DNA from: Proteobacteria bacterium UBA5680 | GTDB taxonomy: Bacteria > Pseudomonadota > Gammaproteobacteria > Arenicellales > UBA5680 | DNA length: 64,000 bases | Direction of reading: 5' to 3' | Assembly: GCA_002420425.1 (NCBI GenBank) | Contig: DIIC01000017.1 | Location: forward strand, 76,052 to 140,051 | Part shown: positions 1-64,000 of the stretch, one piece after another | How the letters are laid out: every line of letters begins with the position of its first letter | Position numbering within the stretch: the stretch's first letter is position 1 | Translations under genes and position numbers: made by a program | Notes under the pieces: model-generated | The model's input: the letters and a program-made list of their open reading frames with translations, nothing else | Databases searched by the model: none | Told to the model about the DNA's origin: nothing

Positions 1-249
1 AAGTTCAGACCCGGCACTGATGTTGGTGATTACGACATAAAGTTAAAAAAGCTTTTCAAGTTTCTGGGTGATGGGAACAGGGCCAAGGTCACTCTCCGCT
101 TTAGGGGCAGAGAGATGGCACACCAGGAGCTGGGCGTCGAAATGCTGAAGCGAGTGGAAGGTGATTTGGCTGAGATCAGTACTGTAGAGCAGTTCCCGAA
201 AATGGAAGGTCGCCAGATGGTGATGGTGCTTGCTCCAAAGCGTGCTTGA
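1..249 (+). CDS. infC: translation initiation factor IF-3, C-terminal fragment (5' end lies outside the window)
   Basis: Frame 1 from base 1 reads [56 protein letters not shown]...[10 protein letters not shown], then TGA at 247-249. This is the IF-3 C-domain pattern. The gene sits in the conserved infC-rpmI-rplT order. Confidence 0.9.
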
Positions 250-293
250 CCCGGAAACAGGTTGATTAAATTTAAGAAACAGGAAATAGTGCG

Positions 294-491
294 ATGCCAA
301 AGCTAAAAACGAATAGAGGAGCGGCTAAGCGGTTTAAACGCACCGCTACAGGTAAATTTAAACGCTCCCAATCCCATATGAATCATATTCTGACCAGCAA
401 GTCGACCAAGCGTAAACGGCACTTGCGGGCTCAGTTGATACTACACGAAGATAACCAGGCAGCTATCAAGAAGTTGCTGCCCTACGCCTAG
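294..491 (+). CDS. rpmI: 50S ribosomal protein L35
   Basis: 65-aa basic protein starting [24 protein letters not shown]. Located between infC and rplT. Confidence 0.95.
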
Positions 492-504
492 AGGTTTATT
501 TAAA

Positions 505-864
505 ATGCCAAGAGCAAAAAGCAGTGCAACTGCTCGCGCCCGACATAAGAAGGTGCTCCAGCGAGCAAAAGGCTATCGTGGTGCACGAAGTCGTACATTC
601 AGTGCAGCAAATCAGGCGGTAATGAAGGCAGGTCAATACGCCTATCGTGATCGTCGCCAGCGCAAACGCCAATTCCGGGCACTTTGGATTATCCGAATCA
701 ATGCTGCGGCACGTGAATGCGGGCTTAGTTACAGTCAGTTTATCAATGGCCTCAACCTTGCCTCTATCGAACTTGACCGAAAAGTACTGGCAGATATAGC
801 TGTTCATGACAGAGAAGGTTTTTCGGTGCTTGCAGAGAAAGCCAGTGCCGCCCTGTCCGCTTGA
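505..864 (+). CDS. rplT: 50S ribosomal protein L20
   Basis: 119 aa starting [30 protein letters not shown], with the later stretch [24 protein letters not shown] typical of L20. Confidence 0.95.
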
Positions 865-910
865 TCGCTGTATAGACTGGATTAGCAACTACCGGCAATC
901 TGGCTGGTAA

Positions 911-2005
<1,095 letters not shown>

Positions 2006-2010
2006 CGCTG

Positions 2011-4389
2011 ATGTTAATAAGTGAAAAATGGCTTCGTCAATGGTCATCTCCAAAATTGGATACTGAAGAGTTATCTGAAATTCTAACCATGGCTGGGCTT
2101 GAGGTGGCGGGCATCAGTGATGCTGCTCCACGGCTTGGCAGCAAATTGGTCGTTGGTGAGGTGATTGAGTGCGAGAGACACCCTCATTCTTCAAAACTGC
2201 AGATCTGTAGAGTCAATGTTGGTCGTAAGCGACCGTTGAAGGTCATATGCGGTGCACCCAACGTATCGATTGGAGTGAAGACAGCGGTTGCCCTCATAGG
2301 CGCTCGTCTTCCAAATGGAATAAAAATTGAAAAAACCAGGATACGAGATATGGGCTCATCCGGAATGCTCTGTTCTTCGGCAGAACTTGGCCTTGATGAT
2401 GATTCCGCCGGAATAATGGAGCTCGACAAGAGCGCTGTGGCAGGAGTTGCTCTAACCGACTATCTTGAGCTCGATGACAGAGTCATCGAACTCGATTTAA
2501 CTCCAAACCGGGGTGATTGTCTGAGTATTGCTGGAGTGGCACGGGAGGTCTCAGCACTGACTGGGGCGGGTCTGAAGACACCAAAATTTAAGACCGTAAA
2601 AGAGGAGTCAAAGCAGCGAATACCGATAAGGCTGGAGGCGCGGAAAGATTGCCCGCTCTATATCGGGCGGATAATTGAAGACATCGATCCTGGGGCAAAG
2701 ACCCCGGACTGGATCAAGGAGAGGTTGAGACGTTCCGGGCTAAGACCGATCAGCCCGGTTGTCGACGTCACCAACTATGTAATGCTTGAACTGGGGCAGC
2801 CCATGCATGCGTTTGATCTCGATAATCTTCAAGGCGGGATTGTGGTTCGGCATGCGACAAAGGGAGAAAAGCTCAGGCTGCTCGATGGGAGTGAGATTGA
2901 TCTTACCGAGGGGTCATTGCTGATCTGTGATCAGGAACGCCCAATCGCCCTTGCCGGAATCATGGGTGGAGAAGGGTCTGGCATCAGTGAGACGACCACG
3001 ACGCTTCTGCTTGAATCAGCATGGTTCAGGCCTGGCGCCATTGCCGGTCGAGCCCGCTATTACGGCATGCAGACAGATGCTTCTCACCGTTTTGAAAGGG
3101 GCGTCGATCCAGCGCTCCAGGCCCGTGCGATCCACCGTGCCACTTCATTGATGCTTTCAATTGTCGGTGGTCGGCCGGGTCCTCTGCTTGAGGGCCAGGA
3201 TAAACGGTACCTGCCAAAAAGAGACCGGATTACACTTCGCTATAACAGGGTGGAACAGGTTATAGGCATAAAGATCCCAGAAAAAAAGGTAGATCTGCTT
3301 CTAAGGCGACTGGAGATGCATGTTAGACGACTTCGCCGAGGGTGGGATGTAATTCCACCTTCATGGCGTTTTGACATCTCCGGCGAGCATGATCTGGTTG
3401 AAGAGGTTGCTCGTCTCTATGGCTATAATGAAGTTCCTGACGCCAGTCCCAGGGCAAAGATGGTGGCGAAAATGGCTCCGGAGAAGAGGGTTAATGAACG
3501 CTTGATACGTCAAACCATTATCAACCTAGGGTATCATGAAGCTATAACATACAGTTTTGTAGACGATAAACTTCAGAAACTACTTCAACCAGAAGCTGAA
3601 GTCGTCAAGCTGGCAAACCCCATTGCATCCGGGATGTCAGTGATGCGTGTTTCCCTGTGGTCAGGGCTGCTCCAGGCGATGATGACAAACTACAATCGCC
3701 AGCACCGCAGGATTCGGCTCTTTGAAATTGGCCATACCTTTACCAAAGTCCGAAATAAATATAAGGAGGTTCGTCATTTCTCGGCATTGATTACCGGAGA
3801 TTTGACACCAGAGCAGTGGGGTTCAACACCCAAAGGCGTTGATTTTTTTGACCTCAAGGGTGATGTTGAACATCTTTTGGGATTGACAGGGCGTGTAGAC
3901 CAGTTCTCCTTTCTGCCGGCAAAAGATCCTGCCCTTCACCCCGGCCAATGTGCCGAGCTATATCGTGGCAAGGAGAAGGTTGGGATCCTTGGCCAGCTTC
4001 ATCCGGATCTGACAAAGCGTATCGGCGTTGATCAACCGGTATTTCTGTTTGAACTTAAGTTAGACCCCCTTCAGAGAGGTGTCCTGCCAAAATATCACAC
4101 CGTTTCACGATTTCCTGCAACCCGACGAGATCTTGCTCTGGTTGTCAATGAGGAGGTTTCAGCCTCAAGAGTGGTTGAAGAGATTCGTCGGGTTGCAGGG
4201 CAGACACTCAGCCAATTACAGTTGTTTGACGTCTATCGTGGAGAAGGGATTGAGAAATATGAAAAAAGTATTGCTGTGGGCTTGACCTTGCGGTCTGGAT
4301 CACGCACTCTTGATGACTCTGAAGTTGATGCCATTGTGGCCTCAGTAGTCAAAAGACTGGCTTCAGAATTTGGAGCAAAGCTGAGATAA
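2011..4389 (+). CDS. pheT: phenylalanine--tRNA ligase beta subunit
   Basis: 792 aa. N-terminal tRNA-binding domain starting [11 protein letters not shown], with B3/4, B5 and C-terminal FDX-ACB-like regions. Located 5 nt after pheS. Confidence 0.95.
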
Positions 4390-4405
4390 GAAGAGGTTAG
4401 TAACG

Positions 4406-4732
4406 ATGACGATTACCAAAGCAGACCTTGCCGAAACATTAAATGATGAGATAGGTCTGAATAAGCGCGAAGCAAAAGACTTTGTGGAGATGTTTTTCGA
4501 GAAAGTTCGACTTGCACTGGAAGAGTCCGACTCAGTAAAACTTTCTGGTTTTGGCAACTTCAATGTTCGCCAGAAAAATCAAAGACCGGGTCGAAACCCA
4601 AAAACAGGTGAGGAGATTCCAATTTCAGCCCGTCGGGTGGTCACCTTCAAGGCTAGTCAGAAACTTAAGGGGAAAGTTGAAGACAATACTGAATATCTGG
4701 CAGCGAAATACCAACAGATAAGGGAAAGTTAA
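4406..4732 (+). CDS. ihfA: integration host factor alpha subunit
   Basis: 108 aa. Reads [12 protein letters not shown]...[37 protein letters not shown], the HU/IHF fold signature. Lies in the pheST-ihfA synteny. Confidence 0.92.
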
Positions 4733-5122
4733 GTGTTGGATCCTTCGGCTCAAAGTGATCTGCCACCCATTCCTGGAAAGCGCTATTTTACTATCGGAGA
4801 AGTCAGTAAACTCTGCAATGTAAAACCACACGTGCTCAGATATTGGGAGCAGGAATTTACCCAGCTTAAGCCTGTTAAGCGAAGAGGCAATCGGCGGTAC
4901 TACCAACGTCATGAGGTACAGTTGATCAGGGATATTCGTCAACTGCTCTATTTTGAGGGGTTCACCATAGCGGGTGCATGCAAGAAGCTCTCAGAGGATG
5001 AATCAAGCTCAAAAAAGAAAAAATCACCATCCAAACAGAAGGCGATCGACAAACGCTCTATCGATGTTGTTTCACAGTCCGTCGCAGAGCTCAACGAACT
5101 GATCGATTATCTGGGTCGTTAG
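4733..5122 (+). CDS. MerR-family transcriptional regulator
   Basis: 129 aa. The GTG start directly abuts the ihfA stop. The HTH reads YFTIGEVSKLCNVKPHVLRYWEQEF. A MerR-like gene follows ihfA in many gammaproteobacteria. Confidence 0.8.
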   Translation: MLDPSAQSDLPPIPGKRYFTIGEVSKLCNVKPHVLRYWEQEFTQLKPVKRRGNRRYYQRHEVQLIRDIRQLLYFEGFTIAGACKKLSEDESSSKKKKSPSKQKAIDKRSIDVVSQSVAELNELIDYLGR

Positions 5123-5361
5123 AAGAAGCCTCTACCAGATCCACCCCTTTTTTGTTTGCCCACTCCAGTATTGTCTCTATAGATCCCAGAGATTTCCTAT
5201 TCTGACTTTATGCATTTTGTGCAGGAGGGCAGGTCTGTCTGGAGTGAGATCAGACCGTTCGGGACAAAATCAGGCTACCTCATGAGGTTGGAAATAGGTA
5301 GAATCACGCCTGAATTTTTTTGAGAGTCTCTGGTTTTTTCAGAACTTCCCTAAAAGTCACT

Positions 5362-5438
<77 letters not shown>

Positions 5439-5447
5439 TTTTTCGTC

Positions 5448-6536
5448 TTATTCATCCAGGATAATGATCACAGATGGGTGAATGGCAATCTGTATCTTCG
5501 CCCCAATACGGACTTGATGTCGAGAGAGAGCTGAAGGTCGAAGCTGCATCTGTAATCGTTCAGGGCCCCCATTGACGACTTTGAGCGTGACTACAGCCCA
5601 TTCTCGAAGAAGAACCAGTTCATCAACAATCGCATGGAGGAGATTCCCAAGTTCACTCGTATTTTTGCCGTCAGCGCGAACGAGGGTCACATCTGAAGGC
5701 CTGACGGTCCAGAATAGTGGTGAGTTAGGAGATAGAGTTGGTGCGTTCTCTACTTCAAGAAGTAGATCTCCCCATTGGATTTGGCTGTTTGAGGTTTCTC
5801 TGTTTGATGCGGTGCAGGACGTTCTGATGATATTTTTGAAGTCCAGTAGCTGGGCCGCCTCAACTGAAGTGGGTCGACGCAGCATCTCATTGGTAGTGCC
5901 ATACTGAACTTGTCTGCCATGGTGTATGAGACAGAGATGCTCCGCAAGCTGGGCGGCTTCATCGAGGTCATGGGTGACCAGGATAACGGTTGTATGCAGT
6001 TCCAAAAAAAGCTGATTCAACTCGATATAGAGTCTCTTGGCGGTACTTCGATCAAGGGCCGAGAAGGGCTCATCAAGAAGCAGTACACTGGGTCGGCGGG
6101 CGATTGCACGGGCCATCGCAACACGTTGCCTCTGGCCTCCGGAGAGGTTGGCTGGCAGGCGATCTTCAAGCCCGGCGATACAGGCTTTCTCAAGCGACTC
6201 CATCGCTTGTTTCCTGCGCTCGCTTTCAGGCAGATGAAGCAATGCTGACTCCACGTTCTGGAGTGCGGTCAGATGTGGAAATAGAGCATAATTCTGGCAG
6301 ACATAACCCAGTGTACGATTTGCTGTTGCTCTCCATACCCCCTGATCGCTGTCAGACCAGATCGTCTTGTCAACTTTTATGCAGGAGCGCTGGGTTTTAA
6401 GCAATCCTGCAATCGCCCTCAGGATTGAGGTTTTACCACTTCCAGAAGGGCCAACCAGAGCGGTTGTTTGATTGCTCTTGATCTTAAGGTCAAGATCGAG
6501 CGGTGGAGCATCATGGTTGAGTGAGACCTCTATCAT
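5448..6536 (-). CDS. modC: molybdate ABC transporter ATP-binding protein with C-terminal TOBE/Mop domain
   Basis: Walker A GPSGSGKTS, signature LSGGQRQRVAMARA, Walker B LLLDEPFSALD, plus a C-terminal tail of about 130 aa. The ORF is open to 6566. The ATG at 6536 forms an ATGA overlap with the modB stop and is the more likely start. Confidence 0.85.
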   Translation of the reverse strand: MIEVSLNHDAPPLDLDLKIKSNQTTALVGPSGSGKTSILRAIAGLLKTQRSCIKVDKTIWSDSDQGVWRATANRTLGYVCQNYALFPHLTALQNVESALLHLPESERRKQAMESLEKACIAGLEDRLPANLSGGQRQRVAMARAIARRPSVLLLDEPFSALDRSTAKRLYIELNQLFLELHTTVILVTHDLDEAAQLAEHLCLIHHGRQVQYGTTNEMLRRPTSVEAAQLLDFKNIIRTSCTASNRETSNSQIQWGDLLLEVENAPTLSPNSPLFWTVRPSDVTLVRADGKNTSELGNLLHAIVDELVLLREWAVVTLKVVNGGPERLQMQLRPSALSRHQVRIGAKIQIAIHPSVIIILDE

Positions 6537-7213
6537 CAGTGTTGGGACCTGAAGCGATGCAGCCATTTTTCTGCCAGGACATAGCTGACCCCAACGGTCA
6601 CTAAAGAGAGGAGGAGCAGCATCAGAGCCATCTGTCCGGCCGCTGTCTGATCAAAGGCCTGGATGCGATCATAGATTGCAATAGAGACAGTTCGTGTCTC
6701 TCCTGGGATATTTCCGCCGACCATGAGTACAACACCAAATTCGCCAAGGGTATGACCAAAAGTAAGCACGGTGGCCGAGAGAATTCCAGGCCAGGCCAGG
6801 GGAAGCTCAATACGCCTTAATGCCTGCCATGTGCTCATTCCACAACATTGAGCCGCTTCGCGAACATCTCTGGAAACTGATTCAAAGCTGCGTTGAACAG
6901 GAAGAACCGCAAAGGGAATATTGACTAGGATTGATGCGGCTACCAGACCTTCAAAACTGAAGGCAAGTGTGGAGCCAAGAAGTTGTTCAAAAAACCGACC
7001 CAGAGGGGAGTGTGAGCCCATCGATACCAGAAGGTAATAACCCACTACAGTGGGGGGGAGGACAAGCGGGAGGGCAATTAGGGCCTCAATCCAGAGCTTT
7101 CCCCGAAATGTGGTTCTGGCAAGCCATCGGCCCACTCCAATTGATAATGGAACAAGAAAGAGCAGCGTCCAGAATGCCAGCTTTACGGAGAGTGTAATTG
7201 CAGTGATATCCAT
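6536..7213 (-). CDS. modB: molybdate ABC transporter permease
   Basis: 225 aa, multi-TM. Carries the EAA-type loop (VREAAQCCGMSTWQALRRIELPLAWPG). Sits between modA and modC. Confidence 0.88.
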   Translation of the reverse strand: MDITAITLSVKLAFWTLLFLVPLSIGVGRWLARTTFRGKLWIEALIALPLVLPPTVVGYYLLVSMGSHSPLGRFFEQLLGSTLAFSFEGLVAASILVNIPFAVLPVQRSFESVSRDVREAAQCCGMSTWQALRRIELPLAWPGILSATVLTFGHTLGEFGVVLMVGGNIPGETRTVSIAIYDRIQAFDQTAAGQMALMLLLLSLVTVGVSYVLAEKWLHRFRSQH

Positions 7214-7250
7214 ACCAAGCGGTTAGTCTTTTGCCTGTAGCATATAGAAA

Positions 7251-8036
7251 TCAGGGGAGTTGGGGGTTAAAAATAAATCCATTGCCAACCAGCAGATCAC
7301 GAATGGTGTCAGATTGCAGGTAGCGAACGAATTGTTCTGTAGCGGGATGGGCATCTTTTAATATTACCATCCGATGGATTAATGGCTCCTTAATATGCTG
7401 GGTAACTGGAATCACCTGATATTGTCCAAGTTGGTTTAGGCCGGGCGAGAGGACAAGAGTGAGGGGGATCAGGCCTGCTGCGGCGCCTCCTTGAAAGGTA
7501 AATTGAGCGGCCTGAGAGGCATTCTCGCCTAAAACAAGCTTGGGTTGTATTCGTTGCCACAGTCCTGCCGCCTCAAGAGCCTGTTTTGCAGCACGTCCAT
7601 AGGGAGCATGGTTGGGGTTGGGGATGGCAAATTTTTTGACTTTGCCATCATTCAGTGCTTGATCAATCCCATCCAACCCCTCTTCAGCAACAAGGGGTGA
7701 GTTGTGGTGAGTGAACAGAGCAAGTTGCCCCTGCGCAAAGAGGACACCCTCTCCGTTTGTCAATTGTTGCTCTTTTAGGCGATAGATATAATCCTGATCT
7801 GCAGAGATAAAAAGATCAAAAGGTGCGCCGTGTTCAATCTGGACTGCCAAGTTGCCGGATGAACCATAGATCACTCTAGGGGCAGGTGCTCCGGACCGGG
7901 TGTAGCGGGCAGTAATCTCATCCATAACAAAACGGAGGTTTGAGGCCGATGCCACCATGATGCCTTGGTGTTCAGCGTAGAGATTGGCACCTGGAAAGAG
8001 CAGTAAAAGAAAAAAGAGAAGGTGGTGATTCCGCAT
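7251..8036 (-). CDS. modA: molybdate ABC transporter periplasmic binding protein
   Basis: 261 aa. Signal peptide, then VASASNLRFVMDEI...YGSSGNLAVQIEHGAPFDLFISAD, which is ModA-like. Confidence 0.85.
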   Translation of the reverse strand: MRNHHLLFFLLLLFPGANLYAEHQGIMVASASNLRFVMDEITARYTRSGAPAPRVIYGSSGNLAVQIEHGAPFDLFISADQDYIYRLKEQQLTNGEGVLFAQGQLALFTHHNSPLVAEEGLDGIDQALNDGKVKKFAIPNPNHAPYGRAAKQALEAAGLWQRIQPKLVLGENASQAAQFTFQGGAAAGLIPLTLVLSPGLNQLGQYQVIPVTQHIKEPLIHRMVILKDAHPATEQFVRYLQSDTIRDLLVGNGFIFNPQLP

Positions 8037-8049
8037 TATGTTATAGCGA

Positions 8050-8808
8050 TTAAAACAACAATGCCGCTGTACTAGCGCATAGCGTCATGATGAAGAGAAG
8101 CCATTTGAGTGTATCCGGATTAGCCTTGATTGCAAATTTAACTGCAAAGTGAGCTCCGCCCATTGCCCCCACTGCCAGAATCAGGCCAGGCATCCATAGT
8201 ACCTGATCATTGGCAATAAAAATGACAAGAGCTACTACAGTAAATCCCGACGTACAGACCAGTTTGAGCGCGTTTGTTCTGACAAGGTCATAACGAAGGC
8301 TGCCTGCAAGAGCAGTAATCAGGATGAAGCCCACTCCAGCTTGAACAAACCCGCCATAGAGTCCTGACAAAAATAACCAAAACCATGCGCTTCGGTTATT
8401 GCCAACAGGATTGGGTGGTGTGTTGGGGGGCGGACAGATGATGTTCGGTCTGATTAGAATAATCGCAGCCATCACAACCATGGTTCCCAGCAGTAATGGC
8501 TTTAAAAGAGTACTGGGAGAGTAGGCCGCGATGATTGCCCCAATCAATCCGCCGGGCAGTACCAATAACAAGATAGGAACAATGTCATGAGTAGGGAGGC
8601 GGTCATGCCGCTTGAATCCAAAAACACCCACCATTGACTGGAGCAGGACGCCAACACGGTTGGTGGCATTGGCGACTTCAGGCGGCATCCCCAATACCAT
8701 CAGTGCAGGAAGCGTAAGATTAGATCCACCTCCGGCAAGGGTATTAATGATGCCGGAGATAAATCCTGTTGTGGTTATGAGAGTGATCTGCCAAAAAGAG
8801 ATATCCAC
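8050..8808 (-). CDS. TauE/SafE-family anion permease
   Basis: 252 aa, about 8 TM, Gly-rich helices (TLAGGGSNLTLPALM). Its stop is 13 nt upstream of the modA start. Confidence 0.7.
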   Translation of the reverse strand: MDISFWQITLITTTGFISGIINTLAGGGSNLTLPALMVLGMPPEVANATNRVGVLLQSMVGVFGFKRHDRLPTHDIVPILLLVLPGGLIGAIIAAYSPSTLLKPLLLGTMVVMAAIILIRPNIICPPPNTPPNPVGNNRSAWFWLFLSGLYGGFVQAGVGFILITALAGSLRYDLVRTNALKLVCTSGFTVVALVIFIANDQVLWMPGLILAVGAMGGAHFAVKFAIKANPDTLKWLLFIMTLCASTAALLF

Positions 8809-8938
8809 TTGATCTAAAGAGCCTGTATTCCAATCCCTAGAGAAGCCGTGATTCTATCTTGTTTTGCGGGCCATGTTGGCAAACAACAGCCCTGAATATT
8901 ATTTCTTTATGTACATTATTCCTGTTTTCAGATAGAAC

Positions 8939-9418
8939 ATGAGTATGAATAATTTTACAGACACAGATTATGCAAATCTTGCGTTGGACAAGTTCTTAAC
9001 GATTCGTATTAACCGACTGAGTTCAGCACTTGGGCGGCAAGCAACTGTTCTGTTGGCAAAAGAGTCCAACCTCAGTCTTCTTGAATGGAGATTGATCCGT
9101 CTTCTGGTAAATCGACCGGATTCAACTGCACGGGAATTAAACCGAGTTTCAGGAATCAATACGGCACAAATCAGCCATGGGGTCAGACGTCTTGACAATA
9201 GGAAATTGATTACTGTTATGCGTGATCCCATTGATCGTAGAGCATACAGGTTGAAATTAACCACCCTTGGACGTCAGCTCTATACCCAGGCTCTTCCGGT
9301 AATGAATAGGAGGTATCAAGCACTCTGCGCCCTTTTGAGTGAGGAGGAGAGTAAAATGATCACAGATATACTGGATAGATTAGATGCCCACGCCAAAATT
9401 CTTGACTTTCCTGAATGA
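8939..9418 (+). CDS. MarR-family transcriptional regulator
   Basis: 159 aa. Winged-HTH pattern LSLLEWRLIRLLVNRPDSTARELNRVSGINTAQISHGVRRLDNRKLI...DPIDRRAYRLKLT. Divergent from the TauE gene. Confidence 0.85.
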   Translation: MSMNNFTDTDYANLALDKFLTIRINRLSSALGRQATVLLAKESNLSLLEWRLIRLLVNRPDSTARELNRVSGINTAQISHGVRRLDNRKLITVMRDPIDRRAYRLKLTTLGRQLYTQALPVMNRRYQALCALLSEEESKMITDILDRLDAHAKILDFPE

Positions 9419-9592
9419 GAAAAATTCTCGCTTTCCTGGTTTAACTCTCTACTACCCCCCGTTTGCAACGCTATCTCTTGTTCGGTCACGCAATTGACAT
9501 GAGTATGGCGTGATGTGATGGCCATCACAGCAATTGACTAAAATAGGATCTACACTTTCTTGAGTTACTTTATACACAAGGATTAAATTGAA

Positions 9593-11164
9593 ATGCTGCA
9601 ACCTATTAAACACAGTATTGTCCGGTTAGCCGTCAAAGTCACTCTGGTTTTTGTCATCTCCCTCCCAGCATTAGCCGATGATGCAGAACTTCCCCCACTC
9701 TCGATCGATGTCCAAATGGACCACAGTGCAGTCAAGGCAGGCCAGGCAGCGACGCACTATGTGGTAGTTGATTTTTCTGCGCCAGAATCAAAGATCAGAA
9801 GAGAGCAGAGGCCATTGATCAATCTTGCCTTGGTTCTGGACCGCTCAGGTTCAATGAAGTCAGCAGGCAAGATGAGCTATGCAAAAGCGGCAACTCTGAA
9901 CATTATTGATATGCTGAGCGTTGAGGACCAGCTGGCTATTGTTGAGTATGATGATTTGATCAATGTGTTGTGGCCCTCATCTCCTGTCGAAACACCTGAG
10001 CTGATTAAATCACGGGTTTCAGAGCTCTACCCAAGAGGAAGTACCAATCTCTCAGGGGGGCTTATGAAAGGGGCAGAAGAGGTGTCGAATGAGATCAATC
10101 CGGATGGGGTCAATCGAGTGATCTTGATGTCGGATGGGCTGGCAAACCGCGGTATTACAGACCCAGATCAAATTAAAAGGCTCGTCCGCAAGGCGAGGGC
10201 AAAGGGAATGACGATCACAACCATGGGGCTGGGGCTTGAATACGATGAGAACCTGATGCAGGGAATCGCTGAGGCGGGAAGCGGAAGTTACTACTACATA
10301 GAGAGCCCAACTTCTATTTCACGGATTTTCCGCCAAGAGATGTATGCCATGGCAAACACGGTTGCCAGTAATGCAGAAGTGGTATTCACCCCAGGTGAGG
10401 GGGTCTCAAAGGTTGATGTTTTTGGATATGAGACCACCGAGAATGGTTCTATTGTCAGTATTCCTATGGAGGACTTCTATTCTGGAGAGAAGAGAACTCT
10501 GATCATCAGGCTTCAGGTTGCCTCTCAGTTTCCAGGCGAAATGAGATTAGGCACTCTGGTGTTGAACTATAAAAATAGTGAACGTGGAAAAAGCGAGTCA
10601 ATCACAAGAACACTTGACTTGAATGTTAGCGATGACCAGATACTGGTTGATGCCTCTCTCGATAAGGACGCATTGGCAAAAGCAGTGCTTGCTGAAGCCG
10701 GTGAAGAGCATGCAGAAGTGATCAATCTATATGAGAAAGGTGATATTAAATCAGCCAAAGAAAAGGTCGCAGGGCTGGTTACATTCCTCAAGGAGTCCAA
10801 CCAAGCTCTTGGAGATATCTCAATAGAGAAAAAACTAGAGGGGCTGGGAATGGAGTTGGAGGAGATGGACAGGGCTTCATCGAGTACGGCTGAAAGATCA
10901 AAATACCTAAAGTCTAAAAAGCAACAACTCTTCTATGCCTCGAAGGGGAAACAAGCCAAATACCTGTTGCAGGAGGGAAGCTTTGGAATGGAGGTTGAAA
11001 ACCTGCAGCAAGCGTTGAAGGAGAGAGATTTCTATCAAGGCCCAATTGATGGTGTTTTTTCATCAACCCTTAAAGAGGCGGTTATTAAATACCAGAGTCA
11101 AAACAACTTGAAGGCAGATGGAATTGCCGGACCACTGACCTTAAAAGCGTTAGGACTCTATTAA
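9593..11164 (+). CDS. secreted vWA-domain protein with C-terminal peptidoglycan-binding domain
   Basis: 523 aa. Signal peptide ending PALADD. MIDAS LVLDRSGSM with later LMSDGLAN. C-terminus LQQALKERDFYQGPIDGVFSSTLKEAVIKYQSQNNLKADGIAGPLTLKAL is PG_binding_1-like. Confidence 0.8.
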   Translation: MLQPIKHSIVRLAVKVTLVFVISLPALADDAELPPLSIDVQMDHSAVKAGQAATHYVVVDFSAPESKIRREQRPLINLALVLDRSGSMKSAGKMSYAKAATLNIIDMLSVEDQLAIVEYDDLINVLWPSSPVETPELIKSRVSELYPRGSTNLSGGLMKGAEEVSNEINPDGVNRVILMSDGLANRGITDPDQIKRLVRKARAKGMTITTMGLGLEYDENLMQGIAEAGSGSYYYIESPTSISRIFRQEMYAMANTVASNAEVVFTPGEGVSKVDVFGYETTENGSIVSIPMEDFYSGEKRTLIIRLQVASQFPGEMRLGTLVLNYKNSERGKSESITRTLDLNVSDDQILVDASLDKDALAKAVLAEAGEEHAEVINLYEKGDIKSAKEKVAGLVTFLKESNQALGDISIEKKLEGLGMELEEMDRASSSTAERSKYLKSKKQQLFYASKGKQAKYLLQEGSFGMEVENLQQALKERDFYQGPIDGVFSSTLKEAVIKYQSQNNLKADGIAGPLTLKALGLY

Positions 11165-11177
11165 TAGTGGCGGGAGA

Positions 11178-11199
11178 GGGGGTGTTTTGTTACACCCCC
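11178..11199. terminator. hairpin between convergent genes (possible bidirectional terminator)
   Basis: GGGGGTGT (11178-11185), loop TTTGTT, ACACCCCC (11192-11199). Confidence 0.5.
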
Positions 11200-11264
11200 T
11201 GAATAGACAGAAACAGCATCAAGTCATTAAGGCCGGAAGAACCTGCCGCTAAGAGCCTTTTTTT

Positions 11265-12074
11265 TTATTTAAAATTTGGGGGGCGTTTCTCAAGAAATGC
11301 ACTGATTCCCTCATAAAAATTGTCAGATGTTGCGCACTCACTAAAATGGATGGATTCAGCCTGTAGTTGCGCTTCGAGGGTATTGTCCAGGGATGAACGA
11401 AGGAGAGATTTCATTCTTGCATTCGCTTGTGAAGATCGTTCGGCTAGTTTTCCTGCAAGTGAGCGTGATTCTGTTTGCAGCTCAGAGAGTGGAATGACTC
11501 GGTTGACGAGACCAATCCTGAGCGCGTGCTCTGCATCAACTTTCTCCCCAAATGCAATGAGTTCAAATGCCCTTTTTACTCCAACCACTCTTGGCAGATT
11601 GTAGGTTAACCCTCCGTCAGGGCTGGTGCCAATTTGGCTGTATGCGGTCGAGAAAAAGGAATTATCAGCTGCGAGAACGATGTCACAATTGAGGGCAAGG
11701 CTCATGCCAAACCCGGCAACTGCCCCATGTACAGCACCAATAACAGGTTGATCAAGATGGGCCAGCCGGGTAATGGAGTGGTGAACTTCGATAATCAGTG
11801 ATTGAAACCTCTCTTTGAGTGCGCGCTTATCGTCACTCTCACTAATCCACTGGTGAAAAGCCTTGATATCACCCCCAGCCATGAAGTGGTCCCCCGCACC
11901 CTGGATGATAACGGCTCGAATATGATCGCTCCTGGTCAGTTGTTGTGTAATCGCGTCCAGGGCAGTCGTCATCTCTCGATTGAGGGCATTGAGTGACTTC
12001 GGGCGGTTAAGTGTAAGGACACATAACTCCTCTTCTTCATTAACCACAATGGTGTCGTTGGGTGAGGTGATCAT
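11265..12074 (-). CDS. enoyl-CoA hydratase/isomerase (crotonase) family protein
   Basis: 269 aa. Crotonase signatures: LNRPKSLNAL, AGGDIKAF, GAVHGAVAGFGMSLALNCD. Confidence 0.85.
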   Translation of the reverse strand: MITSPNDTIVVNEEEELCVLTLNRPKSLNALNREMTTALDAITQQLTRSDHIRAVIIQGAGDHFMAGGDIKAFHQWISESDDKRALKERFQSLIIEVHHSITRLAHLDQPVIGAVHGAVAGFGMSLALNCDIVLAADNSFFSTAYSQIGTSPDGGLTYNLPRVVGVKRAFELIAFGEKVDAEHALRIGLVNRVIPLSELQTESRSLAGKLAERSSQANARMKSLLRSSLDNTLEAQLQAESIHFSECATSDNFYEGISAFLEKRPPNFK

Positions 12075-12238
12075 GGAGTATGTTTGGATAGGGAATTGGT
12101 AGTGGCAAATCGAGTGGTTTTAATCCCATCAAGTGATGTCTCGAAAGGGTGGTATTTCAGTTCAACAATTAGACCAAGGATAAGCAGATTTATCACTTTG
12201 GTAAAGTAGGGTTATCTTCCAAATACACAGAAGTGTTT

Positions 12239-13576
12239 CTAACTGTTGGCATCTCCCTCCTCCAGTTGTTCGAATTGTCCATCAAGAGTCTCCTGCAAGA
12301 TCATGGGGTCAGCCCCGGCCAGGGGGAGAGGTTCTTCCGCTTCAATACGAGGGTCAATCTCATTTGGAATTGGGGAGACCGTGATATCAGGCATGGGGAC
12401 AAAGGTCTCTTTTTCTTCAATCGGAGCCCAGGATCTTCGTGTCATTCTCCAGAGGATATAGCTGAAAAAGAGGGTTGCCACTACGGCACCATGGATAAAA
12501 AGTCCAGCCGGACCAAACCACTGCATCACCATACCGGCAGAAAGCGGTCCAATTGCGGCCCCAATTCCCCATGCCAGGTTGAGTCCGCCTGCTGTTTTCA
12601 ACATTTCGTTGGCATCCACATAATCATTCGCATAGGCCATACACAGAGGAAAGAGAGTGGTGGAGAATCCACTCAATATCGACATTATGATGAAAAGATA
12701 GAGCAGTGGAAATGACGTGGATATACTCATAAGCGTCGAGATTGTTGCCACAATAAAAGTAACTGAAAAAATAACCTTTCGCCGATCAAAACGGTCTGAC
12801 AGCCAACCAGCCGGGTATTGCAACAGCAGGCCGCTCATTAGGGTAATGCTCATAAATAACGATATTTCGACTGTAGTGAGCCCAATCCCTTTGGCATAAA
12901 TGCTGCCGAGCGAAAATATGGGTGCCTGCATCAACCCCTGGGTAAAGACCCCCGCAACCGCCGTCGGTGATACTTCAAAAAGGCGGCGAATGCCAAATCG
13001 TTTGTTGTCGATTACATCAGGATTGGTGGCGCGGGTCAGGGCAACAGGGACTACAGCGAGTGTGAGAAGAATAGCGACCAGAGAAAAAAGAGCATCATTA
13101 TCGTAGATGCCAATATTAAGAAGTTGTTGAGATCCCCCCTGAGCGAAGTAGTTGATCATCATGTAGAGGGAGAGAACCTTTGCTCTGTTCTCTGATGATG
13201 TGCGTACATTGAGCCAGCTCTCAACGATGACGTACATACTGATCACATTAAAGCCCATGATTGCACGCAGCACAGTCCAGGCTTCAACGTGGGTAACCAG
13301 TGAAAAGCTAAGGACGGTCGCTGCTGAAATTGCTGAAAAAGCAGCAAATGATCTGATATGACCGGAACGAGCAATAATTCGAGGGCAGTAGAGGGTTCCA
13401 ATTATCATTCCGAAGAAGAACGCAGAACTCATTACACCAATCATCTCATCGGAAAATCCAATCAGATCGGCGCGCAGGACGATAAATGAACCAAATGCAC
13501 TATTACCCAGACTCAGCAATACCACTGAGGTCATCAAGGCGAACAGTGCATAGAGCGTTTTCAGCGCATCAAACAT
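12239..13576 (-). CDS. MFS transporter
   Basis: 445 aa, about 12 TM, with an acidic cytoplasmic tail. Confidence 0.75.
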   Translation of the reverse strand: MFDALKTLYALFALMTSVVLLSLGNSAFGSFIVLRADLIGFSDEMIGVMSSAFFFGMIIGTLYCPRIIARSGHIRSFAAFSAISAATVLSFSLVTHVEAWTVLRAIMGFNVISMYVIVESWLNVRTSSENRAKVLSLYMMINYFAQGGSQQLLNIGIYDNDALFSLVAILLTLAVVPVALTRATNPDVIDNKRFGIRRLFEVSPTAVAGVFTQGLMQAPIFSLGSIYAKGIGLTTVEISLFMSITLMSGLLLQYPAGWLSDRFDRRKVIFSVTFIVATISTLMSISTSFPLLYLFIIMSILSGFSTTLFPLCMAYANDYVDANEMLKTAGGLNLAWGIGAAIGPLSAGMVMQWFGPAGLFIHGAVVATLFFSYILWRMTRRSWAPIEEKETFVPMPDITVSPIPNEIDPRIEAEEPLPLAGADPMILQETLDGQFEQLEEGDANS

Positions 13577-13925
13577 CTCTGGAGAGTCCCTTTTTGGTGA
13601 GGGGGTTCACACAGTTGACAGTCAAGAGCACCCATAGAAAGAGGGCTCGCGATAGTGGATCAAAGAATCCTGGGCGCGCGATTTATACGCCTGTTGGCAG
13701 GCTCAGTCAATACCCCATTAGCACATCGTGATGGATAAAAAAGAGAATAAAAAAATACAATATAAACAAAGAGTAAAAGGAGGTTCCAATAAATCGGAAG
13801 AGGTGGATTTGGGGTGTGTCCAGAGGTCAGTACCGCTCGCCCTTCGGAGTGCGAAATTTCAATAGGGTAGAGTGATGATGCGGCTTTCTCTGACTCATGT
13901 TGACGATGAGAGTAAAAGAGAAAAA

Positions 13926-14501
13926 TTAAATCTCTATGCCCTCAACAACATAACGCAGATCATTGCTGGGGTGAGTAGGGATCGCATCAAAAGGCCAGCA
14001 GGTAACCAGGGTAAGTCGTCTGTCATCAGTCTTAAGTCCAAGTGAGACAGAGTCACTCTCAACAACCTGGGTATGGATAACCTTGTATTGGGTCGTCTCA
14101 CCATTGGTTTTGTCGATCAGCAGATGATCCCCGGAGTGGATGAGCTGGAGAAACCTAAAGTGAGTGTCTCGGTGGCCACTGATGACGGCGTTTCCTCTCT
14201 CTCCGGGGAGCGGACTGCTTTCAAGATGGCCAGGACCAAAAGCAAGTGTGCGGCCGCTGGTGCCCGAGAGGACAATCAGATCAACATCTTTATCCGGCAC
14301 CCGAAGGCGGGCTACCGGATAAGTGTCTGCCCAGGGCCAGGGTCGATGAATATTGAGATCTTCAATAGAACTGCTCCAGGCACTCTCAACCAAATATTGG
14401 CCAATCAGTGCTTTGGTATGAATCCAACCCGCATTTAACAAAAAAATTGACGCAAGCAACCCAAGCCCGAGGGATAAAAAAGAGGGCCAACAGCGACTCA
14501 T
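13926..14501 (-). CDS. sortase (Gram-negative / marine proteobacterial class)
   Basis: N-terminal TM. His motif ISGHRDTHF. Catalytic Cys in LTLVTCWPF. Arg in LRYVV. The ATG at 14501 forms an ATGA overlap with the stop of the upstream target gene. The ORF is open to 14528. Confidence 0.85.
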   Translation of the reverse strand: MSRCWPSFLSLGLGLLASIFLLNAGWIHTKALIGQYLVESAWSSSIEDLNIHRPWPWADTYPVARLRVPDKDVDLIVLSGTSGRTLAFGPGHLESSPLPGERGNAVISGHRDTHFRFLQLIHSGDHLLIDKTNGETTQYKVIHTQVVESDSVSLGLKTDDRRLTLVTCWPFDAIPTHPSNDLRYVVEGIEI

Positions 14502-16624
14502 GCAAGTCGCTGTCGGCCATAATGCCACACCAAAAGTGCCAGGAGGAATAACACTATTGCCAAAATAAAATACTCAGTAGCAGGGGTGGCGGTTTTTGCA
14601 AGCAGGAGAGTGTGAAGGGATGGACGAGGTGTTGAGTTTGATGAGCTCTTCAGTCTCCAACCATCCGGAAGATGGGTCGGCATCTGAATTCTCTTAAGAG
14701 GGTTGTTTGCTGTTCTGGCGGGAGTTTTATCTACAGCTACCAGACTGGTGTAGGGGGTGACAAGGTGGTGATCCAACCCCAGTCCGGTAATCAACGCTCT
14801 TGTTTGGCTGCGATTATTGGAGTTTTGGTTGATGACAAGTTGTGCAATTTTTTTTCTGCCCCATAAGGAAGAGAGTTGGGCACCGGAATCTGGAGATTGT
14901 GAAACGGCCCGAAGGTGCCAGGGCGCTCCTGCAAGGGTACCTGTGATCTCAAGCTCATCGATGGGTGTATTCAGTCTCATTGCAATAATAAGCGGCTGGT
15001 TCTGATAGAGATCGTGGAGAGGGTTGGGGTAGTAATCAGAGAAAACGGATAGAGGCTGATCTTCACTCCGGATGGAGAGATTGGCGAAAACCGGGTTTTC
15101 CAGCTGATGATAGAGGGCAGTCATTTTCTGGTGAACCTCTTCGGTCTTGCCAATTGTGGTGTGGGTTCCTCTGCCTAGCGATGCTGCTCTTGACATAAAA
15201 AAACTGTTGGGGGCTGATCCAATGCCGACCGTAAAGAGGCGACTGTCACCCAGCCTCGACTTGATGAGTGAAAACAACTCAGATTCATTGCCAATTGCAC
15301 CATCGGTAACAAAAATGACCTGCCGTAGCCGACCGTCGGTTGAGCTATCTCTCAGTGCAAGATCAAGCGCGGGTGCCATCTCGGTCCCCCCATCAGCACT
15401 GAGATGGGAAACATAATGGATCGCCCGCTTTTTGTTGGAGAGGGTGGCCTCAGAGGGGATGAAAAACAATTTACCCGTGGTGTTGTTGAAATCAATGATA
15501 TTAAAAAAGTCTTCGGGATGAAGTCGTTTAATACCACTGATCAGAGCCGATCGAGCCTCACTGATCGATGAACCATACATCGACCCAGATCTATCAATGA
15601 CAAAAATAACTTCACGAGCAATGCGCGCTCTTTCAGCTGTCGCTTTGGGTGGCAACACCATCAGCAGCCCATAGGTGTGGTGCGAAAATGACTCCGTTAA
15701 AAGGGTTGCCTGGGGTTTTGCTGTAAGGCGCGGTTGCCAGGTCAGTTCAAAATCACGGTCAGCAGGAACCGTACCTGCCAGGGAGAGGGTCACTCTGTTA
15801 TCCGGACCCTCTTTTTTGGTCACATAGTGGTAAGTGCTTTCAATAGATTGAAGTGGAAACCCTGGATTTAGCCTCACTGTTAATGAGACGGGATTAATAA
15901 AGGGCGCATCAGGGGGAATGATTGACAACTCGATTTTTTGGCTCTCTTGATTGAGGCCGCCAGCCTCTGTCTCTTCGGATGGACTTGAGGAGTGATCAAC
16001 TGGGATTGGGTGATAACGGGGTGCAACCACCATGGGGAACCGTATTCGATAACGATTATCACTGTACGTCAGTGTCTGGAGGTAACTGATGCGTATTTTA
16101 ATCTCTTCGTGCGGTGAGATATTTGCTACAGAGGTAGTAAATATATTGGGACGTTGCTGCTCAACCAGTGAGGCGCGATGCCCGGCTTTTTTGGCTCTCG
16201 AATAGATCTCTTTTGCCTTGGTTTTTGGCTCTATATTGCCCTCAATGATCCGATCTCCAATTTCCATGTAGAGCTGGTCTACTGCTGAATCTTCTGGCAA
16301 TGGGAAGATATAGAGCCCTTCAATCCACTCGTCTCCAGGGTTTTTAAAACTCTGGGTGACAACTACTCTGGCTACAATGCCTGAAATATCCATCTCAACA
16401 TCGGTGCTGATCAGCGTTGCCAAATCGATATCCAGATTTAAGGACTCCTCAGATGGCGTCATGCTGCGAAAGAGAAATGAACCCTGCCTGATTTCTGAAA
16501 GATTAGGTAAAATCGGGTCTGAATATTGAGAATTTGATTTGATTGGGGTGGCCAAAAGGGGGGATTGAAGTCCAAGGAGGAGGGCACAACAGGTTAGTAT
16601 CTTAAAGCCCACTCTATTCCACAT
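14498..16624 (-). CDS. sortase target protein with VIT and vWA domains and a C-terminal sorting signal
   Basis: Signal peptide from MWNRVGFKILTCCALLLGLQSPLLA (ATG 16624; the ORF is open to 16720). N-terminal VIT-like region. MIDAS VIFVIDRSGSM. The C-terminus has LAKTAT, then a hydrophobic helix, then the basic tail YGRQRLA. Confidence 0.85.
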   Translation of the reverse strand: MWNRVGFKILTCCALLLGLQSPLLATPIKSNSQYSDPILPNLSEIRQGSFLFRSMTPSEESLNLDIDLATLISTDVEMDISGIVARVVVTQSFKNPGDEWIEGLYIFPLPEDSAVDQLYMEIGDRIIEGNIEPKTKAKEIYSRAKKAGHRASLVEQQRPNIFTTSVANISPHEEIKIRISYLQTLTYSDNRYRIRFPMVVAPRYHPIPVDHSSSPSEETEAGGLNQESQKIELSIIPPDAPFINPVSLTVRLNPGFPLQSIESTYHYVTKKEGPDNRVTLSLAGTVPADRDFELTWQPRLTAKPQATLLTESFSHHTYGLLMVLPPKATAERARIAREVIFVIDRSGSMYGSSISEARSALISGIKRLHPEDFFNIIDFNNTTGKLFFIPSEATLSNKKRAIHYVSHLSADGGTEMAPALDLALRDSSTDGRLRQVIFVTDGAIGNESELFSLIKSRLGDSRLFTVGIGSAPNSFFMSRAASLGRGTHTTIGKTEEVHQKMTALYHQLENPVFANLSIRSEDQPLSVFSDYYPNPLHDLYQNQPLIIAMRLNTPIDELEITGTLAGAPWHLRAVSQSPDSGAQLSSLWGRKKIAQLVINQNSNNRSQTRALITGLGLDHHLVTPYTSLVAVDKTPARTANNPLKRIQMPTHLPDGWRLKSSSNSTPRPSLHTLLLAKTATPATEYFILAIVLFLLALLVWHYGRQRLA

Positions 16625-16964
16625 TACAGCGTTGGTATTTTGGGATTCACTTGACAGGTCTGAGATTGATCTCTGAGATATTGCGGTGTTTTTACCACTG
16701 CGAAGCGCGAGGTAGAACATTGAAAATTGATTCTCCAGATCTGATTCACTTTATCTGTCTTGTAATTTGACACCTCCTAGTGGTGAATTGGGTTTAATCA
16801 GATGGTTTTTTTCTGGTGCAAAATGACATAGTCATGCAGAGTGAGGCACCCTGAGTCATTTGGGAGCAAGTGGGCATAGCATCAATCCGTGGAGAGAAGA
16901 GGATTAAATACGACTGTCAGAATATACAATCTGTCATCGTGCTGAAGAGATGATTTGAGGAGAA

Positions 16965-17792
16965 GTGATGAGGCGGGTCTTTATTGGCTGGAAAAGGATT
17001 GTATTGTTGCTGGGTACCGTGATGCTGTTTAATTCAGGCGTTGCTATGGAGAATGGAGAGATCAAGCTGGCAACCACTACCAGTACAGTCAACTCAGGTC
17101 TGCTTGATCAACTGTTGCCCGTCTTTACGCGTGCAAGCGGTATTCGAGTCAAGGTGATTGCGGTTGGCACGGGCAAGGCGCTAAAGATGGGGGTCGACGG
17201 TGATGTTGATATTGTTCTTGTCCATGCGCCTAAGGCAGAAACCCAATTTGTTGCTTCGGGCAGTGGCGTGGGTCGTCGACAGGTGATGTATAATGACTTT
17301 GTTGTCGTTGGGCCATTATCTGATCCGGCTGACATCAAGAACGCATCGAATATTGACACCGTCTTTAACCGAATCGCCAATAAAAGTGCACTCTTCATTT
17401 CAAGGGGTGATGATTCAGGTACTCATAAAAAGGAGCTCCTGCTATGGAAGCGTTCATCTCTCGACCCAGATGGTGTCTGGTATCGGGAAGTAGGGCAGGG
17501 AATGGGAAGGACCCTTCAGATTGCCAATGAACTGCAAGGCTATACGCTGACTGACAGAGGAACCTGGCTGGCTACTCGAGACCAATATGATCTGGATCTC
17601 TTGTTTTCTGGTGATTCGGCCCTTTTTAACCCTTATGGGATAATTCCAGTCAACCCAAAACGACATCCCCATGTCAACTACGCGGCCGCAAGTCGTTTTG
17701 CTGAATGGTTGGTGACACCGGCCACAGGGAGGTTGATTGCCAATTATCGAGTGGGGGGTGAACAACTCTTTGTACCCATGAGTGGTGAGTAG
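16965..17792 (+). CDS. tupA: tungstate/molybdate-type ABC transporter substrate-binding protein (TupA-like)
   Basis: 275 aa. Signal peptide, then the TupA-type stretch ATTTSTVNSGLLDQLLPVF...VGTGKAL...DIVLVHAPKAE. Followed by a cognate permease and ATPase. Confidence 0.7.
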   Translation: MMRRVFIGWKRIVLLLGTVMLFNSGVAMENGEIKLATTTSTVNSGLLDQLLPVFTRASGIRVKVIAVGTGKALKMGVDGDVDIVLVHAPKAETQFVASGSGVGRRQVMYNDFVVVGPLSDPADIKNASNIDTVFNRIANKSALFISRGDDSGTHKKELLLWKRSSLDPDGVWYREVGQGMGRTLQIANELQGYTLTDRGTWLATRDQYDLDLLFSGDSALFNPYGIIPVNPKRHPHVNYAAASRFAEWLVTPATGRLIANYRVGGEQLFVPMSGE

Positions 17793-17798
17793 ACATTA

Positions 17799-18500
17799 AT
17801 GCAGACACTTGGTGAAGTTACTCTTGATGCTTATCGCTTGCTTTTTTCAGGTGATCGGGAGTTATGGGAGATTATTCTTCTCTCCTTTAGTGTCTCCCTA
17901 AGAGCGATCGTGTTTGTAACCCCATTGGCACTGGCAGTGGCTTTTATACTGGCCTACACCCGTTTTCCGGGACGTCAATTTTTAATTTCACTGTTCAACT
18001 CTCTCCTTGCGCTCCCCGCAGTTGTGGTGGGCTTATTGCTCTATGTCCTGCTCTCTCGAGCAGGTCCGCTTGGGGATTGGCGGCTCTTGTTTACTCAATC
18101 AGCAATGATTCTTGGGCAGATGGTTCTCTGTTTTCCCATCCTGGTCTCAATGAGCCATGCTTCCATACAGGGTGGAGATCGCAGAGTGTGGGAGACCGCC
18201 ATCACTCTGGGCGCATCACCACTCAGGGCCATGTTTACACTGCTGTATGAAGTTCGCTTTGGATTAATGGCAGCAATTGCTGCTGGTTTTGGCAGAGTTA
18301 TCGCAGAGGTGGGATGTTCAATGATGGTGGGCGGCAACATTCTCCATTTTACCCGTAATATCCCAACGGCCATCGCTCTGGAGACGAGCAAGGGTTCATT
18401 CTCTCAGGGTATTGCTCTGGGTATGGTGCTTCTTTTTCTGGCTCTTCTGCTTAACTTCATGGTCAGTCAGTTCAGAGGTCATGGAACGTTGAGCGAATGA
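17799..18500 (+). CDS. tupB: tungstate ABC transporter permease (TupB-like)
   Basis: 233 aa, 5-6 TM ABC permease. Overlaps the next gene by 4 nt. Confidence 0.7.
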   Translation: MQTLGEVTLDAYRLLFSGDRELWEIILLSFSVSLRAIVFVTPLALAVAFILAYTRFPGRQFLISLFNSLLALPAVVVGLLLYVLLSRAGPLGDWRLLFTQSAMILGQMVLCFPILVSMSHASIQGGDRRVWETAITLGASPLRAMFTLLYEVRFGLMAAIAAGFGRVIAEVGCSMMVGGNILHFTRNIPTAIALETSKGSFSQGIALGMVLLFLALLLNFMVSQFRGHGTLSE

Positions 18501-19159
18501 AAAAGAGTACGAAAACAATGATCTGGCGGACGGTTAAAGTATCAGTCGGTGGAAGGCCGGTTGTAGATGTTGATACCATGACGATCGCATCAGGCCAGTG
18601 TATTCGACTGGCGGGGTCCAATGGGTCCGGTAAAACAACCTTGCTCAAGGTTATTGCCGGGTTATTGAAGCCAGACAATGGAAGTGTGGAAATGGAAGGG
18701 CAGCTACTTGAGTGGGTTGAAGCAAAAAAAATACTTCACAACAAGGTCGTCTATCTTCATCAACAGCCCTATCTTTTTGATACTACAGTGACAAAGAATA
18801 TCGAATACGGGCTTCGTCAACAGGGCGTCAAGGGTGAGGCATTAAGAAGCCAGGTTGCAGAGGCACTCGAGTGGGCCCAGTTAACGCACCTTGCAGACCG
18901 TCACGCCCGTCAACTTTCCGGGGGTGAGAGCCAGAGGGTCGCTTTAACTCGCGGCCGGGTAGTCCATCCAGAAGTATTACTCCTTGATGAGCCCACATCA
19001 GGAATGGACGCCGAGTCACGCAATAAAACTTTCGAACTTGTCCATCGGCTGCGTGAACAGGGAATGGCTATGATATTGACCAGTCATGAGCTGACAGAGG
19101 AGGCCGGTCTTTCCGACATGACTTATGAGATTGTGGGAGGAAAGCTGAGGTCAATCTGA
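18497..19159 (+). CDS. tupC: tungstate ABC transporter ATP-binding protein (TupC-like)
   Basis: Walker A GSNGSGKTT, signature LSGGESQRVAL, Walker B LLLDEPTSGMD. Confidence 0.7.
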   Translation: MKKSTKTMIWRTVKVSVGGRPVVDVDTMTIASGQCIRLAGSNGSGKTTLLKVIAGLLKPDNGSVEMEGQLLEWVEAKKILHNKVVYLHQQPYLFDTTVTKNIEYGLRQQGVKGEALRSQVAEALEWAQLTHLADRHARQLSGGESQRVALTRGRVVHPEVLLLDEPTSGMDAESRNKTFELVHRLREQGMAMILTSHELTEEAGLSDMTYEIVGGKLRSI

Positions 19160-19229
19160 GCATTCATCCGCTTTTACTCCCTTCAAACAGCAAACATCAA
19201 AGAAATAGTAACCAAGTGCAGGAGATCTG

Positions 19230-20456
19230 ATGGCCAACAATAGTGAACAAAAGATGCTCACCTTCAAAGAGGCGTTGACTCGAATTGAATCTTCAATCAC
19301 GCCTCTTTCAGGCTCTGAACAGGTTTCAATTGTGGATGCCCTTGGCCGGGTTGCCAAACAGGACGTTAACTCCCCGATCGCAGTACCGGCTCATACAAAC
19401 TCGGCCATGGACGGATATGCATTCCGTTTTGATGACATCACACCGTCAGGTGAGCCAACCCATCTAATCATCATTGGCGGAGCACTTGCCGGGAAGCCCT
19501 TTGACGGAGAGGTAAAGTCTGGTGAATGTGTCCGGATTATGACCGGTGCAGTTCTCCCTCAAGGGGCCGATACGGTAGTTATGCAGGAACAGGTTGAAGC
19601 TACTGACAGCGGTGCTTTGATAGGGGGTGAGATCAGCAAGGGACAGAATGTCAGGCAGGCCGGAGAAGACCTGCAACAAGGTGGGGTGGCCCTTGCCGCA
19701 GGAAAACGAATTCGGCCCGCAGAGTTGGGTCTACTGGCTTCTATTGGGGTTTCGGATCTAACTGTCACACGCAGGCCAAAAGTAGCATTCTTCTCAACAG
19801 GCGATGAGTTGCGATCCATTGGAGAGCGTTTAGAGGTCGGTCAAATCTATGATAGTAATCGCTACACCCTAATGGGAATGCTGAAGGATCTTGGTGTAGA
19901 GATTGAGGATATGGGAATTATCCCTGACGATCGCAGGATGACCCGTGAAGCGTTTACCGCTGCAGCGGCCACAGCCGACATGCTGATCACCTCTGCCGGA
20001 GTATCAGTGGGTGAGGCTGACTATATTGCAGAGACGCTGGCTTCCCTGGGTAGTGTTGATTTCTGGAAATTGGCGATCAAACCAGGCAGACCTCTCGCTT
20101 TTGGTCAGATTGGCAATGCCCAGTTTTTCGGGCTTCCTGGCAACCCTGTAGCGGTAATGGTCACCTTTCATCAGTTCGTAGTTCCTGCGCTTCGGCGAAT
20201 GATGGGTGAGAGTACAACACTGATGCCTAGATTCAGGGTGCAGTGTGATGCTCATCTTCGAAAAATTCCGGGCCGGCTTGAATTTCAGCGTGGAGTTCTC
20301 TTTCAAACCAAAGAAGGAAGTTGGCGTGTCACGACTACGGGTCAACAAGGATCGGGAATTCTCAATTCAATGAGTCAGGCGAACTGTTTTATCATTCTGT
20401 CCGAAGAGTCATCATCTGTTGAACCGGGGATGGAGGTGGAGATCCAGCCCTTCTAG
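19230..20456 (+). CDS. moeA: molybdopterin molybdenum/tungsten transferase MoeA
   Basis: 408 aa. MoeA pattern SPIAVPAHTNSAMDGYAF...GADTVVMQE...FSTGDEL...DSNR...GLPGNPVA. Located 70 nt after tupC. Confidence 0.88.
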   Translation: MANNSEQKMLTFKEALTRIESSITPLSGSEQVSIVDALGRVAKQDVNSPIAVPAHTNSAMDGYAFRFDDITPSGEPTHLIIIGGALAGKPFDGEVKSGECVRIMTGAVLPQGADTVVMQEQVEATDSGALIGGEISKGQNVRQAGEDLQQGGVALAAGKRIRPAELGLLASIGVSDLTVTRRPKVAFFSTGDELRSIGERLEVGQIYDSNRYTLMGMLKDLGVEIEDMGIIPDDRRMTREAFTAAAATADMLITSAGVSVGEADYIAETLASLGSVDFWKLAIKPGRPLAFGQIGNAQFFGLPGNPVAVMVTFHQFVVPALRRMMGESTTLMPRFRVQCDAHLRKIPGRLEFQRGVLFQTKEGSWRVTTTGQQGSGILNSMSQANCFIILSEESSSVEPGMEVEIQPF

Positions 20457-20503
20457 GCGTGTTTTGCTGAGTTTGAGCTTTTTTGGTCAGGGTTTGATTG
20501 GTT

Positions 20504-20713
20504 TTAGTTTTTCCGGAGCCATGATTGGTAGTTGCTCCAGTTTCCACCGTGCTGGTTCTCCAGGTGATACTGGTGATTGATGTGGTGCTGGACGGCATCT
20601 CGTTTAATCAATTGGCTGAGTGACAGCGTGCGCGCTGACCGCAACATGAGGTAGAGAATTGCTATCAGAAGCAGGTGCAGGATCCAGCCAGAACCAAACA
20701 GAAGCTCAACCAT
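20504..20713 (-). CDS. small membrane protein (69 aa), function unknown
   Basis: N-terminal TM (GWILHLLLIAILYLML) and a His/Asn/Gln-rich tail. Its start overlaps the upstream 54-aa ORF by 8 nt (ATGGTTGA). Confidence 0.4.
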   Translation of the reverse strand: MVELLFGSGWILHLLLIAILYLMLRSARTLSLSQLIKRDAVQHHINHQYHLENQHGGNWSNYQSWLRKN

Positions 20714-20870
20714 CGATCAGCACCATCAGCAGTGACCACAGCGCCATAAACAGAATCAGATGGCTGACCATTATGTCCGCAGAATCCCTGGCCAGGCTGA
20801 ATCGAATCCTCAGGCCCCCAAAGGCGAACAGCAGCGTTGTACTTGACCAGATAATAGAATTAATGGTCAT
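20706..20870 (-). CDS. small two-TM membrane protein (54 aa), function unknown; below the cut-off of the ORF track
   Basis: Read by hand on the minus strand. A GAGGAG SD lies 7 nt before the ATG at 20870. Translation MTINSIIWSSTTLLFAFGGLRIRFSLARDSADIMVSHLILFMALWSLLMVLIDG. TGA at 20708-20706. Confidence 0.4.
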   Translation of the reverse strand: MTINSIIWSSTTLLFAFGGLRIRFSLARDSADIMVSHLILFMALWSLLMVLIDG

Positions 20871-20890
20871 CACCTAACTCCTCAGATTGA

Positions 20891-21217
20891 TTAACCAGTA
20901 TTGTCAGTGTCGGCATAGTGATCATTGTCGCTCAGTGTTGTCTTCATCCAGCCAAACATCAGCTCTTTCTGGATTATACCGCAAGTCAGACCTACACAGA
21001 GAGTGGGTTTAATAACAACTCCATCATTATTGATGATACTGAGACTATTGCAGACAGCGAAGCCTGTCAAAAAATTCCATCCACCCGGATACTCTGTGGC
21101 ATAGATTTCTCTTGCTTTAAGGTATTTTCTGCCATTTTCGAATAGGGAGCTGACGCCGTGGTAGCTCAATCTTTTCTTCTGTTCATGAATATAGAGATCA
21201 GCAAAGGTGCTGGCCAA
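20891..21217 (-). CDS. hypothetical protein (108 aa)
   Basis: ORF only. TTG start. Lower-GC stretch. No family recognised. Confidence 0.3.
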   Translation of the reverse strand: MASTFADLYIHEQKKRLSYHGVSSLFENGRKYLKAREIYATEYPGGWNFLTGFAVCNSLSIINNDGVVIKPTLCVGLTCGIIQKELMFGWMKTTLSDNDHYADTDNTG

Positions 21218-21305
21218 TATATCAGCCTCAGTCTGAGGGTCCGAACATCTCTACCTCCCAACGAGTGGCAATTGCGGTCGCAACAGCGCATTGAGTTCTC
21301 CGTAT

Positions 21306-21569
21306 TCATCCAGATTCAGCATGCTCCTCTTTGAAACGTTTGATGAGTTGATCGGCAAGCTTGAGGATGCCAATAAATTTTCCTCTGAAAAATAGAGGGT
21401 TACTCTCTGTGTGGCCTGCCTCCATCTTGTGCTGAAACACTATTAAGCGCAGACTTGAGGTTGGATATGATCTGGAACGGAGACCTGAGCTTTTTTTATT
21501 GGCCATAGCCGGCCATCTCAATATTCTATATTCAACTGTTTCTGATTGATCTTGTTTGGATTGAAACAC
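21306..21569 (-). CDS. hypothetical protein (87 aa or shorter, alternative start MANKK)
   Basis: ORF only, divergent from nifJ. No family recognised. Confidence 0.3.
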   Translation of the reverse strand: MFQSKQDQSETVEYRILRWPAMANKKSSGLRSRSYPTSSLRLIVFQHKMEAGHTESNPLFFRGKFIGILKLADQLIKRFKEEHAESG

Positions 21570-21631
21570 TTTTTTAACTCATCAAGGGGCACGTAGCTGG
21601 CACTGGACACATTTTTCAAAAAGTTGTCTAT

Positions 21632-24600
21632 ATGAGCACACCAAGAACAACCATTATCGATGGGAATGAAGCAGCTGTCTGGGTGGCATACCTGACTAAT
21701 GAGGTGATTGCGATCTACCCCATCACACCCTCTTCGACAATGGGAGAGCTTGCCGATCAGTGGTCATCCGAAGGTCGTACCAACCACTGGGGGAGTGTTC
21801 CCAATATTACTGAAATGCAGAGCGAGGGGGGTGCATCTGGAGTCATTCATGGCGCGCTCCAGGCCGGTTCTCTGGCCACCACATTCACGTCCTCCCAGGG
21901 TCTGCTGCTGATGATCCCCAATATGTACAAAATTGCGGGTGAATTAACCCCAACGGTTTTTCATGTTGCTGCGCGGACGGTTGCTACTCACGCACTCTCC
22001 ATATTCTGTGATCACAGTGATGTCATGGCTGCGCGGACAACGGGTTTTGGGATTCTGGCTTCTGGATCCGTTCAGGAGGTGATGGATATGGCCCTGATCT
22101 CACAGGCTGCCACACTGGAGGGACGGATTCCACTTATTCATATGTTTGATGGCTTTCGAACATCCCATGAACTCAATCGGATCGTTATGCTAGAGAGTGA
22201 AACGGTAGAAGCGATGATTCCGAGGTCGTTGGTCCAGGCACATCGTGATCGCAGCCTGTCACCTGAGCATCCGGTCATCAGAGGAACGTCCCAGAACCCC
22301 GATGTTTTTTTTCAGGCTCGTGAGCAGGTCAATAGCTATTACCAGAGAATGCCTGAAGTGGTTCAAAAGGCAATGAACCATTTTGCCCAGTTGACAGGGC
22401 GTAAATACCGGTTATTTGATTATATTGGGAATAGTGATGCAAATCGGATTGTTATTCTGATGGGATCTGGGGCTGAGACGGTAGATGTGACGATTGACCA
22501 GATGAATGCAGCAGGGGAGAAGGTCGGCGCAGTCAAGGTCAGGCTCTTCCGTCCATTTGATTCAAAAGCATTGTTTGATGTGCTACCCAGATCAGTTAAG
22601 CAGATTGCAGTTCTTGACAGGACAAAGGAGCCGGGCGCTGAAGGTGAGCCATTATATAAGGATATTGTAACCGCGCTTGCTCAAAACCAGTCTAATCATG
22701 AGTTCGATCAGCAAATTAATGTCGTAGGTGGGCGTTATGGTCTCTCTTCAAAAGAGTTTACTCCAGGAATGGTGAAATCGATTTTTGATGAGCTTGCAAA
22801 ACCCGAACCAAAAAATGATTTCACAGTCGGAATCTATGATGACGTAAGCCATAAGAGCCTTGATTACGACCGCAATTATCGAGTCTCTGTTGTCAAAGGG
22901 AGTATGTCAGCCGTTTTCTATGGTTTGGGCAGCGATGGGACGGTCAGTGCCAATAAAAATACGATCAAGATAATCGGTGAAGAGACCGATAATTACGTTC
23001 AGGGTTATTTTGAGTATGACTCAAAGAAAGCGGGAGCAGTAACGATCTCTCACCTTCGTTTTGGGCCAGACCCTATTCGATCAGCCCATCTTGTTGAAAC
23101 CGGTGAGGCCGCTCTCGTTGCCTGTCACCAACCCCAGTTCCTGTTGCGCTACGATATGTTGGCACAGGCAGCAGAGGGGGCAATATTCCTTCTTAATTCC
23201 CCTGCTCCAGCTGAAGAGGTATGGGAAAGCTTGCCCAGACTCTATCAACAGGCGATCCTCGATAAACAGATTGAGCTTTATTTGATAGATGCCTATGCGG
23301 TTGCTCGCAAGACAGGGATGGGGGCAAGGATCAACACCATCATGCAAGCCTGTTTTTTTGCGGTTACCGGTATTCTTGAGACCAATAAAGCGATAGAAGT
23401 GATAAAGGTTGCTGTTGAAAAGAGTTATGGCCGCAAGGGCCGTAAACTCGTCAAGCGAAACCATAAGGCAATTGATGAGTCACTTCATCAACTTCATAAA
23501 ATTGATATACCGGAGTCTGTCACCTCGACACAAGAGCAACCACCAGCCGTATCAAAAAATGCACCCCCTTTTGTACAAGAGGTCACTGGTGAGATCATTG
23601 CGGGCCGGGGGAATGAGATACCTGTGAGCCTGTTTCCTGCTGACGGCACTTTCCCGCTTGGGACGGCGGCTTATGAAAAGCGTAATCTGGCATTGGCAAT
23701 TCCGGTTTGGGATACCGACCTATGTACTCACTGTGGAAAGTGCCCACTCGTCTGCCCTCATACGGCAATTCGAAGCAAAATATTTAACCAAAGCCTCCTG
23801 GTTGATGCCCCACGCTCATTTAAGTCAGTAGCAGTCAAAGGCAAGGATTTCCCCCAGGGCACCATGATCAGTTATCAAGTCGCGCCGGAGGATTGCACTG
23901 GCTGTGGGTTATGCGTTGAGGTTTGCCCAATAAGAAGCAAAGAGGAGCCTGACAAAAAAGCACTGAATATGTTGACCCAGGCTCCCCTTCTTGAAGATGA
24001 AAAAGAGAGCTGGTCTTTTTTTACCACAATTCCAGAGTCTGATCGTAGCCTAATCAAGACCTCGACCATAAAAGGGGCAATGTTGTTAGAGCCTTTGTTC
24101 GAATTTTCCGGGGCCTGTGTGGGTTGTGGTGAAACACCCTATATTAAGCTGGCTACTCAACTCTTTGGTGATCGAATGATTATTGCCAATGCTACGGGGT
24201 GTTCCTCGATCTATGGCGGCAATCTGCCCACTACGCCGTGGACGACTAATGATCAGGGAAGGGGGCCGGCCTGGAGTAACTCTCTGTTTGAAGACAATGC
24301 AGAATTCGGCCTTGGTTTCAGGCTCTCAATTGACCACCATGCCCTTGTAGCCCGACAGAAGTTAAGCAGTTTTAAAGAGCCTTTGGGAGAGGAGTTCTGT
24401 GATGCCTTGATCAATGCAGACCAGGCCGATGAGTCAGGTATATGGGAGCAGCGACAGCGAGTTGATCTTCTCAAGCAAACACTGAAAAAAATAGGGACCC
24501 CGGAGTCTGGTGAACTGGCTGATCTTGCAGATTATCTGGTTCACCGTAGTGTCTGGATTATAGGTGGAGACGGTTGGGCCTATGATATTGGATTTGGTGG

Positions 24601-25201
24601 ATTGGACCATGTCATGGCATCAGGAAAGAATGTCAATATTCTGGTTCTTGATACTGAGGTCTACTCAAATACGGGAGGCCAGACTTCCAAAGCCACTCCC
24701 CGTGGAGCAGTGGCTAAATTTTCAGCCGGAGGAAAACCATCAGGGAAAAAAGATCTGGCGATGATGGCCATGAGTTATGAGAATGTCTATGTCGCACAAA
24801 TAGCCTCAGGCGCCAAGGATGTCCAGACAGTTCGTGCCTTTCTTGAGGCAGAATCTTATGCGGGGGTCTCACTGATTATCGCTTATTCACCTTGTATTGC
24901 TCACGGTGTTGATCTAAAAAATGCCTTGCGACAACAAGAGCTGGCGGTAAAAAGTGGTCATTGGCCTCTGTTCCGATTTGATCCAAGGCGCAGTGAGCGG
25001 GGTGAAAACCCGCTGACTCTTGATTCAAAGGAGCCCTCTATCGCTTATCGTGATTTTATAGATACTGAGGCCCGATTTAGTTTTCTCGGGCGGACACGCC
25101 CAGAAATTGCAGAAGAGCATCTAAATAAGAGTCAGTCACAGGTTATTGCACGTTACCGCCACTACCAACAACTCTCTGAACTACAAGTTGAGGAAGATTG
25201 A
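21632..25201 (+). CDS. nifJ: pyruvate:ferredoxin (flavodoxin) oxidoreductase, single-polypeptide type
   Basis: 1189 aa. N-terminal YPITPSS. Two ferredoxin motifs, CTHCGKCPLVCP and CTGCGLCVEVCP. CVGCGETPY. TPP motif GGDGWAYDIG...LDTEVYSNTGGQ. Confidence 0.93.
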   Translation: MSTPRTTIIDGNEAAVWVAYLTNEVIAIYPITPSSTMGELADQWSSEGRTNHWGSVPNITEMQSEGGASGVIHGALQAGSLATTFTSSQGLLLMIPNMYKIAGELTPTVFHVAARTVATHALSIFCDHSDVMAARTTGFGILASGSVQEVMDMALISQAATLEGRIPLIHMFDGFRTSHELNRIVMLESETVEAMIPRSLVQAHRDRSLSPEHPVIRGTSQNPDVFFQAREQVNSYYQRMPEVVQKAMNHFAQLTGRKYRLFDYIGNSDANRIVILMGSGAETVDVTIDQMNAAGEKVGAVKVRLFRPFDSKALFDVLPRSVKQIAVLDRTKEPGAEGEPLYKDIVTALAQNQSNHEFDQQINVVGGRYGLSSKEFTPGMVKSIFDELAKPEPKNDFTVGIYDDVSHKSLDYDRNYRVSVVKGSMSAVFYGLGSDGTVSANKNTIKIIGEETDNYVQGYFEYDSKKAGAVTISHLRFGPDPIRSAHLVETGEAALVACHQPQFLLRYDMLAQAAEGAIFLLNSPAPAEEVWESLPRLYQQAILDKQIELYLIDAYAVARKTGMGARINTIMQACFFAVTGILETNKAIEVIKVAVEKSYGRKGRKLVKRNHKAIDESLHQLHKIDIPESVTSTQEQPPAVSKNAPPFVQEVTGEIIAGRGNEIPVSLFPADGTFPLGTAAYEKRNLALAIPVWDTDLCTHCGKCPLVCPHTAIRSKIFNQSLLVDAPRSFKSVAVKGKDFPQGTMISYQVAPEDCTGCGLCVEVCPIRSKEEPDKKALNMLTQAPLLEDEKESWSFFTTIPESDRSLIKTSTIKGAMLLEPLFEFSGACVGCGETPYIKLATQLFGDRMIIANATGCSSIYGGNLPTTPWTTNDQGRGPAWSNSLFEDNAEFGLGFRLSIDHHALVARQKLSSFKEPLGEEFCDALINADQADESGIWEQRQRVDLLKQTLKKIGTPESGELADLADYLVHRSVWIIGGDGWAYDIGFGGLDHVMASGKNVNILVLDTEVYSNTGGQTSKATPRGAVAKFSAGGKPSGKKDLAMMAMSYENVYVAQIASGAKDVQTVRAFLEAESYAGVSLIIAYSPCIAHGVDLKNALRQQELAVKSGHWPLFRFDPRRSERGENPLTLDSKEPSIAYRDFIDTEARFSFLGRTRPEIAEEHLNKSQSQVIARYRHYQQLSELQVEED

Positions 25202-25203
25202 TT

Positions 25204-26196
25204 ATGGATATTTCAACTCAATATCTCGGTCTTGATCTCAAGAACCCACTGGTGCCCTCTGCCTCACCGATGATGAAGAGTCTTGATAGTGTCAGAAAGC
25301 TCGAAGATGCGGGGGCAGCTGCGATTATCATGCACTCTCTTTTTGAAGAGGAGATCAGCCATGAGCATGAAGAGGTGATGCTGCTTATGGAGCAACAGGA
25401 GTTGAGTCATGGTGAGGGTTCCCATTTTATTCCGACATATGAAGATTACGCCAATGGTCTGGATGCCTATCTTGAACAGATTCAGCGGTTAAAAAGCACA
25501 CTCGAGATACCGGTCATCGCCAGTTTGAATGGAATCAGTCTTGATGGCTGGATTGATAATGGCAGAAAGCTTGAAGAGGCGGGTGCTGATGCGCTTGAAC
25601 TCAATGTCTTCTTTATTGCGACGGATAGTAACCAAAGTGGTGCCGAAGTCGAAGATCGATATACCTCACTGCTGCGTGAACTGCGAGAGAACGTTTCGAT
25701 CCCTATCTGTATGAAGCTCTCCTCTCATTTCAGTTCTATCCCCCATCTGGTAAAACAACTGGAGATAAACGGAGCTGCCGGAGTCTCTCTCTTTAATTGT
25801 TTTTACCAGCCTGATATCAGTACCGATACTCTTCAGGTGATTCCTACGCCACCCTCATCTTCTGAGACTAATATGCTTCTCAGGATGCGCTGGATAGCCA
25901 TCCTCTACTCCCAGGTCGGGCTATCACTTGGCGTGACGGGGGGGGTTAAAAATGGCAATGACGCCCTTAAGTTTCTCCTCGCCGGTGCAGATGTTGTTCA
26001 GCTCTGCACCATTCTGTTTGAAAAAGGCCCGGAATATCTCGCCCAGATTCTTACAGAGCTGAAGGTCAAAATGGAACAACTCGGCTTTGATTCCATCAGT
26101 GAGTTAAAGGGCTCGATCAGCCATAATGCAGTAAAAGATCGTCAAGCATTTGAAAGGGCTCAGTATTTTCGCCATCTGACTGTTCGAGGCAGATAA
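25204..26196 (+). CDS. dihydroorotate dehydrogenase-like (class 1 DHOD / DHPD-like TIM barrel) protein
   Basis: MDISTQYLGLDLKNPLVPSASP..., later GADALELNV and GVSLFN. ATG at 25204 (the ORF is open from TTG 25198), 3 nt after the nifJ stop. Confidence 0.7.
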   Translation: MDISTQYLGLDLKNPLVPSASPMMKSLDSVRKLEDAGAAAIIMHSLFEEEISHEHEEVMLLMEQQELSHGEGSHFIPTYEDYANGLDAYLEQIQRLKSTLEIPVIASLNGISLDGWIDNGRKLEEAGADALELNVFFIATDSNQSGAEVEDRYTSLLRELRENVSIPICMKLSSHFSSIPHLVKQLEINGAAGVSLFNCFYQPDISTDTLQVIPTPPSSSETNMLLRMRWIAILYSQVGLSLGVTGGVKNGNDALKFLLAGADVVQLCTILFEKGPEYLAQILTELKVKMEQLGFDSISELKGSISHNAVKDRQAFERAQYFRHLTVRGR

Positions 26197-26325
26197 AAAA
26201 CCCTATCAATCAAAAAAAAACTTCCAGTATGCATTTAGTTGAGCTATAAACTATTTATCTTGTATGGTTATTATTTGGTTTGAACTAATGTAGTTGGAGA
26301 GTGGTCGGTTGGTTCGGAGATCGAA

Positions 26326-27393
26326 ATGACGCGTGTAATTGATTTTAAATCAGTGGGTAAGAGTGATATCCCGGAAGTGGGCGGAAAGTGTGCAAGTCTG
26401 GGTGAGCTACTGGATGCAGGGATACGGGTGCCGCATGGTTTTGCTGTAACCACCAGATGCTACAAAGAGTTTATCTCTGAGACAGGGATAGAAGAGGATA
26501 TCTTTCTCACTCTAAATGAGATCAACCCCGATGATATCGCCGAGTTGGATCGCCGGAGTGAAACAATCCGCGGGTTGATTAAAAAGAACCCAATGCCCAT
26601 CAAGATTCAAAAAGAGGTTGAAGAGGCATACGAAGGATTGGGCAAGGCGTACCACGACCTCAAACTCCCGGTCGCAGTTCGGTCAAGTGCAACCGCAGAA
26701 GATCTGCCCACCGCAAGCTTTGCAGGACAACAGGATACCTATCTTTGGACGATTGGGGTTGCCCAGGTCATTGCAAACATCAGGCGTTGCTGGGCAAGTC
26801 TTTATACTTCGCGGGCGATCAGTTACAGAATTAAAAATAACTTCAAACATCAGGATGTTTTTATCAGTGTCGGCATTCAGAAGATGGTGAGTTCAAAGAC
26901 CTCAGGTGTGATGTTTACGATTGATCCTACAAATGGTGATCCCTCAAAGGTGGTTATTGAAGGCAGTTGGGGGTTTGGTGAAACCGTTGTTGGAGGTTAT
27001 GTTAATCCGGATAAATTTGTAGTGGATAAAATAACCAAAGAGATTAACCAACGAAAGATCTCTCAAAAGCATATTGAGTGTGTCTATGATCAGGATAAGG
27101 GTTGCATCGTTCATAAAGATGTTGATGAGGATATGCAGGAAGAGCGCTGTCTGAATGATGACGAAATAAAGGAACTGGTCTCGATAGCAAGAACGATCGA
27201 ACGCCACTATGGCTGCCCTCAGGATATTGAGTGGACTATAGATAAGGAGGACTCATTCCCAGACAACATTTTTATCGTTCAGAGTCGGCCGGAAACTGTT
27301 TGGAGTCAGAAGCAGGGTAAGCCACTTCTTGGAGGAAAAAGCGGCTATGACATTATGATGGAAAGGGGGCTGAAGACGATAAAGATGACTTGA
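26326..27393 (+). CDS. PEP/pyruvate-binding (PPDK_N, ATP-grasp) domain protein, phenylphosphate synthase beta (PpsB)-like
   Basis: 355 aa (about 40 kDa). Reads VGGKCASLGELLDAGIRVPHGFAVT...VAVRSSATAEDLPTASFAGQQDTYL...QDIEWTI. It has only the nucleotide-binding part of a PEP synthase, with no mobile His domain. Confidence 0.75.
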   Translation: MTRVIDFKSVGKSDIPEVGGKCASLGELLDAGIRVPHGFAVTTRCYKEFISETGIEEDIFLTLNEINPDDIAELDRRSETIRGLIKKNPMPIKIQKEVEEAYEGLGKAYHDLKLPVAVRSSATAEDLPTASFAGQQDTYLWTIGVAQVIANIRRCWASLYTSRAISYRIKNNFKHQDVFISVGIQKMVSSKTSGVMFTIDPTNGDPSKVVIEGSWGFGETVVGGYVNPDKFVVDKITKEINQRKISQKHIECVYDQDKGCIVHKDVDEDMQEERCLNDDEIKELVSIARTIERHYGCPQDIEWTIDKEDSFPDNIFIVQSRPETVWSQKQGKPLLGGKSGYDIMMERGLKTIKMT

Positions 27394-27451
27394 ATTTCTG
27401 TTGTTTCAAAAATTGTAGTTTTTCTATTTTATTCTATGAGGAAATTGTTCG

Positions 27452-28852
27452 ATGAAAGATATGAGAGATTTTATTTCGCAAGGTGAGGAAGCTGGCCTGG
27501 TAAAACGGATTACAGCTGAAGTGGACCCCTATCTGGAACTATCTCACATTGCAAAACTGAATGAAGAAGAGCGTGGTCCTGCCCTGCTTTTTGAAAATAT
27601 CAAAGGTTATAGCTCACCGGTCATCACCAGTGTTTGTACAACTGAAGAACGTCTGGCTTTTATTATGGGTCAGCCACGGGAGTCATCGCTGTTTGATCTG
27701 TATGAGGAATGGGCAAAGCGCGGGGATGATTTGACTCCACCGAAATGGGTTGACTCTGCTCCCTGTAAGGAAAATATTCTGTTGGGAGATGATATCGATC
27801 TGTATAAATTCCCGATCCCTCACTACTACCCACTTGATGGAGGGCCGTATTATGGAACAGCTCACTTCATCATAACTAAAGACCCTGATTCTGGATGGGT
27901 CAATTTGGGAACCTATCGTAGTCAACTGCTTGAAAAAGATAAGATCGGGACTCAGTTCATTAAAGGCAAACATGCCGACATCATGCTGAAGAAATACCAG
28001 GCCCGTGGGGAAAAAATGCCAGTTGCCTCTATTTCAGGCTGTGATCCACTCCTCTTTATCCTCGGGGCATCGAGAGTCTCCGCATTTGTTTCAGAATATG
28101 ATGTTGCCGGGGCACTCCGAGGCCAACCTGTAGAGGTCATCAGAGGAGAAACTGTCGATCTGCCCATTCCGGCCACTGCTGAAATGGTTGTGGAGGGTTT
28201 TGTTGATCCTGAAGCCTTCTATGAAGAAGGGCCCTTCGGTGAATATACGGGATACTATTCAGGTGTTGGTACAGACCCAAGAAACTTTATTGAAGTTTCC
28301 TGCATGACCCACCGTGATAACCCTATACACCATGGCACAACAGTAGGTCGTGCTGTGACCGATACCCATATGACCATGGCGCTCTCTTATGGGGCCACTC
28401 TATGGCAACAGCTTAATACGATGAAAATCCCTGGCCTGAAATCATGCTACTGTCCTCCTGAAGGGTCGGGGCGTTTTTTGGCCATCATTTCAATAACACA
28501 GATGTATCCGGGCCATGTAGACCAGGTTTTAACCGCCGCAATTTCAACAGAGATGGGCGCATACGGATTAAAAACGGTCATTGTTGTGGACGAGGATATT
28601 GATCCCTGGGATATTCCTCGGGTGATGTATGCCCTTAGTTTCCGCTTCCAGCCGAACCGTTCTCAAGTCATTAAAAGAGGGCGTTCAACCCCACTCGATC
28701 CTTCCCTGCCCATTAGTGCACGGGAGATCACCGGGAGACTGTTGATGGATGCCACCATTCCATATGAATGGGAAAAGAAGCCTATACCGATTGAACTCGA
28801 TCCTGAGATCGTTGATCGGGTTAAATCACGCTGGTCAGAACTTGGCCTTTGA
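27452..28852 (+). CDS. UbiD-family prFMN-dependent (de)carboxylase
   Basis: 466 aa. UbiD-like start MKDMRDFISQGEEAGLVKRITAEVDPYLELSHIAKL...GPALLFENIKGY, with the later stretch GPFGEYTGYY. Confidence 0.85.
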   Translation: MKDMRDFISQGEEAGLVKRITAEVDPYLELSHIAKLNEEERGPALLFENIKGYSSPVITSVCTTEERLAFIMGQPRESSLFDLYEEWAKRGDDLTPPKWVDSAPCKENILLGDDIDLYKFPIPHYYPLDGGPYYGTAHFIITKDPDSGWVNLGTYRSQLLEKDKIGTQFIKGKHADIMLKKYQARGEKMPVASISGCDPLLFILGASRVSAFVSEYDVAGALRGQPVEVIRGETVDLPIPATAEMVVEGFVDPEAFYEEGPFGEYTGYYSGVGTDPRNFIEVSCMTHRDNPIHHGTTVGRAVTDTHMTMALSYGATLWQQLNTMKIPGLKSCYCPPEGSGRFLAIISITQMYPGHVDQVLTAAISTEMGAYGLKTVIVVDEDIDPWDIPRVMYALSFRFQPNRSQVIKRGRSTPLDPSLPISAREITGRLLMDATIPYEWEKKPIPIELDPEIVDRVKSRWSELGL

Positions 28853-28869
28853 CAAGTCGGGGTGCGTCA

Positions 28870-29667
28870 ATGGTGGATCGTGAGATAAAAGGGATTGTCT
28901 TCGATATAGACGGTTGTGTTGTTCGAGGGAAGAAAGTAATTCCAGGTGTGCCGGATACACTGACTGAATTACGAAGACGAAAGATCCGTTTTGCATTTCT
29001 CACTAATGACAACCAGAACACGCGTCACTTTCTCGCTGAGAAATTGTCGGCCATGGGAATCCCTGCCAACGAAGATGAGGTGTTGACCTCAGCGATTATT
29101 GCTGCTCGTGCAGCCCGGGAACTCCATCCAAACAGCAAGATACTTGCTTTTGGTGGAGCCGGTTTGATTGAGGCCTTGAATGATCAGAAGTTGGATCTGG
29201 TGGACCATGATCATGCGGAGGAAGCGGAAGTTGTTATAATGGGCAAAGATCCCAATTTTAGCCAACAACGCCTTGCTCTGGCTTGTCAGGCCATCTGGCG
29301 TGGCGCCGATTTTATCGCCACAAATTATGACCCAAAAATACCGGTAGAGAGTGGTTTCATTCCTGCATCAGGTCCCTTCATCAAGGCAGTAGCCTACGCT
29401 ACCGGCAAAGAACCTCTCGTTACTGGAAAACCCTCCGAGTGGTCTGGCGAGATGGCAATGAAGGTGCTTGATGTCTCTCCAGATCAGGGAATGGTTGTTG
29501 GTGATAGCTTGCAGCAGGATATTGCAATGGGAAAAGTGGCCGGTCTTTATACTGTCCTGGTGCTCACCGGAGGCAGTACACTCGAAGAGGCGCAGGATGC
29601 GCCTGATGAAATCAAGCCTGATCTCATACTTCCAGATGTAAATCATCTGCTTGAACATCTTGGCTGA
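28870..29667 (+). CDS. HAD-superfamily (subfamily IIA, NagD-like) phosphatase-like protein
   Basis: DxD motif VFDIDGCVV, then LTNDN, then a late GDSLQQDI. ATG at 28870. The ORF is open from TTG 28849, which overlaps the UbiD stop. Confidence 0.75.
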   Translation: MVDREIKGIVFDIDGCVVRGKKVIPGVPDTLTELRRRKIRFAFLTNDNQNTRHFLAEKLSAMGIPANEDEVLTSAIIAARAARELHPNSKILAFGGAGLIEALNDQKLDLVDHDHAEEAEVVIMGKDPNFSQQRLALACQAIWRGADFIATNYDPKIPVESGFIPASGPFIKAVAYATGKEPLVTGKPSEWSGEMAMKVLDVSPDQGMVVGDSLQQDIAMGKVAGLYTVLVLTGGSTLEEAQDAPDEIKPDLILPDVNHLLEHLG

Positions 29668-30112
29668 TTTTCCTGAAAAGCTCTACAACTATCTGGGGTC
29701 GGGAACTCCAGGGCTGGTCATTACAATTGGAGAAGATGAGTTACCCAATACGGCTTATACCTGGGTAGTGGCCAGCGATCGAAAAACTGCTCGTTTTGCT
29801 GTCGATCAACAGAGTAATACCCAGATCAATTTGGAGGGAAACGGCAGATGTGCAATCCAGATAATAGGCCCGGAGAATTTGCTTTACCTGTTAAAAGGAC
29901 AAGCCCATTTTATCTCTGATCCAATAGAGATGGCGTCCCTGAGCTTATTGATCGCTGAAATGAGTGAAATGCAAATAAAAGATCAATCCTGGAAGGGGGT
30001 CAGCGTGACACCATTGGCCTATCAATGGCCGGCAGGGCAGAGTAAGAGAATGGAAAAGATGGAAGATGCACTCTTTGATCAGATGAGAATTGAGTTGCAA
30101 CCGCATCAGTAG
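29651..30112 (+). CDS. small protein, probably a PNPOx-like FMN-binding split-barrel fold
   Basis: 153 aa. TTG start overlapping the HAD gene by 17 nt. The pattern LVITIGEDELPNTAYTWVVASDRKTARFAV...TQINLEGNGRCAIQII...YLLKGQAHF resembles the pyridoxamine 5'-phosphate oxidase family. Confidence 0.45.
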   Translation: MNILADFPEKLYNYLGSGTPGLVITIGEDELPNTAYTWVVASDRKTARFAVDQQSNTQINLEGNGRCAIQIIGPENLLYLLKGQAHFISDPIEMASLSLLIAEMSEMQIKDQSWKGVSVTPLAYQWPAGQSKRMEKMEDALFDQMRIELQPHQ

Positions 30113-30155
30113 ACAAAACTGAATCTAATTTACATATGAGATAGATGAGGTAGGA

Positions 30156-30740
30156 ATGAGAAAATTAGTTATCGGTGTTGCAGGGGCAAGTGGGGTGATT
30201 TATGCGATTCGTCTTCTTGAAGTATTGCGTGATGTTTCAGATATTGAAACACATCTGGTGCTCAGTAAGGCGGCACACAAGACAATTGCCTATGAAACGG
30301 ATTCAACTGCCAAGCAAATTATAGCTTTGGCAGATGTACATCACTCTATTGACAATATTGCTGCATCTATTTCATCTGGTTCCTTCAAGACAATGGGGAT
30401 GATCGTTGTGCCGTGTTCGATGAAGACTCTTTCCGGCATCGCATCGTCATTCAGTGAAAATCTGCTGTTACGAGCTGCAGATGTCACTCTCAAAGACAGA
30501 CGGCCTCTTGTTTTGCTTCCTCGCGAGACCCCGCTCCACCTTGGCCATCTTCGGCTGATGGTACAAGTCACAGAGATGGGAGCAATTGTACTGCCGCCGA
30601 TGCCTGCTTTTTATCATAAGCCAAAAACAGTTGATGATATTGTAAATCAGACCGTCAATAGAACACTTGATATCTTTGGCATTGAGCTTGAGCACGATCT
30701 CTTTGACCGTTGGTCAGGCCCCGCTAATCAACAGAGCTGA
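30156..30740 (+). CDS. ubiX: flavin prenyltransferase UbiX
   Basis: 194 aa. Reads MRKLVIGVAGASGVIYAIRLLEVL...VVPCSMKTLSGIA...RRPLVLLPRETPL. Confidence 0.9.
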   Translation: MRKLVIGVAGASGVIYAIRLLEVLRDVSDIETHLVLSKAAHKTIAYETDSTAKQIIALADVHHSIDNIAASISSGSFKTMGMIVVPCSMKTLSGIASSFSENLLLRAADVTLKDRRPLVLLPRETPLHLGHLRLMVQVTEMGAIVLPPMPAFYHKPKTVDDIVNQTVNRTLDIFGIELEHDLFDRWSGPANQQS

Positions 30741-30747
30741 TTAAATA

Positions 30748-31206
30748 ATGAGCCTCCGTGAGAGAGCATTGGATTACTTGCAAGCGCACAAGGTGCTTTC
30801 ACTGGCGACATTTGGAGATCAAGGGGTTTGGGCCTCACCCCTCTATTATGCCAGTGATGATTTCAGTTTGTATTTTCTCTCTTCGCCCACCACTCGTCAC
30901 TGCCAGAATATCGAATCTGATCCAAGAGTAGCGGCAACGATCTATGAGGATTATGATGACTGGAAAGAGATCAAAGGGATTCAAATAGAAGGAGAGGTCA
31001 AGACTATCACAGGCTCAAAACAATTAAGTGTAATCGCTCGCTATACCGCCAAATTCCCTTTTATTGCAATGCAAAAGCCAACACAGATCAAACAGGCAAT
31101 GGAAAATATCTGCTGGTACTCACTCACCCCGACTCGTCTTTTTTTTATTGATAATTCAATTCGATTGGGCCATCGAACAGAAGTTCATCTGGATAGCCAG
31201 GGGTAG
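30748..31206 (+). CDS. pyridoxamine 5'-phosphate oxidase family (FMN-binding split barrel) protein
   Basis: 152 aa. Reads ALDYLQAHKVLSLATFGDQGVWASPLYYASDDFSLYFLSSPTTRHCQNIESDPRVAATI...IKGIQIEGEV. Confidence 0.75.
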   Translation: MSLRERALDYLQAHKVLSLATFGDQGVWASPLYYASDDFSLYFLSSPTTRHCQNIESDPRVAATIYEDYDDWKEIKGIQIEGEVKTITGSKQLSVIARYTAKFPFIAMQKPTQIKQAMENICWYSLTPTRLFFIDNSIRLGHRTEVHLDSQG

Positions 31207-31207
31207 T

Positions 31208-32503
31208 ATGAATTTCTTTGATCCGCAAATAGAGAAACTGACGCGTACTCAGTTACAGGCTCTTCAAATGGAGAAATTGAGTTCCTTGCTTGAATCAATA
31301 TACGGCAAGAACCAATTCTATACTGCCAAATATGATGATGCGGGAGTACACCCCGGATCCATCAAAGCACTTGATGATCTATCCCGATTGCCGCTTACTA
31401 CCAAGGCTGAATTAGTAGAGGCCCAACAACAGGATCACCCCTTCGGATTGAACGCAACATTCAATCAGGCCGCCTACACACGTTTTCACCAAACATCCGG
31501 GACTACCGGAGAACCATTAAGAGTCGTTGATACCCCGGAATCCTGGGAGTGGTGGGGGCGATGTTGGGGATATGTTTTAAGCGGTGCAGGATTGAGTGAC
31601 CAAGACCGGATCTTTGTCCCATTTTCATTTGGGCCATTTATCGGTTTTTGGGCAGCCGTAGAGGGCGCAAAACAAATAAAGGCAATGATGATACCCGGAG
31701 GAGGAAGAAATTCACTGCAGCGATTGCAGTTATTGAAAGAGCTCGATGTGACGGCCATGTGCTGCACACCTACTTATGCATTGCGGTTGGCAGAAGTGGC
31801 GGATGAGGCAGGAATAGATTTAAGCAAAATGCCACTCAAAGCGCTCATCAATGCCGGTGAGCCCGGCGCCAATGTTCCCGCAACCAAAGCCAGGATTCAA
31901 ACCTTATGGGATGTGAAGTGTTATGACCATGCCGGTGCCTCTGAAATTGGGGCCCATAGTTTTGAGTGTGAGATGCAGCCAAACGGGATACATCTCATTG
32001 AGAGCGAGTTTATTGTTGAAGTGCTTGATCCCATTGATTTAAAGCCAGTTCCTTCAGGAGAACAAGGCGAGCTGATAATCACCAACTTGGGTCGCACTGG
32101 TTTTCCAGCGATTCGTTACCGCTCAGGTGATTTGGTTCGATTGAATCAGGAGCAATGCAGTTGTGGGAGAACGTTTGCAAGATTTGAGGGTGGGGTCCTG
32201 GGCAGGGCTGATGACATGGTGGTAGTGCGAGGTGTGAACATCTATCCAAGTGCTGTAGAGAATCTAATACGGCAATGTCACACAGTCGGGGAGTTTCGGA
32301 TCACTGTCTCGACTCAATGTGAGATGAAAAGCCTCCAAGTTGAGATCGAACTCAATAAAGAGGCGGAGGATGAAGCTGCTCAAGCGTACGTTACTCAGAC
32401 AATGCAGAATGAGCTTGGTTTAAGGCCGGAAGTCTTGGTTGTTCCCTTTGGATCACTCCCACGCTTTGAGATGAAGGCAAAACGATTTCATATAAAGGAA
32501 TAG
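31208..32503 (+). CDS. PaaK-type (phenylacetate-CoA ligase family) adenylate-forming acyl/aryl-CoA ligase
   Basis: 431 aa from the ATG at 31208, 1 nt after the upstream stop. AMP motif FHQTSGTTGEP. Later YRSGD and GRADDMVVVRGVNIYP. The 31064 start in the track is an in-frame extension overlapping the upstream gene. Confidence 0.85.
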   Translation: MNFFDPQIEKLTRTQLQALQMEKLSSLLESIYGKNQFYTAKYDDAGVHPGSIKALDDLSRLPLTTKAELVEAQQQDHPFGLNATFNQAAYTRFHQTSGTTGEPLRVVDTPESWEWWGRCWGYVLSGAGLSDQDRIFVPFSFGPFIGFWAAVEGAKQIKAMMIPGGGRNSLQRLQLLKELDVTAMCCTPTYALRLAEVADEAGIDLSKMPLKALINAGEPGANVPATKARIQTLWDVKCYDHAGASEIGAHSFECEMQPNGIHLIESEFIVEVLDPIDLKPVPSGEQGELIITNLGRTGFPAIRYRSGDLVRLNQEQCSCGRTFARFEGGVLGRADDMVVVRGVNIYPSAVENLIRQCHTVGEFRITVSTQCEMKSLQVEIELNKEAEDEAAQAYVTQTMQNELGLRPEVLVVPFGSLPRFEMKAKRFHIKE

Positions 32504-32665
32504 ATTATTGATGTTAATGGCTCAAAAAAAATCGGAAGACCAATGTTTAAGGGTAACCCCGATCAATATGTTAAGGTCTAAGAAGGTTCTTCAACCCTTT
32601 GCAGGCCAGATAAAGAGGATGGATGGATTTACTCATTTATCCATAAAAACCTAAAGGAGGTAGTT

Positions 32666-34513
32666 ATGTCTAGCGATACAGTAGGACGTTTTCCAGATCC
32701 ACATGAATTCCAGGTCCCGAGCGAACTTGCAGGATGGGAAGAGATGTACCCCTCTCATCAGCTTTTTTCAGCTGATCGGGAGGAGTGGGAAAAAAACCAG
32801 TTTTGGTTTCAAGACAAGATTCATGCCCCTGAAGCAATTCCACCGCTTGACCATATTTTCCAGGAAGCATGGCAGATCTCACTATCTCAATATACAACAC
32901 GAGTCTTTTGTATCCCGCCCGCCCAAGGCATTGCGCAGCGAATGGTTGGTTGTTACCTCTACATCTGTGCTATTGCCCCACCCCCAGACGAAGTTCAGGG
33001 AGCAAAAGCGGAACGTTTCGGGGCGCGGGTATTTCCAGTATTTCAGAATTATGATGCCCTCTGGGAGAAGTGGTTAGTCAAATTTAAGGCCCTTGGCGAA
33101 GAGATGGATAATCTGAAAATACCTAATGAACTGCCAGAGTTCATTCCTGAGGAAGAGGTGTTGCCCGTACCCAAAGGGTGTTATGTCTCATACGACCTGA
33201 TGGAGGGCTTCGATAAACTCGTCAATATGATGTTTAAGGGTTGGCAGTATCATTTCGAGATGCTGAATCTCTCCTATCTTGCCTATCTGATGTTTACCGA
33301 TGTTGCCAGGAATCTATTCCCTGGAATAAGCGAAAGTTCGATCGGGAAAATGGTGGCGGGTGCCAATGTGGCCATGTTCCGACCAGAGGAGGAACTCTGC
33401 CAACTGGCAAGGCTGGCGCATTCCCAGAATGGCGTGGCCGATATCCTCAAAGGAGAGGGCTCTGCCAATGAGAAAATAGACCAGCTAGGAGAGCTGGCTG
33501 AAGGTAAAAGCTGGCTGGAACAGTTTCATAATGCCAAGGAGCCGTGGTTTTATGTCTCCTGCGGCAGTGGCTGGTATCACCATGAAGGAAGTTGGGTCAC
33601 AAACCTGGAAATTCCCCTTGGTTATATCAAGGGTTACCTGGAACAGCTTGACAATGGTGAAACCATTGAGCGTTCCCTTGAGAAAATCGAAAAGGATCGC
33701 GATGAGATCATAGCCGAATATCGCGGCCTGATAAAAACGGATGAAGATAAGAAAACCTTTGATGACACCTACAACAATATCCGCTCTATTTACCGCTACG
33801 CAGAAGACCATCTGTTCTGGGTTGAACATTGGTTCCATACAATCTGGTATGCCAAGATTCGAGAAATCGGAGCAGTGCTGGTTAAGATGAACATGCTGGA
33901 TAATATTGATGATATCTTCATGTTCAATCGCTATGAGATACCAGAGTTATTGACCGAGACGTCAACAGGGTGGGCATTAGGTGTCGATATTCCCATGCGG
34001 AGTGCTCACTATAAGGCTACGGTTGATAAGCGTCGTAAAATCCTTGACGCCGCAACGGAGTGGAATGCACAACCCGCCCTGGGAATACCCCCTGAGGAAG
34101 TTGCCGAACCATTCACTGTGATGCTCTGGGGCATTACCACTGATCGAGTTCAAGGGTGGTTAAAAGGGGTGGATGCTGCTTCGGGTGATGAAATCTCGGA
34201 GATTAGTGGTTTTGCCTCCTCTGCCGGGGTTGTAGAAGGACCCGCAAGAGTGTTGAAACGTCTTAAAGAAATTGTTGATATCCAACCCGGTGAAATTCTT
34301 GTCTGTGCCTCAACAAACCCCTCCTGGGCGCCAATTTTTACCAAAATCAAAGGGGCGGTTACTGATATAGGGGGTTTAACAAGCCATGCAGCGATAGTCT
34401 GCCGTGAGTATGGTATTCCCTCTGTAACAGGTACCGGGATTGCAACAACAACCATCAAGACAGGTGATAGGGTAAGAGTTGATGGTGATACGGGTGAGGT
34501 AACTCTACTCTAA
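32666..34513 (+). CDS. PEP-utilising-enzyme mobile-domain protein, phenylphosphate synthase alpha (PpsA)-like
   Basis: 615 aa (about 70 kDa). The C-terminal swivel domain has the phospho-His motif GGLTSHAAIVCREYGIP. I could not place the N-terminal region of about 500 aa in a family. No ATP-grasp part is present. Confidence 0.7.
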   Translation: MSSDTVGRFPDPHEFQVPSELAGWEEMYPSHQLFSADREEWEKNQFWFQDKIHAPEAIPPLDHIFQEAWQISLSQYTTRVFCIPPAQGIAQRMVGCYLYICAIAPPPDEVQGAKAERFGARVFPVFQNYDALWEKWLVKFKALGEEMDNLKIPNELPEFIPEEEVLPVPKGCYVSYDLMEGFDKLVNMMFKGWQYHFEMLNLSYLAYLMFTDVARNLFPGISESSIGKMVAGANVAMFRPEEELCQLARLAHSQNGVADILKGEGSANEKIDQLGELAEGKSWLEQFHNAKEPWFYVSCGSGWYHHEGSWVTNLEIPLGYIKGYLEQLDNGETIERSLEKIEKDRDEIIAEYRGLIKTDEDKKTFDDTYNNIRSIYRYAEDHLFWVEHWFHTIWYAKIREIGAVLVKMNMLDNIDDIFMFNRYEIPELLTETSTGWALGVDIPMRSAHYKATVDKRRKILDAATEWNAQPALGIPPEEVAEPFTVMLWGITTDRVQGWLKGVDAASGDEISEISGFASSAGVVEGPARVLKRLKEIVDIQPGEILVCASTNPSWAPIFTKIKGAVTDIGGLTSHAAIVCREYGIPSVTGTGIATTTIKTGDRVRVDGDTGEVTLL

Positions 34514-34543
34514 GTGGCGTAAGGTTTACTCAGTTAAACCTGC

Positions 34544-34580
34544 ATGAGGCTGGTGTAATCACCAGCCTCATTGTTGTTGT
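34544..34580 (+). terminator. rho-independent-type terminator
   Basis: Perfect 12-bp stem ATGAGGCTGGTG (34544-34555) / CACCAGCCTCAT (34560-34571) with loop TAAT, followed by TGTTGTTGT. Confidence 0.65.
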
Positions 34581-34749
34581 GTGACTGGAATTAATTGTCT
34601 CCAGGGGGTTGATTTACTGAGCTCTGTCACAAGCCAAGTTCACCGGGCAGGTTAAAACATACTTTCCTTATCCTGCACCAGCTGGTAATTTATTTTCTGG
34701 GTGAGTCACGTTTATCAATGCCGGGGTTTTAACAGCTTCATAGAAGAGG

Positions 34750-36960
34750 GTGATGAATATACAAAACCGAATCGATCGGCTCTGCTCCCGGATGCACCAA
34801 GCTCCGCAGTACCCCAACCAGGGTGCTGTCCAGTTTGTTGATCTGACAAACAGGGAATCACACTCTGCCTACTTTTCATCTGACGTTGCGAGCGCATTTC
34901 TTGGTGGACGTGGGGCAAATATGTATCTGCTCTATAACCTCCTCGATGAGGGTTGTCACCCACTAGACCCGCAGGTTCCGCTTATATTTGGGGCGGGCAT
35001 TCTCACGGGATTTGTGCCGGGGGCCCCAAGAGGGAATGTCTCCAGCCTCTCGCCCGATAGTCGAGCTATCCTTGATGCCAATGCGGGTGATTTTTTCCCC
35101 TCCTTCATGCGCCGTCACGGGATTGATCATCTGGTCTTGTATGGCAAGGCGCCCTCACTGACACTCCTTCATTACAAAGAGGGCTCTTTCTTTTTTGATG
35201 ATGCCACCCCCTACAGCGGGCTCAACAACCAATCTCTAACCGAACAGATAGAGTCTCACTACCACTGCAAAGAGGGCAAAGACATGGCCCTTGCGCGGAT
35301 TACTCAAGCGGGTGAAAACCAGGTCCTAACCAGTGGGATCATGGGGGGAGAGAAGTCAATTTGGGCGCGAGGGGGAGGCGGTGCAAAAATGGGGTCAATG
35401 CAGTTAAAAGCTCTCCTGATAGAGGGCGATGTTCCCAAACACACGCCGACCGCTCTGTTTCGAAGTAACAACAAGGCAATTGGAAAGAAGATCCTGAGCA
35501 CCAGTGTAGTGAAGAACGTACTTAAAAAAGTGGGCACTCCCTTTCTCTATAAAGCAAGCCGAACGCTCCATGCCCTCGGTGCTTTGAATAATCAGAAGAC
35601 CCAGTGGAGCAAAAGCCTGGATGCAGAGAACTTGACTCCCTATAAGAGGGGGATGACAGGATGTTACAAGTGCCCCGTACACTGTCGTATGCTCAATCAG
35701 CTTGATGAGGAGGGGGCCGCTCCCGGCACCCTGCTAAAGGGTGATGGTCCTGAATATGTCACTGTCGGCAAGTTTGGGCCCAATCTTGGGATTTCTGATC
35801 CTCAAGTGGTGGTCAGACTGAACAACAGGCTGAATGATCTTGGTCTTGATTCAGCCAGTACCGGGGGCGCGCTGGCTTGGGCTTTTGAACTCTATCAGCG
35901 AGGCATTATTACTACCCAGGAGACCGGGGGTTTGGTACTTGAGTGGGGTGATGGGGCGTTGGTAGAACAACTCCTGGAGATGACGGCTGCACGCAAGGGC
36001 TTCGGTTCGACTATTGCTGAGTCAGGGCGTGCAGTGGAGAAGGGGTGTTATCCTGATGAGGCGCTCGATTACCGGATGGCTGTCAAGGGTCTGTTTCAGT
36101 CAGACCCCCACGATTCACGCATCATCAAGGCATTTGCCCTGGGTCTTGCGGTGGCAACACGGGGAATGGATCATCTCAGAAACAGGGTTACACTCGAGAT
36201 CAATCCGAGAATCAATGATGACCCCGACTATAAAAAGAGTCTCTATGGGGGGATGGTCGACGCCAATCCGGCAAGTTATAACGGCAAGGAATATGCTGTT
36301 TCAAAATGTGAACAGGTTTTTGCAGCAGGAGATGCGGCCGGGATGTGTCGGTTTAATACCAAGCTGTTCAACTCTCCGTCGCTGCCCCATTGTGGTGATT
36401 TTGCGGTTCAGCTCAAAGAGTTGACCGGACTGCCTTTTACTGAAGAGAGTGTTGAGAGTGCCGGACAGAACATTAATCTCCTTGAGAGGCTGATTAATTT
36501 CAGGATAGGGTTGAGAGCCTCTGACGATACTCTTCCTGATCGCTGGTTTAATGAGTCTATCAAGAGTGGTCCCTATGAAGGTGAAAAGATAGAACGTTCT
36601 CATTTTGATGATTTAATACAGCGATACTACTCTCTGATTGGGGTTGGCCCGAATGGTATGGTGCTGGCAGACAAACACAGGGAGCTTGCCGAAAAAGTCA
36701 CAGGCTTCTGGGTTAATGTCCAGTTTCCGGACTCTCTTTTGGGTGGTACCGAGATCCCTTCAGTGTTTGATGAGCCGGTGGAAAACATCGTTGAGCTGAG
36801 AGAGAGATTGATTGGCCGTTATCCCATACTCAGAGAGCCGCTTGATGATGAACTGGCACTGGTAGTGGTTAATGGGGAGACTATCTTCTCAGGTGAGAGT
36901 GAGCACGCGGTAAAGAGTGGAGACTCAATTGAGTTTGTCCATGCCATTTCAGGCGGTTAA
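34750..36960 (+). CDS. tungsten-type aldehyde:ferredoxin oxidoreductase (AOR family) fused to a C-terminal MoaD/ThiS-like domain ending in Gly-Gly
   Basis: 736 aa. AOR N-domain (FLGGRGANMYLL). 4Fe-4S motif CYKCPVHC. The last 85 aa or so (from about 36697) read ...ELRERLIGRYPILREPLDDELALVVVNGETIFSGESEHAVKSGDSIEFVHAISGG-stop. Confidence 0.85.
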   Translation: MMNIQNRIDRLCSRMHQAPQYPNQGAVQFVDLTNRESHSAYFSSDVASAFLGGRGANMYLLYNLLDEGCHPLDPQVPLIFGAGILTGFVPGAPRGNVSSLSPDSRAILDANAGDFFPSFMRRHGIDHLVLYGKAPSLTLLHYKEGSFFFDDATPYSGLNNQSLTEQIESHYHCKEGKDMALARITQAGENQVLTSGIMGGEKSIWARGGGGAKMGSMQLKALLIEGDVPKHTPTALFRSNNKAIGKKILSTSVVKNVLKKVGTPFLYKASRTLHALGALNNQKTQWSKSLDAENLTPYKRGMTGCYKCPVHCRMLNQLDEEGAAPGTLLKGDGPEYVTVGKFGPNLGISDPQVVVRLNNRLNDLGLDSASTGGALAWAFELYQRGIITTQETGGLVLEWGDGALVEQLLEMTAARKGFGSTIAESGRAVEKGCYPDEALDYRMAVKGLFQSDPHDSRIIKAFALGLAVATRGMDHLRNRVTLEINPRINDDPDYKKSLYGGMVDANPASYNGKEYAVSKCEQVFAAGDAAGMCRFNTKLFNSPSLPHCGDFAVQLKELTGLPFTEESVESAGQNINLLERLINFRIGLRASDDTLPDRWFNESIKSGPYEGEKIERSHFDDLIQRYYSLIGVGPNGMVLADKHRELAEKVTGFWVNVQFPDSLLGGTEIPSVFDEPVENIVELRERLIGRYPILREPLDDELALVVVNGETIFSGESEHAVKSGDSIEFVHAISGG

Positions 36961-37080
36961 CCCGTTGGCCGAGGAGTTGAGTTAACGTAGAAGATGATTT
37001 TGTATCAAAATGGATCTCGACAGGAGGATGAGAGAATGCCCCATCAACCCGATAAAAGAAATGCCTGCTCTGGGAGGGGG

Positions 37081-37959
37081 TTATAAGCTTGCCAGTGTGA
37101 GTGAGGAGACAAGAGTAGCGTTGTTATATCGATCAAATTGATTAGAACTGATGATTATCCTCAGAGAGGAGACATAATCTTTGCCCCGGGTAGAGTAGGA
37201 GAGGAGTCCGGAGGCGAGTAATTCCCCACTTAAGGGTTGACCGTGGAGGCGCTGAGAAGCACGCAGTCTTCGGAGGTCAGAGTAGGCACGATGGGTGTTG
37301 AGATTGCGCATATACTCAGCCACTGAATCACCAAGGGAGTTGAATTTTCTCACATAGTGGCGCGAGCCCTTGTCGCGTCTTTTGGGCGCAAGGCCCAGTT
37401 TTGGGTTCCAGGTCCAGATGCCAAAAATATTCCGCGCATCCCGGGCAAAGCGTGAACGACCCCAAGCACTCTCATTGGCGGCTTGGGCAAGTGCGAGATC
37501 GACGGGGATGATATCGATACGACTGAGCATCTCCTGACGGAAAGGGATTCCAAGCTGAGGGTCATACTTGACCTTATACTTCTTGGCCAGCACCTTTAAA
37601 TAACGGATTTGACGCCCGGATAAATCACTTTGTTGGGTTGTTCCTCTAAACAGAACGACCAGGTCTGATCTCTCTTCTGAAATCGCCTGATTGGAGAGAA
37701 GGATCAGAGGGAGCAGGATATCGACAAACAGCTGCTTACGCTCCTGATTGGAGATCTCAGCCATATTTGCAGGCATATCCTGGGTATCAATGGGATAGAC
37801 CTTGATCGCATAGTTATCTTGTTGCTCTTTATTTGTAGTCGTCTGTTCAGCAACGCTATTGTCAGAGCGTCCAAACCAGAAGAGTGAGAAGGCAGAGGCC
37901 TGCACAGAGTATAACAACCCTGCGAGGACGATTGCCACAATACCGGTCTTAGGCAGCAT
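37081..37959 (-). CDS. glucosaminidase-domain (Bax/FlgJ-like) protein
   Basis: 292 aa. N-terminal signal/anchor. Contains LAQAANESAWGRSRFARDARNIFGIWTW. Confidence 0.75.
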   Translation of the reverse strand: MLPKTGIVAIVLAGLLYSVQASAFSLFWFGRSDNSVAEQTTTNKEQQDNYAIKVYPIDTQDMPANMAEISNQERKQLFVDILLPLILLSNQAISEERSDLVVLFRGTTQQSDLSGRQIRYLKVLAKKYKVKYDPQLGIPFRQEMLSRIDIIPVDLALAQAANESAWGRSRFARDARNIFGIWTWNPKLGLAPKRRDKGSRHYVRKFNSLGDSVAEYMRNLNTHRAYSDLRRLRASQRLHGQPLSGELLASGLLSYSTRGKDYVSSLRIIISSNQFDRYNNATLVSSLTLASL

Positions 37960-38158
37960 TCTTGACCTTGGTGGCCTTTACTGCTTCTTCGGCTTCGTTG
38001 ATTACCTTGACGTCAGTCAGGGCATCAGACAGCTGAGCACTCGAGCCAGTCCAGTGAACTTTTTCCGGTGAACGCTGGTTGAGTTCACCCACATTCTTGA
38101 TTGTAGCAACGCTCTTTTCAGCGATCTCAGTAATAAGATTAATAGTTTGATTTTTCAT
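37949..38158 (-). CDS. small helical hypothetical protein (69 aa)
   Basis: ORF overlapping the Bax-like gene start by 11 nt. Vaguely phasin-like, but not assignable. Confidence 0.4.
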   Translation of the reverse strand: MKNQTINLITEIAEKSVATIKNVGELNQRSPEKVHWTGSSAQLSDALTDVKVINEAEEAVKATKVKNAA

Positions 38159-38218
38159 GATTCATATCCTCTTGAATAAATAAAAAAGTGAATTAAGATG
38201 ACAAACAACGTAACTATT

Positions 38219-38252
38219 TGTTGCAATGCACCATATGTTGCAATGCACAATA
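38219..38252. repeat. tandem 17-bp direct repeat (putative operator) in an AT-rich 396-bp intergenic region
   Basis: TGTTGCAATGCACCATA (38219-38235) and TGTTGCAATGCACAATA (38236-38252), 16/17 identical. Located 61-94 nt upstream of the 69-aa gene. Confidence 0.8.
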
Positions 38253-38554
38253 TAGAGTTGAACACATGGTGTCAAGTTATTCTTTAATTAAATTCAAGGT
38301 TGGTATAAATATCTGATTAATATCAGTGTGTTAAAAATTACAGTCGGGCTCTTTTAGGGTAGGAATGAGGAGTTTGGGGTTAGTTATCTGAGAAAAACGC
38401 ATTATTCGGGCGGCCGGGGTTCGTGTTTTTGGTTGAAACCCTCATTACAGTGGCAACAACGGCAATAAACATTATAATAACCTAATAAACTAATATTGTC
38501 AAACTTATGCAATTAACAAGAATAGTCTTTAATAAAGGTTGTTAATATTTTGTT

Positions 38555-39751
38555 TTATAACGATTCAGAATACCAGCTTCCATCTGCTTTTGGCTTGATC
38601 CAGAGATGGCTGAACCAGAAATAAGCCTTTTTCTGTTGATGCGGAGCAGTGCAGTTGTAGCGGCTGCGGCCTGGGCGAAGAGGCCTGGAGGGTTTTAGAG
38701 TGAGCGAGATCAGCCCGGAAGAGGTCTCGGTCCTTATTGAGATAGGGATCTTTCCCTCCCCAGAGGCGAAACAGGCGATCTGCTGGGGATCGAATCGCCC
38801 CGGGGTGAGTTTAACCGTCAGCCCAGGCGGGTTGTTATCTTCGCTAACCAGAGGGCTTTTGGAACTCTTCTCAACGACAGGAAGTGGATGAGTGTTGACC
38901 TTCATTCTGAATTGGGCCAAATCGGCATATCGGGTGGACATATTGAAGCGACTGATCACCAGAGGGTTGCTGCCAAACCAGGCGGGCCCGGACTGCTGCC
39001 CAAAGCCAATCAAACCGAGTTGGCTGATAATTTCCAGCAGTTCAGGGGTGAATTCACCATAGGGATAGGCAAAGAGTCGGGTGGGTCTGCCGACCTCTTC
39101 CAAGAGCCGGCTTTCTGCTTCACGAAGATCTGAAACAACCCGCTCTCTCCACTTTTTTGAGCTCTCATCGGCTTGGTGGCGAATCAGGTGGCTGTGGCTG
39201 GCACTGTGGTTGGCAAAATCAATCTGGTGATCTGACAGCTCTCTCATTTGATCCCAGGTCATCAGAGCGCCAAATTTTTTATCTATTCCACGTGTGGATA
39301 CAAAGACAGTGGCGGGGTAGTCGTAGCGGCGCAAAAGTGGGTAAGCGGCCTCATAGATGGAACGATAGGCATCATCAAAGGTGATCGCTGCACACCGTTG
39401 TGGGAGGGGCTTTTTTTCAAGAATATGGGTGACGACTGATTCAAGCGAGAGAAGGGTGAAGTCTGTCTCATTAAGGTAGTCCAGGTGGGCTTTGAATAGG
39501 GCTGGGGTGACACTGGTAGAGGCGGGAGTCTCGCTGCTGATGTGGTGATATTGAAGTATGACGCAGTGGTCAGCGGCGTGGAGTGGGCCGGTGACAGAGA
39601 AAAAGAGCAACAGAGAGCGTGCAAGGGTTTGCAAGGGAAAAAGCAGAGAGTCAGAAATGCCAGATAAGACTGCCCCGAAGAGTTGGAGCCGGGCCCAAGA
39701 ACTGGTTTGGAAGGATCTCAAGCCCTCCATACTCCGTATTGTCACTGCCAA
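38555..39751 (-). CDS. polysaccharide deacetylase (NodB homology) family protein
   Basis: Reads AAITFDDAYRSIYEAAYPLLRRYDYPATVFVSTRG...MTWDQMREL...FANHSASHSHL. The ORF start at 39751 overlaps the upstream gene by 101 nt. A TTG at 39634 gives a cleaner signal peptide (MQTLARSLLLFFSVTGPLHA). Confidence 0.8.
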   Translation of the reverse strand: MAVTIRSMEGLRSFQTSSWARLQLFGAVLSGISDSLLFPLQTLARSLLLFFSVTGPLHAADHCVILQYHHISSETPASTSVTPALFKAHLDYLNETDFTLLSLESVVTHILEKKPLPQRCAAITFDDAYRSIYEAAYPLLRRYDYPATVFVSTRGIDKKFGALMTWDQMRELSDHQIDFANHSASHSHLIRHQADESSKKWRERVVSDLREAESRLLEEVGRPTRLFAYPYGEFTPELLEIISQLGLIGFGQQSGPAWFGSNPLVISRFNMSTRYADLAQFRMKVNTHPLPVVEKSSKSPLVSEDNNPPGLTVKLTPGRFDPQQIACFASGEGKIPISIRTETSSGLISLTLKPSRPLRPGRSRYNCTAPHQQKKAYFWFSHLWIKPKADGSWYSESL

Positions 39752-40880
39752 AGGGTATGTCTATCCCCAGTGAAAATGAGCCGTTCTCGTGGATGCTGTA
39801 TTCAGCACTCAATGAAGCCAGTCCGCTTGAGTCCGCCAGATTGAAAATTCCAAGAGAGCCGATTGAGAGCAGAGGGGTCAGGCTGGTATTGAGGCCGGCT
39901 GAAATATAGTCCTGGCCGAGGGTGAAGAGCTGCCCTCGACCCATTTTGGAGAGCAGTGGTTCGCTTGGATCAAAGATAAGAGCGTAATCTTTCAGCCCCA
40001 AACCACTATGGAAGTACTCTGCAAATCCGGTAACCACAGATTCTCCCCATCTCCAGGCGTGTTCGATATTGGCGACCAGTGAGGTATAGGTGGTGTCAAG
40101 TTCTGAGATCGTGGTGACCAGGTCAATACGCCATATGGCTTCTCCAATCGGCCCTACCAGGCCAAGGGCCAGTGTGGTATCAAGGTAGTCACGGGCAAGC
40201 ATGGTGGTGGTCTCCATAATATCACCATAGCCATGCCACTGAACCGCGACTGAGCTCAGGTCACTATCGATGGCATTTGACTCTGTTGAGCGTCTAGGGA
40301 TAACGACCAACTCAATATCATCACCCTGAGCCAGCAGGTGCTGCACATAGAGCATGTCAACGCCGGGTTTATATCGGGTATCTGTTGAGTTCGGTGCAAA
40401 TGGGTTAAAGAGGTCGGCAGGCCGGAAGACCCGTCCATTCCCCCATGTCAGAGATTGACGCCCAAGTCGAAAGATGGTGTTGTCCCCCGAATAACTCAGC
40501 AAAACTCGATCAAGCCTGTGTTCACTCTTCTCATTGGTTGTTGAACTGAGAGTATTGTCGAGGTCAAACCAGGGAAGCGTCTCTTGTTGGCTATAAGGGT
40601 TGGAGACTGAGACTGAGTCTCCATGACGGAGAGAGGCGAGATAGTGGACTGTCCCGCTCCAGGGTCCTTCGGAAAAGCCCTCAATCAGTCGCAGTGAGGC
40701 AGAGCGGTTTGATATTGAGGTACGGTCAGGGTAGAGGAAGGAGTTCTCATAAGGTCCGCTTGAACTTCCGTTTAACTGGAGCTCTCCCTTAAGAGGTTCG
40801 GTGCTGGCAAGCGCCGCACTCAACTGCAGAGTGAGGAGTGTGCTCCACACCAGTCTTGAAGAGAGTGCCGGTTTAAACAT
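39651..40880 (-). CDS. outer-membrane beta-barrel protein (alginate-export / DUF1302-like pattern)
   Basis: 409 aa. Signal peptide ending LSAALAS. Alternating beta pattern. Contains FRLGRQSLTWGNGRVFRPADLFNP. C-terminal aromatic residue (...LIWHF). Confidence 0.6.
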   Translation of the reverse strand: MFKPALSSRLVWSTLLTLQLSAALASTEPLKGELQLNGSSSGPYENSFLYPDRTSISNRSASLRLIEGFSEGPWSGTVHYLASLRHGDSVSVSNPYSQQETLPWFDLDNTLSSTTNEKSEHRLDRVLLSYSGDNTIFRLGRQSLTWGNGRVFRPADLFNPFAPNSTDTRYKPGVDMLYVQHLLAQGDDIELVVIPRRSTESNAIDSDLSSVAVQWHGYGDIMETTTMLARDYLDTTLALGLVGPIGEAIWRIDLVTTISELDTTYTSLVANIEHAWRWGESVVTGFAEYFHSGLGLKDYALIFDPSEPLLSKMGRGQLFTLGQDYISAGLNTSLTPLLSIGSLGIFNLADSSGLASLSAEYSIHENGSFSLGIDIPFGSDNTEYGGLEILPNQFLGPAPTLRGSLIWHF

Positions 40881-40890
40881 GGCTCTAGAC

Positions 40891-41583
40891 CTAATCCGCC
40901 TCTGTCACATCCGTGTCAATTCGTCCATCAACCATTCTAATCCTTCTGCGGGTAAGGTCAATAACGCGCTGATCATGGGTGGCAACAATAAAGGTGATCT
41001 GTTTGTTGCGGTTCAGTGACTCCATGAGGTTTAAGAGTTCTTCTGCCGTTGCTGAATCAAGATTTGCTGTGGGTTCATCCGCAAGGATGATAGCCGGCTC
41101 ACTGACGATCGCCCGGGCCACAGCAACACGTTGCTGTTGTCCGCCTGAAAGCTCGGCGGGGCGTCGATCGCCCAGGCCCTCCAGGCCGACTTCATTAAGA
41201 ATTGAAAGCGCCTGTTTTCGCCTGATGTCAGGGCTTATCCCCTGAAGCTGCATGATGAATTCAATATTCTCCAATGCGCTCAATACCGGAATCAGGTTGT
41301 AGGCTTGAAAGACAAAACCAATTTTATGCAGTCGGAGTTCAGCGAGATCTGCTTTTTTCATCTGGTCTACTCTGGATCCATCAACTGTAATCTCCCCAGA
41401 GGTGGGCCTGTCCAGTCCACCGATGAGGTTAAGCAGGGTGGTCTTGCCAGAACCGGATGGCCCTGAGAGACTGACAAACTCACCTTTTGTGACTTCAACT
41501 GTGACAGCCTGTACGGCATGCACTTCGACTTCATCCTGACCATAGGTTTTGGTGGCTGCATTACAGTGGACAATGGTAGTCAC
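40891..41583 (-). CDS. ABC transporter ATP-binding protein (LolD/MacB type)
   Basis: Walker A GPSGSGKTT, LSGGQQQRVAVARA, ILADEPTANLD. Confidence 0.9.
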   Translation of the reverse strand: MTTIVHCNAATKTYGQDEVEVHAVQAVTVEVTKGEFVSLSGPSGSGKTTLLNLIGGLDRPTSGEITVDGSRVDQMKKADLAELRLHKIGFVFQAYNLIPVLSALENIEFIMQLQGISPDIRRKQALSILNEVGLEGLGDRRPAELSGGQQQRVAVARAIVSEPAIILADEPTANLDSATAEELLNLMESLNRNKQITFIVATHDQRVIDLTRRRIRMVDGRIDTDVTEAD

Positions 41584-41592
41584 AGTTTCTCC

Positions 41593-42822
41593 TCAATAGG
41601 ACTGGTTGATGGTGGTGACAGGTACTCGGCGGGCTGCTCTCCAGGCGGGCCAGAGACAGGAGAGAATTCCCATAATCCAGACGAAGGATGAGATGGCAAA
41701 TATGATAATCAGATCAAGTTTGGGATAGAGCACTCTCCCGGAGCCAAAAAGATCGGCCCCTGCCGCAAGAGGACCGAGGTCGAGGCCGTTCGTAAAGGCG
41801 TAAATACTCAATATGCTGATCACCATCCCAACAACTACCCCAATCCCCACCATGAAGGCGGCTTCCAGCAGTACCTGGGAGAGAATGAGCCTGGGTTTCA
41901 TGCCCAGCGCCTGGAGCAGGCCGAATTCTCGGGTACGCTCATAGACGGCCATCAGCAGGGTGTTGACCATCCCAAAGGCGATAATAATAAACATAATGAC
42001 GGTCCAGACACCGATCATTGCTGCTGACATCTCCTGCATGGTTTGGGCCAAGGGCTGGAGGTCACTCCAGGTGGATACATCAAGATCTGAAAATACCTGC
42101 TTTAACCGATCAACCTCGCTCTGGACCTCTTCCGGGTTATAAAGGGTGAAGGCGACCTCATGGACAGCATCTTTGATGTCGAGGAGGGATTGGGCTTTTT
42201 GCAGGGTAATGAAGACAAAGCCGAGCTCAATCTCCTCCAAAGAGGCATCAAAGAGTCCAACTACCCTGAGGCCGGATTCTGCTATCTCTCCGCTGCTGTT
42301 CTGGCTGAGGATGACCACCCGCTTTCCGATTCGGGTGTGGAGTCGTTCAGCAAGTCGACGGCCAAGAACAATTTCGGCAGTGTGTCCCTCTTTGGGCTGG
42401 CGGCCACTTGAGAGTTCATTGCCATAGAAGGAGAGGTCAACCTCTCTGGCGGGGTCAAGGCCTATAAGGGTAATCGGAGCACTCTCTCTCTCGCTTCGGA
42501 CAATCCCAGGGACACGGACACGACGGTTCCAGGCCTTAATTTGGGGTGATTCCATGGCCTCATCCAGAGAGGCTGGCGGAAGTGAGAAACGATACTCAAC
42601 ACTGGGATCATCGAGATAGCCCTGCTGGTGTATCTGGCCGTGGCCGGTGAGGTTGTTGGTTGCTTCATGGACAACACTCCCCACCCAGGCATCCATAAAA
42701 GCGGCGAGGGTGATCATTGACCAGACGCCAACAGCGATCGCGGCAAAGGTAATCAGGGTGCGCCGGCTGTTGCGCCACAAACTTCGCCAGGCGATGGGGA
42801 TAATCAGGGTTTTTTGTGTCAT
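41593..42822 (-). CDS. ABC transporter permease, FtsX/MacB-LolC type
   Basis: 409 aa. TM1, a large periplasmic domain, then three C-terminal TMs containing ERTREFGLLQALGMKP. Confidence 0.85.
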   Translation of the reverse strand: MTQKTLIIPIAWRSLWRNSRRTLITFAAIAVGVWSMITLAAFMDAWVGSVVHEATNNLTGHGQIHQQGYLDDPSVEYRFSLPPASLDEAMESPQIKAWNRRVRVPGIVRSERESAPITLIGLDPAREVDLSFYGNELSSGRQPKEGHTAEIVLGRRLAERLHTRIGKRVVILSQNSSGEIAESGLRVVGLFDASLEEIELGFVFITLQKAQSLLDIKDAVHEVAFTLYNPEEVQSEVDRLKQVFSDLDVSTWSDLQPLAQTMQEMSAAMIGVWTVIMFIIIAFGMVNTLLMAVYERTREFGLLQALGMKPRLILSQVLLEAAFMVGIGVVVGMVISILSIYAFTNGLDLGPLAAGADLFGSGRVLYPKLDLIIIFAISSFVWIMGILSCLWPAWRAARRVPVTTINQSY

Positions 42823-42835
42823 TGTCTCTCCAGCC

Positions 42836-44059
42836 CTAGATTTTGCGCATCGCCATTACCGGCTCAAGGCGACGAATACGGAGAATGGGATAGAGGCCGG
42901 CCAGAGCGATAGAGAGGCTGATAAAGAGAGGGCCGGCGAAGAGCGTGAACGGGTGGATGATCGGATAGATTGATCCGGACATGCCAAATTCCGCCATCAT
43001 CTCCTCCATCGCCTCAAAGTAGATTCCCGTCTGGTGGTAGTACTCGGAGATCGCATAGCCAAAGAGCAGGCCGGTCAGCACGCCAAAGAGGATGAGCATC
43101 AGGGTCTCTACCCAGACTACCTTTCCAAGGATTGCTGGTTTCATCCCCAGGGCCATCAGCATCCCAAACTCTCGAGTACGCTCAAGGACTGACATCAGCA
43201 GGCTATTGAGCAGGCTGAAGGTGACAACGATGATAAGGACAACATAGATCAGCAAAGCGGATGACATATCAAGCAGGATCGCCTGTAAAATAGGGGGCTG
43301 GAGTTCAGTCCAGTCAAGGACGACCAGGTTCGAGTCGCTATCGAGGAGAGCGAGGATGTTTTCCTTCTCCTCCTGCAGGGCGATCGCTGAAGCACCCGAG
43401 AGGACGATAGAGTGAGCCTGATCCGGGATTGAAAAGGTCTCTTGAAAACGGGTCAGCGGCATTTCAGCAAACCGGCGATCGATTTCGGGAATACCGGACT
43501 TAAAGAGGCCAATGATCTGGAGGGAGTCTACCGCCATTGATCCGTTAAGCCCCGTACCCAGCAGGGTGACAGCATCTCCCACTTTGAGCCCAAGGTTTTG
43601 TGCCAGACGTTGGCCAAGAATGATCTCGTTATCAGCCCCCTGGGAGAAAAAACGACCTTCGACGATCTTCTTGGGAACTGTGGAGAGTCCGGGTTCATGC
43701 TCGGGTTGAACGCCAATAATCATCGCCCCAAAGCTACGGGTCGGTGAACTCAGCAGCCCGAACCCGTTCGCCCGCCCCCCTGCATGTTTGACTTTAGGGT
43801 TTTGGATGATTTTGCTAAGGAGGTTATTGGGATTGTCTATCGTCTTGCGGATAGAGGGATCCTTTTTATAGCCCTTGACCTGTATCTGGAGATGGCCGTC
43901 AAAGAGGGCCATCGAACTCTCGATCATGCCGAGATAGCCGCCAAACTGGAAGGAGAGCATGAAGACCATCAAAGTGGTGGTCAGAGCGATGGCCAGTGTG
44001 CTCAGAATGGTCCGGCGGGGTTGACGCCAAAGATTGCGCCTTGCCAGGGCAAAGATCAT
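42836..44059 (-). CDS. ABC transporter permease, FtsX/MacB-LolE type (paralogue of the previous gene)
   Basis: 407 aa. Same topology, with ERTREFGMLMALGMKP. Overlaps the upstream gene by 4 nt. Confidence 0.85.
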   Translation of the reverse strand: MIFALARRNLWRQPRRTILSTLAIALTTTLMVFMLSFQFGGYLGMIESSMALFDGHLQIQVKGYKKDPSIRKTIDNPNNLLSKIIQNPKVKHAGGRANGFGLLSSPTRSFGAMIIGVQPEHEPGLSTVPKKIVEGRFFSQGADNEIILGQRLAQNLGLKVGDAVTLLGTGLNGSMAVDSLQIIGLFKSGIPEIDRRFAEMPLTRFQETFSIPDQAHSIVLSGASAIALQEEKENILALLDSDSNLVVLDWTELQPPILQAILLDMSSALLIYVVLIIVVTFSLLNSLLMSVLERTREFGMLMALGMKPAILGKVVWVETLMLILFGVLTGLLFGYAISEYYHQTGIYFEAMEEMMAEFGMSGSIYPIIHPFTLFAGPLFISLSIALAGLYPILRIRRLEPVMAMRKI

Positions 44060-44880
44060 GGTGCCGACCAGGGTCTTGGGTTGCGAAGATTGGATAGGGT
44101 AAAGAGATAACCGGGCAGAGGAATATCAAATCCCCCTTCATGAACTCGTATTTGAGTCCAATGGTCTTCCTCTTCAAGACTGATCATGCGCATCTCAACA
44201 GGGTAGAGCCGTCCACCGAGTAAAGATATGTCGGTAGTGACCATACGTTTTACCGGCACCATATCCTGATCATAGAAGGTCTGCTCAAGAATAATGAAGT
44301 CTTCACGGATAACAATCGTTTGCTTTCCCCACACTACCGGGGATTCGGCCTTGGGAATGGATTCAATGGTATAGAGAGTATGTCCATCCTGGTTTGAGAT
44401 GTCGGTGACAAGATGATCAAAGTTCTGAATGATCTTATCTGATCGAGAGAGGTCGTTATAAGAGAAATCAGATCCCATCCAGGATTGGGACAGCATGCTT
44501 GCCGGCAGTTTGATCACCTGATTGATCTTTGGGGTAAAGATCCACATCCCCTTGTCTAAAGTGAGGGTGGCATTGCCCGCATCCTTTGAGGGTGCTGTGA
44601 AGCGGCCAAGGAAATCTTTCTTTCCCCGGGTCCAGGTCTGGAGTGTGAGTGAGCGCTCCCAGTCAGGACGGTGGACCACCATCTCGGTGACGGAGTAGGA
44701 GTAGTCGGAGCGCCATTGGTCGAGGGTGCCCTCAATCAGTTGCAGCGCCTTCTCTTCATTTGCTTGTGCGATAGAGGTAAAGCAGAAGAGGGCCAGAAAA
44801 ATCAGGGCATAGAATCGATTTTCGAAAAAGCGTCTATACCACGCAGCAGAGAACCTGTTCATCAGTAAATTGTATATCAA
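44056..44880 (-). CDS. periplasmic LolA-like (outer membrane lipoprotein-sorting family) protein
   Basis: 274 aa. Signal peptide ending FTSIAQA. The pattern TLDKGMWIFTPKINQVIKLPASMLSQSWMGSDFSYNDL is typical of the LolA_like family found next to FtsX-type ABC systems. Confidence 0.65.
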   Translation of the reverse strand: MIYNLLMNRFSAAWYRRFFENRFYALIFLALFCFTSIAQANEEKALQLIEGTLDQWRSDYSYSVTEMVVHRPDWERSLTLQTWTRGKKDFLGRFTAPSKDAGNATLTLDKGMWIFTPKINQVIKLPASMLSQSWMGSDFSYNDLSRSDKIIQNFDHLVTDISNQDGHTLYTIESIPKAESPVVWGKQTIVIREDFIILEQTFYDQDMVPVKRMVTTDISLLGGRLYPVEMRMISLEEEDHWTQIRVHEGGFDIPLPGYLFTLSNLRNPRPWSAP

Positions 44881-44989
44881 CGGCGGTTAAAACAAAATTA
44901 ACAAGTGAAGCAAGGGTGTTCGACTATCTTCCTTCTGGTTGCCGACGCCAGAGAGCAGTCGGCAGAGAGAGCAGAATAATCAGAGAGGG

Positions 44990-45172
44990 TTACTCTTCCC
45001 TATGACACTTTCCATTGATGCAGGAACAACTCTCGCCGCACCCCTCGCCCTCTTCTTTGTGAATACCAAGTTCTGGGTGGCGCTTTGAGAAGTTGCGTGT
45101 GATCGACTGCACCATCAGCCATGCAAACAACAGGACGAGGATGATTAAAGCAGCAGTGATCACTTTTAACAT
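44990..45172 (-). CDS. single-TM Cys-rich mini-protein (NqrM-like / FeoB-associated Cys-rich type)
   Basis: 60 aa. Reads MLKVITAALIILVLLFAWLMV...EGEGCGESCSCINGKCHREE. Starts 3 nt after the rnfA stop. Confidence 0.6.
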   Translation of the reverse strand: MLKVITAALIILVLLFAWLMVQSITRNFSKRHPELGIHKEEGEGCGESCSCINGKCHREE

Positions 45173-45175
45173 AGG

Positions 45176-45757
45176 TTAACTCCCGAGCCCGGCAAAACCC
45201 ATGAACGAGAGCGAGAGCAGGCCGGCGAGCATAAGGCTGAGGACGGCCCCCTGGCTGACATCGGGAACAAAAGAGAGATCAAGGCGTTCCCGCAGCCCAG
45301 CCATCAGCATAATGGCAAGGGCGAACCCACCGCCAGCGCCCAGACTGTAGACCAGAGATTGAAGAAATGAGTAGTCGCGGAAAGTCTGGAAGAGGGCTAG
45401 TCCAAGAATGGCGCAGTTGGTGGTGATCAGGGGAAGAAATATCCCCAGCGCCCTAAAGAGGGTAGGGCTGAATTTTTTCATCACCATCTCAACCAGTTGC
45501 ACCGCAGAGGCGATGACCGCAATGTAGGCGATCAGCCTGAGGTACTCCATGTCGAGTGCTACCAGCAGAATATTGAGACCAAAGGCACACAGTGAACTGA
45601 CAAACATGACAAAGGTGGTGGCCAGTCCCATATTCCAGGCAGTATTGAGTTTCGCCGATACGCCGAGGAAGGGACAGATTCCAAGGAAGAGGCTGAGCAC
45701 AAAATTATTGATAATGAGTGCATTGAGAAAGATAAATGTCAGGGAGTCAGTGCTCAT
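45176..45757 (-). CDS. rnfA: Rnf complex subunit A
   Basis: Reads MSTDSLTFIFLNALIINNFVLSLFLGICPFLGVS...LITTNCAILG. ATG at 45757, preceded by an AAGGAGG SD. The ORF is open to 45847. Confidence 0.9.
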   Translation of the reverse strand: MSTDSLTFIFLNALIINNFVLSLFLGICPFLGVSAKLNTAWNMGLATTFVMFVSSLCAFGLNILLVALDMEYLRLIAYIAVIASAVQLVEMVMKKFSPTLFRALGIFLPLITTNCAILGLALFQTFRDYSFLQSLVYSLGAGGGFALAIMLMAGLRERLDLSFVPDVSQGAVLSLMLAGLLSLSFMGFAGLGS

Positions 45758-46409
45758 GGTAACCCGCCTCCTTCTCTTGAGATGTTGGTTTCCCTTCCTT
45801 GCGCAAGCGCATCCAGGAGAAGAGGAGCAACCAGGTTCCAAGCACAAAGAAACCGCCCGGCGGAAGTATCATGATTGCCCAGGGTTGGAACGAGTCGCCG
45901 AAGATATTGATGCCGAAGAGGGCGCCGCTTCCAAGAAGTTCACGAACCAGCCCCAGACAGAGCAGAGCGATAGTAAAGCCAAGACCCGTTCCCAGCGCGT
46001 TGATGATGGCTTTCGAAGGGCGGTGCTTTGAAGCATAGGATTCTGCCCGGCCCAGGATAATGCAGTTGACCACGATCAGTTGAATAAAGGCACCCAGTGC
46101 CCGGTAGAGTTCGAGACTGATCGCCTGTATGACGTAGTCGACGATGGTAACAAAAGTGGCGATGATGACAATATAGGTGGCGATGCGCACCTGTTTTGGA
46201 ATTCGATGGCGCAACAGAGAGACCAGAATACTGGAGCATACCAGGACGAAGGTGGTGGCAATGCCCATGGCGAGGGCATTGGCCCCTGAGTTGGTAACGG
46301 CCAGAACCGGACACATTCCAAGGAGCATCACGAAGACGGGGTTCTCTTCCCAGATGCCACGGGTAAAGGTCTCGAGGGTGATCGGCTTATTGGGATGCAG
46401 ATCGACCAT
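45747..46409 (-). CDS. rnfE: Rnf complex subunit E
   Basis: 220 aa. Reads NPVFVMLLGMCPVLAVT...IQLIVVNCIILGRAE. Confidence 0.9.
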   Translation of the reverse strand: MVDLHPNKPITLETFTRGIWEENPVFVMLLGMCPVLAVTNSGANALAMGIATTFVLVCSSILVSLLRHRIPKQVRIATYIVIIATFVTIVDYVIQAISLELYRALGAFIQLIVVNCIILGRAESYASKHRPSKAIINALGTGLGFTIALLCLGLVRELLGSGALFGINIFGDSFQPWAIMILPPGGFFVLGTWLLLFSWMRLRKEGKPTSQEKEAGYHEH

Positions 46410-47089
46410 TATGATTCTTCCTGAGTCAGTTTTTGCAGTTGTTGCATAATCAGTGGGAATGTTTTTTGGGCACTGTTGTTTAACATCCGCCCGATTGCCT
46501 TTGAGGAGACGGTTGCACCTGAAATGGCATCAATCTCCCATGGGTTTGATTTCTTGCCATGCTTAACGGTGACAATCTCGTTATTGAGTCGTTCTCCGGT
46601 GGCATTGAGTCGGCCATCAAGCGCTTCAAAGTTGACAAGAAATTCGGGATCAGTCTCAATTTTATCTCCAAGCCCGGGCGTCTCCTTGCTTTCAAGAACT
46701 GTGATTCCGGTAATACAGCTGCACTTTGGTGAGTAGCCGTAGAGTATTCTTATAATATCCTGATAGCCCTGTGCTGATGCCTCTAGAGCGACACCTGTGA
46801 GCTTCCCTGATAGATCATATCCCGCGTAGACTCTTGGGCCGTCCGTCTGCTGGTCATCAATCCGTTCAAGCCCTTCTGCAGTGAGTGCAAAGTTGATTCT
46901 CGAACGCGCTCCGGGGAGGACGGTAAAGATGGCACGTTCAAGCGCTATCCGGCGGTTTTCCAAAATGGCCGGCAGAGTGAGCTGATAGACAAGAACAACC
47001 AGTACGCCTGAGATCAGGGCAACAACACCAAGGGTTGCTATCAGTGAGAGCGCTGACGGCTGGGTAGAGTGTGGGGAGGGTGAATTCAC
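46409..47089 (-). CDS. rnfG: Rnf complex subunit G (FMN-binding)
   Basis: 226 aa. N-terminal TM. Flavinylation motif DAISGATVSSKA. Confidence 0.88.
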   Translation of the reverse strand: MNSPSPHSTQPSALSLIATLGVVALISGVLVVLVYQLTLPAILENRRIALERAIFTVLPGARSRINFALTAEGLERIDDQQTDGPRVYAGYDLSGKLTGVALEASAQGYQDIIRILYGYSPKCSCITGITVLESKETPGLGDKIETDPEFLVNFEALDGRLNATGERLNNEIVTVKHGKKSNPWEIDAISGATVSSKAIGRMLNNSAQKTFPLIMQQLQKLTQEES

Positions 47090-48165
47090 GATTCCTCTTT
47101 TTGCCGACGATTGAACAGCGATCTTCGCTCTTTACCATAGGCTCTTGGCTGGGTAAGCGATGCAATGAGAGGGGAGGCGGCATTACCCAGCAGAATCGCA
47201 TACATAATGCCTTCAGGGAGGCCACCGAAGAAGCGGATAGTGACGGTGAGCACTCCTATCAGAATGGCATAACTCCACACCCCCAGAGGAGTAAGCGGTG
47301 AAGCCACCATGTCTGTGGCCATAAAGATAGCGCCGAGCATCATTCCGCCTGAAAGAAGAGTAAACAGTGGGGGGGGATAGAGATCGGGGTTGATCAGATA
47401 GAAGAGTGCGCTAAAAAGGGCAGAAGAGAGAAGGATGCCGACAGGAATACGCCAGTCAAGCATTTTTCGAAAAGCAAGATAGAGGCCGCAGGCCATGATC
47501 AACAGCGCAGAGGACTCTCCTGCCGAACCTGAGGTCATTCCCATCAGTAGGTCTATCGTGCTGGTCTGGATCTGTTCAAATTTTTGGAGTGCAAGGGGTG
47601 TGGCGCCAGTGAAACCGTCAATGGCATTGGCGTTGATCCACTCTGCGGGAGAGATGGGCTTGAGAAAAGGCAGGGTCAAAGTGGAGGGGACAAACTCACT
47701 AAACCGGCCGGGGATGAATGCAGGGGTCCAGGTGGTGATGGCTACAGGAAATGCAGCCTGGACAAAGGCACGGCCTACCAGTGCCGGGTTGAGGATGTTG
47801 TATCCCAGGCCGCCAAAGATGACTTTACCCAGTGCGATGGCAATAAACCCGGCAACGGCTGCCATCCAGAGTGGAAAACCCGGGGGCAGGGTGAGGGCGA
47901 GGAGAAGGCCTGTAATCACCGCACTGAAGTCATGCAGTGATGAAGCCCGGTCGCTCACTCTCATAAAGAGATGTTCAGTGGCAAGGCAACTGGCTGTGGT
48001 AACAACAATAAGCGCAAGCGCACTCAAACCAAACTGATAGATGCCAAACAGCGAGATTGGCACAAGGGCATAGACCACATTACGCATGATTTGAGAGACA
48101 CTCGGCGCATAGTGAATATGGGGAGAAGTGCGTATCTCAACACGAGCATTTAGGCGTTTTTTCAT
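47086..48165 (-). CDS. rnfD: Rnf complex subunit D
   Basis: 359 aa, polytopic. Contains DGFTGATPL and the NqrB/RnfD pattern. Confidence 0.9.
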   Translation of the reverse strand: MKKRLNARVEIRTSPHIHYAPSVSQIMRNVVYALVPISLFGIYQFGLSALALIVVTTASCLATEHLFMRVSDRASSLHDFSAVITGLLLALTLPPGFPLWMAAVAGFIAIALGKVIFGGLGYNILNPALVGRAFVQAAFPVAITTWTPAFIPGRFSEFVPSTLTLPFLKPISPAEWINANAIDGFTGATPLALQKFEQIQTSTIDLLMGMTSGSAGESSALLIMACGLYLAFRKMLDWRIPVGILLSSALFSALFYLINPDLYPPPLFTLLSGGMMLGAIFMATDMVASPLTPLGVWSYAILIGVLTVTIRFFGGLPEGIMYAILLGNAASPLIASLTQPRAYGKERRSLFNRRQKEES

Positions 48166-49511
48166 GCGGTTATCAGCTGTTCACGATTGATGGCTTTGGC
48201 AATTCTAAAGTACTGTACCAGTGGGATGGAGGAGGGGCAGACATAACTGCAGCAACCGCATTCAAAACAGTCATTCAGATGAAACTCCTCTTCCATCGCC
48301 TGGTATTGACGTTTGGCCGCCAGAAGACCAAGTTGTGACGGATTGAGCTTTAGAGGACAGGCCTGGAGACATCTGCCACATTTTATACAGGGGTCTGCAT
48401 TTTTTGGGTGCTCATCTATCTTGCGCTCTTCAGCGAGGACAATAATCCCCCCCACTGCTTTTGTCACCGGGACATCGAGCGAGGCCACTGAGGAGCCCAT
48501 CATTGGACCACCGAGTATAAGGTGGTTGGCCGTTCCGGAGAATCCAACGTAGTCAAGAAGCTGGCGAATGGGGGTGCCCAGAGGAGTGAGATAGTTGCCC
48601 GGTTTTTTAACACCCGGCCCGGTTACGGTCACCACACGTTCAATCAGGCCCCGCCTTAACGGCATGAGTGTGCCCAGTTGGGCGAGGGTAGCTACGTTAT
48701 GGACAATCACCCCAACCTGATAGGGAAACCCTCCGGAGGGGACCTCGCGACCGGTCAACGTGGTTATCAGCATTTTTTCAGATCCCTGGGGATATTTTGT
48801 TTCGAGCAGCCTTGCTGAAATTGGGCTCTTGTCAGGGAGTCGCATCTTGATCGCATGGAAGGCGTCTCCTTTATTGTTCTCAAGGCCGATGATCGCCTGT
48901 TTTGCCCCTGATAACTTCATCACAAGCTGAATGCCGGAGATTATCTCATCGGCGTGTTCGATCATTAAACGGTGGTCCGCAGTGAGGAAGGGTTCACACT
49001 CACAGCCATTGGCGATTACGGTATCGATAATCGTCCCCGGAGGAGTCGCGAGTTTGACGTGGAGGGGGAAGGCAGCCCCTCCAAGACCAACAATACCGGT
49101 ATCCTGGACGGCTGTGATCAACTCATTTCTATCGAGCCGGCTATAATCCTGCGGCGCCCCATAGAGCACTTTCTGCCCCGCTCCAGGATGGGGCCGAACA
49201 ATAATGCTTTTGGTTTTGGGACCTTTAGCCGTCGGTGTGAGTTCAATCCCGGCAATAACACCGGTTACCGGTGAGTGCATCGGAACGGAGACAAATCCAC
49301 TCGCTTTAGCAATGGGCTCACCCCTGACAACCTCCTGCCCCCTATGGACAATGGGTTCGGCCGGTGCCCCGATGTGCTGTGAGAGAGGAATAATCAACTC
49401 ATCAGCAAAAGGGAGCCGTTTTATCGGCAGCCTGTTGGTGAACTTATTCCCTGGCGGGTGTATGCCGTGTGGAAAACTGTTGCGCCACGCCCGGTGAATA
49501 AGTCCTGCCAA
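48162..49511 (-). CDS. rnfC: Rnf complex subunit C (NADH-binding, 2x[4Fe-4S])
   Basis: 449 aa. Motifs GLGGAAFP, CIKCGRCLQACP and CFECGCCSYVCPS. TTG start, with a GGAGA SD 6 nt upstream. Located 33 nt after the giant gene. Confidence 0.9.
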   Translation of the reverse strand: MAGLIHRAWRNSFPHGIHPPGNKFTNRLPIKRLPFADELIIPLSQHIGAPAEPIVHRGQEVVRGEPIAKASGFVSVPMHSPVTGVIAGIELTPTAKGPKTKSIIVRPHPGAGQKVLYGAPQDYSRLDRNELITAVQDTGIVGLGGAAFPLHVKLATPPGTIIDTVIANGCECEPFLTADHRLMIEHADEIISGIQLVMKLSGAKQAIIGLENNKGDAFHAIKMRLPDKSPISARLLETKYPQGSEKMLITTLTGREVPSGGFPYQVGVIVHNVATLAQLGTLMPLRRGLIERVVTVTGPGVKKPGNYLTPLGTPIRQLLDYVGFSGTANHLILGGPMMGSSVASLDVPVTKAVGGIIVLAEERKIDEHPKNADPCIKCGRCLQACPLKLNPSQLGLLAAKRQYQAMEEEFHLNDCFECGCCSYVCPSSIPLVQYFRIAKAINREQLITA

Positions 49512-49544
49512 TGCAATTCTCCAATAACTTAAATTTTCTATCGA

Positions 49545-52500
49545 CTACTGAAATTTTGCGGCTCGTTTGATCAATTTATCAACACCTTTTTCAACCGAAT
49601 TGAAGGGTGTTCCAGGATGAATACAGCCAGCAGTACATTTTTCTGCAGCACGAACAATATCTTTATAGGAGCCACCCTGTGGATCAAGAACATAGGCAAG
49701 GTTCTGATCATCATAGGAGAAGATTTTGGGGTTGATGTCAATACACTCATCACAAGTGGTGCATTCTGATGTTTCAATCCAGACGGGTTCAAATCCAGTA
49801 TCTGTTGAAGCGGGTGTCGAACCGTTCAATCCAGAACTCGTAGAACCGGCCACGCCCTCTGCAAGGGCGGCTGAGAGTTGTGATGCGTTCCCATTGGCGG
49901 TCATGGCAACAAGGCCTGATGAAATTTTTTCGATCATCTCCATCCTGACCGTATTGGCAATCTGATCGGCATCTACAGCTTCATTGATCCCAGAGATCGA
50001 TTTGAGCTGTCGCCAGAAATGCCGTCGTTCCTCTGTGGAGGCGACCAGTTCAGCAGAAGGGACAACTCGCACCAGTTCATTTTTCTTCCCTATGGTCCAG
50101 ATATAGGGGATAAGGTCTTCCCGGTCATCACTCTCCAGATCAAGAAAATCAACCAGTGGGATCATGTTCTCGTCATCCCAGGTCTCTTTCGGGGGGATAC
50201 GAAACTGTTTTCTGAACCGACCTTCGGTGACCGCAAAATCAGCAAAGGTGAAGGGGAGTTCCAGCTTCTGCTCGGAACCTTCTTCTTCCTTATAGGTGAG
50301 GGAATAGACCGGCCAATCATCATCTAAGGCCGGGTTGCCCTCTAGATCAATACACTCCTCCCAGGTCTCACCACTATCAGGATCAAACCGAAGGAGTGGA
50401 TAGGCCCTCGATTCAACAGCCATTTTGCTCTGCAACTCTGATGCATCATCACCAACGCCGTGTTCGGGCTGGCAGACGGAATAGATATTGAATAGCGCGG
50501 GGCGACGTGAATTGAGGCCATCGATATAGCCTTCAAGAAGATGGGTGATATTGGAGATCGATCCTTGTAGTACGTAGGATGTTCGATGGGCCATGCCAAT
50601 CAGTGACATCTCCTTGCGGATCTCCTCTTTACCGTGTTGGGCAGAGCCATAAGGGGTCATGTCGGCAACCTGACTGATGAATCCTGAAGTACAGGCCTGG
50701 CCGCCGGTATTGGAGTAGACCTGGGTATCGAGTACCAGAACCTTGATTGGCATTCCTGACATCATCATCCTCGAGAGATTTTGAAATCCGATGTCATACA
50801 TTGCACCATCACCGCCGATAGAGACCACTGGCGGGCAGAGGAGGAACTCCTCTTCGGAGAACTGGCGCCAGTCAAACATGGTGAAAAAGGGATCATGCTC
50901 TTTGGGGTTATATTTTCCTTCGAGTTCAAGTTCGGCCATCCGGATGGCCTTGAACCCTTCTGCCATCTTGACCATGTGTCCTTCAAAAAGACCCATCGCA
51001 ACCGAGGGTGAATCCTGAAAGAGATGGCTGGTCCAGGGGAAAGGATAGGGGTTATAGGGGAAGGTGGATCCCCAGACAGAGGTGCAACCGGTAGCATTGA
51101 CAATACCCATCGCAGAACGACCCTGATTGGTGTTGCCATCGGTATAGAGCCAGCGCAGGTGTTTGAGTGTATTCAAAAGCTGAGTGACCCACTGAACCCA
51201 CTCACTGTCAAGCGGCTGACTGCTGTCGTGTTCCAGTGCAGAAGAGAGCTCGGAGAGGGTGAGGTCTGACTCCTGGTGATTGCTGATCACTCCCTGGATG
51301 GTCTCCGTATCTCCAAGATCCATCCCTTTGGCCATCTGCAGACGGATATGGTTGTCGAGGCGATTGATCAAATCATCAATTTTATCGATATGATTGCGAA
51401 CGCGCGGTTGCATCAAAGTGGTCATGGTAGCGGTAAAGAGATGGATGACGGTTTTTTCACCGCAACCCAGACACGCTCCATCCCCGCATATCATCGAGTC
51501 GTAAGCCTGTTTATTCAGGAGCAGTGTCTCCAGTGCACCGATCTTCTCATCAAGATCATCGATGCGGCTGAATTGGGGTGAGGTAGTGGGAAGGTCAAGC
51601 CAGTACTCCCAGTTCTTTTTCAGGGAGGCAACCGCATCCTCAGTTTGGGTAACGGTAACCAGTGCGTCATCATCACAGACGGAGACACACTCCATACACC
51701 CTTTACAGGTGTAGGGGTTGACGGTGATTGAAAAGAGTCCCCCACTGCCCTTGCCCCGTTTTTCAAGGACAGACCAGTAGGGTTTGGTGATTGAGAACTG
51801 GAAGTCAACGAGTTGATCGCGAAACTGATTAAACTCCTGTTCCAGCAGTTGTTTGTCCTCAACTTCAAGTACCGTCTCGTTGAGAGTGACGTCAATCGCC
51901 TGGTCGATGGAGGCTCTTACCGGTGTCCCGGGGCCATCCTCTTCACTAATTAGAGTTCGGAGTTTTTTCTCAACAGTACGCAGTCCACGACGAAGATGTT
52001 TGGTGGTTACCCCCTGGCGTTCAACCCGGCGGACAGTCGTCTCAAAGACCTCACTGACAGTATTGACCAGTCCCGGAATAGCACTGTCCGGACAAACGGT
52101 ATAACAGTCACCACAGGCGGTGCAGTTATCGGCAATCCATTCGGGGTATTCGAAGCGGATCTGAGTCATGTCTCTGAATACACCCGTTGCCGCTGGCACC
52201 AGGCTGAGGCCGATGTGGGGATCAACAAGGTTGTCGCTTCCTTTGCCGCGAGAGTAGAAGTTTCCGGTCTGTTCCCAGAAGCGGTGAATGTCAGTACGCA
52301 CTTCACTGCTTGTGGGTTGTTGCCTGAGCAGAATGGGCATGGCTGGAATCACCCGGAGCTCATCACCCTCTGGCAGGATCACCGGCTTGTCGGTGATCTC
52401 CCGGGTCTCATCAAAGCCTCGAGTCACAACCCGCATATTGTCTTCAACAATCGTTCGTCCCTTGGTTCCGAATTTGCTCTCCATCTGGTTGCGAATCGCC

Positions 52501-54488
52501 TGAAAGAGGGATTTGCGGTTGAGGTTGGCGGATTCCATGACCTTTGATGCAGCGAAAAAGGCCCCTTGAAAGGCGTTACCTTGCATGCGGAATTGAAGTT
52601 CAATATCAGACGCCTCTTCTCTGGCAATCTTGAAGGCATCCACAAAGAAGACCCTGATCTCATTATCAGTAATATACTGCCTGGCCGAGAAGGGGAGGGA
52701 GCGCCAGAGGAGATCGGCATCATCCGTATCACTCTGGATAATAAAGACTCCACCTTTGGTAAGACCGTTAAGGGGGTTGGAGTGCTTAAAGACATTGGGG
52801 TCTGGTGAGAGCACCACATCAACATAGATGTATTCACTATTGACCCGAATGGGTTCGGGTGCAGCAGAGAGATAGTAGGTCGTTGGTTGTCCTTTCTTCT
52901 CTGAGCCGTATTTTGGGTTGGCCTTGATGTGGTAGTCGAGGAGTTCATAGAGCGTCAGTGCCAAATTCTTGCCAGTGGTAATGGCGCCCCATCCTCCTAC
53001 TGAATGGAGGCGAACGGTTATGCATCCTTCAGGCATAAGGTTGGGGTTTTCACTCCCCTTGAGGGAGAGTGAGCCTATTTCGGGATAGGCCTCACGCAAT
53101 TGATCCTGATAGATCTCCTGTTTGGGTGTATCGGGATCCTTGCTCAGAAAGTCGACCGAGAGATAGAAGAATTTCTTTTTTTCACCATCAGGAAGCATAT
53201 TCTCCACCGCACCAATTATCCCTTCAGGCTGGAGATCACGACTGCCCAATCCAAAAGAGGCAGAGTAGAGGGGCGGCATATCCCCAGGTTTGTTAAATGC
53301 CGGATAGGCGGGATGGGGGAGAGACTCCCTGCGGTCTACAAAATTTTCAGTGCACTTTGCCAGACTTGCCCGAATTTCACGAATCAGTGGCAGATCTTCA
53401 GCCAGCGGCTGGTCGGTTCGCTCAAGGACAACAACCCCTTTACGACCCTTAAGGAGTGTACCGACAAGCTCTCCCGGGAAGGGGCGAAACATAGTGATGT
53501 TGATGACACCAATTTTGAGTTTTCGGGTCTTTCTAAGGTAGTCGGCCACCGCTTCTGCAGTACAGAGAACGCTGCCCTGGGCGACGATCAGATAGTCCGC
53601 ATCATCGGTTCGATAAGAGGAGACTCGCTGGTATTGCCTTCCGGTGAGCTGATAGAACGCTTCCATCGCCTCTTCGGTGATCTCTGTAAGGTGGTCAAAG
53701 AAGAAAGGGCGTTGGGCCGCCACTGCCTGCATATAGGCATCCTGGTTCTGTACTGTTCCGGACTGCAGTGGGTTATCGACATCCCAGACAGTGGGTATGC
53801 GACGGCGTTGTGGGCCATAGACCAGGCGCTGGGCCGGTGTGGGGGTCTCAATAATGTCCTCAGGTCTTCCAAGGAAGGTGTCGATGAGCGCTCTTTCAGG
53901 AAGGAGGAGAGACTCAATCAGATGGGTGGTCAAAAAGCCATCCTGGCCGACAATGCCGGGGGTCAGGGCGTGTTCAGCGATTTTGTGGGCGATAATGTTG
54001 AGGTCGCAGGCCTCCTGGGCGCTCTTGGCCATCACCTGAAAGAAGCCGGTGTCGTCTACAGCATGGTAGTCGTCATGGCCGGCATGGACATTGAGGCTCG
54101 CCTTGGTGATCGCCCGGCAACCCACATTGAGAATATAGGGGAGACGCTTGCCCACAGCCGCATAGAGAGACTCATGCATATAGGCGATACCCTGGCCTGA
54201 AGAGAAGTTGGTGGCTCTGAGACCGGTCATCGAGAGACCGGCTGTTACCGCGGCCGCCGCATGCTCGCCCTCAGGCTCGATAAAGATCAGGGGGCGACCG
54301 GAAATATTGATATGGCCTTTGCTGCGCTCTTCTGCCCAATACTCGCCCATCTGGGTTGATGGGGTGATGGGATAGGCGCCAGCACCATCCGTAGATTCTC
54401 GCTCACACATAATGACGGCTGTATTCCCGTCCATAGCCTGTTTAACACCTGGAAAGGGGAAGGTTTTGCTGGCTTTTTTCATCATCAT
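49545..54488 (-). CDS. PFOR-like 2-oxoacid:ferredoxin oxidoreductase, expanded 1647-aa form with a tethered C-terminal ferredoxin domain
   Basis: Collinear with nifJ motifs: GAYPITPSTQMGE; CTACGDCYTVCP ... CKGCMECVSVCDDDA; CLGCGEK; NATGC; GGDGAMYDIG...LDTQVYSNTGGQ. Adds a Ser/Gly/Ala/Thr linker and a final CTTCDECIDINP...C(TAG)CIHPG single-cluster ferredoxin pattern. Confidence 0.85.
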   Translation of the reverse strand: MMMKKASKTFPFPGVKQAMDGNTAVIMCERESTDGAGAYPITPSTQMGEYWAEERSKGHINISGRPLIFIEPEGEHAAAAVTAGLSMTGLRATNFSSGQGIAYMHESLYAAVGKRLPYILNVGCRAITKASLNVHAGHDDYHAVDDTGFFQVMAKSAQEACDLNIIAHKIAEHALTPGIVGQDGFLTTHLIESLLLPERALIDTFLGRPEDIIETPTPAQRLVYGPQRRRIPTVWDVDNPLQSGTVQNQDAYMQAVAAQRPFFFDHLTEITEEAMEAFYQLTGRQYQRVSSYRTDDADYLIVAQGSVLCTAEAVADYLRKTRKLKIGVINITMFRPFPGELVGTLLKGRKGVVVLERTDQPLAEDLPLIREIRASLAKCTENFVDRRESLPHPAYPAFNKPGDMPPLYSASFGLGSRDLQPEGIIGAVENMLPDGEKKKFFYLSVDFLSKDPDTPKQEIYQDQLREAYPEIGSLSLKGSENPNLMPEGCITVRLHSVGGWGAITTGKNLALTLYELLDYHIKANPKYGSEKKGQPTTYYLSAAPEPIRVNSEYIYVDVVLSPDPNVFKHSNPLNGLTKGGVFIIQSDTDDADLLWRSLPFSARQYITDNEIRVFFVDAFKIAREEASDIELQFRMQGNAFQGAFFAASKVMESANLNRKSLFQAIRNQMESKFGTKGRTIVEDNMRVVTRGFDETREITDKPVILPEGDELRVIPAMPILLRQQPTSSEVRTDIHRFWEQTGNFYSRGKGSDNLVDPHIGLSLVPAATGVFRDMTQIRFEYPEWIADNCTACGDCYTVCPDSAIPGLVNTVSEVFETTVRRVERQGVTTKHLRRGLRTVEKKLRTLISEEDGPGTPVRASIDQAIDVTLNETVLEVEDKQLLEQEFNQFRDQLVDFQFSITKPYWSVLEKRGKGSGGLFSITVNPYTCKGCMECVSVCDDDALVTVTQTEDAVASLKKNWEYWLDLPTTSPQFSRIDDLDEKIGALETLLLNKQAYDSMICGDGACLGCGEKTVIHLFTATMTTLMQPRVRNHIDKIDDLINRLDNHIRLQMAKGMDLGDTETIQGVISNHQESDLTLSELSSALEHDSSQPLDSEWVQWVTQLLNTLKHLRWLYTDGNTNQGRSAMGIVNATGCTSVWGSTFPYNPYPFPWTSHLFQDSPSVAMGLFEGHMVKMAEGFKAIRMAELELEGKYNPKEHDPFFTMFDWRQFSEEEFLLCPPVVSIGGDGAMYDIGFQNLSRMMMSGMPIKVLVLDTQVYSNTGGQACTSGFISQVADMTPYGSAQHGKEEIRKEMSLIGMAHRTSYVLQGSISNITHLLEGYIDGLNSRRPALFNIYSVCQPEHGVGDDASELQSKMAVESRAYPLLRFDPDSGETWEECIDLEGNPALDDDWPVYSLTYKEEEGSEQKLELPFTFADFAVTEGRFRKQFRIPPKETWDDENMIPLVDFLDLESDDREDLIPYIWTIGKKNELVRVVPSAELVASTEERRHFWRQLKSISGINEAVDADQIANTVRMEMIEKISSGLVAMTANGNASQLSAALAEGVAGSTSSGLNGSTPASTDTGFEPVWIETSECTTCDECIDINPKIFSYDDQNLAYVLDPQGGSYKDIVRAAEKCTAGCIHPGTPFNSVEKGVDKLIKRAAKFQ

Positions 54489-54591
54489 ATCTGGTGTGTC
54501 CTTTTACAAAATCAACCCTGATAAAAAAACAAACTGACAAGCGTGTCTGAAACGGCACTCGGTGCAGGGTAAATCTTGGATATTTCCTATG

Positions 54592-54631
54592 TATTAATCA
54601 AACCAATTATTTCAATTCTTATGATTAAATT
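54592..54631 (-). promoter_or_regulatory. conserved AT-rich element upstream of the giant PFOR-like gene (copy B)
   Basis: 30 of 40 ungapped identities with 55611-55650, including the exact blocks AATTATTTCAAT and ATGATTAAA. Lies 104-143 nt upstream of the ATG at 54488. Confidence 0.45.
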
Positions 54632-54681
54632 ATGCAATACTATATAATGAGGTGGGTGCCTTGAGCGTTCATTGCAAGGGG

Positions 54682-55560
54682 TTATCTGATAACGGGCATC
54701 GGCTCTTTTCGAATTACCCGTTTTGCCATATTTCCCTTGACGACCCCTTTACGGCTATCAAGCCAGACAATGGCCCCCGTTGGGCAGCGTTCAATAGCTA
54801 TTTTCGAGGCCAGGTCATTTTTTTCATAATCGATTTGGGCCAGATTGGCCTGAATGGTGATCAACCCTTCAGGGGCATCGGCGGCGCATCGACTGCAGGC
54901 ATTGCAGACGACTTCACATTCCGCTTCCGCCGCATCGCAGGTATCCTCGTTTTTACACGCGATCCAGAGGCGATGGCTGACAGGTTGAAGGGAGAAGAGT
55001 TCCTTGGGGCAGACTTCGACACAGTCATTGCAGGCGGTACATTTGAGTGGATCCACCATTGGTAGTGAGAATTTGTTCATTTCAATGGCGCCAAAATCAC
55101 ATACATCCATGCAGTCACCAAAGCCAAGACAACCCCATGTGCACCCCTTACCACCTCCAGAGACAAGATTGGCGGCCCGACAGGTCTCCATCCCCTGATA
55201 GTTTGCACGGGTATAGGAAACGTGAGTTCCGCCGGAACAGGCAAGGCGGGCTACATATTTTTCATGTTCTCCTACCTCAACACCGAGAAAATCAGCGATA
55301 GTGTGGGTCATCTCATTGGAATTTACGGTGCATTTCCCCGGATCGGTATCACCTTTGACCATTGCTTCAGCAAAGGGTCGGCACCCAGGAGTGCCACACG
55401 CCCCGCAATTGGCGTGAGGGAGCATATCCTCCACCTCCTCAATTCGAGGATCTTCGTAGACATAGAGTTTGCGGTTTGCAATCGCCAGAATACCAGCCAG
55501 CACCACACCCAGGGTGGCAAGAAGGCTGCCTGCAATAGCAATGTTAATCAGACTGTCCAT
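54682..55560 (-). CDS. rnfB: Rnf complex subunit B (membrane-anchored polyferredoxin)
   Basis: From ATG 55560: MDSLINIAIAGSLLATLGVVLAGILAI (TM anchor). RnfB Fe-S domain CGACGTPGCRPFAEA. Further Cys clusters follow, including CTACNDCVEVCP. The ORF is open to 55656, but that part is AT-rich and matches a non-coding element elsewhere. Confidence 0.82.
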   Translation of the reverse strand: MDSLINIAIAGSLLATLGVVLAGILAIANRKLYVYEDPRIEEVEDMLPHANCGACGTPGCRPFAEAMVKGDTDPGKCTVNSNEMTHTIADFLGVEVGEHEKYVARLACSGGTHVSYTRANYQGMETCRAANLVSGGGKGCTWGCLGFGDCMDVCDFGAIEMNKFSLPMVDPLKCTACNDCVEVCPKELFSLQPVSHRLWIACKNEDTCDAAEAECEVVCNACSRCAADAPEGLITIQANLAQIDYEKNDLASKIAIERCPTGAIVWLDSRKGVVKGNMAKRVIRKEPMPVIR

Positions 55561-55610
55561 AATTTTCTGCGTTAGGGCTTCTACTTGGCTAATTTTTTGG
55601 GCTACACTAG

Positions 55611-55650
55611 TATTTATCAATGTAATTATTTCAATGAAAATGATTAAAAA
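55611..55650. promoter_or_regulatory. conserved AT-rich element in the rnfB/apbE divergent intergenic region (copy A)
   Basis: TATTTATCAATGTAATTATTTCAATGAAAATGATTAAAAA. Matches copy B as described. Lies 51-90 nt upstream of rnfB ATG 55560 and 10-49 nt upstream of apbE ATG 55660. Confidence 0.45.
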
Positions 55651-55659
55651 GGACAATAC

Positions 55660-56700
55660 ATGATCAGAAGAACCCTTTTTGCTGCACCCACTCTATTATG
55701 GGTGGGCTGTTACCTGCTACTCGGGGGGTGTACTCCTACCACCCAAGAATTTACTCGAGCCGTTATCGAAGGCAAAACCATGGGCACCTACTATAAGGTG
55801 GTTCTCTCAGTTGAGGAGGGAAGAGAGGTCGGACCTTCACTTAAAGAGGGGATCGATGCTGTGCTTGAAAAGGTCAATGACCAGATGTCGACCTACAGAA
55901 AAGAGTCTGAGCTCTCCCGCTTCAACCGCTCTCAATCCACCGAGTGGATAACGGTCTCGGAGGATCTGGTAGACGTCGCTGATGCAGCGGCAAAGATCAG
56001 TGAACTCAGCCACGGTGCTTTTGATGTGACGGTGGGTCCTCTGGTCAATCTCTGGGGTTTTGGACCGGTAAAAAAGAAGGACTTTATCCCCAGCGACCAG
56101 GAGATTGAAGAGGCAAAAAAGAGGGTGGGCTACCAACAGCTCTCAACCCGGAAGGTGGACCCGGCATTGCGCAAGAGCAGCCCAGGGCTCTATGTTGATC
56201 TCTCGGCGATTGCCAAGGGTTTTGGTGTCGACATGGTGGGTGAGCTTCTTGAATCAGAGGGATTTAACCACTACCTCGTCGATATCGGCGGTGATATGAA
56301 AGCGGTGGGCAACAACCCCGATGGACAGGGGTGGCGGATTGGCATTGAACGCCCCGACGCAGAGGGGAGAGAGATTGAGAAACTGATTGAAGTGAAAAAT
56401 TTCGGTGTTGCCACATCGGGCGACTATCGCAACTATTTTGAGCGCGATGGCCAACGCTACTCACACACCATCAATTCCGTGACGGGCAGGCCGATCACCC
56501 ATCGACTCGCATCGGTAACCGTCGTCGCACCTACGGCCACAGAGGCCGATGGAATGGCGACCGCGATCATGGCGCTTGGCCCTGAACAGGGGCTTAAACT
56601 TGCCAAAGAGCAGGGACTCGGTGTCTTTTTGCTGGTAAGGGAGGGAGAAGGCTTTAGCGAGAGTATGAGCCCCGGTTTTGAGCAGTTTCAAACAGAGTAG
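55660..56700 (+). CDS. apbE: FAD:protein FMN transferase ApbE (lipoprotein)
   Basis: 346 aa. Lipobox LLLGGC. Contains GKTMGTYYKV...MSTYRKESELSRFN...AKGFGVD...GVATSGDYRNYF. Confidence 0.88.
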   Translation: MIRRTLFAAPTLLWVGCYLLLGGCTPTTQEFTRAVIEGKTMGTYYKVVLSVEEGREVGPSLKEGIDAVLEKVNDQMSTYRKESELSRFNRSQSTEWITVSEDLVDVADAAAKISELSHGAFDVTVGPLVNLWGFGPVKKKDFIPSDQEIEEAKKRVGYQQLSTRKVDPALRKSSPGLYVDLSAIAKGFGVDMVGELLESEGFNHYLVDIGGDMKAVGNNPDGQGWRIGIERPDAEGREIEKLIEVKNFGVATSGDYRNYFERDGQRYSHTINSVTGRPITHRLASVTVVAPTATEADGMATAIMALGPEQGLKLAKEQGLGVFLLVREGEGFSESMSPGFEQFQTE

Positions 56701-56731
56701 TCGAGCCAAAACACGCTCTCTGGTGCAATAG

Positions 56732-57646
56732 TTGGCAACTGTTGATACCCGTCCTGCCCCACTCAGCTGGGTTGGCGCCATGCCGGCGCTATTTGTTCTC
56801 TTGTGGAGCACCGGTTTTATTGGTGCAAAGCTGGGGCTCCCCTATGCAGAGCCCTTTACCTTTCTGCTGGTTCGATTTACCACTCTTGCCGTCATCCTGG
56901 TGCTGGCCAGTCTAATCCTCCGGGCACCGTGGCCAAAGAACCGGGCTGAGGTGTTCCACCTGATGGTTTCCGGTCTTCTGGTTCATGGGGTCTATCTCGG
57001 GGCCGTCTTCTACTCAATCAGTATTGGACTCTCCACCGGGATAACGGCCCTCATTGTGGGGATGCAACCCCTGCTGACCGCCCTTGTTGCCAGATCCTAC
57101 CTGGGAGAGCAGATAAGCCCAAAACAGTGGACTGGACTGATTCTTGGATTTTGTGGAATTGTTCTCGTGGTAACCCGAAAAATAGCCTTCAATTCACTTG
57201 AGGGTGTTGGCGTTGTTTCTGCCGCTATCGCCCTTGTTGGCATCACCCTTGGGGTGCTCTACCAGAAGAGGCACTGTAGTGGCATGGACCTGCGCAGTGG
57301 TTCTGCCATTCAGTTTATTCCCTGTGTCGGACTGATGGCGATTTTGGCATCACAATTTGAATCGATGGAGATCACCTGGACTGGGCAGTTTTTCTTCGCC
57401 CTGGTGTGGCTGGTTATGGTCCTCTCCCTGGGAGCAATAACACTGCTCTATATCCTCATCCACCGTGGTGCGGCCACACAAGTGGCCAGTCTCTTCTATC
57501 TGTTCCCTCCCGTTGTCGCCGTTCTTGGTTATTTTCTCTTTGGTGAAGAACTCGGATGGGTCGCCATTATTGGCATGTCAGTTGCTGTCCTTGGCGTAGC
57601 ACTGGTGACCAATGATGGCGAGAAGCAACCTCAATATAGTCGTTGA
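56732..57646 (+). CDS. DMT-superfamily (EamA-like) transporter
   Basis: 304 aa, about 10 TM, with two EamA-like halves. Confidence 0.75.
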   Translation: MATVDTRPAPLSWVGAMPALFVLLWSTGFIGAKLGLPYAEPFTFLLVRFTTLAVILVLASLILRAPWPKNRAEVFHLMVSGLLVHGVYLGAVFYSISIGLSTGITALIVGMQPLLTALVARSYLGEQISPKQWTGLILGFCGIVLVVTRKIAFNSLEGVGVVSAAIALVGITLGVLYQKRHCSGMDLRSGSAIQFIPCVGLMAILASQFESMEITWTGQFFFALVWLVMVLSLGAITLLYILIHRGAATQVASLFYLFPPVVAVLGYFLFGEELGWVAIIGMSVAVLGVALVTNDGEKQPQYSR

Positions 57647-57822
57647 GGGGCAATCCTCACTGAGCCCGGTCTGATACCTGTTTTCTGGTTGGCACTCAGA
57701 TATTGAAAAAGAGGCTAGGCTGGGTAAATACAGGATCCACAGGTGACTCGCAAGAGCATCAATTTATCTGGTCTTCAACTGAAGTCATCTTCCCGGGGCG
57801 CTATTTCATGGATTGAGATCCC

Positions 57823-60543
57823 TTAAGCTCCAACTCTTTCGATATCGGTAGCAACCACCTTGTACTCCGGGCAGAGCGTCTGGTGGTCAGCCACATCACT
57901 GGTCAGGTGGTTGACGTTTTTTTCCGGGAAATGAAATGTGGTGAAGAGAATTCCGGGCTTAATGGTTGATGAAACAGAGGCGGAGAGTTCTACCTCTCCA
58001 CGGGCCGATTTGAGCCTCACCCGATCACCTTCCTCAATGCCCCGACTCCTTGCATCTTCAGTGTTAATCAGGAGAGCATCCTCTCCCATGATCTCCACAT
58101 TATGGGTGCGGCGGGTCATGGTCCCTGAGTTGTAGTGGACCAGATCACGACTGGTGGTGAGGATGAACGGGTAGTGATCACTGTGTTCAACCAGTTCCAG
58201 GGTATCTTCAAAGTCGAAATGGCCGAGAATCCCCTTGCCGTGTTTGAAGGTTTCGGTATGAAGGATCCGGGTCTCTGAGCCATCGCTTTTTACCGGCCAC
58301 TGCTTGCCATAATCACCCAGCCCCTCCCAACTCACACCAGCCAGGAAGGGGACCACCCGGGAGATCTCCCCAAGGAGAACTGCCGGATCATAGTCGGGTT
58401 GTGGGTAGCCCATCTGATTCATGATATCGATGATGATCTGGCCATCGGGTTGAGATCCGGGAAGGGGATCGACGGAGGCATTGACTCGCTGAACTCGACG
58501 CTCTCCATTGGTGAATGTACCGCTCTTTTCGAAAGAGGAGGTGCCCGGCAGCACCACATCGGCTCGTTTGGCTGTCTCGGTCAGGAAAAGCTCCTGAACG
58601 ATTAGGAAATCAAGGTTGTCGACCGCTTTTTTAACCCGGTCCGTATTGGGTTCGGTCTGGATGATATCTTCGCCCATCACCCAGAGGGCTTTGAGTCGGT
58701 TGTCGAGGGCAGCCTCATACATCTGGGGTATTTTCAATCCCGGAGTGGCAGACAGCGGTGAGTGGTAGAAGGTCTCGTAGTGGGCCCTGTTCTCCTCGAC
58801 CGAGAGATCCAGGTAGCCGGCCCCCTGATGGGGCTGACAGCCCATGTCCGCAGCACCCTGAACGTTGTTCTGCCCCCGAAGCGGATTAACACCTGCCCCT
58901 TGTCGGCCGAGGTTGCCGGTGATCATGGCCAGGTTGGAGATCAGCCTCACAGTGGGTGTTCCCTGGCTGTGTTCGGTCACTCCAAGGCCGTGAAAGGACA
59001 TCGCCCTTTTTGCTCTGCCATAGGCATGAGCGGCCGCTTCAACCACACCGGCCGGAACACCGGTGATTTTGGCCAGCCGGTTGATATCAAGTTGTCGAAC
59101 GTTGTCGCCCAGCTCTTGATAACCATGACAACGGCGGGCAACAAAGTCATGATCGACCAGGTCAGCTTCAATAATGAAAAAGAGCATCATATTGAGCAGG
59201 GCGATGTTGGTTCCGGGGCGCAGTTGGAGATGGTGGTCAGCCAGTTGCGCCAGGCGCGTCTTTACCGGGTCAATGACAATCAGGATTTTGCCACCGAGAG
59301 CAGCCTGAAGGAGCTTGGCCCCGGTAACCGGATGGGCTGAAGTGGGGTTGGCGCCGACGACAAGCATACACTCGGTGTGTGCCAGATCCTCGATTGAGTT
59401 GGTAGCGGCACCGGTACCAAACGCTTGTTGCATCCCAAGGGCAGTAGGTGAGTGACAGACCCGTGCACAGCAGTCGATGTTGTTGGTCCCGATGACAGCA
59501 CGAAAGAATTTCTGCATCAGGTAGTTCTCTTCATTGGTACAGCGGGATGAGGAGATGCCGGCAATCGAATCAGGGCCGAACTCTTCTCTGATGTTGTTGA
59601 GTTTTGCCGCGATCAAGCTGATGGCCTCATCCCAGCTGCTCTCTACCAGTACGCCATTGTTGCGGATGAGAGGGGTCTGCAGACGGTCGGGGTGGTTATA
59701 AAAGCCAAAAGCAAAGCGGCCTTTAAGACAGGTGTGACCGAGGTTGACCGGACTGTCATGAGCGGCACGGATCGAGTGCACCTCATTGTTGACCACGCTG
59801 ACTTGAAGGTTGCATCCGACCCCGCAATAGGAGCAGACAGTGCGTACGCGCTTTTCAGCCTGCAGTGACTTGGAGTGAAAGCGATCATCGATAGCGGCGG
59901 TAGGGCATGTCTCGAGGCAGGCGCCACAAGAGACGCAGGTAGAGTCACCGAATGGGGCAAAATCATCGGCAATGACTCTGCTCTTAAAACCTCTCTCTCC
60001 CATGCCGAGAACAAATGCCCCCTGAATTTCATCGCAGGCCCTGATGCAGCGGGCGCAGTTGATGCATTTATCGGGGTTAAACCTGAGATAGGGGTGTGAG
60101 TGGTCTGCAGGCCGATCGAGATGGTGGGCCCCTGGCAGATAACGGACCTTGAGAATCCCTACTTCAGCAGCGACCTTCTGAAGTTCACAGTTGCCATTAA
60201 CACTGCAGGTGAGGCAGTCCATGGGGTGGTCGGTGAGGACGAGTTCGACGATGTTTTTTCTCAATCGATGGAGGGTGGGTGAGTGGGTATTGATTTTCTG
60301 TCCTGAGACAACCGGGGTATGACAGGCGGCAACCAGTCGTGGGTTGTCAGAGCCCTCCTGAGTGATCTCTACGGTACAGAGGCGGCATGCCCCATGGGGA
60401 GCAAGACGTGGGTCATCGCAGAGGGTGGGGATGGCGCGGAGACCGATCTCTCGTCGAGCGAGCTGCAGAATGGATTCACCCGGGGTAAACCGATGGGATC
60501 TTCCATTGAGTTCAACCGTTGATTCAACTGAGGGGTTGTTCAT
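57823..60543 (-). CDS. fdsA: NAD-linked formate dehydrogenase catalytic subunit (NuoG-like N-terminus plus Mo/W-bisPGD domain), Cys type
   Basis: 906 aa. An N-terminal 2Fe-2S cluster and several 4Fe-4S clusters (CRLCTVEI, CINCARCIRAC, CVSCGACLETCP). Active-site stretch NNIDCCARVCHSPT with Cys and no in-frame TGA. Confidence 0.85.
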   Translation of the reverse strand: MNNPSVESTVELNGRSHRFTPGESILQLARREIGLRAIPTLCDDPRLAPHGACRLCTVEITQEGSDNPRLVAACHTPVVSGQKINTHSPTLHRLRKNIVELVLTDHPMDCLTCSVNGNCELQKVAAEVGILKVRYLPGAHHLDRPADHSHPYLRFNPDKCINCARCIRACDEIQGAFVLGMGERGFKSRVIADDFAPFGDSTCVSCGACLETCPTAAIDDRFHSKSLQAEKRVRTVCSYCGVGCNLQVSVVNNEVHSIRAAHDSPVNLGHTCLKGRFAFGFYNHPDRLQTPLIRNNGVLVESSWDEAISLIAAKLNNIREEFGPDSIAGISSSRCTNEENYLMQKFFRAVIGTNNIDCCARVCHSPTALGMQQAFGTGAATNSIEDLAHTECMLVVGANPTSAHPVTGAKLLQAALGGKILIVIDPVKTRLAQLADHHLQLRPGTNIALLNMMLFFIIEADLVDHDFVARRCHGYQELGDNVRQLDINRLAKITGVPAGVVEAAAHAYGRAKRAMSFHGLGVTEHSQGTPTVRLISNLAMITGNLGRQGAGVNPLRGQNNVQGAADMGCQPHQGAGYLDLSVEENRAHYETFYHSPLSATPGLKIPQMYEAALDNRLKALWVMGEDIIQTEPNTDRVKKAVDNLDFLIVQELFLTETAKRADVVLPGTSSFEKSGTFTNGERRVQRVNASVDPLPGSQPDGQIIIDIMNQMGYPQPDYDPAVLLGEISRVVPFLAGVSWEGLGDYGKQWPVKSDGSETRILHTETFKHGKGILGHFDFEDTLELVEHSDHYPFILTTSRDLVHYNSGTMTRRTHNVEIMGEDALLINTEDARSRGIEEGDRVRLKSARGEVELSASVSSTIKPGILFTTFHFPEKNVNHLTSDVADHQTLCPEYKVVATDIERVGA

Positions 60544-62189
60544 CTCTCCCTCCCCTCGGTCCAGGGGAGTTCATCTGAGAACTGTTGAAGGATATTCCTT
60601 ATGGGGAGAGGGATCCCTCCACCAAGCCCGCAGAGTGAGCCCTGTTCCAGGGTAAGAAGCAGATCATCCAGGAGTTGAGGATTGAGAGGAGAGCCGTCGA
60701 GAGCGTGTTGAAACATCTCCTCACCCCGTTTTGAGCCAAGGCGGCAGGGAAAGCACTTTCCGCAGGACTCCTCAGCCACAAAACCAAAGAGGTGGTGGAT
60801 GAAGCGGTTCATCGGCATCGATTCGGGTATCGCGACAATACCGCCGTGACCAAGAACAAAACCATGCTCGGCAAAGGACTCAAAATCAAGGGTCAATGAA
60901 GTGGTTTGATCAGTTCTGATTACACCGCCCAATGGGCCGCCCACCTGTATCGCTTTGACAGGCTGGCTAAAGCCGTCACCCCATTGGTAGAGCAGATCAT
61001 CGAGGGGCGTACCCATCTCAACTTCAACAATACCCGGTTGATTGAAGAGGCTTGAGAGACTGATCAGTTTTGTCCCGGTTGATTGGGTGGAGCCCAGTCT
61101 GGCGTACTCTTCACCACTCGTTTCCAGGATAGCTGTGGTTGCTGCAAAGGTCTCTACATTGTTGACCACCGTGGGATAACCATAGAGCCCGCTCTGGGTC
61201 GGATAGGGAGGGCGAACGGCCACTTCTGGACGTCTCCCCTCAATAGAGGCGATCAGGGCTGTCTCCTCACCACAGATGTAGGCGCCGGCGCCGAGGATGA
61301 CTTTAATCTCAAAATCAAATTCACCTCCGTTGATCCCCTTGCCCAAAAGAGCGGCGGCTCTAAGGTCGCTGATCGCTTTTTGAAGCGTTGTGCTGGCGTG
61401 CGGGTACTCATCCCGCAGGTAGATGAGTCCGGTGGTGGCACCGATCACTCTCCCCGCGAGCATCATCCCTGTAAGCACTCGAAGAGGTTGTGACTCAAGC
61501 AGATAACGATCGGAGAAGGCCCCGGGGTCACCTTCGTCTGCATTGCAGATGATGAACTTCGTGGTGCTTTTAACCCTCATGCAGGATTCCCATTTGACCC
61601 CGGTTGGGAAGCCGGCACCGCCACAGCCACGCAGCTTTGAAGTCAGAATCTGATCAAGCAGATCATAGGGAGCTTGGGTTGTGATCCGGGTGATAAGCTC
61701 GGCTGTTTGTTCGATCGAAAGGGGTGTTGTGGTGAGCAGCGGCTCCTTTAAGTTAGAACGAACAAGCTCATCACTAATGGTGTTGGTGATTTCGGGCTCC
61801 CTAGAGGGGGCGGGGTCTCCTGAACAGGGTTGGCCCCGATCGAGATAGGCGTGGGCCGCGTAGCAGTGACCCAGGCAGGAGACTCGTTCTGTCACCTCTT
61901 TTCCATGACGTTTTTTGAGCGCTGCGAGGAGCCTGTTATCCGGGTCGGCACAGAGGCAGGCGGTTCCATTGCAGAGGGCAAGCTCTCTGGGGTCACCTGC
62001 CGAGTCGAGGTGGTCATAGAAGCTGAAACTGGCGGCAACCTGGGCCTCACCGATCTGATGCTCCTTCGCCAGTTTTTTTATCAGGCGCTCCCTGGAGGAG
62101 GCCGGGGATTTCTGATGGTGGTGAAAGGCTTCAAGAAGGGAGTGGTCAATTCCACGACGAGAGAGCAGTTTGCTGATATTGGATGACAT
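60540..62189 (-). CDS. fdsB: formate dehydrogenase diaphorase subunit (NuoF-like with N-terminal NuoE-like extension)
   Basis: 549 aa. Motifs LRGCGGAGFPTGVKWE, GAGAYICGEETALI and ESCGKCFPCRLG. ATGA overlap with fdsA. Confidence 0.8.
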   Translation of the reverse strand: MSSNISKLLSRRGIDHSLLEAFHHHQKSPASSRERLIKKLAKEHQIGEAQVAASFSFYDHLDSAGDPRELALCNGTACLCADPDNRLLAALKKRHGKEVTERVSCLGHCYAAHAYLDRGQPCSGDPAPSREPEITNTISDELVRSNLKEPLLTTTPLSIEQTAELITRITTQAPYDLLDQILTSKLRGCGGAGFPTGVKWESCMRVKSTTKFIICNADEGDPGAFSDRYLLESQPLRVLTGMMLAGRVIGATTGLIYLRDEYPHASTTLQKAISDLRAAALLGKGINGGEFDFEIKVILGAGAYICGEETALIASIEGRRPEVAVRPPYPTQSGLYGYPTVVNNVETFAATTAILETSGEEYARLGSTQSTGTKLISLSSLFNQPGIVEVEMGTPLDDLLYQWGDGFSQPVKAIQVGGPLGGVIRTDQTTSLTLDFESFAEHGFVLGHGGIVAIPESMPMNRFIHHLFGFVAEESCGKCFPCRLGSKRGEEMFQHALDGSPLNPQLLDDLLLTLEQGSLCGLGGGIPLPIRNILQQFSDELPWTEGRER

Positions 62190-62198
62190 CAGAATATT

Positions 62199-63188
62199 CT
62201 AATCCTCTATGCGTTCTCTGCCGCTGTAGATATTAAAACCTGAGCCGGAGAGAAAACCGATCAGGGTCATGCCGTGCTCTTTGGCCATGTCGATCGCCAG
62301 GGAGGTGGGAGCCCCAATAGAGGCCACAACCGGAATATCCGCCGCCAGCGCTTTTTGTATCAGCTCAAAGCCAGCACGACCACTCAAAAGGAGAATCAGG
62401 TTGTCAAATGATGCTCTTCCGGCAAGCAGTTCGCTCCCAATCACCTTGTCGACGGCATTGTGGCGGCCGATATCTTCTTGGAGTGAGATTAACGTCCCAT
62501 CCGGAGAGAAGAGCGCCGCCCCATGGAGACCCCCCGTCTGCTGGTAGTGTGGTTGATCAGAGGCAAGGCATTGTGGAAGGGAGCGCATGAGTTTGCTGCC
62601 TATCTTGGGGTGATCCGGGGTTAACTGGGGTTTATGGATTAACGAAAGGGCGTTAATCGATGTCTTGCCGCACACCCCGCAGCTAGAATTAGTATAAAAA
62701 TATCGTTGAAACCTTTTGTAATCAAAGGAAATATTAGGGTTAAGCGAGCATTGAATCGTATTTTTTAATTGATATTTCCCAACTGCGGGGTTCGGTGTTC
62801 TTATCTCATTGAGATCTTCCAGTGAGTGGATGATCCCTTCGGTAAAGAGAAAGCCGGTTGCCAGAGCCCTATCCTCACCGGGGGATCGCATGGTGATGCT
62901 GAGGGTGAAACTGGGGTCGGCCTCCCTGGCTCCGGACTCAGGGTTGAGGAGAACATTGATCTCAAGAGGCTCTTCAATAGCGACCAGATCGTCCCGAGAG
63001 GTGGTTTGGGAATCTCGACAGCCAACAATAGCCACTGTGGTGGCTAATGGAGGAGCGGTGTTATCCCCGGATCTCGGTACTGCACTCATAAACCTTTTGT
63101 TCAATGGGTGGCACTGTTGGGCAACAAGATAGCAGGGATCAGAGGGCTTGTCGTTACCTGAAACGACACTTCTTACATCGCATAACAA
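62199..63188 (-). CDS. fdhD: formate dehydrogenase accessory sulfurtransferase FdhD
   Basis: Contains NSSCGVCGKTSI, DIGRHNAVDK and LLLSGRAGFE. The ORF is 329 aa. The true start may be the internal MSAVPRSG (about 63089). Confidence 0.85.
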   Translation of the reverse strand: MLCDVRSVVSGNDKPSDPCYLVAQQCHPLNKRFMSAVPRSGDNTAPPLATTVAIVGCRDSQTTSRDDLVAIEEPLEINVLLNPESGAREADPSFTLSITMRSPGEDRALATGFLFTEGIIHSLEDLNEIRTPNPAVGKYQLKNTIQCSLNPNISFDYKRFQRYFYTNSSCGVCGKTSINALSLIHKPQLTPDHPKIGSKLMRSLPQCLASDQPHYQQTGGLHGAALFSPDGTLISLQEDIGRHNAVDKVIGSELLAGRASFDNLILLLSGRAGFELIQKALAADIPVVASIGAPTSLAIDMAKEHGMTLIGFLSGSGFNIYSGRERIED

Positions 63189-63234
63189 GGCGTGTCCGGA
63201 GCAGTTTCACAACCACAATGAGCCTGAACTGTCA

Positions 63235-64000
63235 TCAAAATCGTTGGGGACGGTAGGGAGTGAGATCGATAACAGGCTTCTCGCCAAAGATCGACTGGGT
63301 TACAAGCCTGGCTGTAATGGCCGCCAGGGTTACTCCCAGATGTTGATGTCCAAAGGCATACCATACTGCACGGTGGTGCCGTGCCTGGCCAATCACTGGG
63401 AGTGAGTCAGGCAGGGTCGGTCGTCTTCCCATCCACTCCTCATAGCCTTCAAGATTAATTCCCGGGAGAAGCTTTGGAGCAAGATTAACAAGGCTCTCAA
63501 TACGACCTGCTGTGGGGGGCGAATCGTCAGTGGTGAGTTCACTTGTCCCCGCAAGGCGAAGGCCTTCACTCATCGGAGTGGCGACCACTTTATAGTCTGC
63601 AAACAAGACGGGAAGGGAGAGATCAATGCCAGGCCCCGGAATCATGATGTGGTACCCCCTCTCTGCTATTAGTGGAACAGGGTCTCCGAGCTCTTTGGTA
63701 AAGGCAGCCGAGTCAGCACCGGCCGCTATGATCACCCTGTCAGCGGAATAGCTTCCATCATCGGTGTGGACAAGTGCTGAATGATCTTCTCCAGTGATGG
63801 AGAGAACCCGGCGGTTTACGATCTCACCCCCCAGCTCAGAGACCTCATCAACCATCGCTTTAACAACCTCGTAGGGACTTGAGAACCAGTTGGGCCGGTT
63901 AAAATGGACGCCATGGCAAAAACCCGGGTCAACTGAATCCGCCATCTCCCTGATAGCCTGTCGATCAAGATCAGAAACCAGGATCCCGTGTGCGCGTTGC
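63235..64000 (-). CDS. FAD-dependent oxidoreductase (DadA-like), C-terminal part; 5' end lies outside the window
   Basis: The reading frame stays open through 64000 (..QRAHGILVSDLDRQAIREMADSVDPGF..). The C-terminus reads WYAFGHQHLGVTLAAITARLV. Confidence 0.6.
   Translation of the reverse strand, partial: QRAHGILVSDLDRQAIREMADSVDPGFCHGVHFNRPNWFSSPYEVVKAMVDEVSELGGEIVNRRVLSITGEDHSALVHTDDGSYSADRVIIAAGADSAAFTKELGDPVPLIAERGYHIMIPGPGIDLSLPVLFADYKVVATPMSEGLRLAGTSELTTDDSPPTAGRIESLVNLAPKLLPGINLEGYEEWMGRRPTLPDSLPVIGQARHHRAVWYAFGHQHLGVTLAAITARLVTQSIFGEKPVIDLTPYRPQRF

Follow-up and report, generated by a model that had tools for sequence, protein, structure and literature searches.

The window analysed here, a 64-kb stretch of DNA, contains at 26326-34513 eight tightly packed open reading frames on one strand. 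ORF calls and a domain profile search recovered all of them where the first-pass annotation had placed them, with the same domain content (Table 1). The junction sizes of 58, -4, -17, 43, 7, 1 and 162 nt given there were reproduced with starts at TTG 28849 for the HAD gene and ATG 31208 for the ligase gene; however, the HAD start called in three public copies is ATG 28870, which turns the 4-nt overlap into a 17-nt gap. For the ligase, the longest ORF begins at TTG 31064, and gene callers choose 31208 or 31268. A terminator-like hairpin follows the last gene, and the eight genes therefore look like a single unit ending at that point.

Table 1. Predicted genes and features of the cluster and its 3' neighbour
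Feature	Coordinates	Strand	Size	Domains or remarks
PpsB-like protein	26326..27393	+	355 aa	PPDK_N
PpcB-type UbiD	27452..28852	+	466 aa	UbiD_N/UbiD/UbiD_C
HAD-IIA phosphatase	28870..29667, or from TTG 28849	+	265 aa, or 272 aa	Hydrolase_6 + Hydrolase_like
PNPOx1, split-barrel flavoprotein	29651..30112	+	153 aa	weak PNPOx_N (PF01243)
UbiX, flavin prenyltransferase	30156..30740	+	194 aa	Flavoprotein domain
PNPOx2, split-barrel flavoprotein (YhbP/UPF0306-like)	30748..31206	+	152 aa	PNPOx_N (PF01243, E 5e-12)
PaaK-type acyl-CoA ligase	31208..32503	+	431 aa	AMP-binding (PF00501) + AMP-binding_C_2 (PF14535)
PpsA-like protein	32666..34513	+	615 aa	C-terminal PEP-utilizers swivel domain (PF00391, residues 539-610)
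Terminator-like hairpin	34544..34571	+		12-bp GC-rich stem, 7 GC pairs, 31 nt past PpsA stop; T-run weak
Tungsten-type aldehyde:ferredoxin oxidoreductase, C-terminal ThiS/MoaD-like domain	34750..36960	+		AFOR_N, AFOR_C, ThiS

A gene-neighbourhood search showed that these eight families also cluster, though in rearranged order, on independent marine metagenome contigs, and the complete set is kept in this way at loci L094, L096 and L098; the arrangement exceeds chance. The smaller core of PpsA, PpsB, UbiD and UbiX is present in about 80 species-representative genomes, mostly Desulfobacterota and Chloroflexota.

The first and last genes appear to encode the two parts of a split kinase. The 355-aa product matches PF01326 (E 3e-120), covers the PEP synthase models in their N-terminal third only, with scores under their cut-offs, and is classed as PpsB-like, a phenylphosphate synthase half that consists of a free-standing ATP-grasp domain (PPDK_N); PpsB homologues adjoin a PpcB-type UbiD gene in 70 of 85 loci. 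The 615-aa product scores 833 bits against NF006153 (PRK08296.1-5; cut-off 578) and aligns over 608 aa with the PpsA of Desulfatiglans anilini, also of 615 aa, at 59% identity, the GGLTSHAAIV motif included. It is predicted to be PpsA-like, with a substrate-binding N-terminal region and a phospho-histidine swivel domain. These assignments bear out the 40-kDa plus 70-kDa phenylphosphate-synthase-type kinase proposed earlier, and the six genes that were said to separate its halves are there.

The carboxylase is, judging by its profile scores, a PpcB-type UbiD: it reaches 477 bits with TIGR02724 (phenyl_P_beta; cut-off 469), compared with 192 against 565 for TIGR02723 (alpha), and 256 against 788 and 270 against 496 for the quinone-pathway models NF008175 and TIGR03701. 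With D. anilini Ppc-beta2 (H567DRAFT_02059) it shares 79% of its residues, and identity across orders is 75 to 92%. Its catalytic and metal-binding motifs are intact, N151-x-G-x-Y-R156, K-H174, E215 and E259-GPFG-E264 being invariant in alignment A1. No second UbiD copy was found within the 64-kb window, as expected from the single paralogue first noted.

Directly 3' of UbiD is encoded a protein that scores 142 bits with TIGR01460 (HAD-SF-IIA; cut-off 100) and carries the four HAD motifs FDIDG, LTND, GKP and GDS..D. Over its full length (E 1e-40 to 1e-46) it resembles HAD-IIA p-nitrophenylphosphatases and the PLP and phosphoglycolate phosphatases of the NagD, Pho13 and PDXP family, its closest solved relatives being PH1952, the p-nitrophenylphosphatases 4o8c and 3qgm, and PLP phosphatase; by these similarities it falls in the aryl-phosphatase (pNPPase/PLP phosphatase) branch. 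Members of the NagD/Pho13/PDXP-type family are known to hydrolyse aryl phosphates, and we know of none that has been linked to a UbiD carboxylase. Each of the 15 independent loci found (all 13 metagenome loci plus L007 and L071) has the HAD gene directly 3' of a PpcB-type UbiD gene; these loci span two distant UbiD clades, and this HAD subgroup was found solely in that position. From gene adjacency only, we propose it as a putative phenylphosphate-dephosphorylating partner of UbiD; it may replace the phosphatase subunit, as had been suggested. In marine loci the gene also overlaps or abuts that of PNPOx1 by 8 to 17 nt, and this tight junction makes a cofactor-related role possible.

The ubiX gene (product 276 bits with NF004685, cut-off 188; 54% identity with its counterpart in the D. 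anilini phe cluster) is flanked on both sides by genes for split-barrel flavoproteins. PNPOx1 belongs to a small family (83 clusters among 1.84 billion representatives), of which 48 of 49 members match NF005232/PRK06733. Of the 13 metagenome loci, 12 have it after the HAD protein; at L071 it is fused to His_Phos_1 and placed after UbiX. When its AF2 model (pLDDT 93.6) was compared with the PDB by Foldseek, the uncharacterised exig_1997 (2q9k) ranked first, and PhdC entries occupied ranks 2, 4-8 and 10-12, which makes PhdC the second-best distinct match. The similarity to PhdC is moderate in fold (TM about 0.6, identity 15 to 16%) and marginal in sequence; the PNPOx1 profile matched 9srg with an E of 0.046. 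Experiments have shown that PhdC of Mycolicibacterium fortuitum and YclD of Priestia megaterium activate UbiD enzymes (PMC13040415). Like PNPOx1, these two are split-barrel flavin-binding proteins of about 150 aa encoded beside UbiX or UbiD, and the modelled fold makes PNPOx1 a candidate PhdC/YclD-like prFMN maturase or carrier. PNPOx2 (AF2 model, pLDDT 93.6) is a different, YhbP-like split-barrel protein of generic PNPOx/HugZ-type fold with no specific similarity to PhdC, which is absent from its top 50 Foldseek matches. Its homologues lie 18 to 39 nt 3' of UbiX in nine other loci and near UbiX or UbiD at L089 and L090, and at L105 a homologue with 52% identity occurs together with a riboflavin kinase and a homologue of PNPOx1. 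PNPOx2 is a candidate UbiX-associated flavin or prFMN accessory.

Since the ligase scores 260 bits with TIGR02155, whose cut-off is 646, it is not a PaaK equivalog. Orthologues with 61 to 73% identity accompany the HAD-type clusters L071, L096 and L103, and we regard this PaaK-type enzyme as a candidate 4-hydroxybenzoate-CoA ligase. Genes for 4-hydroxybenzoyl-CoA reductase or the benzoyl-CoA pathway were not found within the 64-kb window; in many related loci, 4-hydroxybenzoyl-CoA reductase genes adjoin the core. The oxidoreductase past the hairpin has P. furiosus AOR (1aor) as its closest structure, with 211 bits compared with just 90 for BamB. AOR-like genes with 27 to 38% identity occur in seven other PpcB loci, and tupABC and moeA lie upstream (16965-20456). 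The oxidoreductase gene is possibly linked to the cluster, and is probably a transcription unit separate from the eight genes.

On balance, we think it reasonably probable that the eight genes make up an operon of the strict-anaerobe type, by which phenol, or a closely similar small phenolic, is activated at the expense of ATP and carboxylated in the para position. PpsB would pyrophosphorylate the swivel histidine of PpsA, and PpsA would pass the phosphate to phenol, yielding phenylphosphate, AMP and Pi. The single PpcB-type UbiD with prFMN would carboxylate the ring para to the oxygen, the phosphate leaving, to give 4-hydroxybenzoate, and the HAD-IIA protein would take charge of phosphate removal, the job of the unrelated small HAD subunit PpcD in Thauera. 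UbiX would produce prFMNH2; PNPOx1, as maturase or carrier, would bring oxidised prFMN to UbiD, and PNPOx2 would be a flavin partner of UbiX. The ligase would convert 4-hydroxybenzoate to 4-hydroxybenzoyl-CoA for a benzoyl-CoA pathway encoded elsewhere. Phosphorylation, prFMN-dependent carboxylation and CoA ligation, in that order, is the logic that the first-pass annotation had read from the genes, and our analysis supports it.

The same chemistry might serve another substrate, either aniline (by way of phenylphosphoamidate to 4-aminobenzoate) or another phenolic such as catechol, hydroquinone or a cresol, with the ligase activating the matching substituted benzoate. Among characterised UbiD proteins, D. 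anilini Ppc-beta2 is the closest; in vitro it indeed helped to convert phenylphosphoamidate, not phenylphosphate, to 4-aminobenzoate, but was active only with a second UbiD, encoded in the ani cluster (PMC7500099), and the window has none. Two clades of PpsA, about 72-86% and 41-47% identical to that of the window, each occur with near-identical UbiD-HAD-PNPOx1 triads, which suggests that the kinase sets the specificity and is exchangeable, and the window PpsA is merely 59% identical to the phenol enzyme. This identity nevertheless extends over the full length of a protein of the same size, which places it with the phenol-type kinase, whereas the aniline kinase PasA is just 26.7% identical to D. 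anilini PpsA (PMC7500099); we hold a different substrate to be unlikely. Somewhat unlikely, too, is an otherwise unchanged pathway in which the HAD-IIA protein would work in cofactor supply, for example by turning DMAPP into dimethylallyl monophosphate for use by UbiX, or by trimming flavin nucleotides, while the dephosphorylation of phenylphosphate would fall to UbiD or to a protein whose gene lies elsewhere. The junction with PNPOx1 speaks for it, as do other phosphohydrolases beside UbiX (NUDIX and His_Phos_1 at L103, the PNPOx1-His_Phos_1 fusion at L071, an HD protein at L096) and the riboflavin kinase with a fused HAD domain in the PNPOx1/PNPOx2 operon of L105. By BLAST, however, that domain shows no similarity with the HAD protein of the window, which sits in the aryl-phosphate phosphatase branch and has UbiD, not UbiX, as its constant neighbour: at L071 and L103 the HAD gene follows that for UbiD, with ppsA and ppsB between it and ubiX, and those loci have His_Phos_1 or NUDIX beside ubiX as well as the HAD gene.

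A likeness to aryl-dicarboxyl-CoA decarboxylases of the phthalate/isophthalate type, in which the ligase would make an aryl-CoA thioester for UbiD to decarboxylate, had also been remarked upon, and PaaK-type ligase, UbiD and UbiX are all present. The resemblance is nonetheless faint, with 55 bits for the UbiD against phthaloyl-CoA decarboxylase (8oz5/8pmk) and 268 against the best UbiD structure, and the PpcB equivalog cut-off is reached; a split ATP-dependent kinase would be without a role there, yet it is kept with UbiD in 62 to 70 of 85 loci. We find this scarcely credible. It is also very improbable that the UbiD works in a decarboxylating or biosynthetic direction, as a 4-hydroxybenzoate decarboxylase or in a quinone or other cofactor pathway, and not in phenol catabolism. 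UbiD enzymes are reversible, the conservation of this one across orders is more housekeeping-like, and the window is without downstream catabolic genes; but an ATP-consuming phenol kinase is sensible only for carboxylation, the quinone-pathway cut-offs are far from reached, and reductase genes adjoin the core in many related loci.

The cluster had been described as more AT-rich than the rnf region, with lateral acquisition as a possible reason. The direction is right (mean GC 0.466 and GC3 0.453 for the cluster genes, 0.523 and 0.566 for the right-flank rnf and fdh genes), but the left-flank genes, including pheST, have a mean GC of 0.488 and a GC3 of 0.474, and since the cluster lies merely about 2 GC points below this housekeeping flank, composition alone is no mark of an island. 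While GC indicates lateral acquisition weakly, the UbiD tree and MAG taxon labels are a better indication and suggest a donor in Desulfobacterota and a marine gammaproteobacterial recipient. This host lineage, labelled Arenicellales or Acidiferrobacteraceae, is pelagic marine, and we know of no description of strictly anoxic phenol metabolism in it.

With PpsABC/PpcABCD of Thauera aromatica, the cluster shares the reaction logic, kinase subunits of 70 and 40 kDa with a swivel histidine, a UbiD-family carboxylase together with a HAD-superfamily phosphatase, and CoA ligation after carboxylation. It differs in its single UbiD paralogue and in the lack of a gamma subunit and PpsC, and its HAD protein (265 aa, type IIA, with a cap domain) is, as pointed out earlier, much larger than the 18-kDa KDO-8-P-phosphatase-like PpcD, of which it would be an analogue, not an orthologue. 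The single UbiD, the missing PpsC and gamma subunit and the PaaK-type ligase had been counted as mismatches; they are so against T. aromatica only, and are published for phenol-induced clusters in strict anaerobes. The phe (pps-ppc) cluster of D. anilini (H567DRAFT_02049-02059) contains ppsA/B, a single ppc-beta, UbiX and a gene of the phenylacetate-CoA-ligase type, and the genome is without ppc-gamma; the proteins of the cluster are induced on phenol, extracts of phenol-grown cells make phenylphosphate from phenol and ATP, and the assay for phenylphosphate carboxylase activity failed in extracts (PMC6114531). Geobacter metallireducens (operon Gmet_2100-2102) likewise has only a ppc-beta homologue. 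To our knowledge, no single-PpcB system has ever been shown to possess phenylphosphate carboxylase activity.

Separate PpsA and PpsB genes, UbiX, a PaaK-type CoA ligase and a single PpcB-type UbiD, in a cluster without PpcA, PpcC and PpsC, are common to the window and this strict-anaerobe type of phenol activation. The first-pass annotation had seen a hybrid cluster and a possible new route with an unknown substrate, a view that the orthology to phenol-induced D. anilini proteins (UbiD, PpsA and UbiX) contradicts: because of it, the core is best read as the known strict-anaerobe phenol cluster, already assigned to a characterised pathway, and not as a new hybrid route. Compared with the D. anilini cluster, the window is without the 552-aa AMP ligase and the UPF0261 protein, which are the usual accessory genes after UbiD in most loci, and without the 4-hydroxybenzoyl-CoA reductase genes. 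It has instead a HAD-IIA protein and two split-barrel flavoproteins, and these are truly unusual, as are the six genes between ppsB and ppsA and the pelagic marine host.

The eight-gene cluster is of the phenylphosphate synthase/carboxylase type found in strict anaerobes, and represents a variant of it, the HAD type, in which a HAD-IIA gene follows ubiD, in an abundant pelagic marine lineage. The core, made of PpsA, PpsB, a single PpcB-type UbiD and UbiX, was already known. What is new in the HAD type is that this core has its own aryl-phosphatase-like partner and a pair of split-barrel flavoproteins, one PhdC-like (PNPOx1) and one YhbP-like (PNPOx2), which in the window lie on either side of ubiX.

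The eight same-strand open reading frames (ORFs) described in the first-pass annotation were all recovered at the same positions, and Pfam agrees with every product: in order, a 355-aa PPDK_N ATP-grasp protein, a three-domain UbiD, a HAD-IIA hydrolase, a weak PNPOx-like match, UbiX, a clearer PNPOx-like protein, a PaaK-type ligase and a 615-aa protein with a terminal PEP-utilizers swivel domain. The junctions are also reproduced, provided that identical starts are chosen; however, the HAD start called in three public versions of the contig is the ATG at 28870, leaving a 17-nt gap and not a 4-nt overlap. Every ORF of the cluster is assigned, and intergenic gaps do not exceed 162 nt. A 12-bp hairpin lies 31 nt past the final stop codon, which suggests that the unit closes after the PpsA gene and that the downstream aldehyde:ferredoxin oxidoreductase (AOR) gene is separate. 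A promoter scan was uninformative, with fewer sites than in shuffled sequence, and no regulatory RNA was detected in the cluster by an Rfam scan of the whole window.

Upstream, the cluster is flanked by a tungstate-type ABC transporter, moeA, PFOR and a DHODH-like gene, the last two overlapping by 4 nt and forming a tight pair directly 5' of it; immediately downstream lies the AOR gene, with a fused ThiS-like domain. Farther off, one flank has pheST, rplT, rpmI, infC and thrS, and the opposite flank has rnf, fdh, fhs and a PFOR-like gene of 1647 aa. The 1647-aa ORF sits between rnfB and rnfCDGEA, and would encode an unusually large oxidoreductase, here located within an rnf operon.

Coordinates of features in the window and in the loci compared with it (L handles)
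Feature	Location	Strand	Remark
tRNA gene	5362-5435	+	sole Rfam match in the window
Tungstate-type ABC transporter and moeA	16965-20456	+	14 kb 5' of the AOR gene, same strand
PFOR (1189 aa) and dihydroorotate-dehydrogenase-like gene	21632-26196	+	NF005741 408 bits (second gene)
PpsB-like	26326-27393		
UbiD	27452-28852		
HAD-IIA	28870-29667		
PNPOx1	29651-30112		
UbiX	30156-30740		
PNPOx2	30748-31206		
PaaK-type ligase	31208-32503		
PpsA-like	32666-34513		
Aldehyde:ferredoxin oxidoreductase	34750-36960	+	C-terminal ThiS/MoaD-like domain at residues 677-736
rnf genes	45176-49511 and 54682-55656		
PFOR-like ORF, 1647 aa	49545-54488	-	POR_N, PFOR_II, POR, ferredoxin and TPP domains
PNPOx1-His_Phos_1 fusion beside ubiX	L071 7815-8975		
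NUDIX before UbiX, His_Phos_1 after	L103 11957-13991		
HD-domain protein beside ubiX	L096 12437-13054		
NUDIX beside PNPOx2 homologue	L090 7466-7990		
Four-gene operon: PNPOx1-like (39%), His_Phos_1, CTP-dependent riboflavin kinase-HAD fusion, PNPOx2-like (52%)	L105 6001-8825; L106 6001-8825		

The two kinase halves correspond to the subunits of phenylphosphate synthase (Pps). The PpsA-like protein scores 833 bits with NF006153 (PRK08296.1-5, PpsA-like family; cut-off 578) and carries PF00391 at residues 539 to 610. Like a Pps alpha subunit, it has a mass of about 70 kDa, a C-terminal phospho-histidine swivel and a PRK08296-type N-terminal region, and it is 59% identical over 608 residues, GGLTSHAAIV included, to the phenol-induced PpsA of Desulfatiglans anilini. 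The PpsB-like protein has the make-up of the beta subunit (about 40 kDa, PPDK_N only), with 355 aa, PF01326 at residues 16 to 332, and neither a swivel nor a TIM-barrel domain; PEP synthase models match it over the first third only. An identity as PEP synthase or PPDK was rejected, given that the domains are divided between two genes and that the TIM-barrel domain is missing; the PEP synthase model NF005057 falls short of its cut-off (415 bits versus 598) and matches the N-terminal part only. No product resembling PpsC, the stimulatory gamma subunit of about 24 kDa, is encoded among the eight genes or their neighbours, and the D. anilini cluster likewise has none. By these comparisons, the window PpsA belongs with the phenol kinase rather than with PasA, the aniline kinase, which is only 26.7% identical to D. 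anilini PpsA (PMC7500099). The reaction predicted for the window pair is that of Pps, namely phenol + ATP -> phenylphosphate + AMP + Pi. The cluster may nonetheless serve a different substrate, because D. anilini Ppc-beta2 acted in vitro on phenylphosphoamidate, and only alongside a second UbiD (PMC7500099).

The window UbiD scores 477.1 bits with TIGR02724 (phenylphosphate carboxylase beta; equivalog cut-off 468.95) and 192 bits with the PpcA-type model TIGR02723 (cut-off 565), and is thus, by these NCBIfam equivalog models, of the PpcB and not the alpha type. It has more than 5000 homologues; identity to it is 75% or higher throughout the best 120, many of which are named phenylphosphate carboxylase beta, and the D. 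anilini protein is among them (79%). The likeness to phthalate systems seen at first reading is rejected on the UbiD bit scores, which are 55 against 8oz5 and 8pmk of the phthalate-type Pcd clade, compared with 268 for the best UbiD structure. A second UbiD is absent from the 64-kb window, PpcC (gamma, 10 kDa) is not found among the cluster ORFs, all of which are assigned, and PpcD (an 18-kDa KDO-8-P-phosphatase-like HAD) is absent from the cluster, the HAD present being a 265-aa type IIA protein. We know of no demonstration or reconstitution of carboxylase activity for a single-PpcB enzyme from strict anaerobes. Published phenylphosphate carboxylase assays failed, and their authors suggest "a different catalytic mechanism" (PMC6114531).

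How widespread is this core, and what accompanies it? Scanning one genome per species with the UbiD alignment returned 80 loci, mostly from Desulfobacterota MAGs and some from Chloroflexota. Gene content was counted in 85 loci, the window's own copies included, by tblastn searches that used the proteins of the window and the additional D. anilini ones: homologues of PpsB are present in 70, of PpsA in 62 and of UbiX in 53, UPF0261 in 66, the 552-aa AMP ligase (ligase552) in 51, Hcr-type genes in 11 to 17, and AOR-like genes, at 27 to 38% identity, in 10. The commonest order is PpsA-PpsB-UbiD-[ligase552]-UPF0261-UbiX. Most PpcB-type UbiD genes (L006-L085) are followed by the ligase and UPF0261 or by UPF0261 alone, for instance at L023 12145-15208 and L006 2666-3886. 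In the window, HAD-IIA follows UbiD in place of both, an arrangement seen among the 80 genomes only in L007 and L071. None of the loci compared has HAD together with UPF0261, and the 552-aa AMP ligase and UPF0261 are missing from all HAD-type loci; HAD and UPF0261 alternate beside 92%-identical UbiDs (L006 versus L092-L098). P0284, on a 1.6-kb contig, was uninformative as to context.

In a neighbour-joining tree of UbiD, built without resampling, the HAD-type loci fall in two separate clades. The marine clade unites HAD-type loci with L006, of the UPF0261 type and with a 92%-identical UbiD, and in the Chloroflexota clade the HAD-type L071 and L103 are placed among UPF0261-type loci, which argues that the accessory has been exchanged at least twice. 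The whole eight-gene set recurs, reordered, in three loci (L094, L096 and L098), as UbiD-HAD-PNPOx1-PpsB-PpsA-[HD]-UbiX-PNPOx2-PaaK; the UbiD of these loci is 92% identical to that of the window, and their Pps pair only 43 to 52%. In another locus, L099, the order is UbiD-HAD-PNPOx1-PpsA(86%)-PpsB(72%). Near-identical UbiD-HAD-PNPOx1 triads (UbiD 90 to 92% to the window) are therefore joined to two distinct PpsA/PpsB pairs, one in L092-L098 and the other in L099 and the window, with PpsA types that are 43 to 47% and 86% identical, respectively, to the window PpsA; the kinase genes thus appear to have been swapped as a module.

The HAD protein keeps all four catalytic motifs and scores 142 bits with TIGR01460. 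Among solved structures it is closest to PH1952, to PLP phosphatase and to the p-nitrophenylphosphatases of Geobacillus and Archaeoglobus, and from these it is assigned by sequence to the branch known for aryl phosphate hydrolysis. Among metagenome contigs, a scan with the HAD protein gave 13 loci at 65 to 99% identity; HAD is directly 3' of a PpcB-type UbiD in all 13, and PNPOx1 comes next in 12. In Thauera, the alpha-beta-gamma core exchanges CO2 and becomes a phenylphosphate carboxylase only through the 18-kDa HAD subunit PpcD (PMC6114531). For this reason HAD-IIA, although unrelated to PpcD, may possibly be its functional analogue, a proposal based on adjacency and family. Alternatively, HAD may serve the supply of the cofactor and not UbiD: its gene abuts PNPOx1, and phosphohydrolases of the NUDIX, His_Phos_1 and HD families adjoin ubiX in related loci, with a possible role in dimethylallyl monophosphate supply or in the trimming of flavin nucleotides. 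However, L071 and L103 carry such phosphohydrolases besides HAD, and their HAD stays with UbiD. In the window, none of these ubiX-neighbour families was found.

Both PhdC and the distant YclD oxidise the prFMN radical to the active iminium form and activate UbiD enzymes in vivo, and the oxidant for this maturation in strict anaerobes "remains unclear" (PMC13040415). PhdC has the fold of a split barrel with a C-terminal helix, and its active site has two conserved glutamates, Glu47 and Glu136. Like these maturases, the two flavoproteins of the window and relatives of theirs in other loci are encoded beside ubiX or ubiD. The family of PNPOx1 is small, with 83 clusters among 1.84 billion representatives, and 48 of 49 members match NCBIfam PRK06733, the window protein being a distant member (40 bits, cut-off 93). 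A single-sequence search of the PDB gave no matches at E <= 1, and the signal in the PDB came only from the family profile and the structure model. The profile finds 2q9k at E 3e-22 and PhdC (9srg) marginally, at E 0.046, with 16.6 bits over 53 positions. By structure, 2q9k is the best match of the model (pLDDT 93.6) in the whole PDB, and PhdC entries stand at ranks 2, 4-8 and 10-12 (E 2e-6 to 4e-5), with a TM of only about 0.6. No family member matched the termini of P. megaterium YclD (first 9 and last 10 residues, from published primers).

PNPOx2, with about 89 detectable homologues, is modelled as a generic PNPOx/HugZ-type split barrel (pLDDT 93.6). Homology to PhdC is not supported for it, since its Foldseek top 50 consists of HugZ-, Rv2991- and PNPOx-type proteins and PhdC is absent from it. 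Nine other PpcB loci have a homologue of it 18 to 39 nt 3' of UbiX, and two unrelated genomes have one close to UbiX or to UbiX-UbiD. The PNPOx1 of L071 carries a fused His_Phos_1 domain and directly follows UbiX. L105 and L106, in an unrelated genome with a 10-Mb contig, have PNPOx1-like and PNPOx2-like genes in one operon with FMN-making enzymes, from which it follows that the two split-barrel proteins travel as a pair with such enzymes; no UbiX occurs within 6 kb of this operon. Taken together, the profile, the fold, the UbiX adjacency, the L071 fusion and the L105/L106 operon make flavin or prFMN handling the best reading for PNPOx1 and PNPOx2, membership in the PhdC family not being established.

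The PaaK-type ligase scores 260 bits with TIGR02155, below the cut-off of 646 for the PaaK equivalog, so that its likeness to PaaK is one of architecture only. Genes for 4-hydroxybenzoyl-CoA reductase or the benzoyl-CoA pathway were not found within the 64-kb window. The AOR was considered as a BamB-type benzoyl-CoA reductase and rejected (211 bits against Pyrococcus furiosus AOR, 90 bits against BamB); it is of the classical aldehyde:ferredoxin oxidoreductase type, and any link with the cluster is tentative.

Many marine assemblies (40 to more than 250 data blocks) contain exact copies of the window proteins, on contigs reaching 326 kb, and the MAGs with these copies bear the label Arenicellales or Acidiferrobacteraceae. 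Within the same 90%-identity clusters, some members have the label Marinimicrobia, Desulfobacula or Bacteroidota, owing either to noise in binning or to recent transfer among lineages that occur together. The AT-richness of the cluster had been taken as a hint of lateral acquisition. Its mean GC (0.466) is indeed below that of the left flank with pheST (0.488) and of the right flank (0.523), but composition is weak evidence for an island: the tetranucleotide correlation is 0.88 to 0.89 with the left flank and 0.69 to 0.79 with the right one, and the cluster resembles the former without being singled out. The window has two compositional halves, with GC3 of 0.40 to 0.50 left of about 34.5 kb (1-34500) and of 0.49 to 0.66 right of it (34600-64000), and the step coincides with where the cluster ends rather than where it begins. 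In the neighbour-joining tree, the marine UbiD clade is nested among Desulfobacterota sequences, beside Desulfobacula MAGs, which would point to lateral acquisition if the gammaproteobacterial label is right. Neither an integrase nor a repeat boundary was seen.

These results indicate that a capacity for anaerobic-type phenol activation is present in abundant pelagic marine bacteria, which matters for how phenolic compounds are turned over in low-oxygen water; the literature was searched for phenylphosphate carboxylase in genomes of marine pelagic bacteria, and returned nothing relevant. Two problems of the field are concerned, the composition of the single-PpcB phenylphosphate carboxylase, and the oxidant and helpers for prFMN maturation without oxygen. 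The cluster supplies clonable candidates, with a HAD-IIA constantly placed after UbiD and two small flavoproteins tied to UbiX, and the alternation of HAD and UPF0261 next to 92%-identical UbiDs is a natural experiment on the partner idea. One could go further and suppose that single-UbiD phenylphosphate carboxylases need an accessory of which two forms are interchangeable, either HAD-IIA (with the PaaK-type ligase) or UPF0261 (with the 552-aa AMP ligase), and that PNPOx1 and PNPOx2, elsewhere with His_Phos_1, NUDIX or riboflavin kinase, form a dedicated oxygen-independent system making, oxidising and delivering prFMN. We consider this rather unlikely as a whole; if true, the PNPOx1/PNPOx2 system would answer how strict anaerobes mature prFMN.

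The closest known system is that of D. anilini, in which the UbiD context is the published phe cluster (H567DRAFT_02049-02059), ordered ppc-beta, 552-aa AMP ligase, UPF0261, UbiX, three 4-hydroxybenzoyl-CoA-reductase-type genes, ppsA (615 aa) and ppsB, with a PaaK-type ligase beyond. This cluster is induced on phenol, and extracts of phenol-grown cells form phenylphosphate from phenol and ATP; it contains only ppc-beta, the genome has no ppc-gamma, and G. metallireducens also has only a ppc-beta homologue (PMC6114531). The window conforms to this strict-anaerobe type, with a single ppcB homologue together with ppsA, ppsB and ubiX (UbiX is 54% identical to that of D. anilini), and differs from the D. 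anilini form in that the 552-aa AMP ligase and UPF0261 after UbiD are both missing. The chemistry put forward in the first-pass annotation (phosphorylation, carboxylation, ligation to CoA) is upheld, but the idea of a hybrid cluster with an unknown route has to be given up, the core being the known phe type. The single UbiD, the lack of PpsC and of a gamma subunit, and the PaaK-type ligase are mismatches with respect to Thauera only; they are features already known to mark the strict-anaerobe form.

What the first reader, a model, noticed from the sequence alone, without database searches (positions are those of the whole stretch)
34750..36960. Tungsten-type AOR fused to a ubiquitin-like MoaD/ThiS domain that ends exactly in Gly-Gly
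The 736-aa protein has the AOR-family body, including the CYKCPVHC 4Fe-4S motif. A C-terminal domain of about 85 aa (from about 36697) follows. Its last residues, ...VNGETIFSGESEHAVKSGDSIEFVHAISGG-stop, match the beta-grasp sulfur-carrier pattern of MoaD/ThiS. The terminal di-glycine is the part that is adenylated and thiocarboxylated.

MoaD-like genes and domains are known to associate with AOR loci. A free GG terminus on the enzyme itself raises specific possibilities. One is in-cis sulfur delivery during tungstopterin synthesis or sulfuration. Another is SAMP-like covalent conjugation.

No E1-like MoeB/ThiF gene is visible in this window.

The gene is a separate transcription unit, with a strong terminator at 34544-34580. 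It directly follows the UbiD/CoA-ligase cluster. It shares the window with tupABC-moeA.
Basis: partly seen in the sequence, partly recalled or inferred. Interest (0 to 1): 0.65.

Follow-up and report, generated by a model that had tools for sequence, protein, structure and literature searches.

The report
Tungsten-type oxidoreductase with built-in MoaD domain
The gene does encode an AOR-family tungsten-type enzyme carrying a MoaD-like sulfur-carrier domain that ends in Gly-Gly, but this fusion was reported in 2006 and is widespread, so it is a new member of a known kind with an untested mechanism and an altered active site.

Summary
ORF 34750/34753..36960 (+) encodes a 735/736-aa protein: AFOR_N, AFOR_C, then a ThiS/MoaD domain (Pfam above gathering score) ending ...HAISGG-stop. 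The predicted tail fold matches E. coli MoaD best. The terminal GG is present in 120/120 homologues, and the tail is under purifying selection (dN/dS about 0.11).

The fusion is not new. Iyer, Burroughs and Aravind (2006) reported MoaD fused C-terminally to AOR in Azoarcus. NCBI names many homologues "MoaD/ThiS family protein". A 2026 classification calls the AOR-adjacent ThiS-like protein WorX, function unknown.

The closest stand-alone relatives of the tail lie directly downstream of a same-clade AOR gene in 6/6 loci, so the fusion joins a known gene pair. No E1, MoaE or JAMM gene occurs in the window or near the fused gene in six other distinct contexts; tupABC with or without moeA, TRAP transporters and acyl-CoA ligases recur instead.

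Best explanation (inferred): a dedicated MoaD-type sulfur carrier making molybdopterin for this enzyme's tungsten cofactor, using unlinked MoeB and MoaE.

Extra finding: catalytic Glu313 (PfAOR numbering) is Val/Ile/Thr in 120/120 homologues, Tyr427 is His in all 120, and Tyr452 is Arg. Canonical aldehyde oxidation is therefore not assured.

The parts
34544..34581 (+). Terminator-like hairpin plus T-rich tail after the PpsA-like gene. It separates that gene from the AOR gene.
   Evidence: 12-bp stem, 7 G-C pairs, 4-nt loop, tail TGTTGTTGTG. No sigma-70-like promoter and no Rfam family (including the Moco riboswitch) was found in the 34582-34749 leader.
34750..36960 (+). CDS of the fused AOR-family/MoaD protein (736 aa from GTG 34750; more likely 735 aa from ATG 34753)
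   Evidence: The N-terminal residues are conserved across the family and in the 81% relative. The identical 735-aa protein is in NCBI as MDP6123051.1.
34828..35427 (+). AFOR_N domain (residues 27-226)
   Evidence: Pfam PF02730, E 2.8e-44
35473..36687 (+). AFOR_C domains 2 and 3 (residues 242-646)
   Evidence: Pfam PF01314, E 5e-88. Aligns end to end with 1AOR. The model body matches AOR-family structures with TMt 0.86.
35662..35685 (+). CxxCxxxC part of the 4Fe-4S site (C305, C308, C312). The fourth ligand, C533, is at 36346-36348.
   Evidence: Read from the sequence. Aligned to Pf Cys288/291/295/494. Invariant in 120/120 homologues.
35758..35760 (+). V337, the position of the PfAOR catalytic Glu313 (replaced)
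   Evidence: Pairwise and profile alignments to 1AOR, 9mqx, 9g7j, 8c0z and 6x6u. The column is V98/I20/T2 in 120 homologues.
36109..36111 (+). H454, the position of PfAOR Tyr427 (replaced by an invariant His). R479 (36184-36186) replaces Pf Tyr452.
   Evidence: R479 is invariant in the 72-sequence alignment A1.
36703..36957 (+). MoaD-type beta-grasp domain (residues about 652-736), joined to the body by a short gap-free linker after helix 640-650
   Evidence: Pfam ThiS above gathering score. AF2 tail model has pLDDT 80, with top Foldseek hits E. coli MoaD 1nvi_D/1fm0_D. In the full-length model the tail has pLDDT 88-95 with pTM 0.91, and it again matches MoaD, SAMP1 and MOCS2A. hhalign against E. 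coli MoaD gives 96.3%. dN/dS is 0.11.
36952..36957 (+). Terminal Gly735-Gly736, followed directly by the stop codon (36958-36960)
   Evidence: Invariant in 72-sequence and 120-sequence sets and in the divergent fused representatives P0121, P0149 and P0161. Low pLDDT in both models, consistent with a flexible tail.
16965..20456 (+). Context: tupA-like, tupB-like and tupC-like ABC transporter genes, then moeA (tungstate uptake and metal insertion)
   Evidence: TupA and TupB are the best NCBIfam hits but below the equivalog cutoffs; MoeA passes at 573 bits against 440. The same gene set lies directly beside fused homologues in L016 and L017.

Best explanation
The gene encodes a single-subunit, presumably ferredoxin-linked, AOR/WOR-family tungstopterin enzyme. 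The small MoaD-like protein that usually sits just downstream of such genes (called WorX in 2026) has been fused to its C-terminus.

The proposed mechanism is as follows. The fused domain keeps a free, flexible C-terminal Gly-Gly. That end would be adenylated by a MoeB/ThiF-type E1 encoded elsewhere, then converted to a thiocarboxylate. With MoaE, it would donate the dithiolene sulfurs that turn cPMP into molybdopterin. The molybdopterin would then be loaded with tungsten by MoeA, using tungstate taken up by TupABC, and inserted into the same enzyme. The fusion ties sulfur-carrier supply one-to-one to the apo-enzyme. It may also channel the labile pterin to that enzyme.

Shown here: domain identities, the predicted fold, invariance of the GG, purifying selection, the split/fused gene relationship, and the tungsten gene context.

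Inferred, not shown: adenylation, thiocarboxylation, use of MoaE, and any in-cis hand-off.
For: - Pfam ThiS is above its gathering score. The predicted tail fold matches MoaD from MPT synthase and from the MoeB-MoaD complex best. hhalign against E. coli MoaD gives 96.3%, aligned through GDxVxxxPxxxGG.
- GG is the last two residues in 120/120 homologues, although the tails are only 33-45% identical. dN/dS of the tail is 0.11.
- Genuine stand-alone relatives of the tail (P0158, P0163, P0168, P0175, P0172) lie -4 to +15 nt downstream of a same-clade AOR gene in 6/6 loci.
- tupABC, with or without moeA, lies beside or near the fused gene in the window, L016 and L017.
- Literature. AOR-linked MoaD genes were proposed to make MPT for the tungsten cofactor (PMC1779556). 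Deleting any of the three T. kodakarensis Ubl genes, among them AOR-adjacent MoaD-family TK1065, lowered MPT derivatives, and AOR/FOR activities fell in the mutants (PMC11323500). WorX is predicted to act in pterin biosynthesis (PMC13328260).
Against: - No MoeB/ThiF or MoaE gene is in the 64-kb window or within 9-10 kb of the fused gene in six other distinct contexts. The required partners are therefore assumed, not seen.
- The tail scores below the NCBIfam equivalog cutoffs for thiS, archaeal moaD and SAMP1.
- The tungsten cofactor needs four sulfurs per enzyme, so a one-shot in-cis model is insufficient and the domain would need recharging.
- The confident fixed docking of the tail in the model (pTM 0.91) could mean that its MoaE/MoeB-binding face is occupied.
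- No experiment on any fused member was found.
Confidence: 0.6

Rival explanations
1. The MoaD-like domain has lost its sulfur chemistry. It serves as a structural, assembly or chaperone-like module, for example a dimerisation or docking surface, or something that holds the apo-enzyme open for cofactor insertion.
For: - The full-length model places the tail confidently against the body: pTM 0.91 and tail pLDDT 88-95.
- The linker has no indels across the family, suggesting fixed geometry.
- No E1 or MoaE gene is linked in any context.
- WorX function is stated to be unknown. AorD and AorE are not part of the purified AorABC enzyme.
Against: - A purely structural domain has no need for an exact C-terminal Gly-Gly, yet GG is the terminus in 120/120 homologues and in divergent fused representatives, despite 33-45% tail identity.
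- The MoaD signature GDxVxxxPxxxGG is retained.
- The last residues are predicted to be flexible, as in MoaD tails that insert into MoeB and MoaE.
Confidence: 0.15
2. The thiocarboxylated tail delivers sulfur for a step other than the dithiolene. Examples are a terminal sulfido or other extra ligand on tungsten, or a modification specific to this clade's altered active site.
For: - The active site is remodelled: Glu313 to Val/Ile/Thr, Tyr427 to His, Tyr452 to Arg.
- Background knowledge, not tested here: some AOR-family enzymes carry additional or unknown tungsten ligands. BamB is described in this way in PMC6365974.
Against: - No direct evidence.
- The closest fold and profile matches are to MPT-synthase MoaD.
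- The T. kodakarensis data link deletion of the Ubl genes to lower MPT levels.
Confidence: 0.1
3. The tail is a ubiquitin-like modifier. The whole enzyme becomes covalently attached through Gly736 to lysines of target proteins or of itself, in the manner of SAMP or TtuB.
For: - There is a free GG terminus on a beta-grasp domain.
- Weak end-to-end sequence similarity to SAMP2/PF1061 and a fold match to SAMP1.
Against: - No E1 or JAMM/JAB gene in the window or in any of the six other contexts.
- The SAMP1 equivalog scores 16 bits against a cutoff of 60.
- The nearest relatives of the tail are AOR-operon MoaD-like genes.
- Inference: conjugating an 80-kDa metalloenzyme to targets has no precedent.
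Confidence: 0.04

Closest known systems
AOR-MoaD fusion of Azoarcus (Aromatoleum) noted by Iyer, Burroughs and Aravind 2006 (PMC1779556)
   Same: Same architecture, AFOR_N + AFOR_C + C-terminal MoaD/ThiS ending in GG. The Aromatoleum/Azoarcus proteins are 57% identical over the full length.
   Different: The window protein belongs to a shorter subclade (734-741 aa) that lacks an insertion of about 38 aa after the Fe-S motif, which the 774-aa majority has. It comes from an uncultured marine gammaproteobacterium and sits behind a phenylphosphate synthase/carboxylase-like cluster.
WorX: the ThiS-like protein encoded next to Class I WORs (PMC13328260, 2026)
   Same: A WorL-only enzyme paired with a ThiS/MoaD-like partner predicted to act in pterin biosynthesis. 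The stand-alone relatives of the tail are exactly such AOR-adjacent genes.
   Different: Here the partner is covalently fused rather than a separate gene. CsWOR87 also has thiF adjacent, and no such gene was found here.
E. coli MoaD in MPT synthase (MoaD2MoaE2) and in the MoeB-MoaD complex (1FM0, 1NVI, 1JWB)
   Same: Best structural match (TMt 0.73-0.77, probability 1.0). The profile alignment runs through the C-terminal GDxVxxxPxxxGG.
   Different: Only about 22% identical. It is not a free 81-aa protein but the C-terminal domain of its presumed client enzyme. MoaE and MoeB partners were not observed.
T. kodakarensis TK1065, a MoaD-family Ubl encoded next to AOR, and AorD/AorE of the A. aromaticum aorABCDE operon
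   Same: MoaD-like genes dedicated by position to an AOR-family enzyme. TK1065 is one of three Ubls whose individual deletion lowered MPT derivatives and tungsten-enzyme activity.
   Different: They are separate polypeptides. AorB partners with the AorA and AorC subunits, whereas the fused clade shows no such subunit genes nearby.
P. furiosus AOR (1AOR) and other solved AOR-family enzymes
   Same: Same fold (TMt 0.86), Fe-S cysteines, pterin-binding Asp motifs, and Thr243, Glu311, Tyr312 and His448 equivalents.
   Different: About 26-29% identical. The proton-acceptor Glu313 is Val/Ile/Thr, Tyr427 is His and Tyr452 is Arg. No solved chain has the extra C-terminal domain.

Membership tests
AOR/WOR superfamily (tungstopterin oxidoreductase large subunit) | AFOR_N and AFOR_C domains above the Pfam gathering scores | tested here: met
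   151.7 and 296.3 bits against cutoffs of 29.8 and 27
AOR/WOR superfamily (tungstopterin oxidoreductase large subunit) | Four Cys ligands of the [4Fe-4S] cluster (CxxCxxxC...C) and the two pterin-binding DxxGx(D/C) motifs | tested here: met
   C305, C308, C312 and C533 are invariant; D363xxGxD367 and D528xxGxC533 are kept in at least 119 of 120 homologues
AOR/WOR superfamily (tungstopterin oxidoreductase large subunit) | Three-domain AOR fold | tested here: met
   AF2 model with pTM 0.91. Foldseek against 9mqx, 1aor, 9g7j and 8c0z gives TMt 0.86. This is a prediction, not a solved structure.
AOR/WOR superfamily (tungstopterin oxidoreductase large subunit) | Tungsten (not molybdenum) in the bis-pterin cofactor | not testable with these tools
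   Context only: tupABC-like genes plus moeA are in the window and directly beside homologues. modABC is also present in the window.
AOR sensu stricto / aldehyde-oxidising WORs | [quoted passage not shown] | tested here: not met
   Thr243 and His448 are kept (T263, H475). Glu313 is V98/I20/T2 and Tyr427 is His in 120/120. Tyr452 is Arg (R479, invariant in the 72-sequence alignment A1)..
AOR sensu stricto / aldehyde-oxidising WORs | NCBIfam equivalog for aldehyde ferredoxin oxidoreductase (NF007354) above its cutoff | tested here: not met
   83 bits against a cutoff of 868, and only the N-terminal domain matched
MoaD/ThiS sulfur-carrier family | PF02597 match above the gathering score | tested here: met
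   27.8 bits (31.3 on the tail alone) against 22.5
MoaD/ThiS sulfur-carrier family | Beta-grasp fold | tested here: met
   Predicted model only. The top Foldseek hits are MoaD, CysO, SAMP1 and MOCS2A, with probability 1.0 and TMt 0.7-0.8, both for the tail alone and within the full-length model.
MoaD/ThiS sulfur-carrier family | Gly-Gly as the last two residues, conserved among orthologues | tested here: met
   120/120 homologues, plus the divergent fused representatives
MoaD/ThiS sulfur-carrier family | Equivalog-level assignment (thiS TIGR01683, archaeal moaD TIGR01687, SAMP1 NF041918) | tested here: not met
   On the tail alone: 18.6 bits against a cutoff of 37.45 (thiS), 18.2 against 49.5 (moaD_arch), 16 against 60 (SAMP1). 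The tail is a family member, but of no curated subfamily.
MoaD/ThiS sulfur-carrier family | C-terminal adenylation by an E1 (MoeB/ThiF) and thiocarboxylate formation | not testable with these tools
   Needs biochemistry or mass spectrometry
MoaD/ThiS sulfur-carrier family | Cognate E1 and MoaE encoded in the genome | tested here: inconclusive
   None in the 64-kb window and none within 9-10 kb in six other contexts. The rest of the genomes could not be searched.
WorX (AOR-adjacent ThiS-like protein of Class I WORs) | Encoded next to, and co-oriented with, a WorL gene that has no electron-transfer subunit genes | tested here: met
   Here the two are fused. The nearest stand-alone relatives are directly downstream of same-clade AOR genes in 6/6 loci. 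No WorS-like or WorN-like genes flank the fused genes.
Ubl conjugation systems (SAMP/TtuB type) | Association with E1 and JAMM protease genes; isopeptide conjugates | tested here: not met
   No ThiF or JAB domain in any context examined. Conjugates themselves are not testable here.

The most novel reading that the evidence does not exclude
The MoaD-fused clade is a functionally distinct tungstoenzyme. Its active site has lost the universal proton-acceptor Glu313 and gained His and Arg, so it may act on something other than a simple aldehyde; an anionic acid or CoA-linked aromatic substrate would fit the recurrent acyl-CoA ligase and TRAP-transporter neighbours. It would also mature itself: its own MoaD domain would nucleate MPT synthase and a tungsten-dedicated MoeA on the apo-enzyme, giving a private tungsten-cofactor channel kept apart from the cell's molybdenum pool.
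Probability: 0.2. Interest if true: 0.65.

Novelty: new member of a known kind. Interest (0 to 1): 0.35.

Why it matters
How cells direct a tungsten or a molybdenum pterin cofactor to the right apo-enzyme is still open. The T. kodakarensis authors state that the mechanism linking specific Ubls to specific apo-enzymes is unknown. The 2026 WOR classification calls WorX function unknown.

A natural covalent fusion of carrier and client is the cleanest handle on that question. The same fusion exists in cultured Aromatoleum and Azoarcus strains, which would be natural hosts for the GG-to-AA and tail-deletion experiments.

The remodelled active site suggests this large, uncharacterised WOR clade may have a different substrate or mechanism. 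That bears on anaerobic aromatic-compound metabolism in marine Gammaproteobacteria. The fusion by itself is not a discovery.

Tried and rejected
1. The top-scoring 'stand-alone' 82-aa hits (P0126 and similar) looked like free versions of the tail. P0126 lies on a frameshift-ridden contig where a fused gene is broken into AFOR_N, AFOR_C and ThiS pieces, so these hits were not used as evidence. Only hits with their own N-terminal strand were used.
2. The genome-contig scan with the single protein returned only one locus (L009).
3. Model coordinates are not exposed. I could not measure where the tail docks or how far the GG lies from the pterin channel, so in-cis reach could not be assessed.
4. 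I looked for a Moco/W-co riboswitch or any other Rfam family in the 180-nt leader and across the whole window. Only a tRNA at 5362-5435 was found.
5. No MoaD/MoaE-sized ORF with a plausible product was seen in the 1.2-kb gap after moeA.
6. Six literature searches found no paper that characterises a fused member. The library is limited to open-access papers, so absence is not proof.
7. I considered that the tail could be a decaying remnant. This was rejected because of dN/dS 0.11 and the invariant GG. dS is near saturation (1.2-1.8), so the ratio is approximate.
Full report
OBSERVATION

The ORF at 34750..36960 (+) exists as described. It is 736 aa from a GTG start. The ATG one codon later (34753, 735 aa) is the start shared with an 81%-identical relative, and the identical 735-aa protein is deposited as MDP6123051.1.

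Pfam finds three domains:
- AFOR_N, residues 27-226, E 2.8e-44.
- AFOR_C, residues 242-646, E 5e-88.
- ThiS/MoaD (PF02597), residues 677-736, at 27.8 bits against a gathering score of 22.5. The tail alone scores 31.3 bits.

The protein ends ...HAISGG, and the stop codon follows directly. The CYKCPVHC motif is at residues 305-312. The upstream hairpin at 34544-34571 is a good terminator-like site.

Every non-overlapping ORF of 120 aa or more in the window was scanned against Pfam. None has a ThiF/MoeB, MoaE or JAB domain. TupA-like, TupB-like and TupC-like genes followed by moeA lie at 16965-20456. The source organism is an uncultured marine gammaproteobacterium; databases label identical proteins as Arenicellales or Acidiferrobacteraceae MAGs.

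IS THE TAIL REALLY MoaD-LIKE, AND IS THE GG CONSERVED?

- A 19-sequence alignment of tails gave an AlphaFold model with pLDDT 80. Its best PDB matches are E. coli MoaD in MPT synthase (1nvi_D, 1fm0_D; probability 1.0, TMt 0.73-0.77). Next come mycobacterial MoaD, CysO, MoaD in the MoeB complex, SAMP1 and human MOCS2A.
- In the full-length model (pLDDT 85, pTM 0.91) the tail has pLDDT 88-95, and only the last residues are uncertain. The body matches AOR-family structures at TMt 0.86 over about 645 columns. The tail matches MoaD-type proteins separately. No solved chain contains both parts.
- hhalign of the tail profile against E. coli MoaD (sequence recalled from memory) gives 96.3% probability, aligned to the last Gly.
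- All 120 best homologues (55-100% identity) end in GG. G735 and G736 are invariant, although the tails are only 33-45% identical to the query.
- Against the 81% relative, dN/dS is 0.08 for the body and 0.11 for the tail. dS is near saturation, so these ratios are approximate.

HOW COMMON AND HOW NEW?

The fusion is widespread. Almost all top hits carry AFOR_N + AFOR_C + ThiS, most at 774 aa. They include Aromatoleum evansii, A. anaerobium, A. toluclasticum, A. toluvorans, Azoarcus sp. PA01, Sulfuritalea, Geothermobacter and Motiliproteus. NCBI names many of them 'MoaD/ThiS family protein'.

[quoted passage not shown] They proposed that AOR-linked MoaD genes make molybdopterin for the tungsten cofactor. 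A 2026 classification of more than 4,000 WORs calls the AOR-adjacent ThiS-like protein WorX, 'exact function unknown', predicted to act in pterin biosynthesis. I found no paper that tests a fused member.

ORIGIN OF THE FUSION

A profile of the tail was searched against 1.84 billion representative proteins. It returned fused proteins, fragments of them, and genuine 83-90-aa stand-alone relatives.

One apparent stand-alone hit, P0126, is a frameshift artefact of a fused gene. Five genuine ones were traced to six loci. In all six, the 3' end of an AOR gene lies immediately upstream, with a gap of -4 to +15 nt. That upstream AOR is 43-62% identical to the window protein's C-terminal part, and its alignment stops at residues 629-652, at or just before the point where the linker begins. 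The fused protein is therefore the joined form of an AOR + MoaD-like operon pair.

Some split-form relatives carry a few residues after the GG and would need trimming. No fused protein examined does.

GENOMIC CONTEXT

Seven distinct contexts were examined:
- the window;
- its syntenic relative, L010/L011;
- Azoarcus PA01, L001;
- A. anaerobium, L018;
- a vent/sediment gammaproteobacterial MAG, L002-L005;
- Motiliproteus, L016;
- a 709-kb metagenome contig, L017.

None has an E1, MoaE or JAMM gene within 9-10 kb of the fused gene. The neighbours that recur are:
- tupABC, with or without moeA: directly adjacent in L016 and L017, and about 14 kb away in the window;
- TRAP transporters: L001, L017, L018;
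- acyl-CoA ligases or synthetases: the window, L001/L018, L002-L005, L016;
- 2-oxoacid:ferredoxin oxidoreductases: the window, L010/L011, L017.

In the window's own lineage the gene follows a phenylphosphate synthase/carboxylase-like cluster. The UbiD gene there passes the curated cutoff for phenylphosphate carboxylase beta.

MECHANISM

Best supported (confidence about 0.6): the tail is a dedicated MoaD-type sulfur carrier. Its free GG would be adenylated and thiocarboxylated by an unlinked MoeB-type E1. Together with MoaE it would make molybdopterin, which MoeA loads with tungsten for this enzyme.

The experimental anchor is T. kodakarensis. Deleting any of its three Ubl genes, one of which (TK1065, MoaD family) lies next to AOR, lowered MPT derivatives, and tungsten-enzyme activities fell in the mutants. 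The authors note that how a Ubl is matched to its apo-enzyme is unknown.

Everything after 'domain identity and conserved GG' is inference. Whether the hand-off is in cis is open. Four sulfurs are needed per cofactor, so the domain must be recharged in any case.

Rivals:
- a structural or chaperone-like role without sulfur chemistry (0.15), argued against by the invariant terminal GG;
- sulfur delivery for another tungsten ligand or modification (0.1);
- SAMP-like conjugation (0.04), with no E1 or JAMM linkage and no affinity to SAMP equivalogs.

AN UNEXPECTED POINT ABOUT THE ENZYME BODY

Reviews list Thr243, Glu313, Tyr427 and His448 (PfAOR numbering) as the conserved second-shell residues of aldehyde-oxidising AORs. 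Glu313 is the proton acceptor in all proposed mechanisms.

Pairwise and profile alignments to 1AOR, 9mqx, 9g7j, 8c0z and WOR5 place these positions as follows:
- Glu313 aligns with V337. The column is Val 98, Ile 20, Thr 2 in 120 homologues, and never an acid.
- Tyr427 aligns with H454, which is His in 120/120.
- Tyr452 aligns with R479, which is invariant in the 72-sequence alignment.
- Thr243, Glu311, Tyr312, His448, the Fe-S cysteines and the pterin motifs are all kept.

The unfused AOR encoded near a fused one in L002 has the canonical Glu and Tyr. One divergent fused representative, P0149, keeps the Glu.

The protein is therefore a member of the AOR/WOR superfamily, but it fails the residue test for a canonical aldehyde oxidoreductase. 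Its substrate and mechanism should be regarded as unknown. The CoA-ligase and TRAP-transporter neighbours fit either aldehyde-to-acid conversion feeding a ligase, or chemistry on an anionic aromatic substrate.

VERDICT

- Observation: confirmed.
- Interpretation: partly supported.
- Novelty: a new member, in a new lineage and a shorter subclade, of an architecture known since 2006.
- Interest: moderate to low for the fusion itself. It is raised somewhat by the untested mechanism, the existence of the same fusion in cultured Aromatoleum/Azoarcus strains, and the remodelled active site.

Noticed in passing
window 35758-35760, 36109-36111, 36184-36186 (V337, H454, R479): In the whole MoaD-fused clade the PfAOR proton-acceptor Glu313 is Val/Ile/Thr, Tyr427 is His and Tyr452 is Arg, while all cofactor-binding residues are kept. 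The clade may not be a canonical aldehyde oxidoreductase.
   Followed up: partly
window 26326-34513 (+): A compact phenol-type cluster in a marine gammaproteobacterial MAG. It contains PpsB-like, a single UbiD gene that passes the phenylphosphate carboxylase beta equivalog, a HAD phosphatase, two PNPOx-like genes, UbiX, a PaaK-like CoA ligase and PpsA-like. There is only one UbiD subunit rather than an alpha/beta pair. The cluster is syntenic in an 81% relative (L010/L011).
   Followed up: partly
window 5448-8036 (-), 16965-20456 (+), 57823-63188 (-): modABC-like and tupABC-like-moeA systems lie side by side, together with an FdhA-like molybdopterin enzyme, a NuoF-like subunit and FdhD. Molybdenum and tungsten cofactor economies coexist in one 64-kb stretch.
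   Followed up: no
window 49545-54488 (-): A 1647-aa PFOR-like protein (POR_N, PFOR_II, POR, Fer4, TPP_enzyme_C and an extra C-terminal ferredoxin domain) lies next to the rnf genes (45176-49511, with rnfB at 54682-55656). It is far longer than the ordinary 1189-aa PFOR at 21632-25201.
   Followed up: no
alignment A1, between query residues about 316 and 330: The 774-aa majority of fused AORs has an insertion of about 38 aa just after the CxxCxxxC motif. The window's 734-741-aa subclade lacks it.
   Followed up: no
P0164, P0165, P0170, P0172, P0190, P0200, P0227 (stand-alone relatives; P0172 in L015:235-507): Some stand-alone MoaD-like relatives of the tail carry 1-9 residues after the Gly-Gly and would need proteolytic trimming; P0172, the only one of them traced to a locus, lies directly downstream of an AOR gene. 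No fused protein examined carries such an extension.
   Followed up: partly
L006:681-6272: One frameshift-ridden metagenome contig carries two AOR-MoaD fusion genes in convergent orientation. Fragments of these inflate the apparent number of stand-alone tail proteins in databases.
   Followed up: partly
L017:12239-15923 and L016:13382-15784: tupC/A/B plus moeA (L017), or a tupABC-like set (L016), lie immediately downstream of fused AOR genes. This suggests a portable module of tungsten uptake, tungsten insertion and a fused sulfur carrier.
   Followed up: partly
window 30748-31206 and 31064-32503: The CoA-ligase ORF as listed (TTG start, 479 aa) overlaps the preceding PNPOx-like gene by about 140 nt. 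The homologue in L010 is called at 435 aa, so the true start is probably later.
   Followed up: no
window 9593-11164 (+) and 13926-16720 (-): A sortase gene lies next to a VIT/VWA-domain protein, and there is a separate VWA + peptidoglycan-binding protein. This looks like a proteobacterial sortase system unrelated to the finding.
   Followed up: no

What the first reader, a model, noticed from the sequence alone, without database searches (positions are those of the whole stretch)
38555..44880. Paralogous Lol-like envelope-trafficking operon with its own outer-membrane barrel and a polysaccharide deacetylase
Six co-directional, tightly spaced genes sit directly downstream of the rnf operon (109-nt gap, only a weak hairpin). 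In order they encode:
- a secreted LolA-like protein
- two paralogous FtsX/MacB-type permeases, matching the LolC/LolE heterodimer layout
- a LolD/MacB-type ATPase
- a 409-aa beta-barrel with an FRLGRQxLxWGxGR motif, as in alginate-export or DUF1302-type barrels, and a C-terminal Phe
- a NodB-type deacetylase with a signal peptide

Together these would span the inner membrane, periplasm and outer membrane. That implies extraction of a lipidated or hydrophobic cargo and delivery to, or through, a dedicated barrel. The deacetylase hints at a glycan-containing cargo.

No glycosyltransferase or cargo gene is evident in the operon. I could not assign the function.
Basis: partly seen in the sequence, partly recalled or inferred. 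Interest (0 to 1): 0.6.

Follow-up and report, generated by a model that had tools for sequence, protein, structure and literature searches.

The report
Lol-like lipid shuttle with own barrel
Five of the six genes form a widespread, uncharacterised envelope module, made of a Lol-type ABC extractor, a soluble LolA-like carrier and its own outer-membrane barrel of an unnamed family, that probably moves a greasy molecule from the inner to the outer membrane; the deacetylase is only a neighbour.

Summary
The six co-directional genes are real, on the minus strand, in a marine Arenicellales MAG. Five of them form a cassette: a PF17131 LolA-like carrier, two paralogous MacB_PCD/FtsX permeases, an ABC ATPase and a 409-aa barrel.

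- **Conservation:** the cassette was complete in 69 of 69 related loci with enough flank, and in the same order in 68. A scan of species-representative genomes confirmed 401 relatives of the barrel, and the 80 loci fetched span Alpha- and Gammaproteobacteria, Desulfobacterota and Nitrospirota.
- **Barrel:** it matches no Pfam or NCBIfam model. AlphaFold2 gives a confident beta-barrel (pLDDT 90.6) that resembles AlgE and OprD-type channels. It is a remote relative of DUF1302.
- **Not canonical Lol:** the permeases and ATPase score far below NCBIfam's LolC/E/D cut-offs. The carrier is of the "LolA3" type, whose function is unknown.
- **Deacetylase:** it is not part of the module (0 of 81 loci). 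Its orthologues lie beside or near a Bax-like glucosaminidase elsewhere, as they do here, so the hint of a glycan cargo is not supported.

The commonest conserved neighbour of the cassette is a TetR regulator (27 of 77 loci).

The best reading is an accessory, Lol-like route from inner membrane to carrier to barrel, for a hydrophobic or lipidic cargo. The cargo is unknown. I found no paper on this cassette. I rate it a new variant of a known kind, of moderate to high interest.

The parts
44056..44862 (-). Periplasmic LolA-like carrier of the PF17131 (LolA3) type, 268 aa, with an SPase-I-type signal peptide (…FTSIAQA/NEE)
   Evidence: Pfam PF17131, E 7e-43. AlphaFold2 pLDDT 91.6. Best folds are 4Z48, P. 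gingivalis LolA3 (9TP6), 3BK5 and 3BUU at TM 0.70-0.84, against about 0.4-0.6 for canonical LolA. The exact protein is in Arenicellales MAGs, named 'outer membrane lipoprotein-sorting protein'. Only 3 of 35 homologues have a lipobox-like N-terminus.
42836..44059 (-). Type VII ABC permease 1 (407 aa): TM1, a periplasmic MacB_PCD domain of about 215 aa, then TM2-4
   Evidence: Pfam MacB_PCD plus FtsX. lolCE TIGR02212 scores 126 bits against a cut-off of 362. The nearest solved chains are LolF and LolE. Hydropathy shows 1+3 TM segments. Orthologues are 33-49% identical in the first permease position of other loci, against 24-33% to the second.
41593..42822 (-). Type VII ABC permease 2 (409 aa), a paralogue of permease 1 and its presumed heterodimer partner
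   Evidence: Pfam MacB_PCD plus FtsX. lolCE scores 123 bits against 362. The nearest solved chains are LolF, LolC and LolE. Its own orthologue group is conserved in the second position.
40891..41583 (-). ABC ATPase (230 aa, GTG start) with intact Walker A (GPSGSGKT), signature (LSGGQQQR) and Walker B (ILADEPT) motifs
   Evidence: Pfam ABC_tran, E 2e-34. LolD TIGR02211 scores 227 bits against a cut-off of 308, and DevA and MacB ATPases score nearly as well. The motifs can be read.
39651..40880 (-). Dedicated outer-membrane beta-barrel (409 aa) of an unnamed family. It has a signal peptide (…SAALA/STE) and a C-terminal Phe. The most conserved stretch, GRQxxTWGxGxxFxPxDLFxPF…YKPGxD, is modelled as a non-strand segment (residues 143-173).
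   Evidence: No Pfam or NCBIfam hit. AlphaFold2 pLDDT 90.6, with about 18-20 strands. Foldseek matches MOMP, AlgE and OccAB/OprD at TM about 0.5-0.58. The family has 1454 clusters (50% identity) at E<=1e-30. Invariant residues are listed. The link to DUF1302 is remote.
38555..39634 (-). Secreted NodB-type deacetylase (359 aa). It is a neighbour, probably co-transcribed here, but not a component of the conserved cassette.
   Evidence: Pfam Polysacc_deac_1, E 2e-25. It is like the PgaB N-terminal domain but below the cut-off, 101 against 322 bits. It is absent from the fetched flanks of all 81 non-duplicate cassette loci. In three unrelated contigs its orthologues lack the cassette; two are next to a glucosaminidase gene and the third has one about 4.7 kb away. 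It is adjacent to the cassette only in close relatives.
37081..37959 (-). Bax-like glucosaminidase (292 aa), the partner of the deacetylase. It follows a 595-nt gap that carries promoter-like sites.
   Evidence: Pfam Glucosaminidase, E 1e-14. NCBIfam 'protein bax' scores 128 bits against a cut-off of 193. A promoter-like site matching 11 of 12 positions lies at 38502-38474 on the minus strand. Two of three deacetylase orthologues have an adjacent glucosaminidase gene.
44863..44989 (-). Intergenic gap of 127 nt between the rnf cluster (ending with a 60-aa ORF) and the cassette. It holds a G+C-rich hairpin with no U-run directly behind it.
   Evidence: The fold has a z-score of -2.5. No terminator-like or sigma-70-like site was called there. 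There was no Rfam match.

Best explanation
Window 39651-44862 (minus strand) encodes a self-contained, accessory, Lol-like route across the cell envelope.

Proposed mechanism:
1. A heterodimer of two type VII ABC permeases, powered by two copies of the ATPase, uses ATP-driven movement of its periplasmic domains to pull a hydrophobic or lipid-anchored molecule out of the outer leaflet of the inner membrane.
2. It hands the molecule to the soluble PF17131 (LolA3-type) carrier.
3. The carrier crosses the periplasm and delivers the molecule to the dedicated barrel of about 18-20 strands, which is DUF1302-like. The barrel either inserts it into the outer membrane or releases it outside.

In parts list it is the ABC-driven counterpart of the DUF1302 barrel plus DUF1329 LolA-like carrier plus RND pump sets, such as AmeABCD.

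What is shown:
- the identity and topology class of each part;
- the outer-membrane-barrel fold;
- the strict co-inheritance and order of the five genes;
- that the system is not the canonical Lol set by score.

What is inferred:
- the direction of transport;
- the hand-over steps;
- the nature of the cargo.

A small hydrophobic or lipidic molecule seems more likely than a lipoprotein. A TetR regulator is the commonest neighbour, and no cargo protein gene is conserved nearby. The deacetylase and glucosaminidase downstream are a separate pair that probably acts on peptidoglycan.
For: - **Domains:** PF17131, two permeases with MacB_PCD plus FtsX, and ABC_tran. Hydropathy gives 1+3 TM segments with a periplasmic domain of about 215 aa.
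- **Nearest solved structures:** the permeases are closest to LolF, LolE and LolC rather than MacB.
- **Carrier:** a confident LolA-superfamily half-barrel, closest to 4Z48, LolA3 (9TP6), 3BK5 and 3BUU.
- **Barrel:** pLDDT 90.6. Its folds resemble AlgE, OprD/Occ and MOMP. It has a signal peptide and a C-terminal Phe, and 36 of 41 family members end in F.
- **Co-inheritance:** all 69 loci with at least 4.6 kb upstream carry all five genes, 68 of them in the same order. They include the cultured Mangrovitalea, Hyphococcus and Parvibaculum and Aliikangiella.
- **Rearranged variant:** on Burkholderia and Ralstonia megaplasmids the order is carrier, ATPase, fused double permease, barrel. The parts list is the same, and the barrel is homologous at hhalign E 3e-39.
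- **No other envelope component:** neither the cassette nor any recurrent neighbour cluster holds a membrane-fusion protein or a TolC-like gene.
- **Neighbours:** a TetR gene lies immediately upstream in 27 of 77 loci, across several phyla.
- **Functional analogy:** DUF1302, DUF1329, BNR and RND genes are needed for growth on monoterpenes or fatty esters (PMC6394551; bioRxiv 10.1101/2020.07.04.188060).
Against: - There are no experimental data for any member, and the cargo is unknown.
- Direction is inferred only from what is established for type VII ABC systems (LolCDE, MacB).
- A physical hand-over from carrier to barrel was not modelled, because no multimer prediction was available.
- The neighbours from beta-oxidation and the glyoxylate shunt in Alphaproteobacteria would fit uptake of a hydrophobic nutrient equally well.
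- In this genome the cassette has no TetR gene and may be read through from rnf.
- I could not verify that a canonical Lol system exists in this organism.
Confidence: 0.6

Rival explanations
1. This is a dedicated lipoprotein route. The cassette would sort a special subset of lipoproteins, for example surface-exposed ones, and the barrel would act as the outer-membrane insertase or translocon. It would stand in for LolB, as proposed in silico for Borrelia BBJ23-29.
For: - The permeases are closest to LolF, LolE and LolC, and lolCE is the best NCBIfam model.
- The carrier belongs to the LolA superfamily.
- A similar proposal exists for a set made of a LolA-like protein, a MacB-like ABC transporter and an Omp85 barrel (PMC13078400).
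Against: - No lipoprotein gene is conserved next to the cassette in 77 loci.
- A TetR neighbour points to a small-molecule signal.
- P. gingivalis LolA3, a PF17131-type carrier, lacks the conserved Arg of LolA and barely binds LolB (PMC13103446).
- Deleting lolA3 in F. johnsoniae left gliding, type IX secretion and surface lipoprotein exposure intact (PMC11885536).
- The barrel is of the AlgE/DUF1302 type, not Omp85 or Slam.
Confidence: 0.15
2. This is an uptake system for hydrophobic nutrients. The barrel would admit a fatty or hydrocarbon-like substrate, the LolA-like protein would ferry it across the periplasm, and the ABC complex would accept or energise the transfer at the inner membrane.
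For: - In Alphaproteobacteria the cassette sits beside genes for a FadB-like enzyme, acyl-CoA synthetase, isocitrate lyase and malate synthase.
- Several carriers are from genera I recall as hydrocarbon or lipid degraders, such as Parvibaculum (the trait rests on my own knowledge).
- DUF1302 and DUF1329 mutants of P. putida grow poorly on fatty esters (bioRxiv 10.1101/2020.07.04.188060).
Against: - Known type VII ABC systems do not import. They work on the periplasmic side and push substrates outward (established for LolCDE and MacB).
- The FadB-like and related neighbours are confined to one alphaproteobacterial group, so they may reflect lineage synteny.
- They are absent in this window and in Aliikangiella.
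Confidence: 0.12
3. The deacetylase would be an integral part, and the cargo would be a glycolipid or a lipid-linked polysaccharide that is deacetylated on its way out.
For: - The deacetylase follows the barrel gene by 16 nt on the same strand, with no terminator called between them.
- The adjacency is kept in a relative whose barrel is 75% identical.
- The deacetylase resembles the N-terminal domain of PgaB, and the barrel fold resembles AlgE.
Against: - None of 81 non-duplicate cassette loci has a deacetylase in the fetched flanks.
- Orthologues of the deacetylase occur without the cassette, next to or near a Bax-like glucosaminidase.
- No glycosyltransferase or polysaccharide synthase was seen among the cassette's conserved neighbours.
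Confidence: 0.05
4. This is the organism's housekeeping Lol system, or an ordinary MacAB-TolC-type efflux pump.
For: IMG names the permeases 'ABC-type lipoprotein release transport system permease', and one record names the ATPase 'macrolide ABC transporter'. lolCE and LolD are the top NCBIfam models.
Against: - Scores are far below the equivalog cut-offs: 126 and 123 bits against 362, and 227 against 308.
- The carrier is PF17131, not LolA.
- The pattern scan confirmed only 401 relatives among 185,579 species genomes. This is a lower bound, but it points to a patchy distribution.
- Some variants are carried on plasmids.
- There is no membrane-fusion protein or TolC-like gene, and the barrel is not TolC-like.
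Confidence: 0.03

Closest known systems
LolCDE-LolA-LolB lipoprotein sorting pathway (E. coli)
   Same: It has a heterodimer of two paralogous type VII permeases (MacB_PCD plus FtsX, four TM segments), a LolD-like ATPase and a soluble carrier of the LolA superfamily. The nearest solved permease structures are LolF, LolE and LolC.
   Different: - All three ABC parts score below the NCBIfam equivalog cut-offs.
- The carrier is PF17131 (LolA3 type), at TM about 0.4-0.6 to LolA against 0.7-0.84 to PF17131-type structures.
- The carrier gene is the first gene of the cassette.
- The outer-membrane end is an integral barrel rather than the lipoprotein LolB.
- The distribution is patchy and some copies are on plasmids.
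DUF1302 barrel plus DUF1329 LolA-like carrier plus BNR protein plus RND pump sets (AmeABCD of Castellaniella defragrans; PP_0765/0766 and PP_2018/2019 of P. putida)
   Same: A periplasmic LolA-superfamily protein is paired with a dedicated barrel of the AlgE/Occ type that carries the same GRQ…WG motif region. The DUF1302 model in PMC13499233 has the same fold neighbours, at TM about 0.55. Those systems are linked to hydrophobic substrates and often sit next to a regulator (PMC6394551; bioRxiv 10.1101/2020.07.04.188060).
   Different: - The inner-membrane engine is a type VII ABC transporter, not an RND pump, and there is no BNR protein.
- The barrel is about 410 aa against about 600 aa and does not reach the DUF1302 threshold. 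The window protein gives no hit, and the plasmid variants score 21.2 bits against 23.2.
- The carrier is PF17131, about 260 aa, against DUF1329 at about 450 aa.
Borrelia BBJ23-BBJ29 cluster (predicted export system)
   Same: [quoted passage not shown] It was proposed, from computation alone, to extract a non-polar ligand and deliver it to the outer membrane (PMC13078400).
   Different: The Borrelia barrel belongs to the Omp85/BamA family, its permease is a homodimer, and the cluster has two extra chaperone-like proteins. Here the barrel is AlgE/DUF1302-like and the permeases form a conserved heterodimer pair.
LolA3 of Bacteroidota (P. gingivalis PGN0947, PDB 9TP6; F. johnsoniae Fjoh_0605)
   Same: The P. 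gingivalis protein is the closest solved carrier that has been studied functionally: sequence E 2e-9 and TM 0.73-0.82. Its function is unknown and it does not pair with LolB (PMC13103446).
   Different: Identity is only 21-22%. I did not examine the gene neighbourhood of LolA3 in Bacteroidota, so I cannot say whether it has a matching ABC transporter and barrel.
MacAB-TolC and DevBCA-HgdD tripartite type VII ABC exporters
   Same: They share the permease architecture (MacB_PCD plus FtsX) and an ATPase that scores almost as well against DevA and MacB models as against LolD.
   Different: There is no membrane-fusion protein and no TolC-type duct. The periplasm is bridged by a soluble carrier, and the outer-membrane part is a porin-like barrel.

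Membership tests
LolCDE (NCBIfam TIGR02212 lolCE; TIGR02211 LolD) | The score reaches the curated equivalog cut-off. | tested here: not met
   Permeases score 126.4 and 122.8 bits against a cut-off of 362.45. The ATPase scores 226.9 bits against 307.75.
LolCDE pathway | The carrier is a canonical LolA and the receptor is the lipoprotein LolB. | tested here: not met
   At E<=0.01, PF17131 was the only Pfam family matched by the carrier. The fold is closer to LolA3, 4Z48 and 3BK5 (TM 0.70-0.84) than to LolA (about 0.4-0.6). No LolB-like gene lies in the cassette; the fifth gene is an integral barrel.
LolCDE pathway | It is the only, essential Lol system of the genome, with no second set. | not testable with these tools
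The indirect evidence is against it: a patchy distribution and plasmid-borne variants.
Type VII ABC transporter (MacB/FtsX superfamily) | The permease has four TM helices with a large periplasmic MacB_PCD domain between TM1 and TM2, and the nucleotide-binding subunit is separate or fused. | tested here: met
   MacB_PCD and FtsX both score above the Pfam gathering thresholds in both permeases. Hydropathy gives 1+3 TM segments. The ABC_tran ATPase has intact motifs.
Tripartite MacAB-TolC-type efflux pump | It has a periplasmic membrane-fusion (HlyD-family) adaptor and a TolC-family duct. | tested here: not met
   The five-gene cassette holds neither in the window nor in annotated relatives. The barrel's fold neighbours are porin-like, not TolC.
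LolA_like / TP_0789-like (Pfam PF17131) | The score is above the Pfam gathering threshold. | tested here: met
   146.9 bits against a threshold of 30, E 6.7e-43, covering positions 2-183 of the 184-position model.
DUF1302 (Pfam PF06980) | The score is above the Pfam gathering threshold of 23.2 bits. | tested here: not met
   The window barrel gives no hit even at E<=10. Five of 41 family members hit weakly (best E 0.01). The distant plasmid variants reach 21.2 and 19.8 bits over the motif region only. It is a remote relative, not a member.
Alginate_exp / AlgE (Pfam PF13372) | There is a sequence match to the model, and the gene sits in an alginate or other polysaccharide synthesis operon. | tested here: not met
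   There is no Pfam hit. The resemblance is in fold only (TM 0.55-0.58, 10-12% identity). No polysaccharide synthase was seen among the cassette's conserved neighbours.
Outer-membrane beta-barrel protein (general) | It has a signal peptide, a closed antiparallel barrel and a C-terminal aromatic beta-signal. | tested here: met
   The N-terminus is …LQLSAALA/STE and the last residue is F. The AlphaFold2 barrel has pLDDT 90.6. 328 PDB matches have E<=1e-3, and the top 50 listed are all outer-membrane barrel proteins. 36 of 41 homologues end in F. Localisation itself was not measured.
Polysacc_deac_1 / NodB deacetylase (the sixth gene) | The score is above the Pfam threshold. | tested here: met
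   89.9 bits against 23.1. It is not a PgaB equivalog, at 101 bits against 322.

The most novel reading that the evidence does not exclude
The five-gene cassette is a previously unrecognised, widespread route across the envelope of diderm bacteria, distinct from Lol, Lpt and Mla. A Lol-type ABC extractor, a LolA3-type chaperone and a dedicated barrel of a new family would export one specific lipid or lipid-anchored molecule to the outer membrane or the cell surface. This would also give PF17131/LolA3 proteins and their DUF1302-like barrels their first function.
Probability: 0.35. Interest if true: 0.8.

Novelty: new variant of a known kind. Interest (0 to 1): 0.58.

Why it matters
Only a few routes are known by which diderm bacteria move lipids and other hydrophobic molecules across the periplasm. 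Among them are Lol, Lpt, Mla and the AsmA-like bridges.

This cassette combines the engine and carrier logic of Lol with its own integral barrel. The barrel family has at least 1454 clusters at 50% identity, no Pfam model and no name. The cassette occurs in abundant marine Gammaproteobacteria and in many soil and sediment Proteobacteria, Desulfobacterota and Nitrospirota.

Solving it would assign a function to the PF17131 "LolA3" carriers, for which structures exist but no role. It would also shed light on the related DUF1302/DUF1329 pairs of Pseudomonas. Several cultured carriers and a frequent TetR neighbour make the question open to experiment.

Tried and rejected
- **Genome scans.** The genome-collection scan with the full 41-sequence barrel alignment failed because no block was conserved enough. 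The scan with the single window protein found nothing. An 11-sequence alignment worked.
- **Literature.** I ran nine full-text searches: TP0789 (two forms), PF17131, LolA-like with FtsX, LolA-like with MacB, 'outer membrane lipoprotein-sorting protein' with FtsX, LolA-like with gene cluster, DUF1302 with DUF1329, and LolA3. None found a paper on this cassette, only analogues. Papers in subscription journals are not covered, so absence is not proven.
- **Regulatory RNA.** An Rfam scan of 36900-45300 found nothing.
- **Promoters and terminators.** The scan gave counts no higher than in shuffled sequence and nothing in the gap between rnf and the cassette.
- **Cargo gene.** Unbiased clustering of 871 flanking ORFs from 77 loci found no conserved structural or lipoprotein gene. 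It found only TetR (27 loci) and lineage-restricted genes for a FadB-like enzyme, isocitrate lyase, malate synthase and acyl-CoA synthetase.
- **Readings considered and rejected.** I rejected the deacetylase as a component, a MacAB-TolC-type pump and the housekeeping Lol system; see the rival explanations.
- **Not done.** I did not test carrier-barrel or carrier-permease docking, because only monomer prediction was available. I did not count the exact number of barrel strands, because model coordinates could not be inspected.

Full report
**1. Observation**

The region holds six co-directional ORFs on the minus strand.

| Window coordinates | Product | Main evidence |
|---|---|---|
| 44056-44880 | LolA_like, PF17131 | E 7e-43 |
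| 42836-44059 | permease, MacB_PCD + FtsX, 407 aa | |
| 41593-42822 | permease, MacB_PCD + FtsX, 409 aa | |
| 40891-41583 | ABC_tran ATPase | |
| 39651-40880 | 409-aa protein | no Pfam or NCBIfam hit |
| 38555-39751 | Polysacc_deac_1 deacetylase | |

- Public records of the identical proteins start the carrier at the ATG at 44862 (268 aa). They give the deacetylase 359 aa, which corresponds to the TTG at 39634.
- With those starts, the gaps run -4, 13, 9, 10 and 16 nt, followed by 595 nt before a Bax-like glucosaminidase gene at 37081-37959.
- Upstream, the rnf cluster ends with rnfA and a 60-aa ORF. The 127-nt gap that follows has a G+C-rich hairpin with no U-run directly behind it. No promoter-like or terminator-like site was called there, and there was no Rfam match.
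- The identical proteins come from marine MAGs labelled Arenicellales or Acidiferrobacteraceae, including Tara Oceans data. They carry only generic names, and the barrel is called 'hypothetical protein'.

**2. What the parts are**

- **Permeases.** Both have one N-terminal and three C-terminal hydrophobic segments around a periplasmic domain of about 215 aa. This is the type VII ABC layout.
  - Their nearest solved relatives are LolF, LolE and LolC, ahead of MacB.
  - They score 126 and 123 bits on the lolCE equivalog model, whose cut-off is 362.
- **ATPase.** It scores 227 bits on the LolD model, whose cut-off is 308. It scores almost as well on DevA, FtsE and MacB models.
- **Carrier.** It has an SPase-I-type signal peptide, and few homologues have a lipobox-like N-terminus.
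  - Its AlphaFold2 model is confident (pLDDT 91.6).
  - The model matches 4Z48, P. gingivalis LolA3 (9TP6), 3BK5 and 3BUU at TM 0.70-0.84. Canonical LolA and LolB follow at about 0.4-0.65.
- **Fifth protein.** It models as a closed beta-barrel of about 18-20 strands (pLDDT 90.6).
  - Its best PDB neighbours are 18-strand channels: C. jejuni MOMP, AlgE, and the OccAB and OprD families, at TM about 0.5-0.58 and 8-12% identity.
  - Thirty-six of 41 homologues end in Phe.
  - The most conserved stretch of the family, GRQxxTWGxGxxFxPxDLFxPF…YKPGxD, is modelled as a non-strand segment between two strands, residues 143-173. It is a candidate functional site.

**3. The barrel family**

- A word-indexed search found about 105 clusters, all hypothetical and without Pfam domains.
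- An exhaustive profile search found 1454 clusters (50% identity) at E<=1e-30 and 5182 at E<=1e-3.
- Five of 41 members give weak DUF1302 hits.
- A distant variant on Burkholderia and Ralstonia megaplasmids reaches 21.2 bits on DUF1302, whose threshold is 23.2, over the motif region. That variant is homologous to this family along its full length (hhalign E 2.7e-39).
- A published AlphaFold2 model of DUF1302 is an 18-strand barrel with the same two fold neighbours at the same TM values (PMC13499233).
- The family is therefore a remote, unnamed relative of DUF1302, not a member of it.

**4. Conserved context**

- A pattern scan of one genome per species confirmed 401 relatives, and 80 loci were fetched. 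They come from Alpha- and Gammaproteobacteria, Desulfobacterota and Nitrospirota.
- tblastn with the window proteins shows that all 69 loci with at least 4.6 kb upstream of the barrel carry the carrier, permease 1, permease 2, the ATPase and the barrel. In 68 the order is the same. The exception is a decayed locus.
- Each window permease is more similar to the gene in its own position (33-49% and 30-54%) than to the other permease (24-33%). The heterodimer is therefore old.
- Cultured carriers include Mangrovitalea sediminis, Hyphococcus luteus and Parvibaculum indicum, and Aliikangiella marina.
- Variants exist with three permeases and an N-terminal SPOR domain on the barrel. Others have a fused double permease and a different gene order on megaplasmids. 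The parts list survives rearrangement, which argues for a functional unit.

**5. The deacetylase is a neighbour, not a component**

- No deacetylase, Bax or Rnf homologue was found in the fetched flanks of any of the 81 non-duplicate loci.
- The deacetylase has thousands of homologues. The 120 best listed are almost all about 330-390 aa long and, apart from two close relatives, 43-49% identical.
- In three contigs I inspected, the deacetylase lies without the cassette. Two are next to a glucosaminidase gene, and the third has one about 4.7 kb away. This mirrors the window.
- The order rnf, cassette, deacetylase, glucosaminidase is kept only in the closest relatives, whose barrels are 99% and 75% identical to the window's.
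- The pair is most simply read as a peptidoglycan-modifying duo placed downstream. The deacetylase is probably read through from the cassette in this lineage.

**6. Clues to the cargo**

- Clustering 871 flanking ORFs from 77 loci gave one widespread neighbour. A TetR-family regulator lies immediately upstream in 27 loci, spanning Alpha- and Gammaproteobacteria and Desulfobacterota.
- Genes for a FadB-like enzyme, acyl-CoA synthetase, isocitrate lyase and malate synthase recur, but within one alphaproteobacterial group.
- No conserved lipoprotein, glycosyltransferase or biosynthetic gene appears.
- This pattern favours a small hydrophobic or lipidic ligand over a protein cargo. It does not identify the ligand.

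**7. Mechanism**

- Type VII ABC systems such as LolCDE and MacB act from the periplasmic face and push substrates outward. This is established knowledge, not tested here.
- On that basis the likeliest model is extraction from the inner membrane, hand-over to the soluble carrier, and delivery to the dedicated barrel.
- The cassette lacks a membrane-fusion protein and a TolC-type duct, so it is not a tripartite pump.
- It differs from Lol in its carrier class and its outer-membrane partner, and it fails the equivalog cut-offs.
- Its closest functional analogues are the sets made of a DUF1302 barrel, a DUF1329 carrier, a BNR protein and an RND pump. AmeABCD is needed for growth on monoterpenes (PMC6394551). 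The Pseudomonas genes are needed on fatty esters (bioRxiv 10.1101/2020.07.04.188060).
- Its closest architectural analogue is the computationally described Borrelia BBJ23-29 cluster (PMC13078400).
- The closest studied carrier, P. gingivalis LolA3, has a separate and unknown function and barely binds LolB (PMC13103446). Deleting lolA3 in F. johnsoniae had no effect on gliding or type IX secretion (PMC11885536).

**8. Verdict**

- Still untested are the presence of a canonical Lol set in this genome, co-transcription, the direction of transport and the cargo.
- I rate it a new variant of a known kind. The cassette is widespread and has not been studied experimentally, and its barrel family is unnamed.
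- Interest is 0.58.

Noticed in passing
window 44990-45172 (-): A 60-aa ORF lies 3 nt after rnfA. It has an N-terminal TM helix and a Cys-rich tail (CGESCSCINGKC). It has no Pfam hit but is conserved in Arenicellales MAGs. It could be a small Rnf-associated or maturation subunit.
   Followed up: partly
window 45176-54488 (-): The rnf cluster reads rnfC-D-G-E-A, with no rnfB seen. It is preceded directly by a 1647-aa PFOR-like fusion protein (POR_N, PFOR_II, POR, ferredoxin and TPP domains, plus a C-terminal ferredoxin domain), which might feed electrons to Rnf.
   Followed up: partly
window 37081-39634 (-); L089, L090, L091: A secreted NodB-type deacetylase of about 355 aa, with an extra C-terminal region of about 110 aa, recurs next to or near a Bax-like glucosaminidase gene in unrelated Gammaproteobacteria. 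This suggests a conserved pair that modifies peptidoglycan.
   Followed up: partly
L092 3742-10577; L093 3826-10721: Burkholderia thailandensis and Ralstonia megaplasmids carry a rearranged version: carrier, ATPase, a fused double permease of about 830 aa, then the barrel homologue. A UbiB/ABC1-family kinase gene follows directly.
   Followed up: partly
L002 4657-11800; proteins P0089-P0098: Some barrel homologues are about 600 aa long and carry an N-terminal SPOR (peptidoglycan-binding) domain. In L002 the cassette then has three permease genes instead of two. Loci L023, L031 and L057 also show three permease genes.
   Followed up: no
L003 6300-10000: In one alphaproteobacterial MAG the carrier, permease and ATPase genes are broken into fragments while the barrel gene is intact. 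This may be a decaying cassette or an assembly with frameshifts.
   Followed up: no
window 34750-36960 (+): An aldehyde:ferredoxin oxidoreductase gene lies convergent with the glucosaminidase gene. The relative's annotation shows a weak ThiS/MoaD-like domain at its C-terminus.
   Followed up: no
window 9593-11164 (+) and 14498-16720 (-): There are two von Willebrand factor A-domain proteins. One has a peptidoglycan-binding domain and the other an N-terminal VIT domain. Their function is unknown.
   Followed up: no
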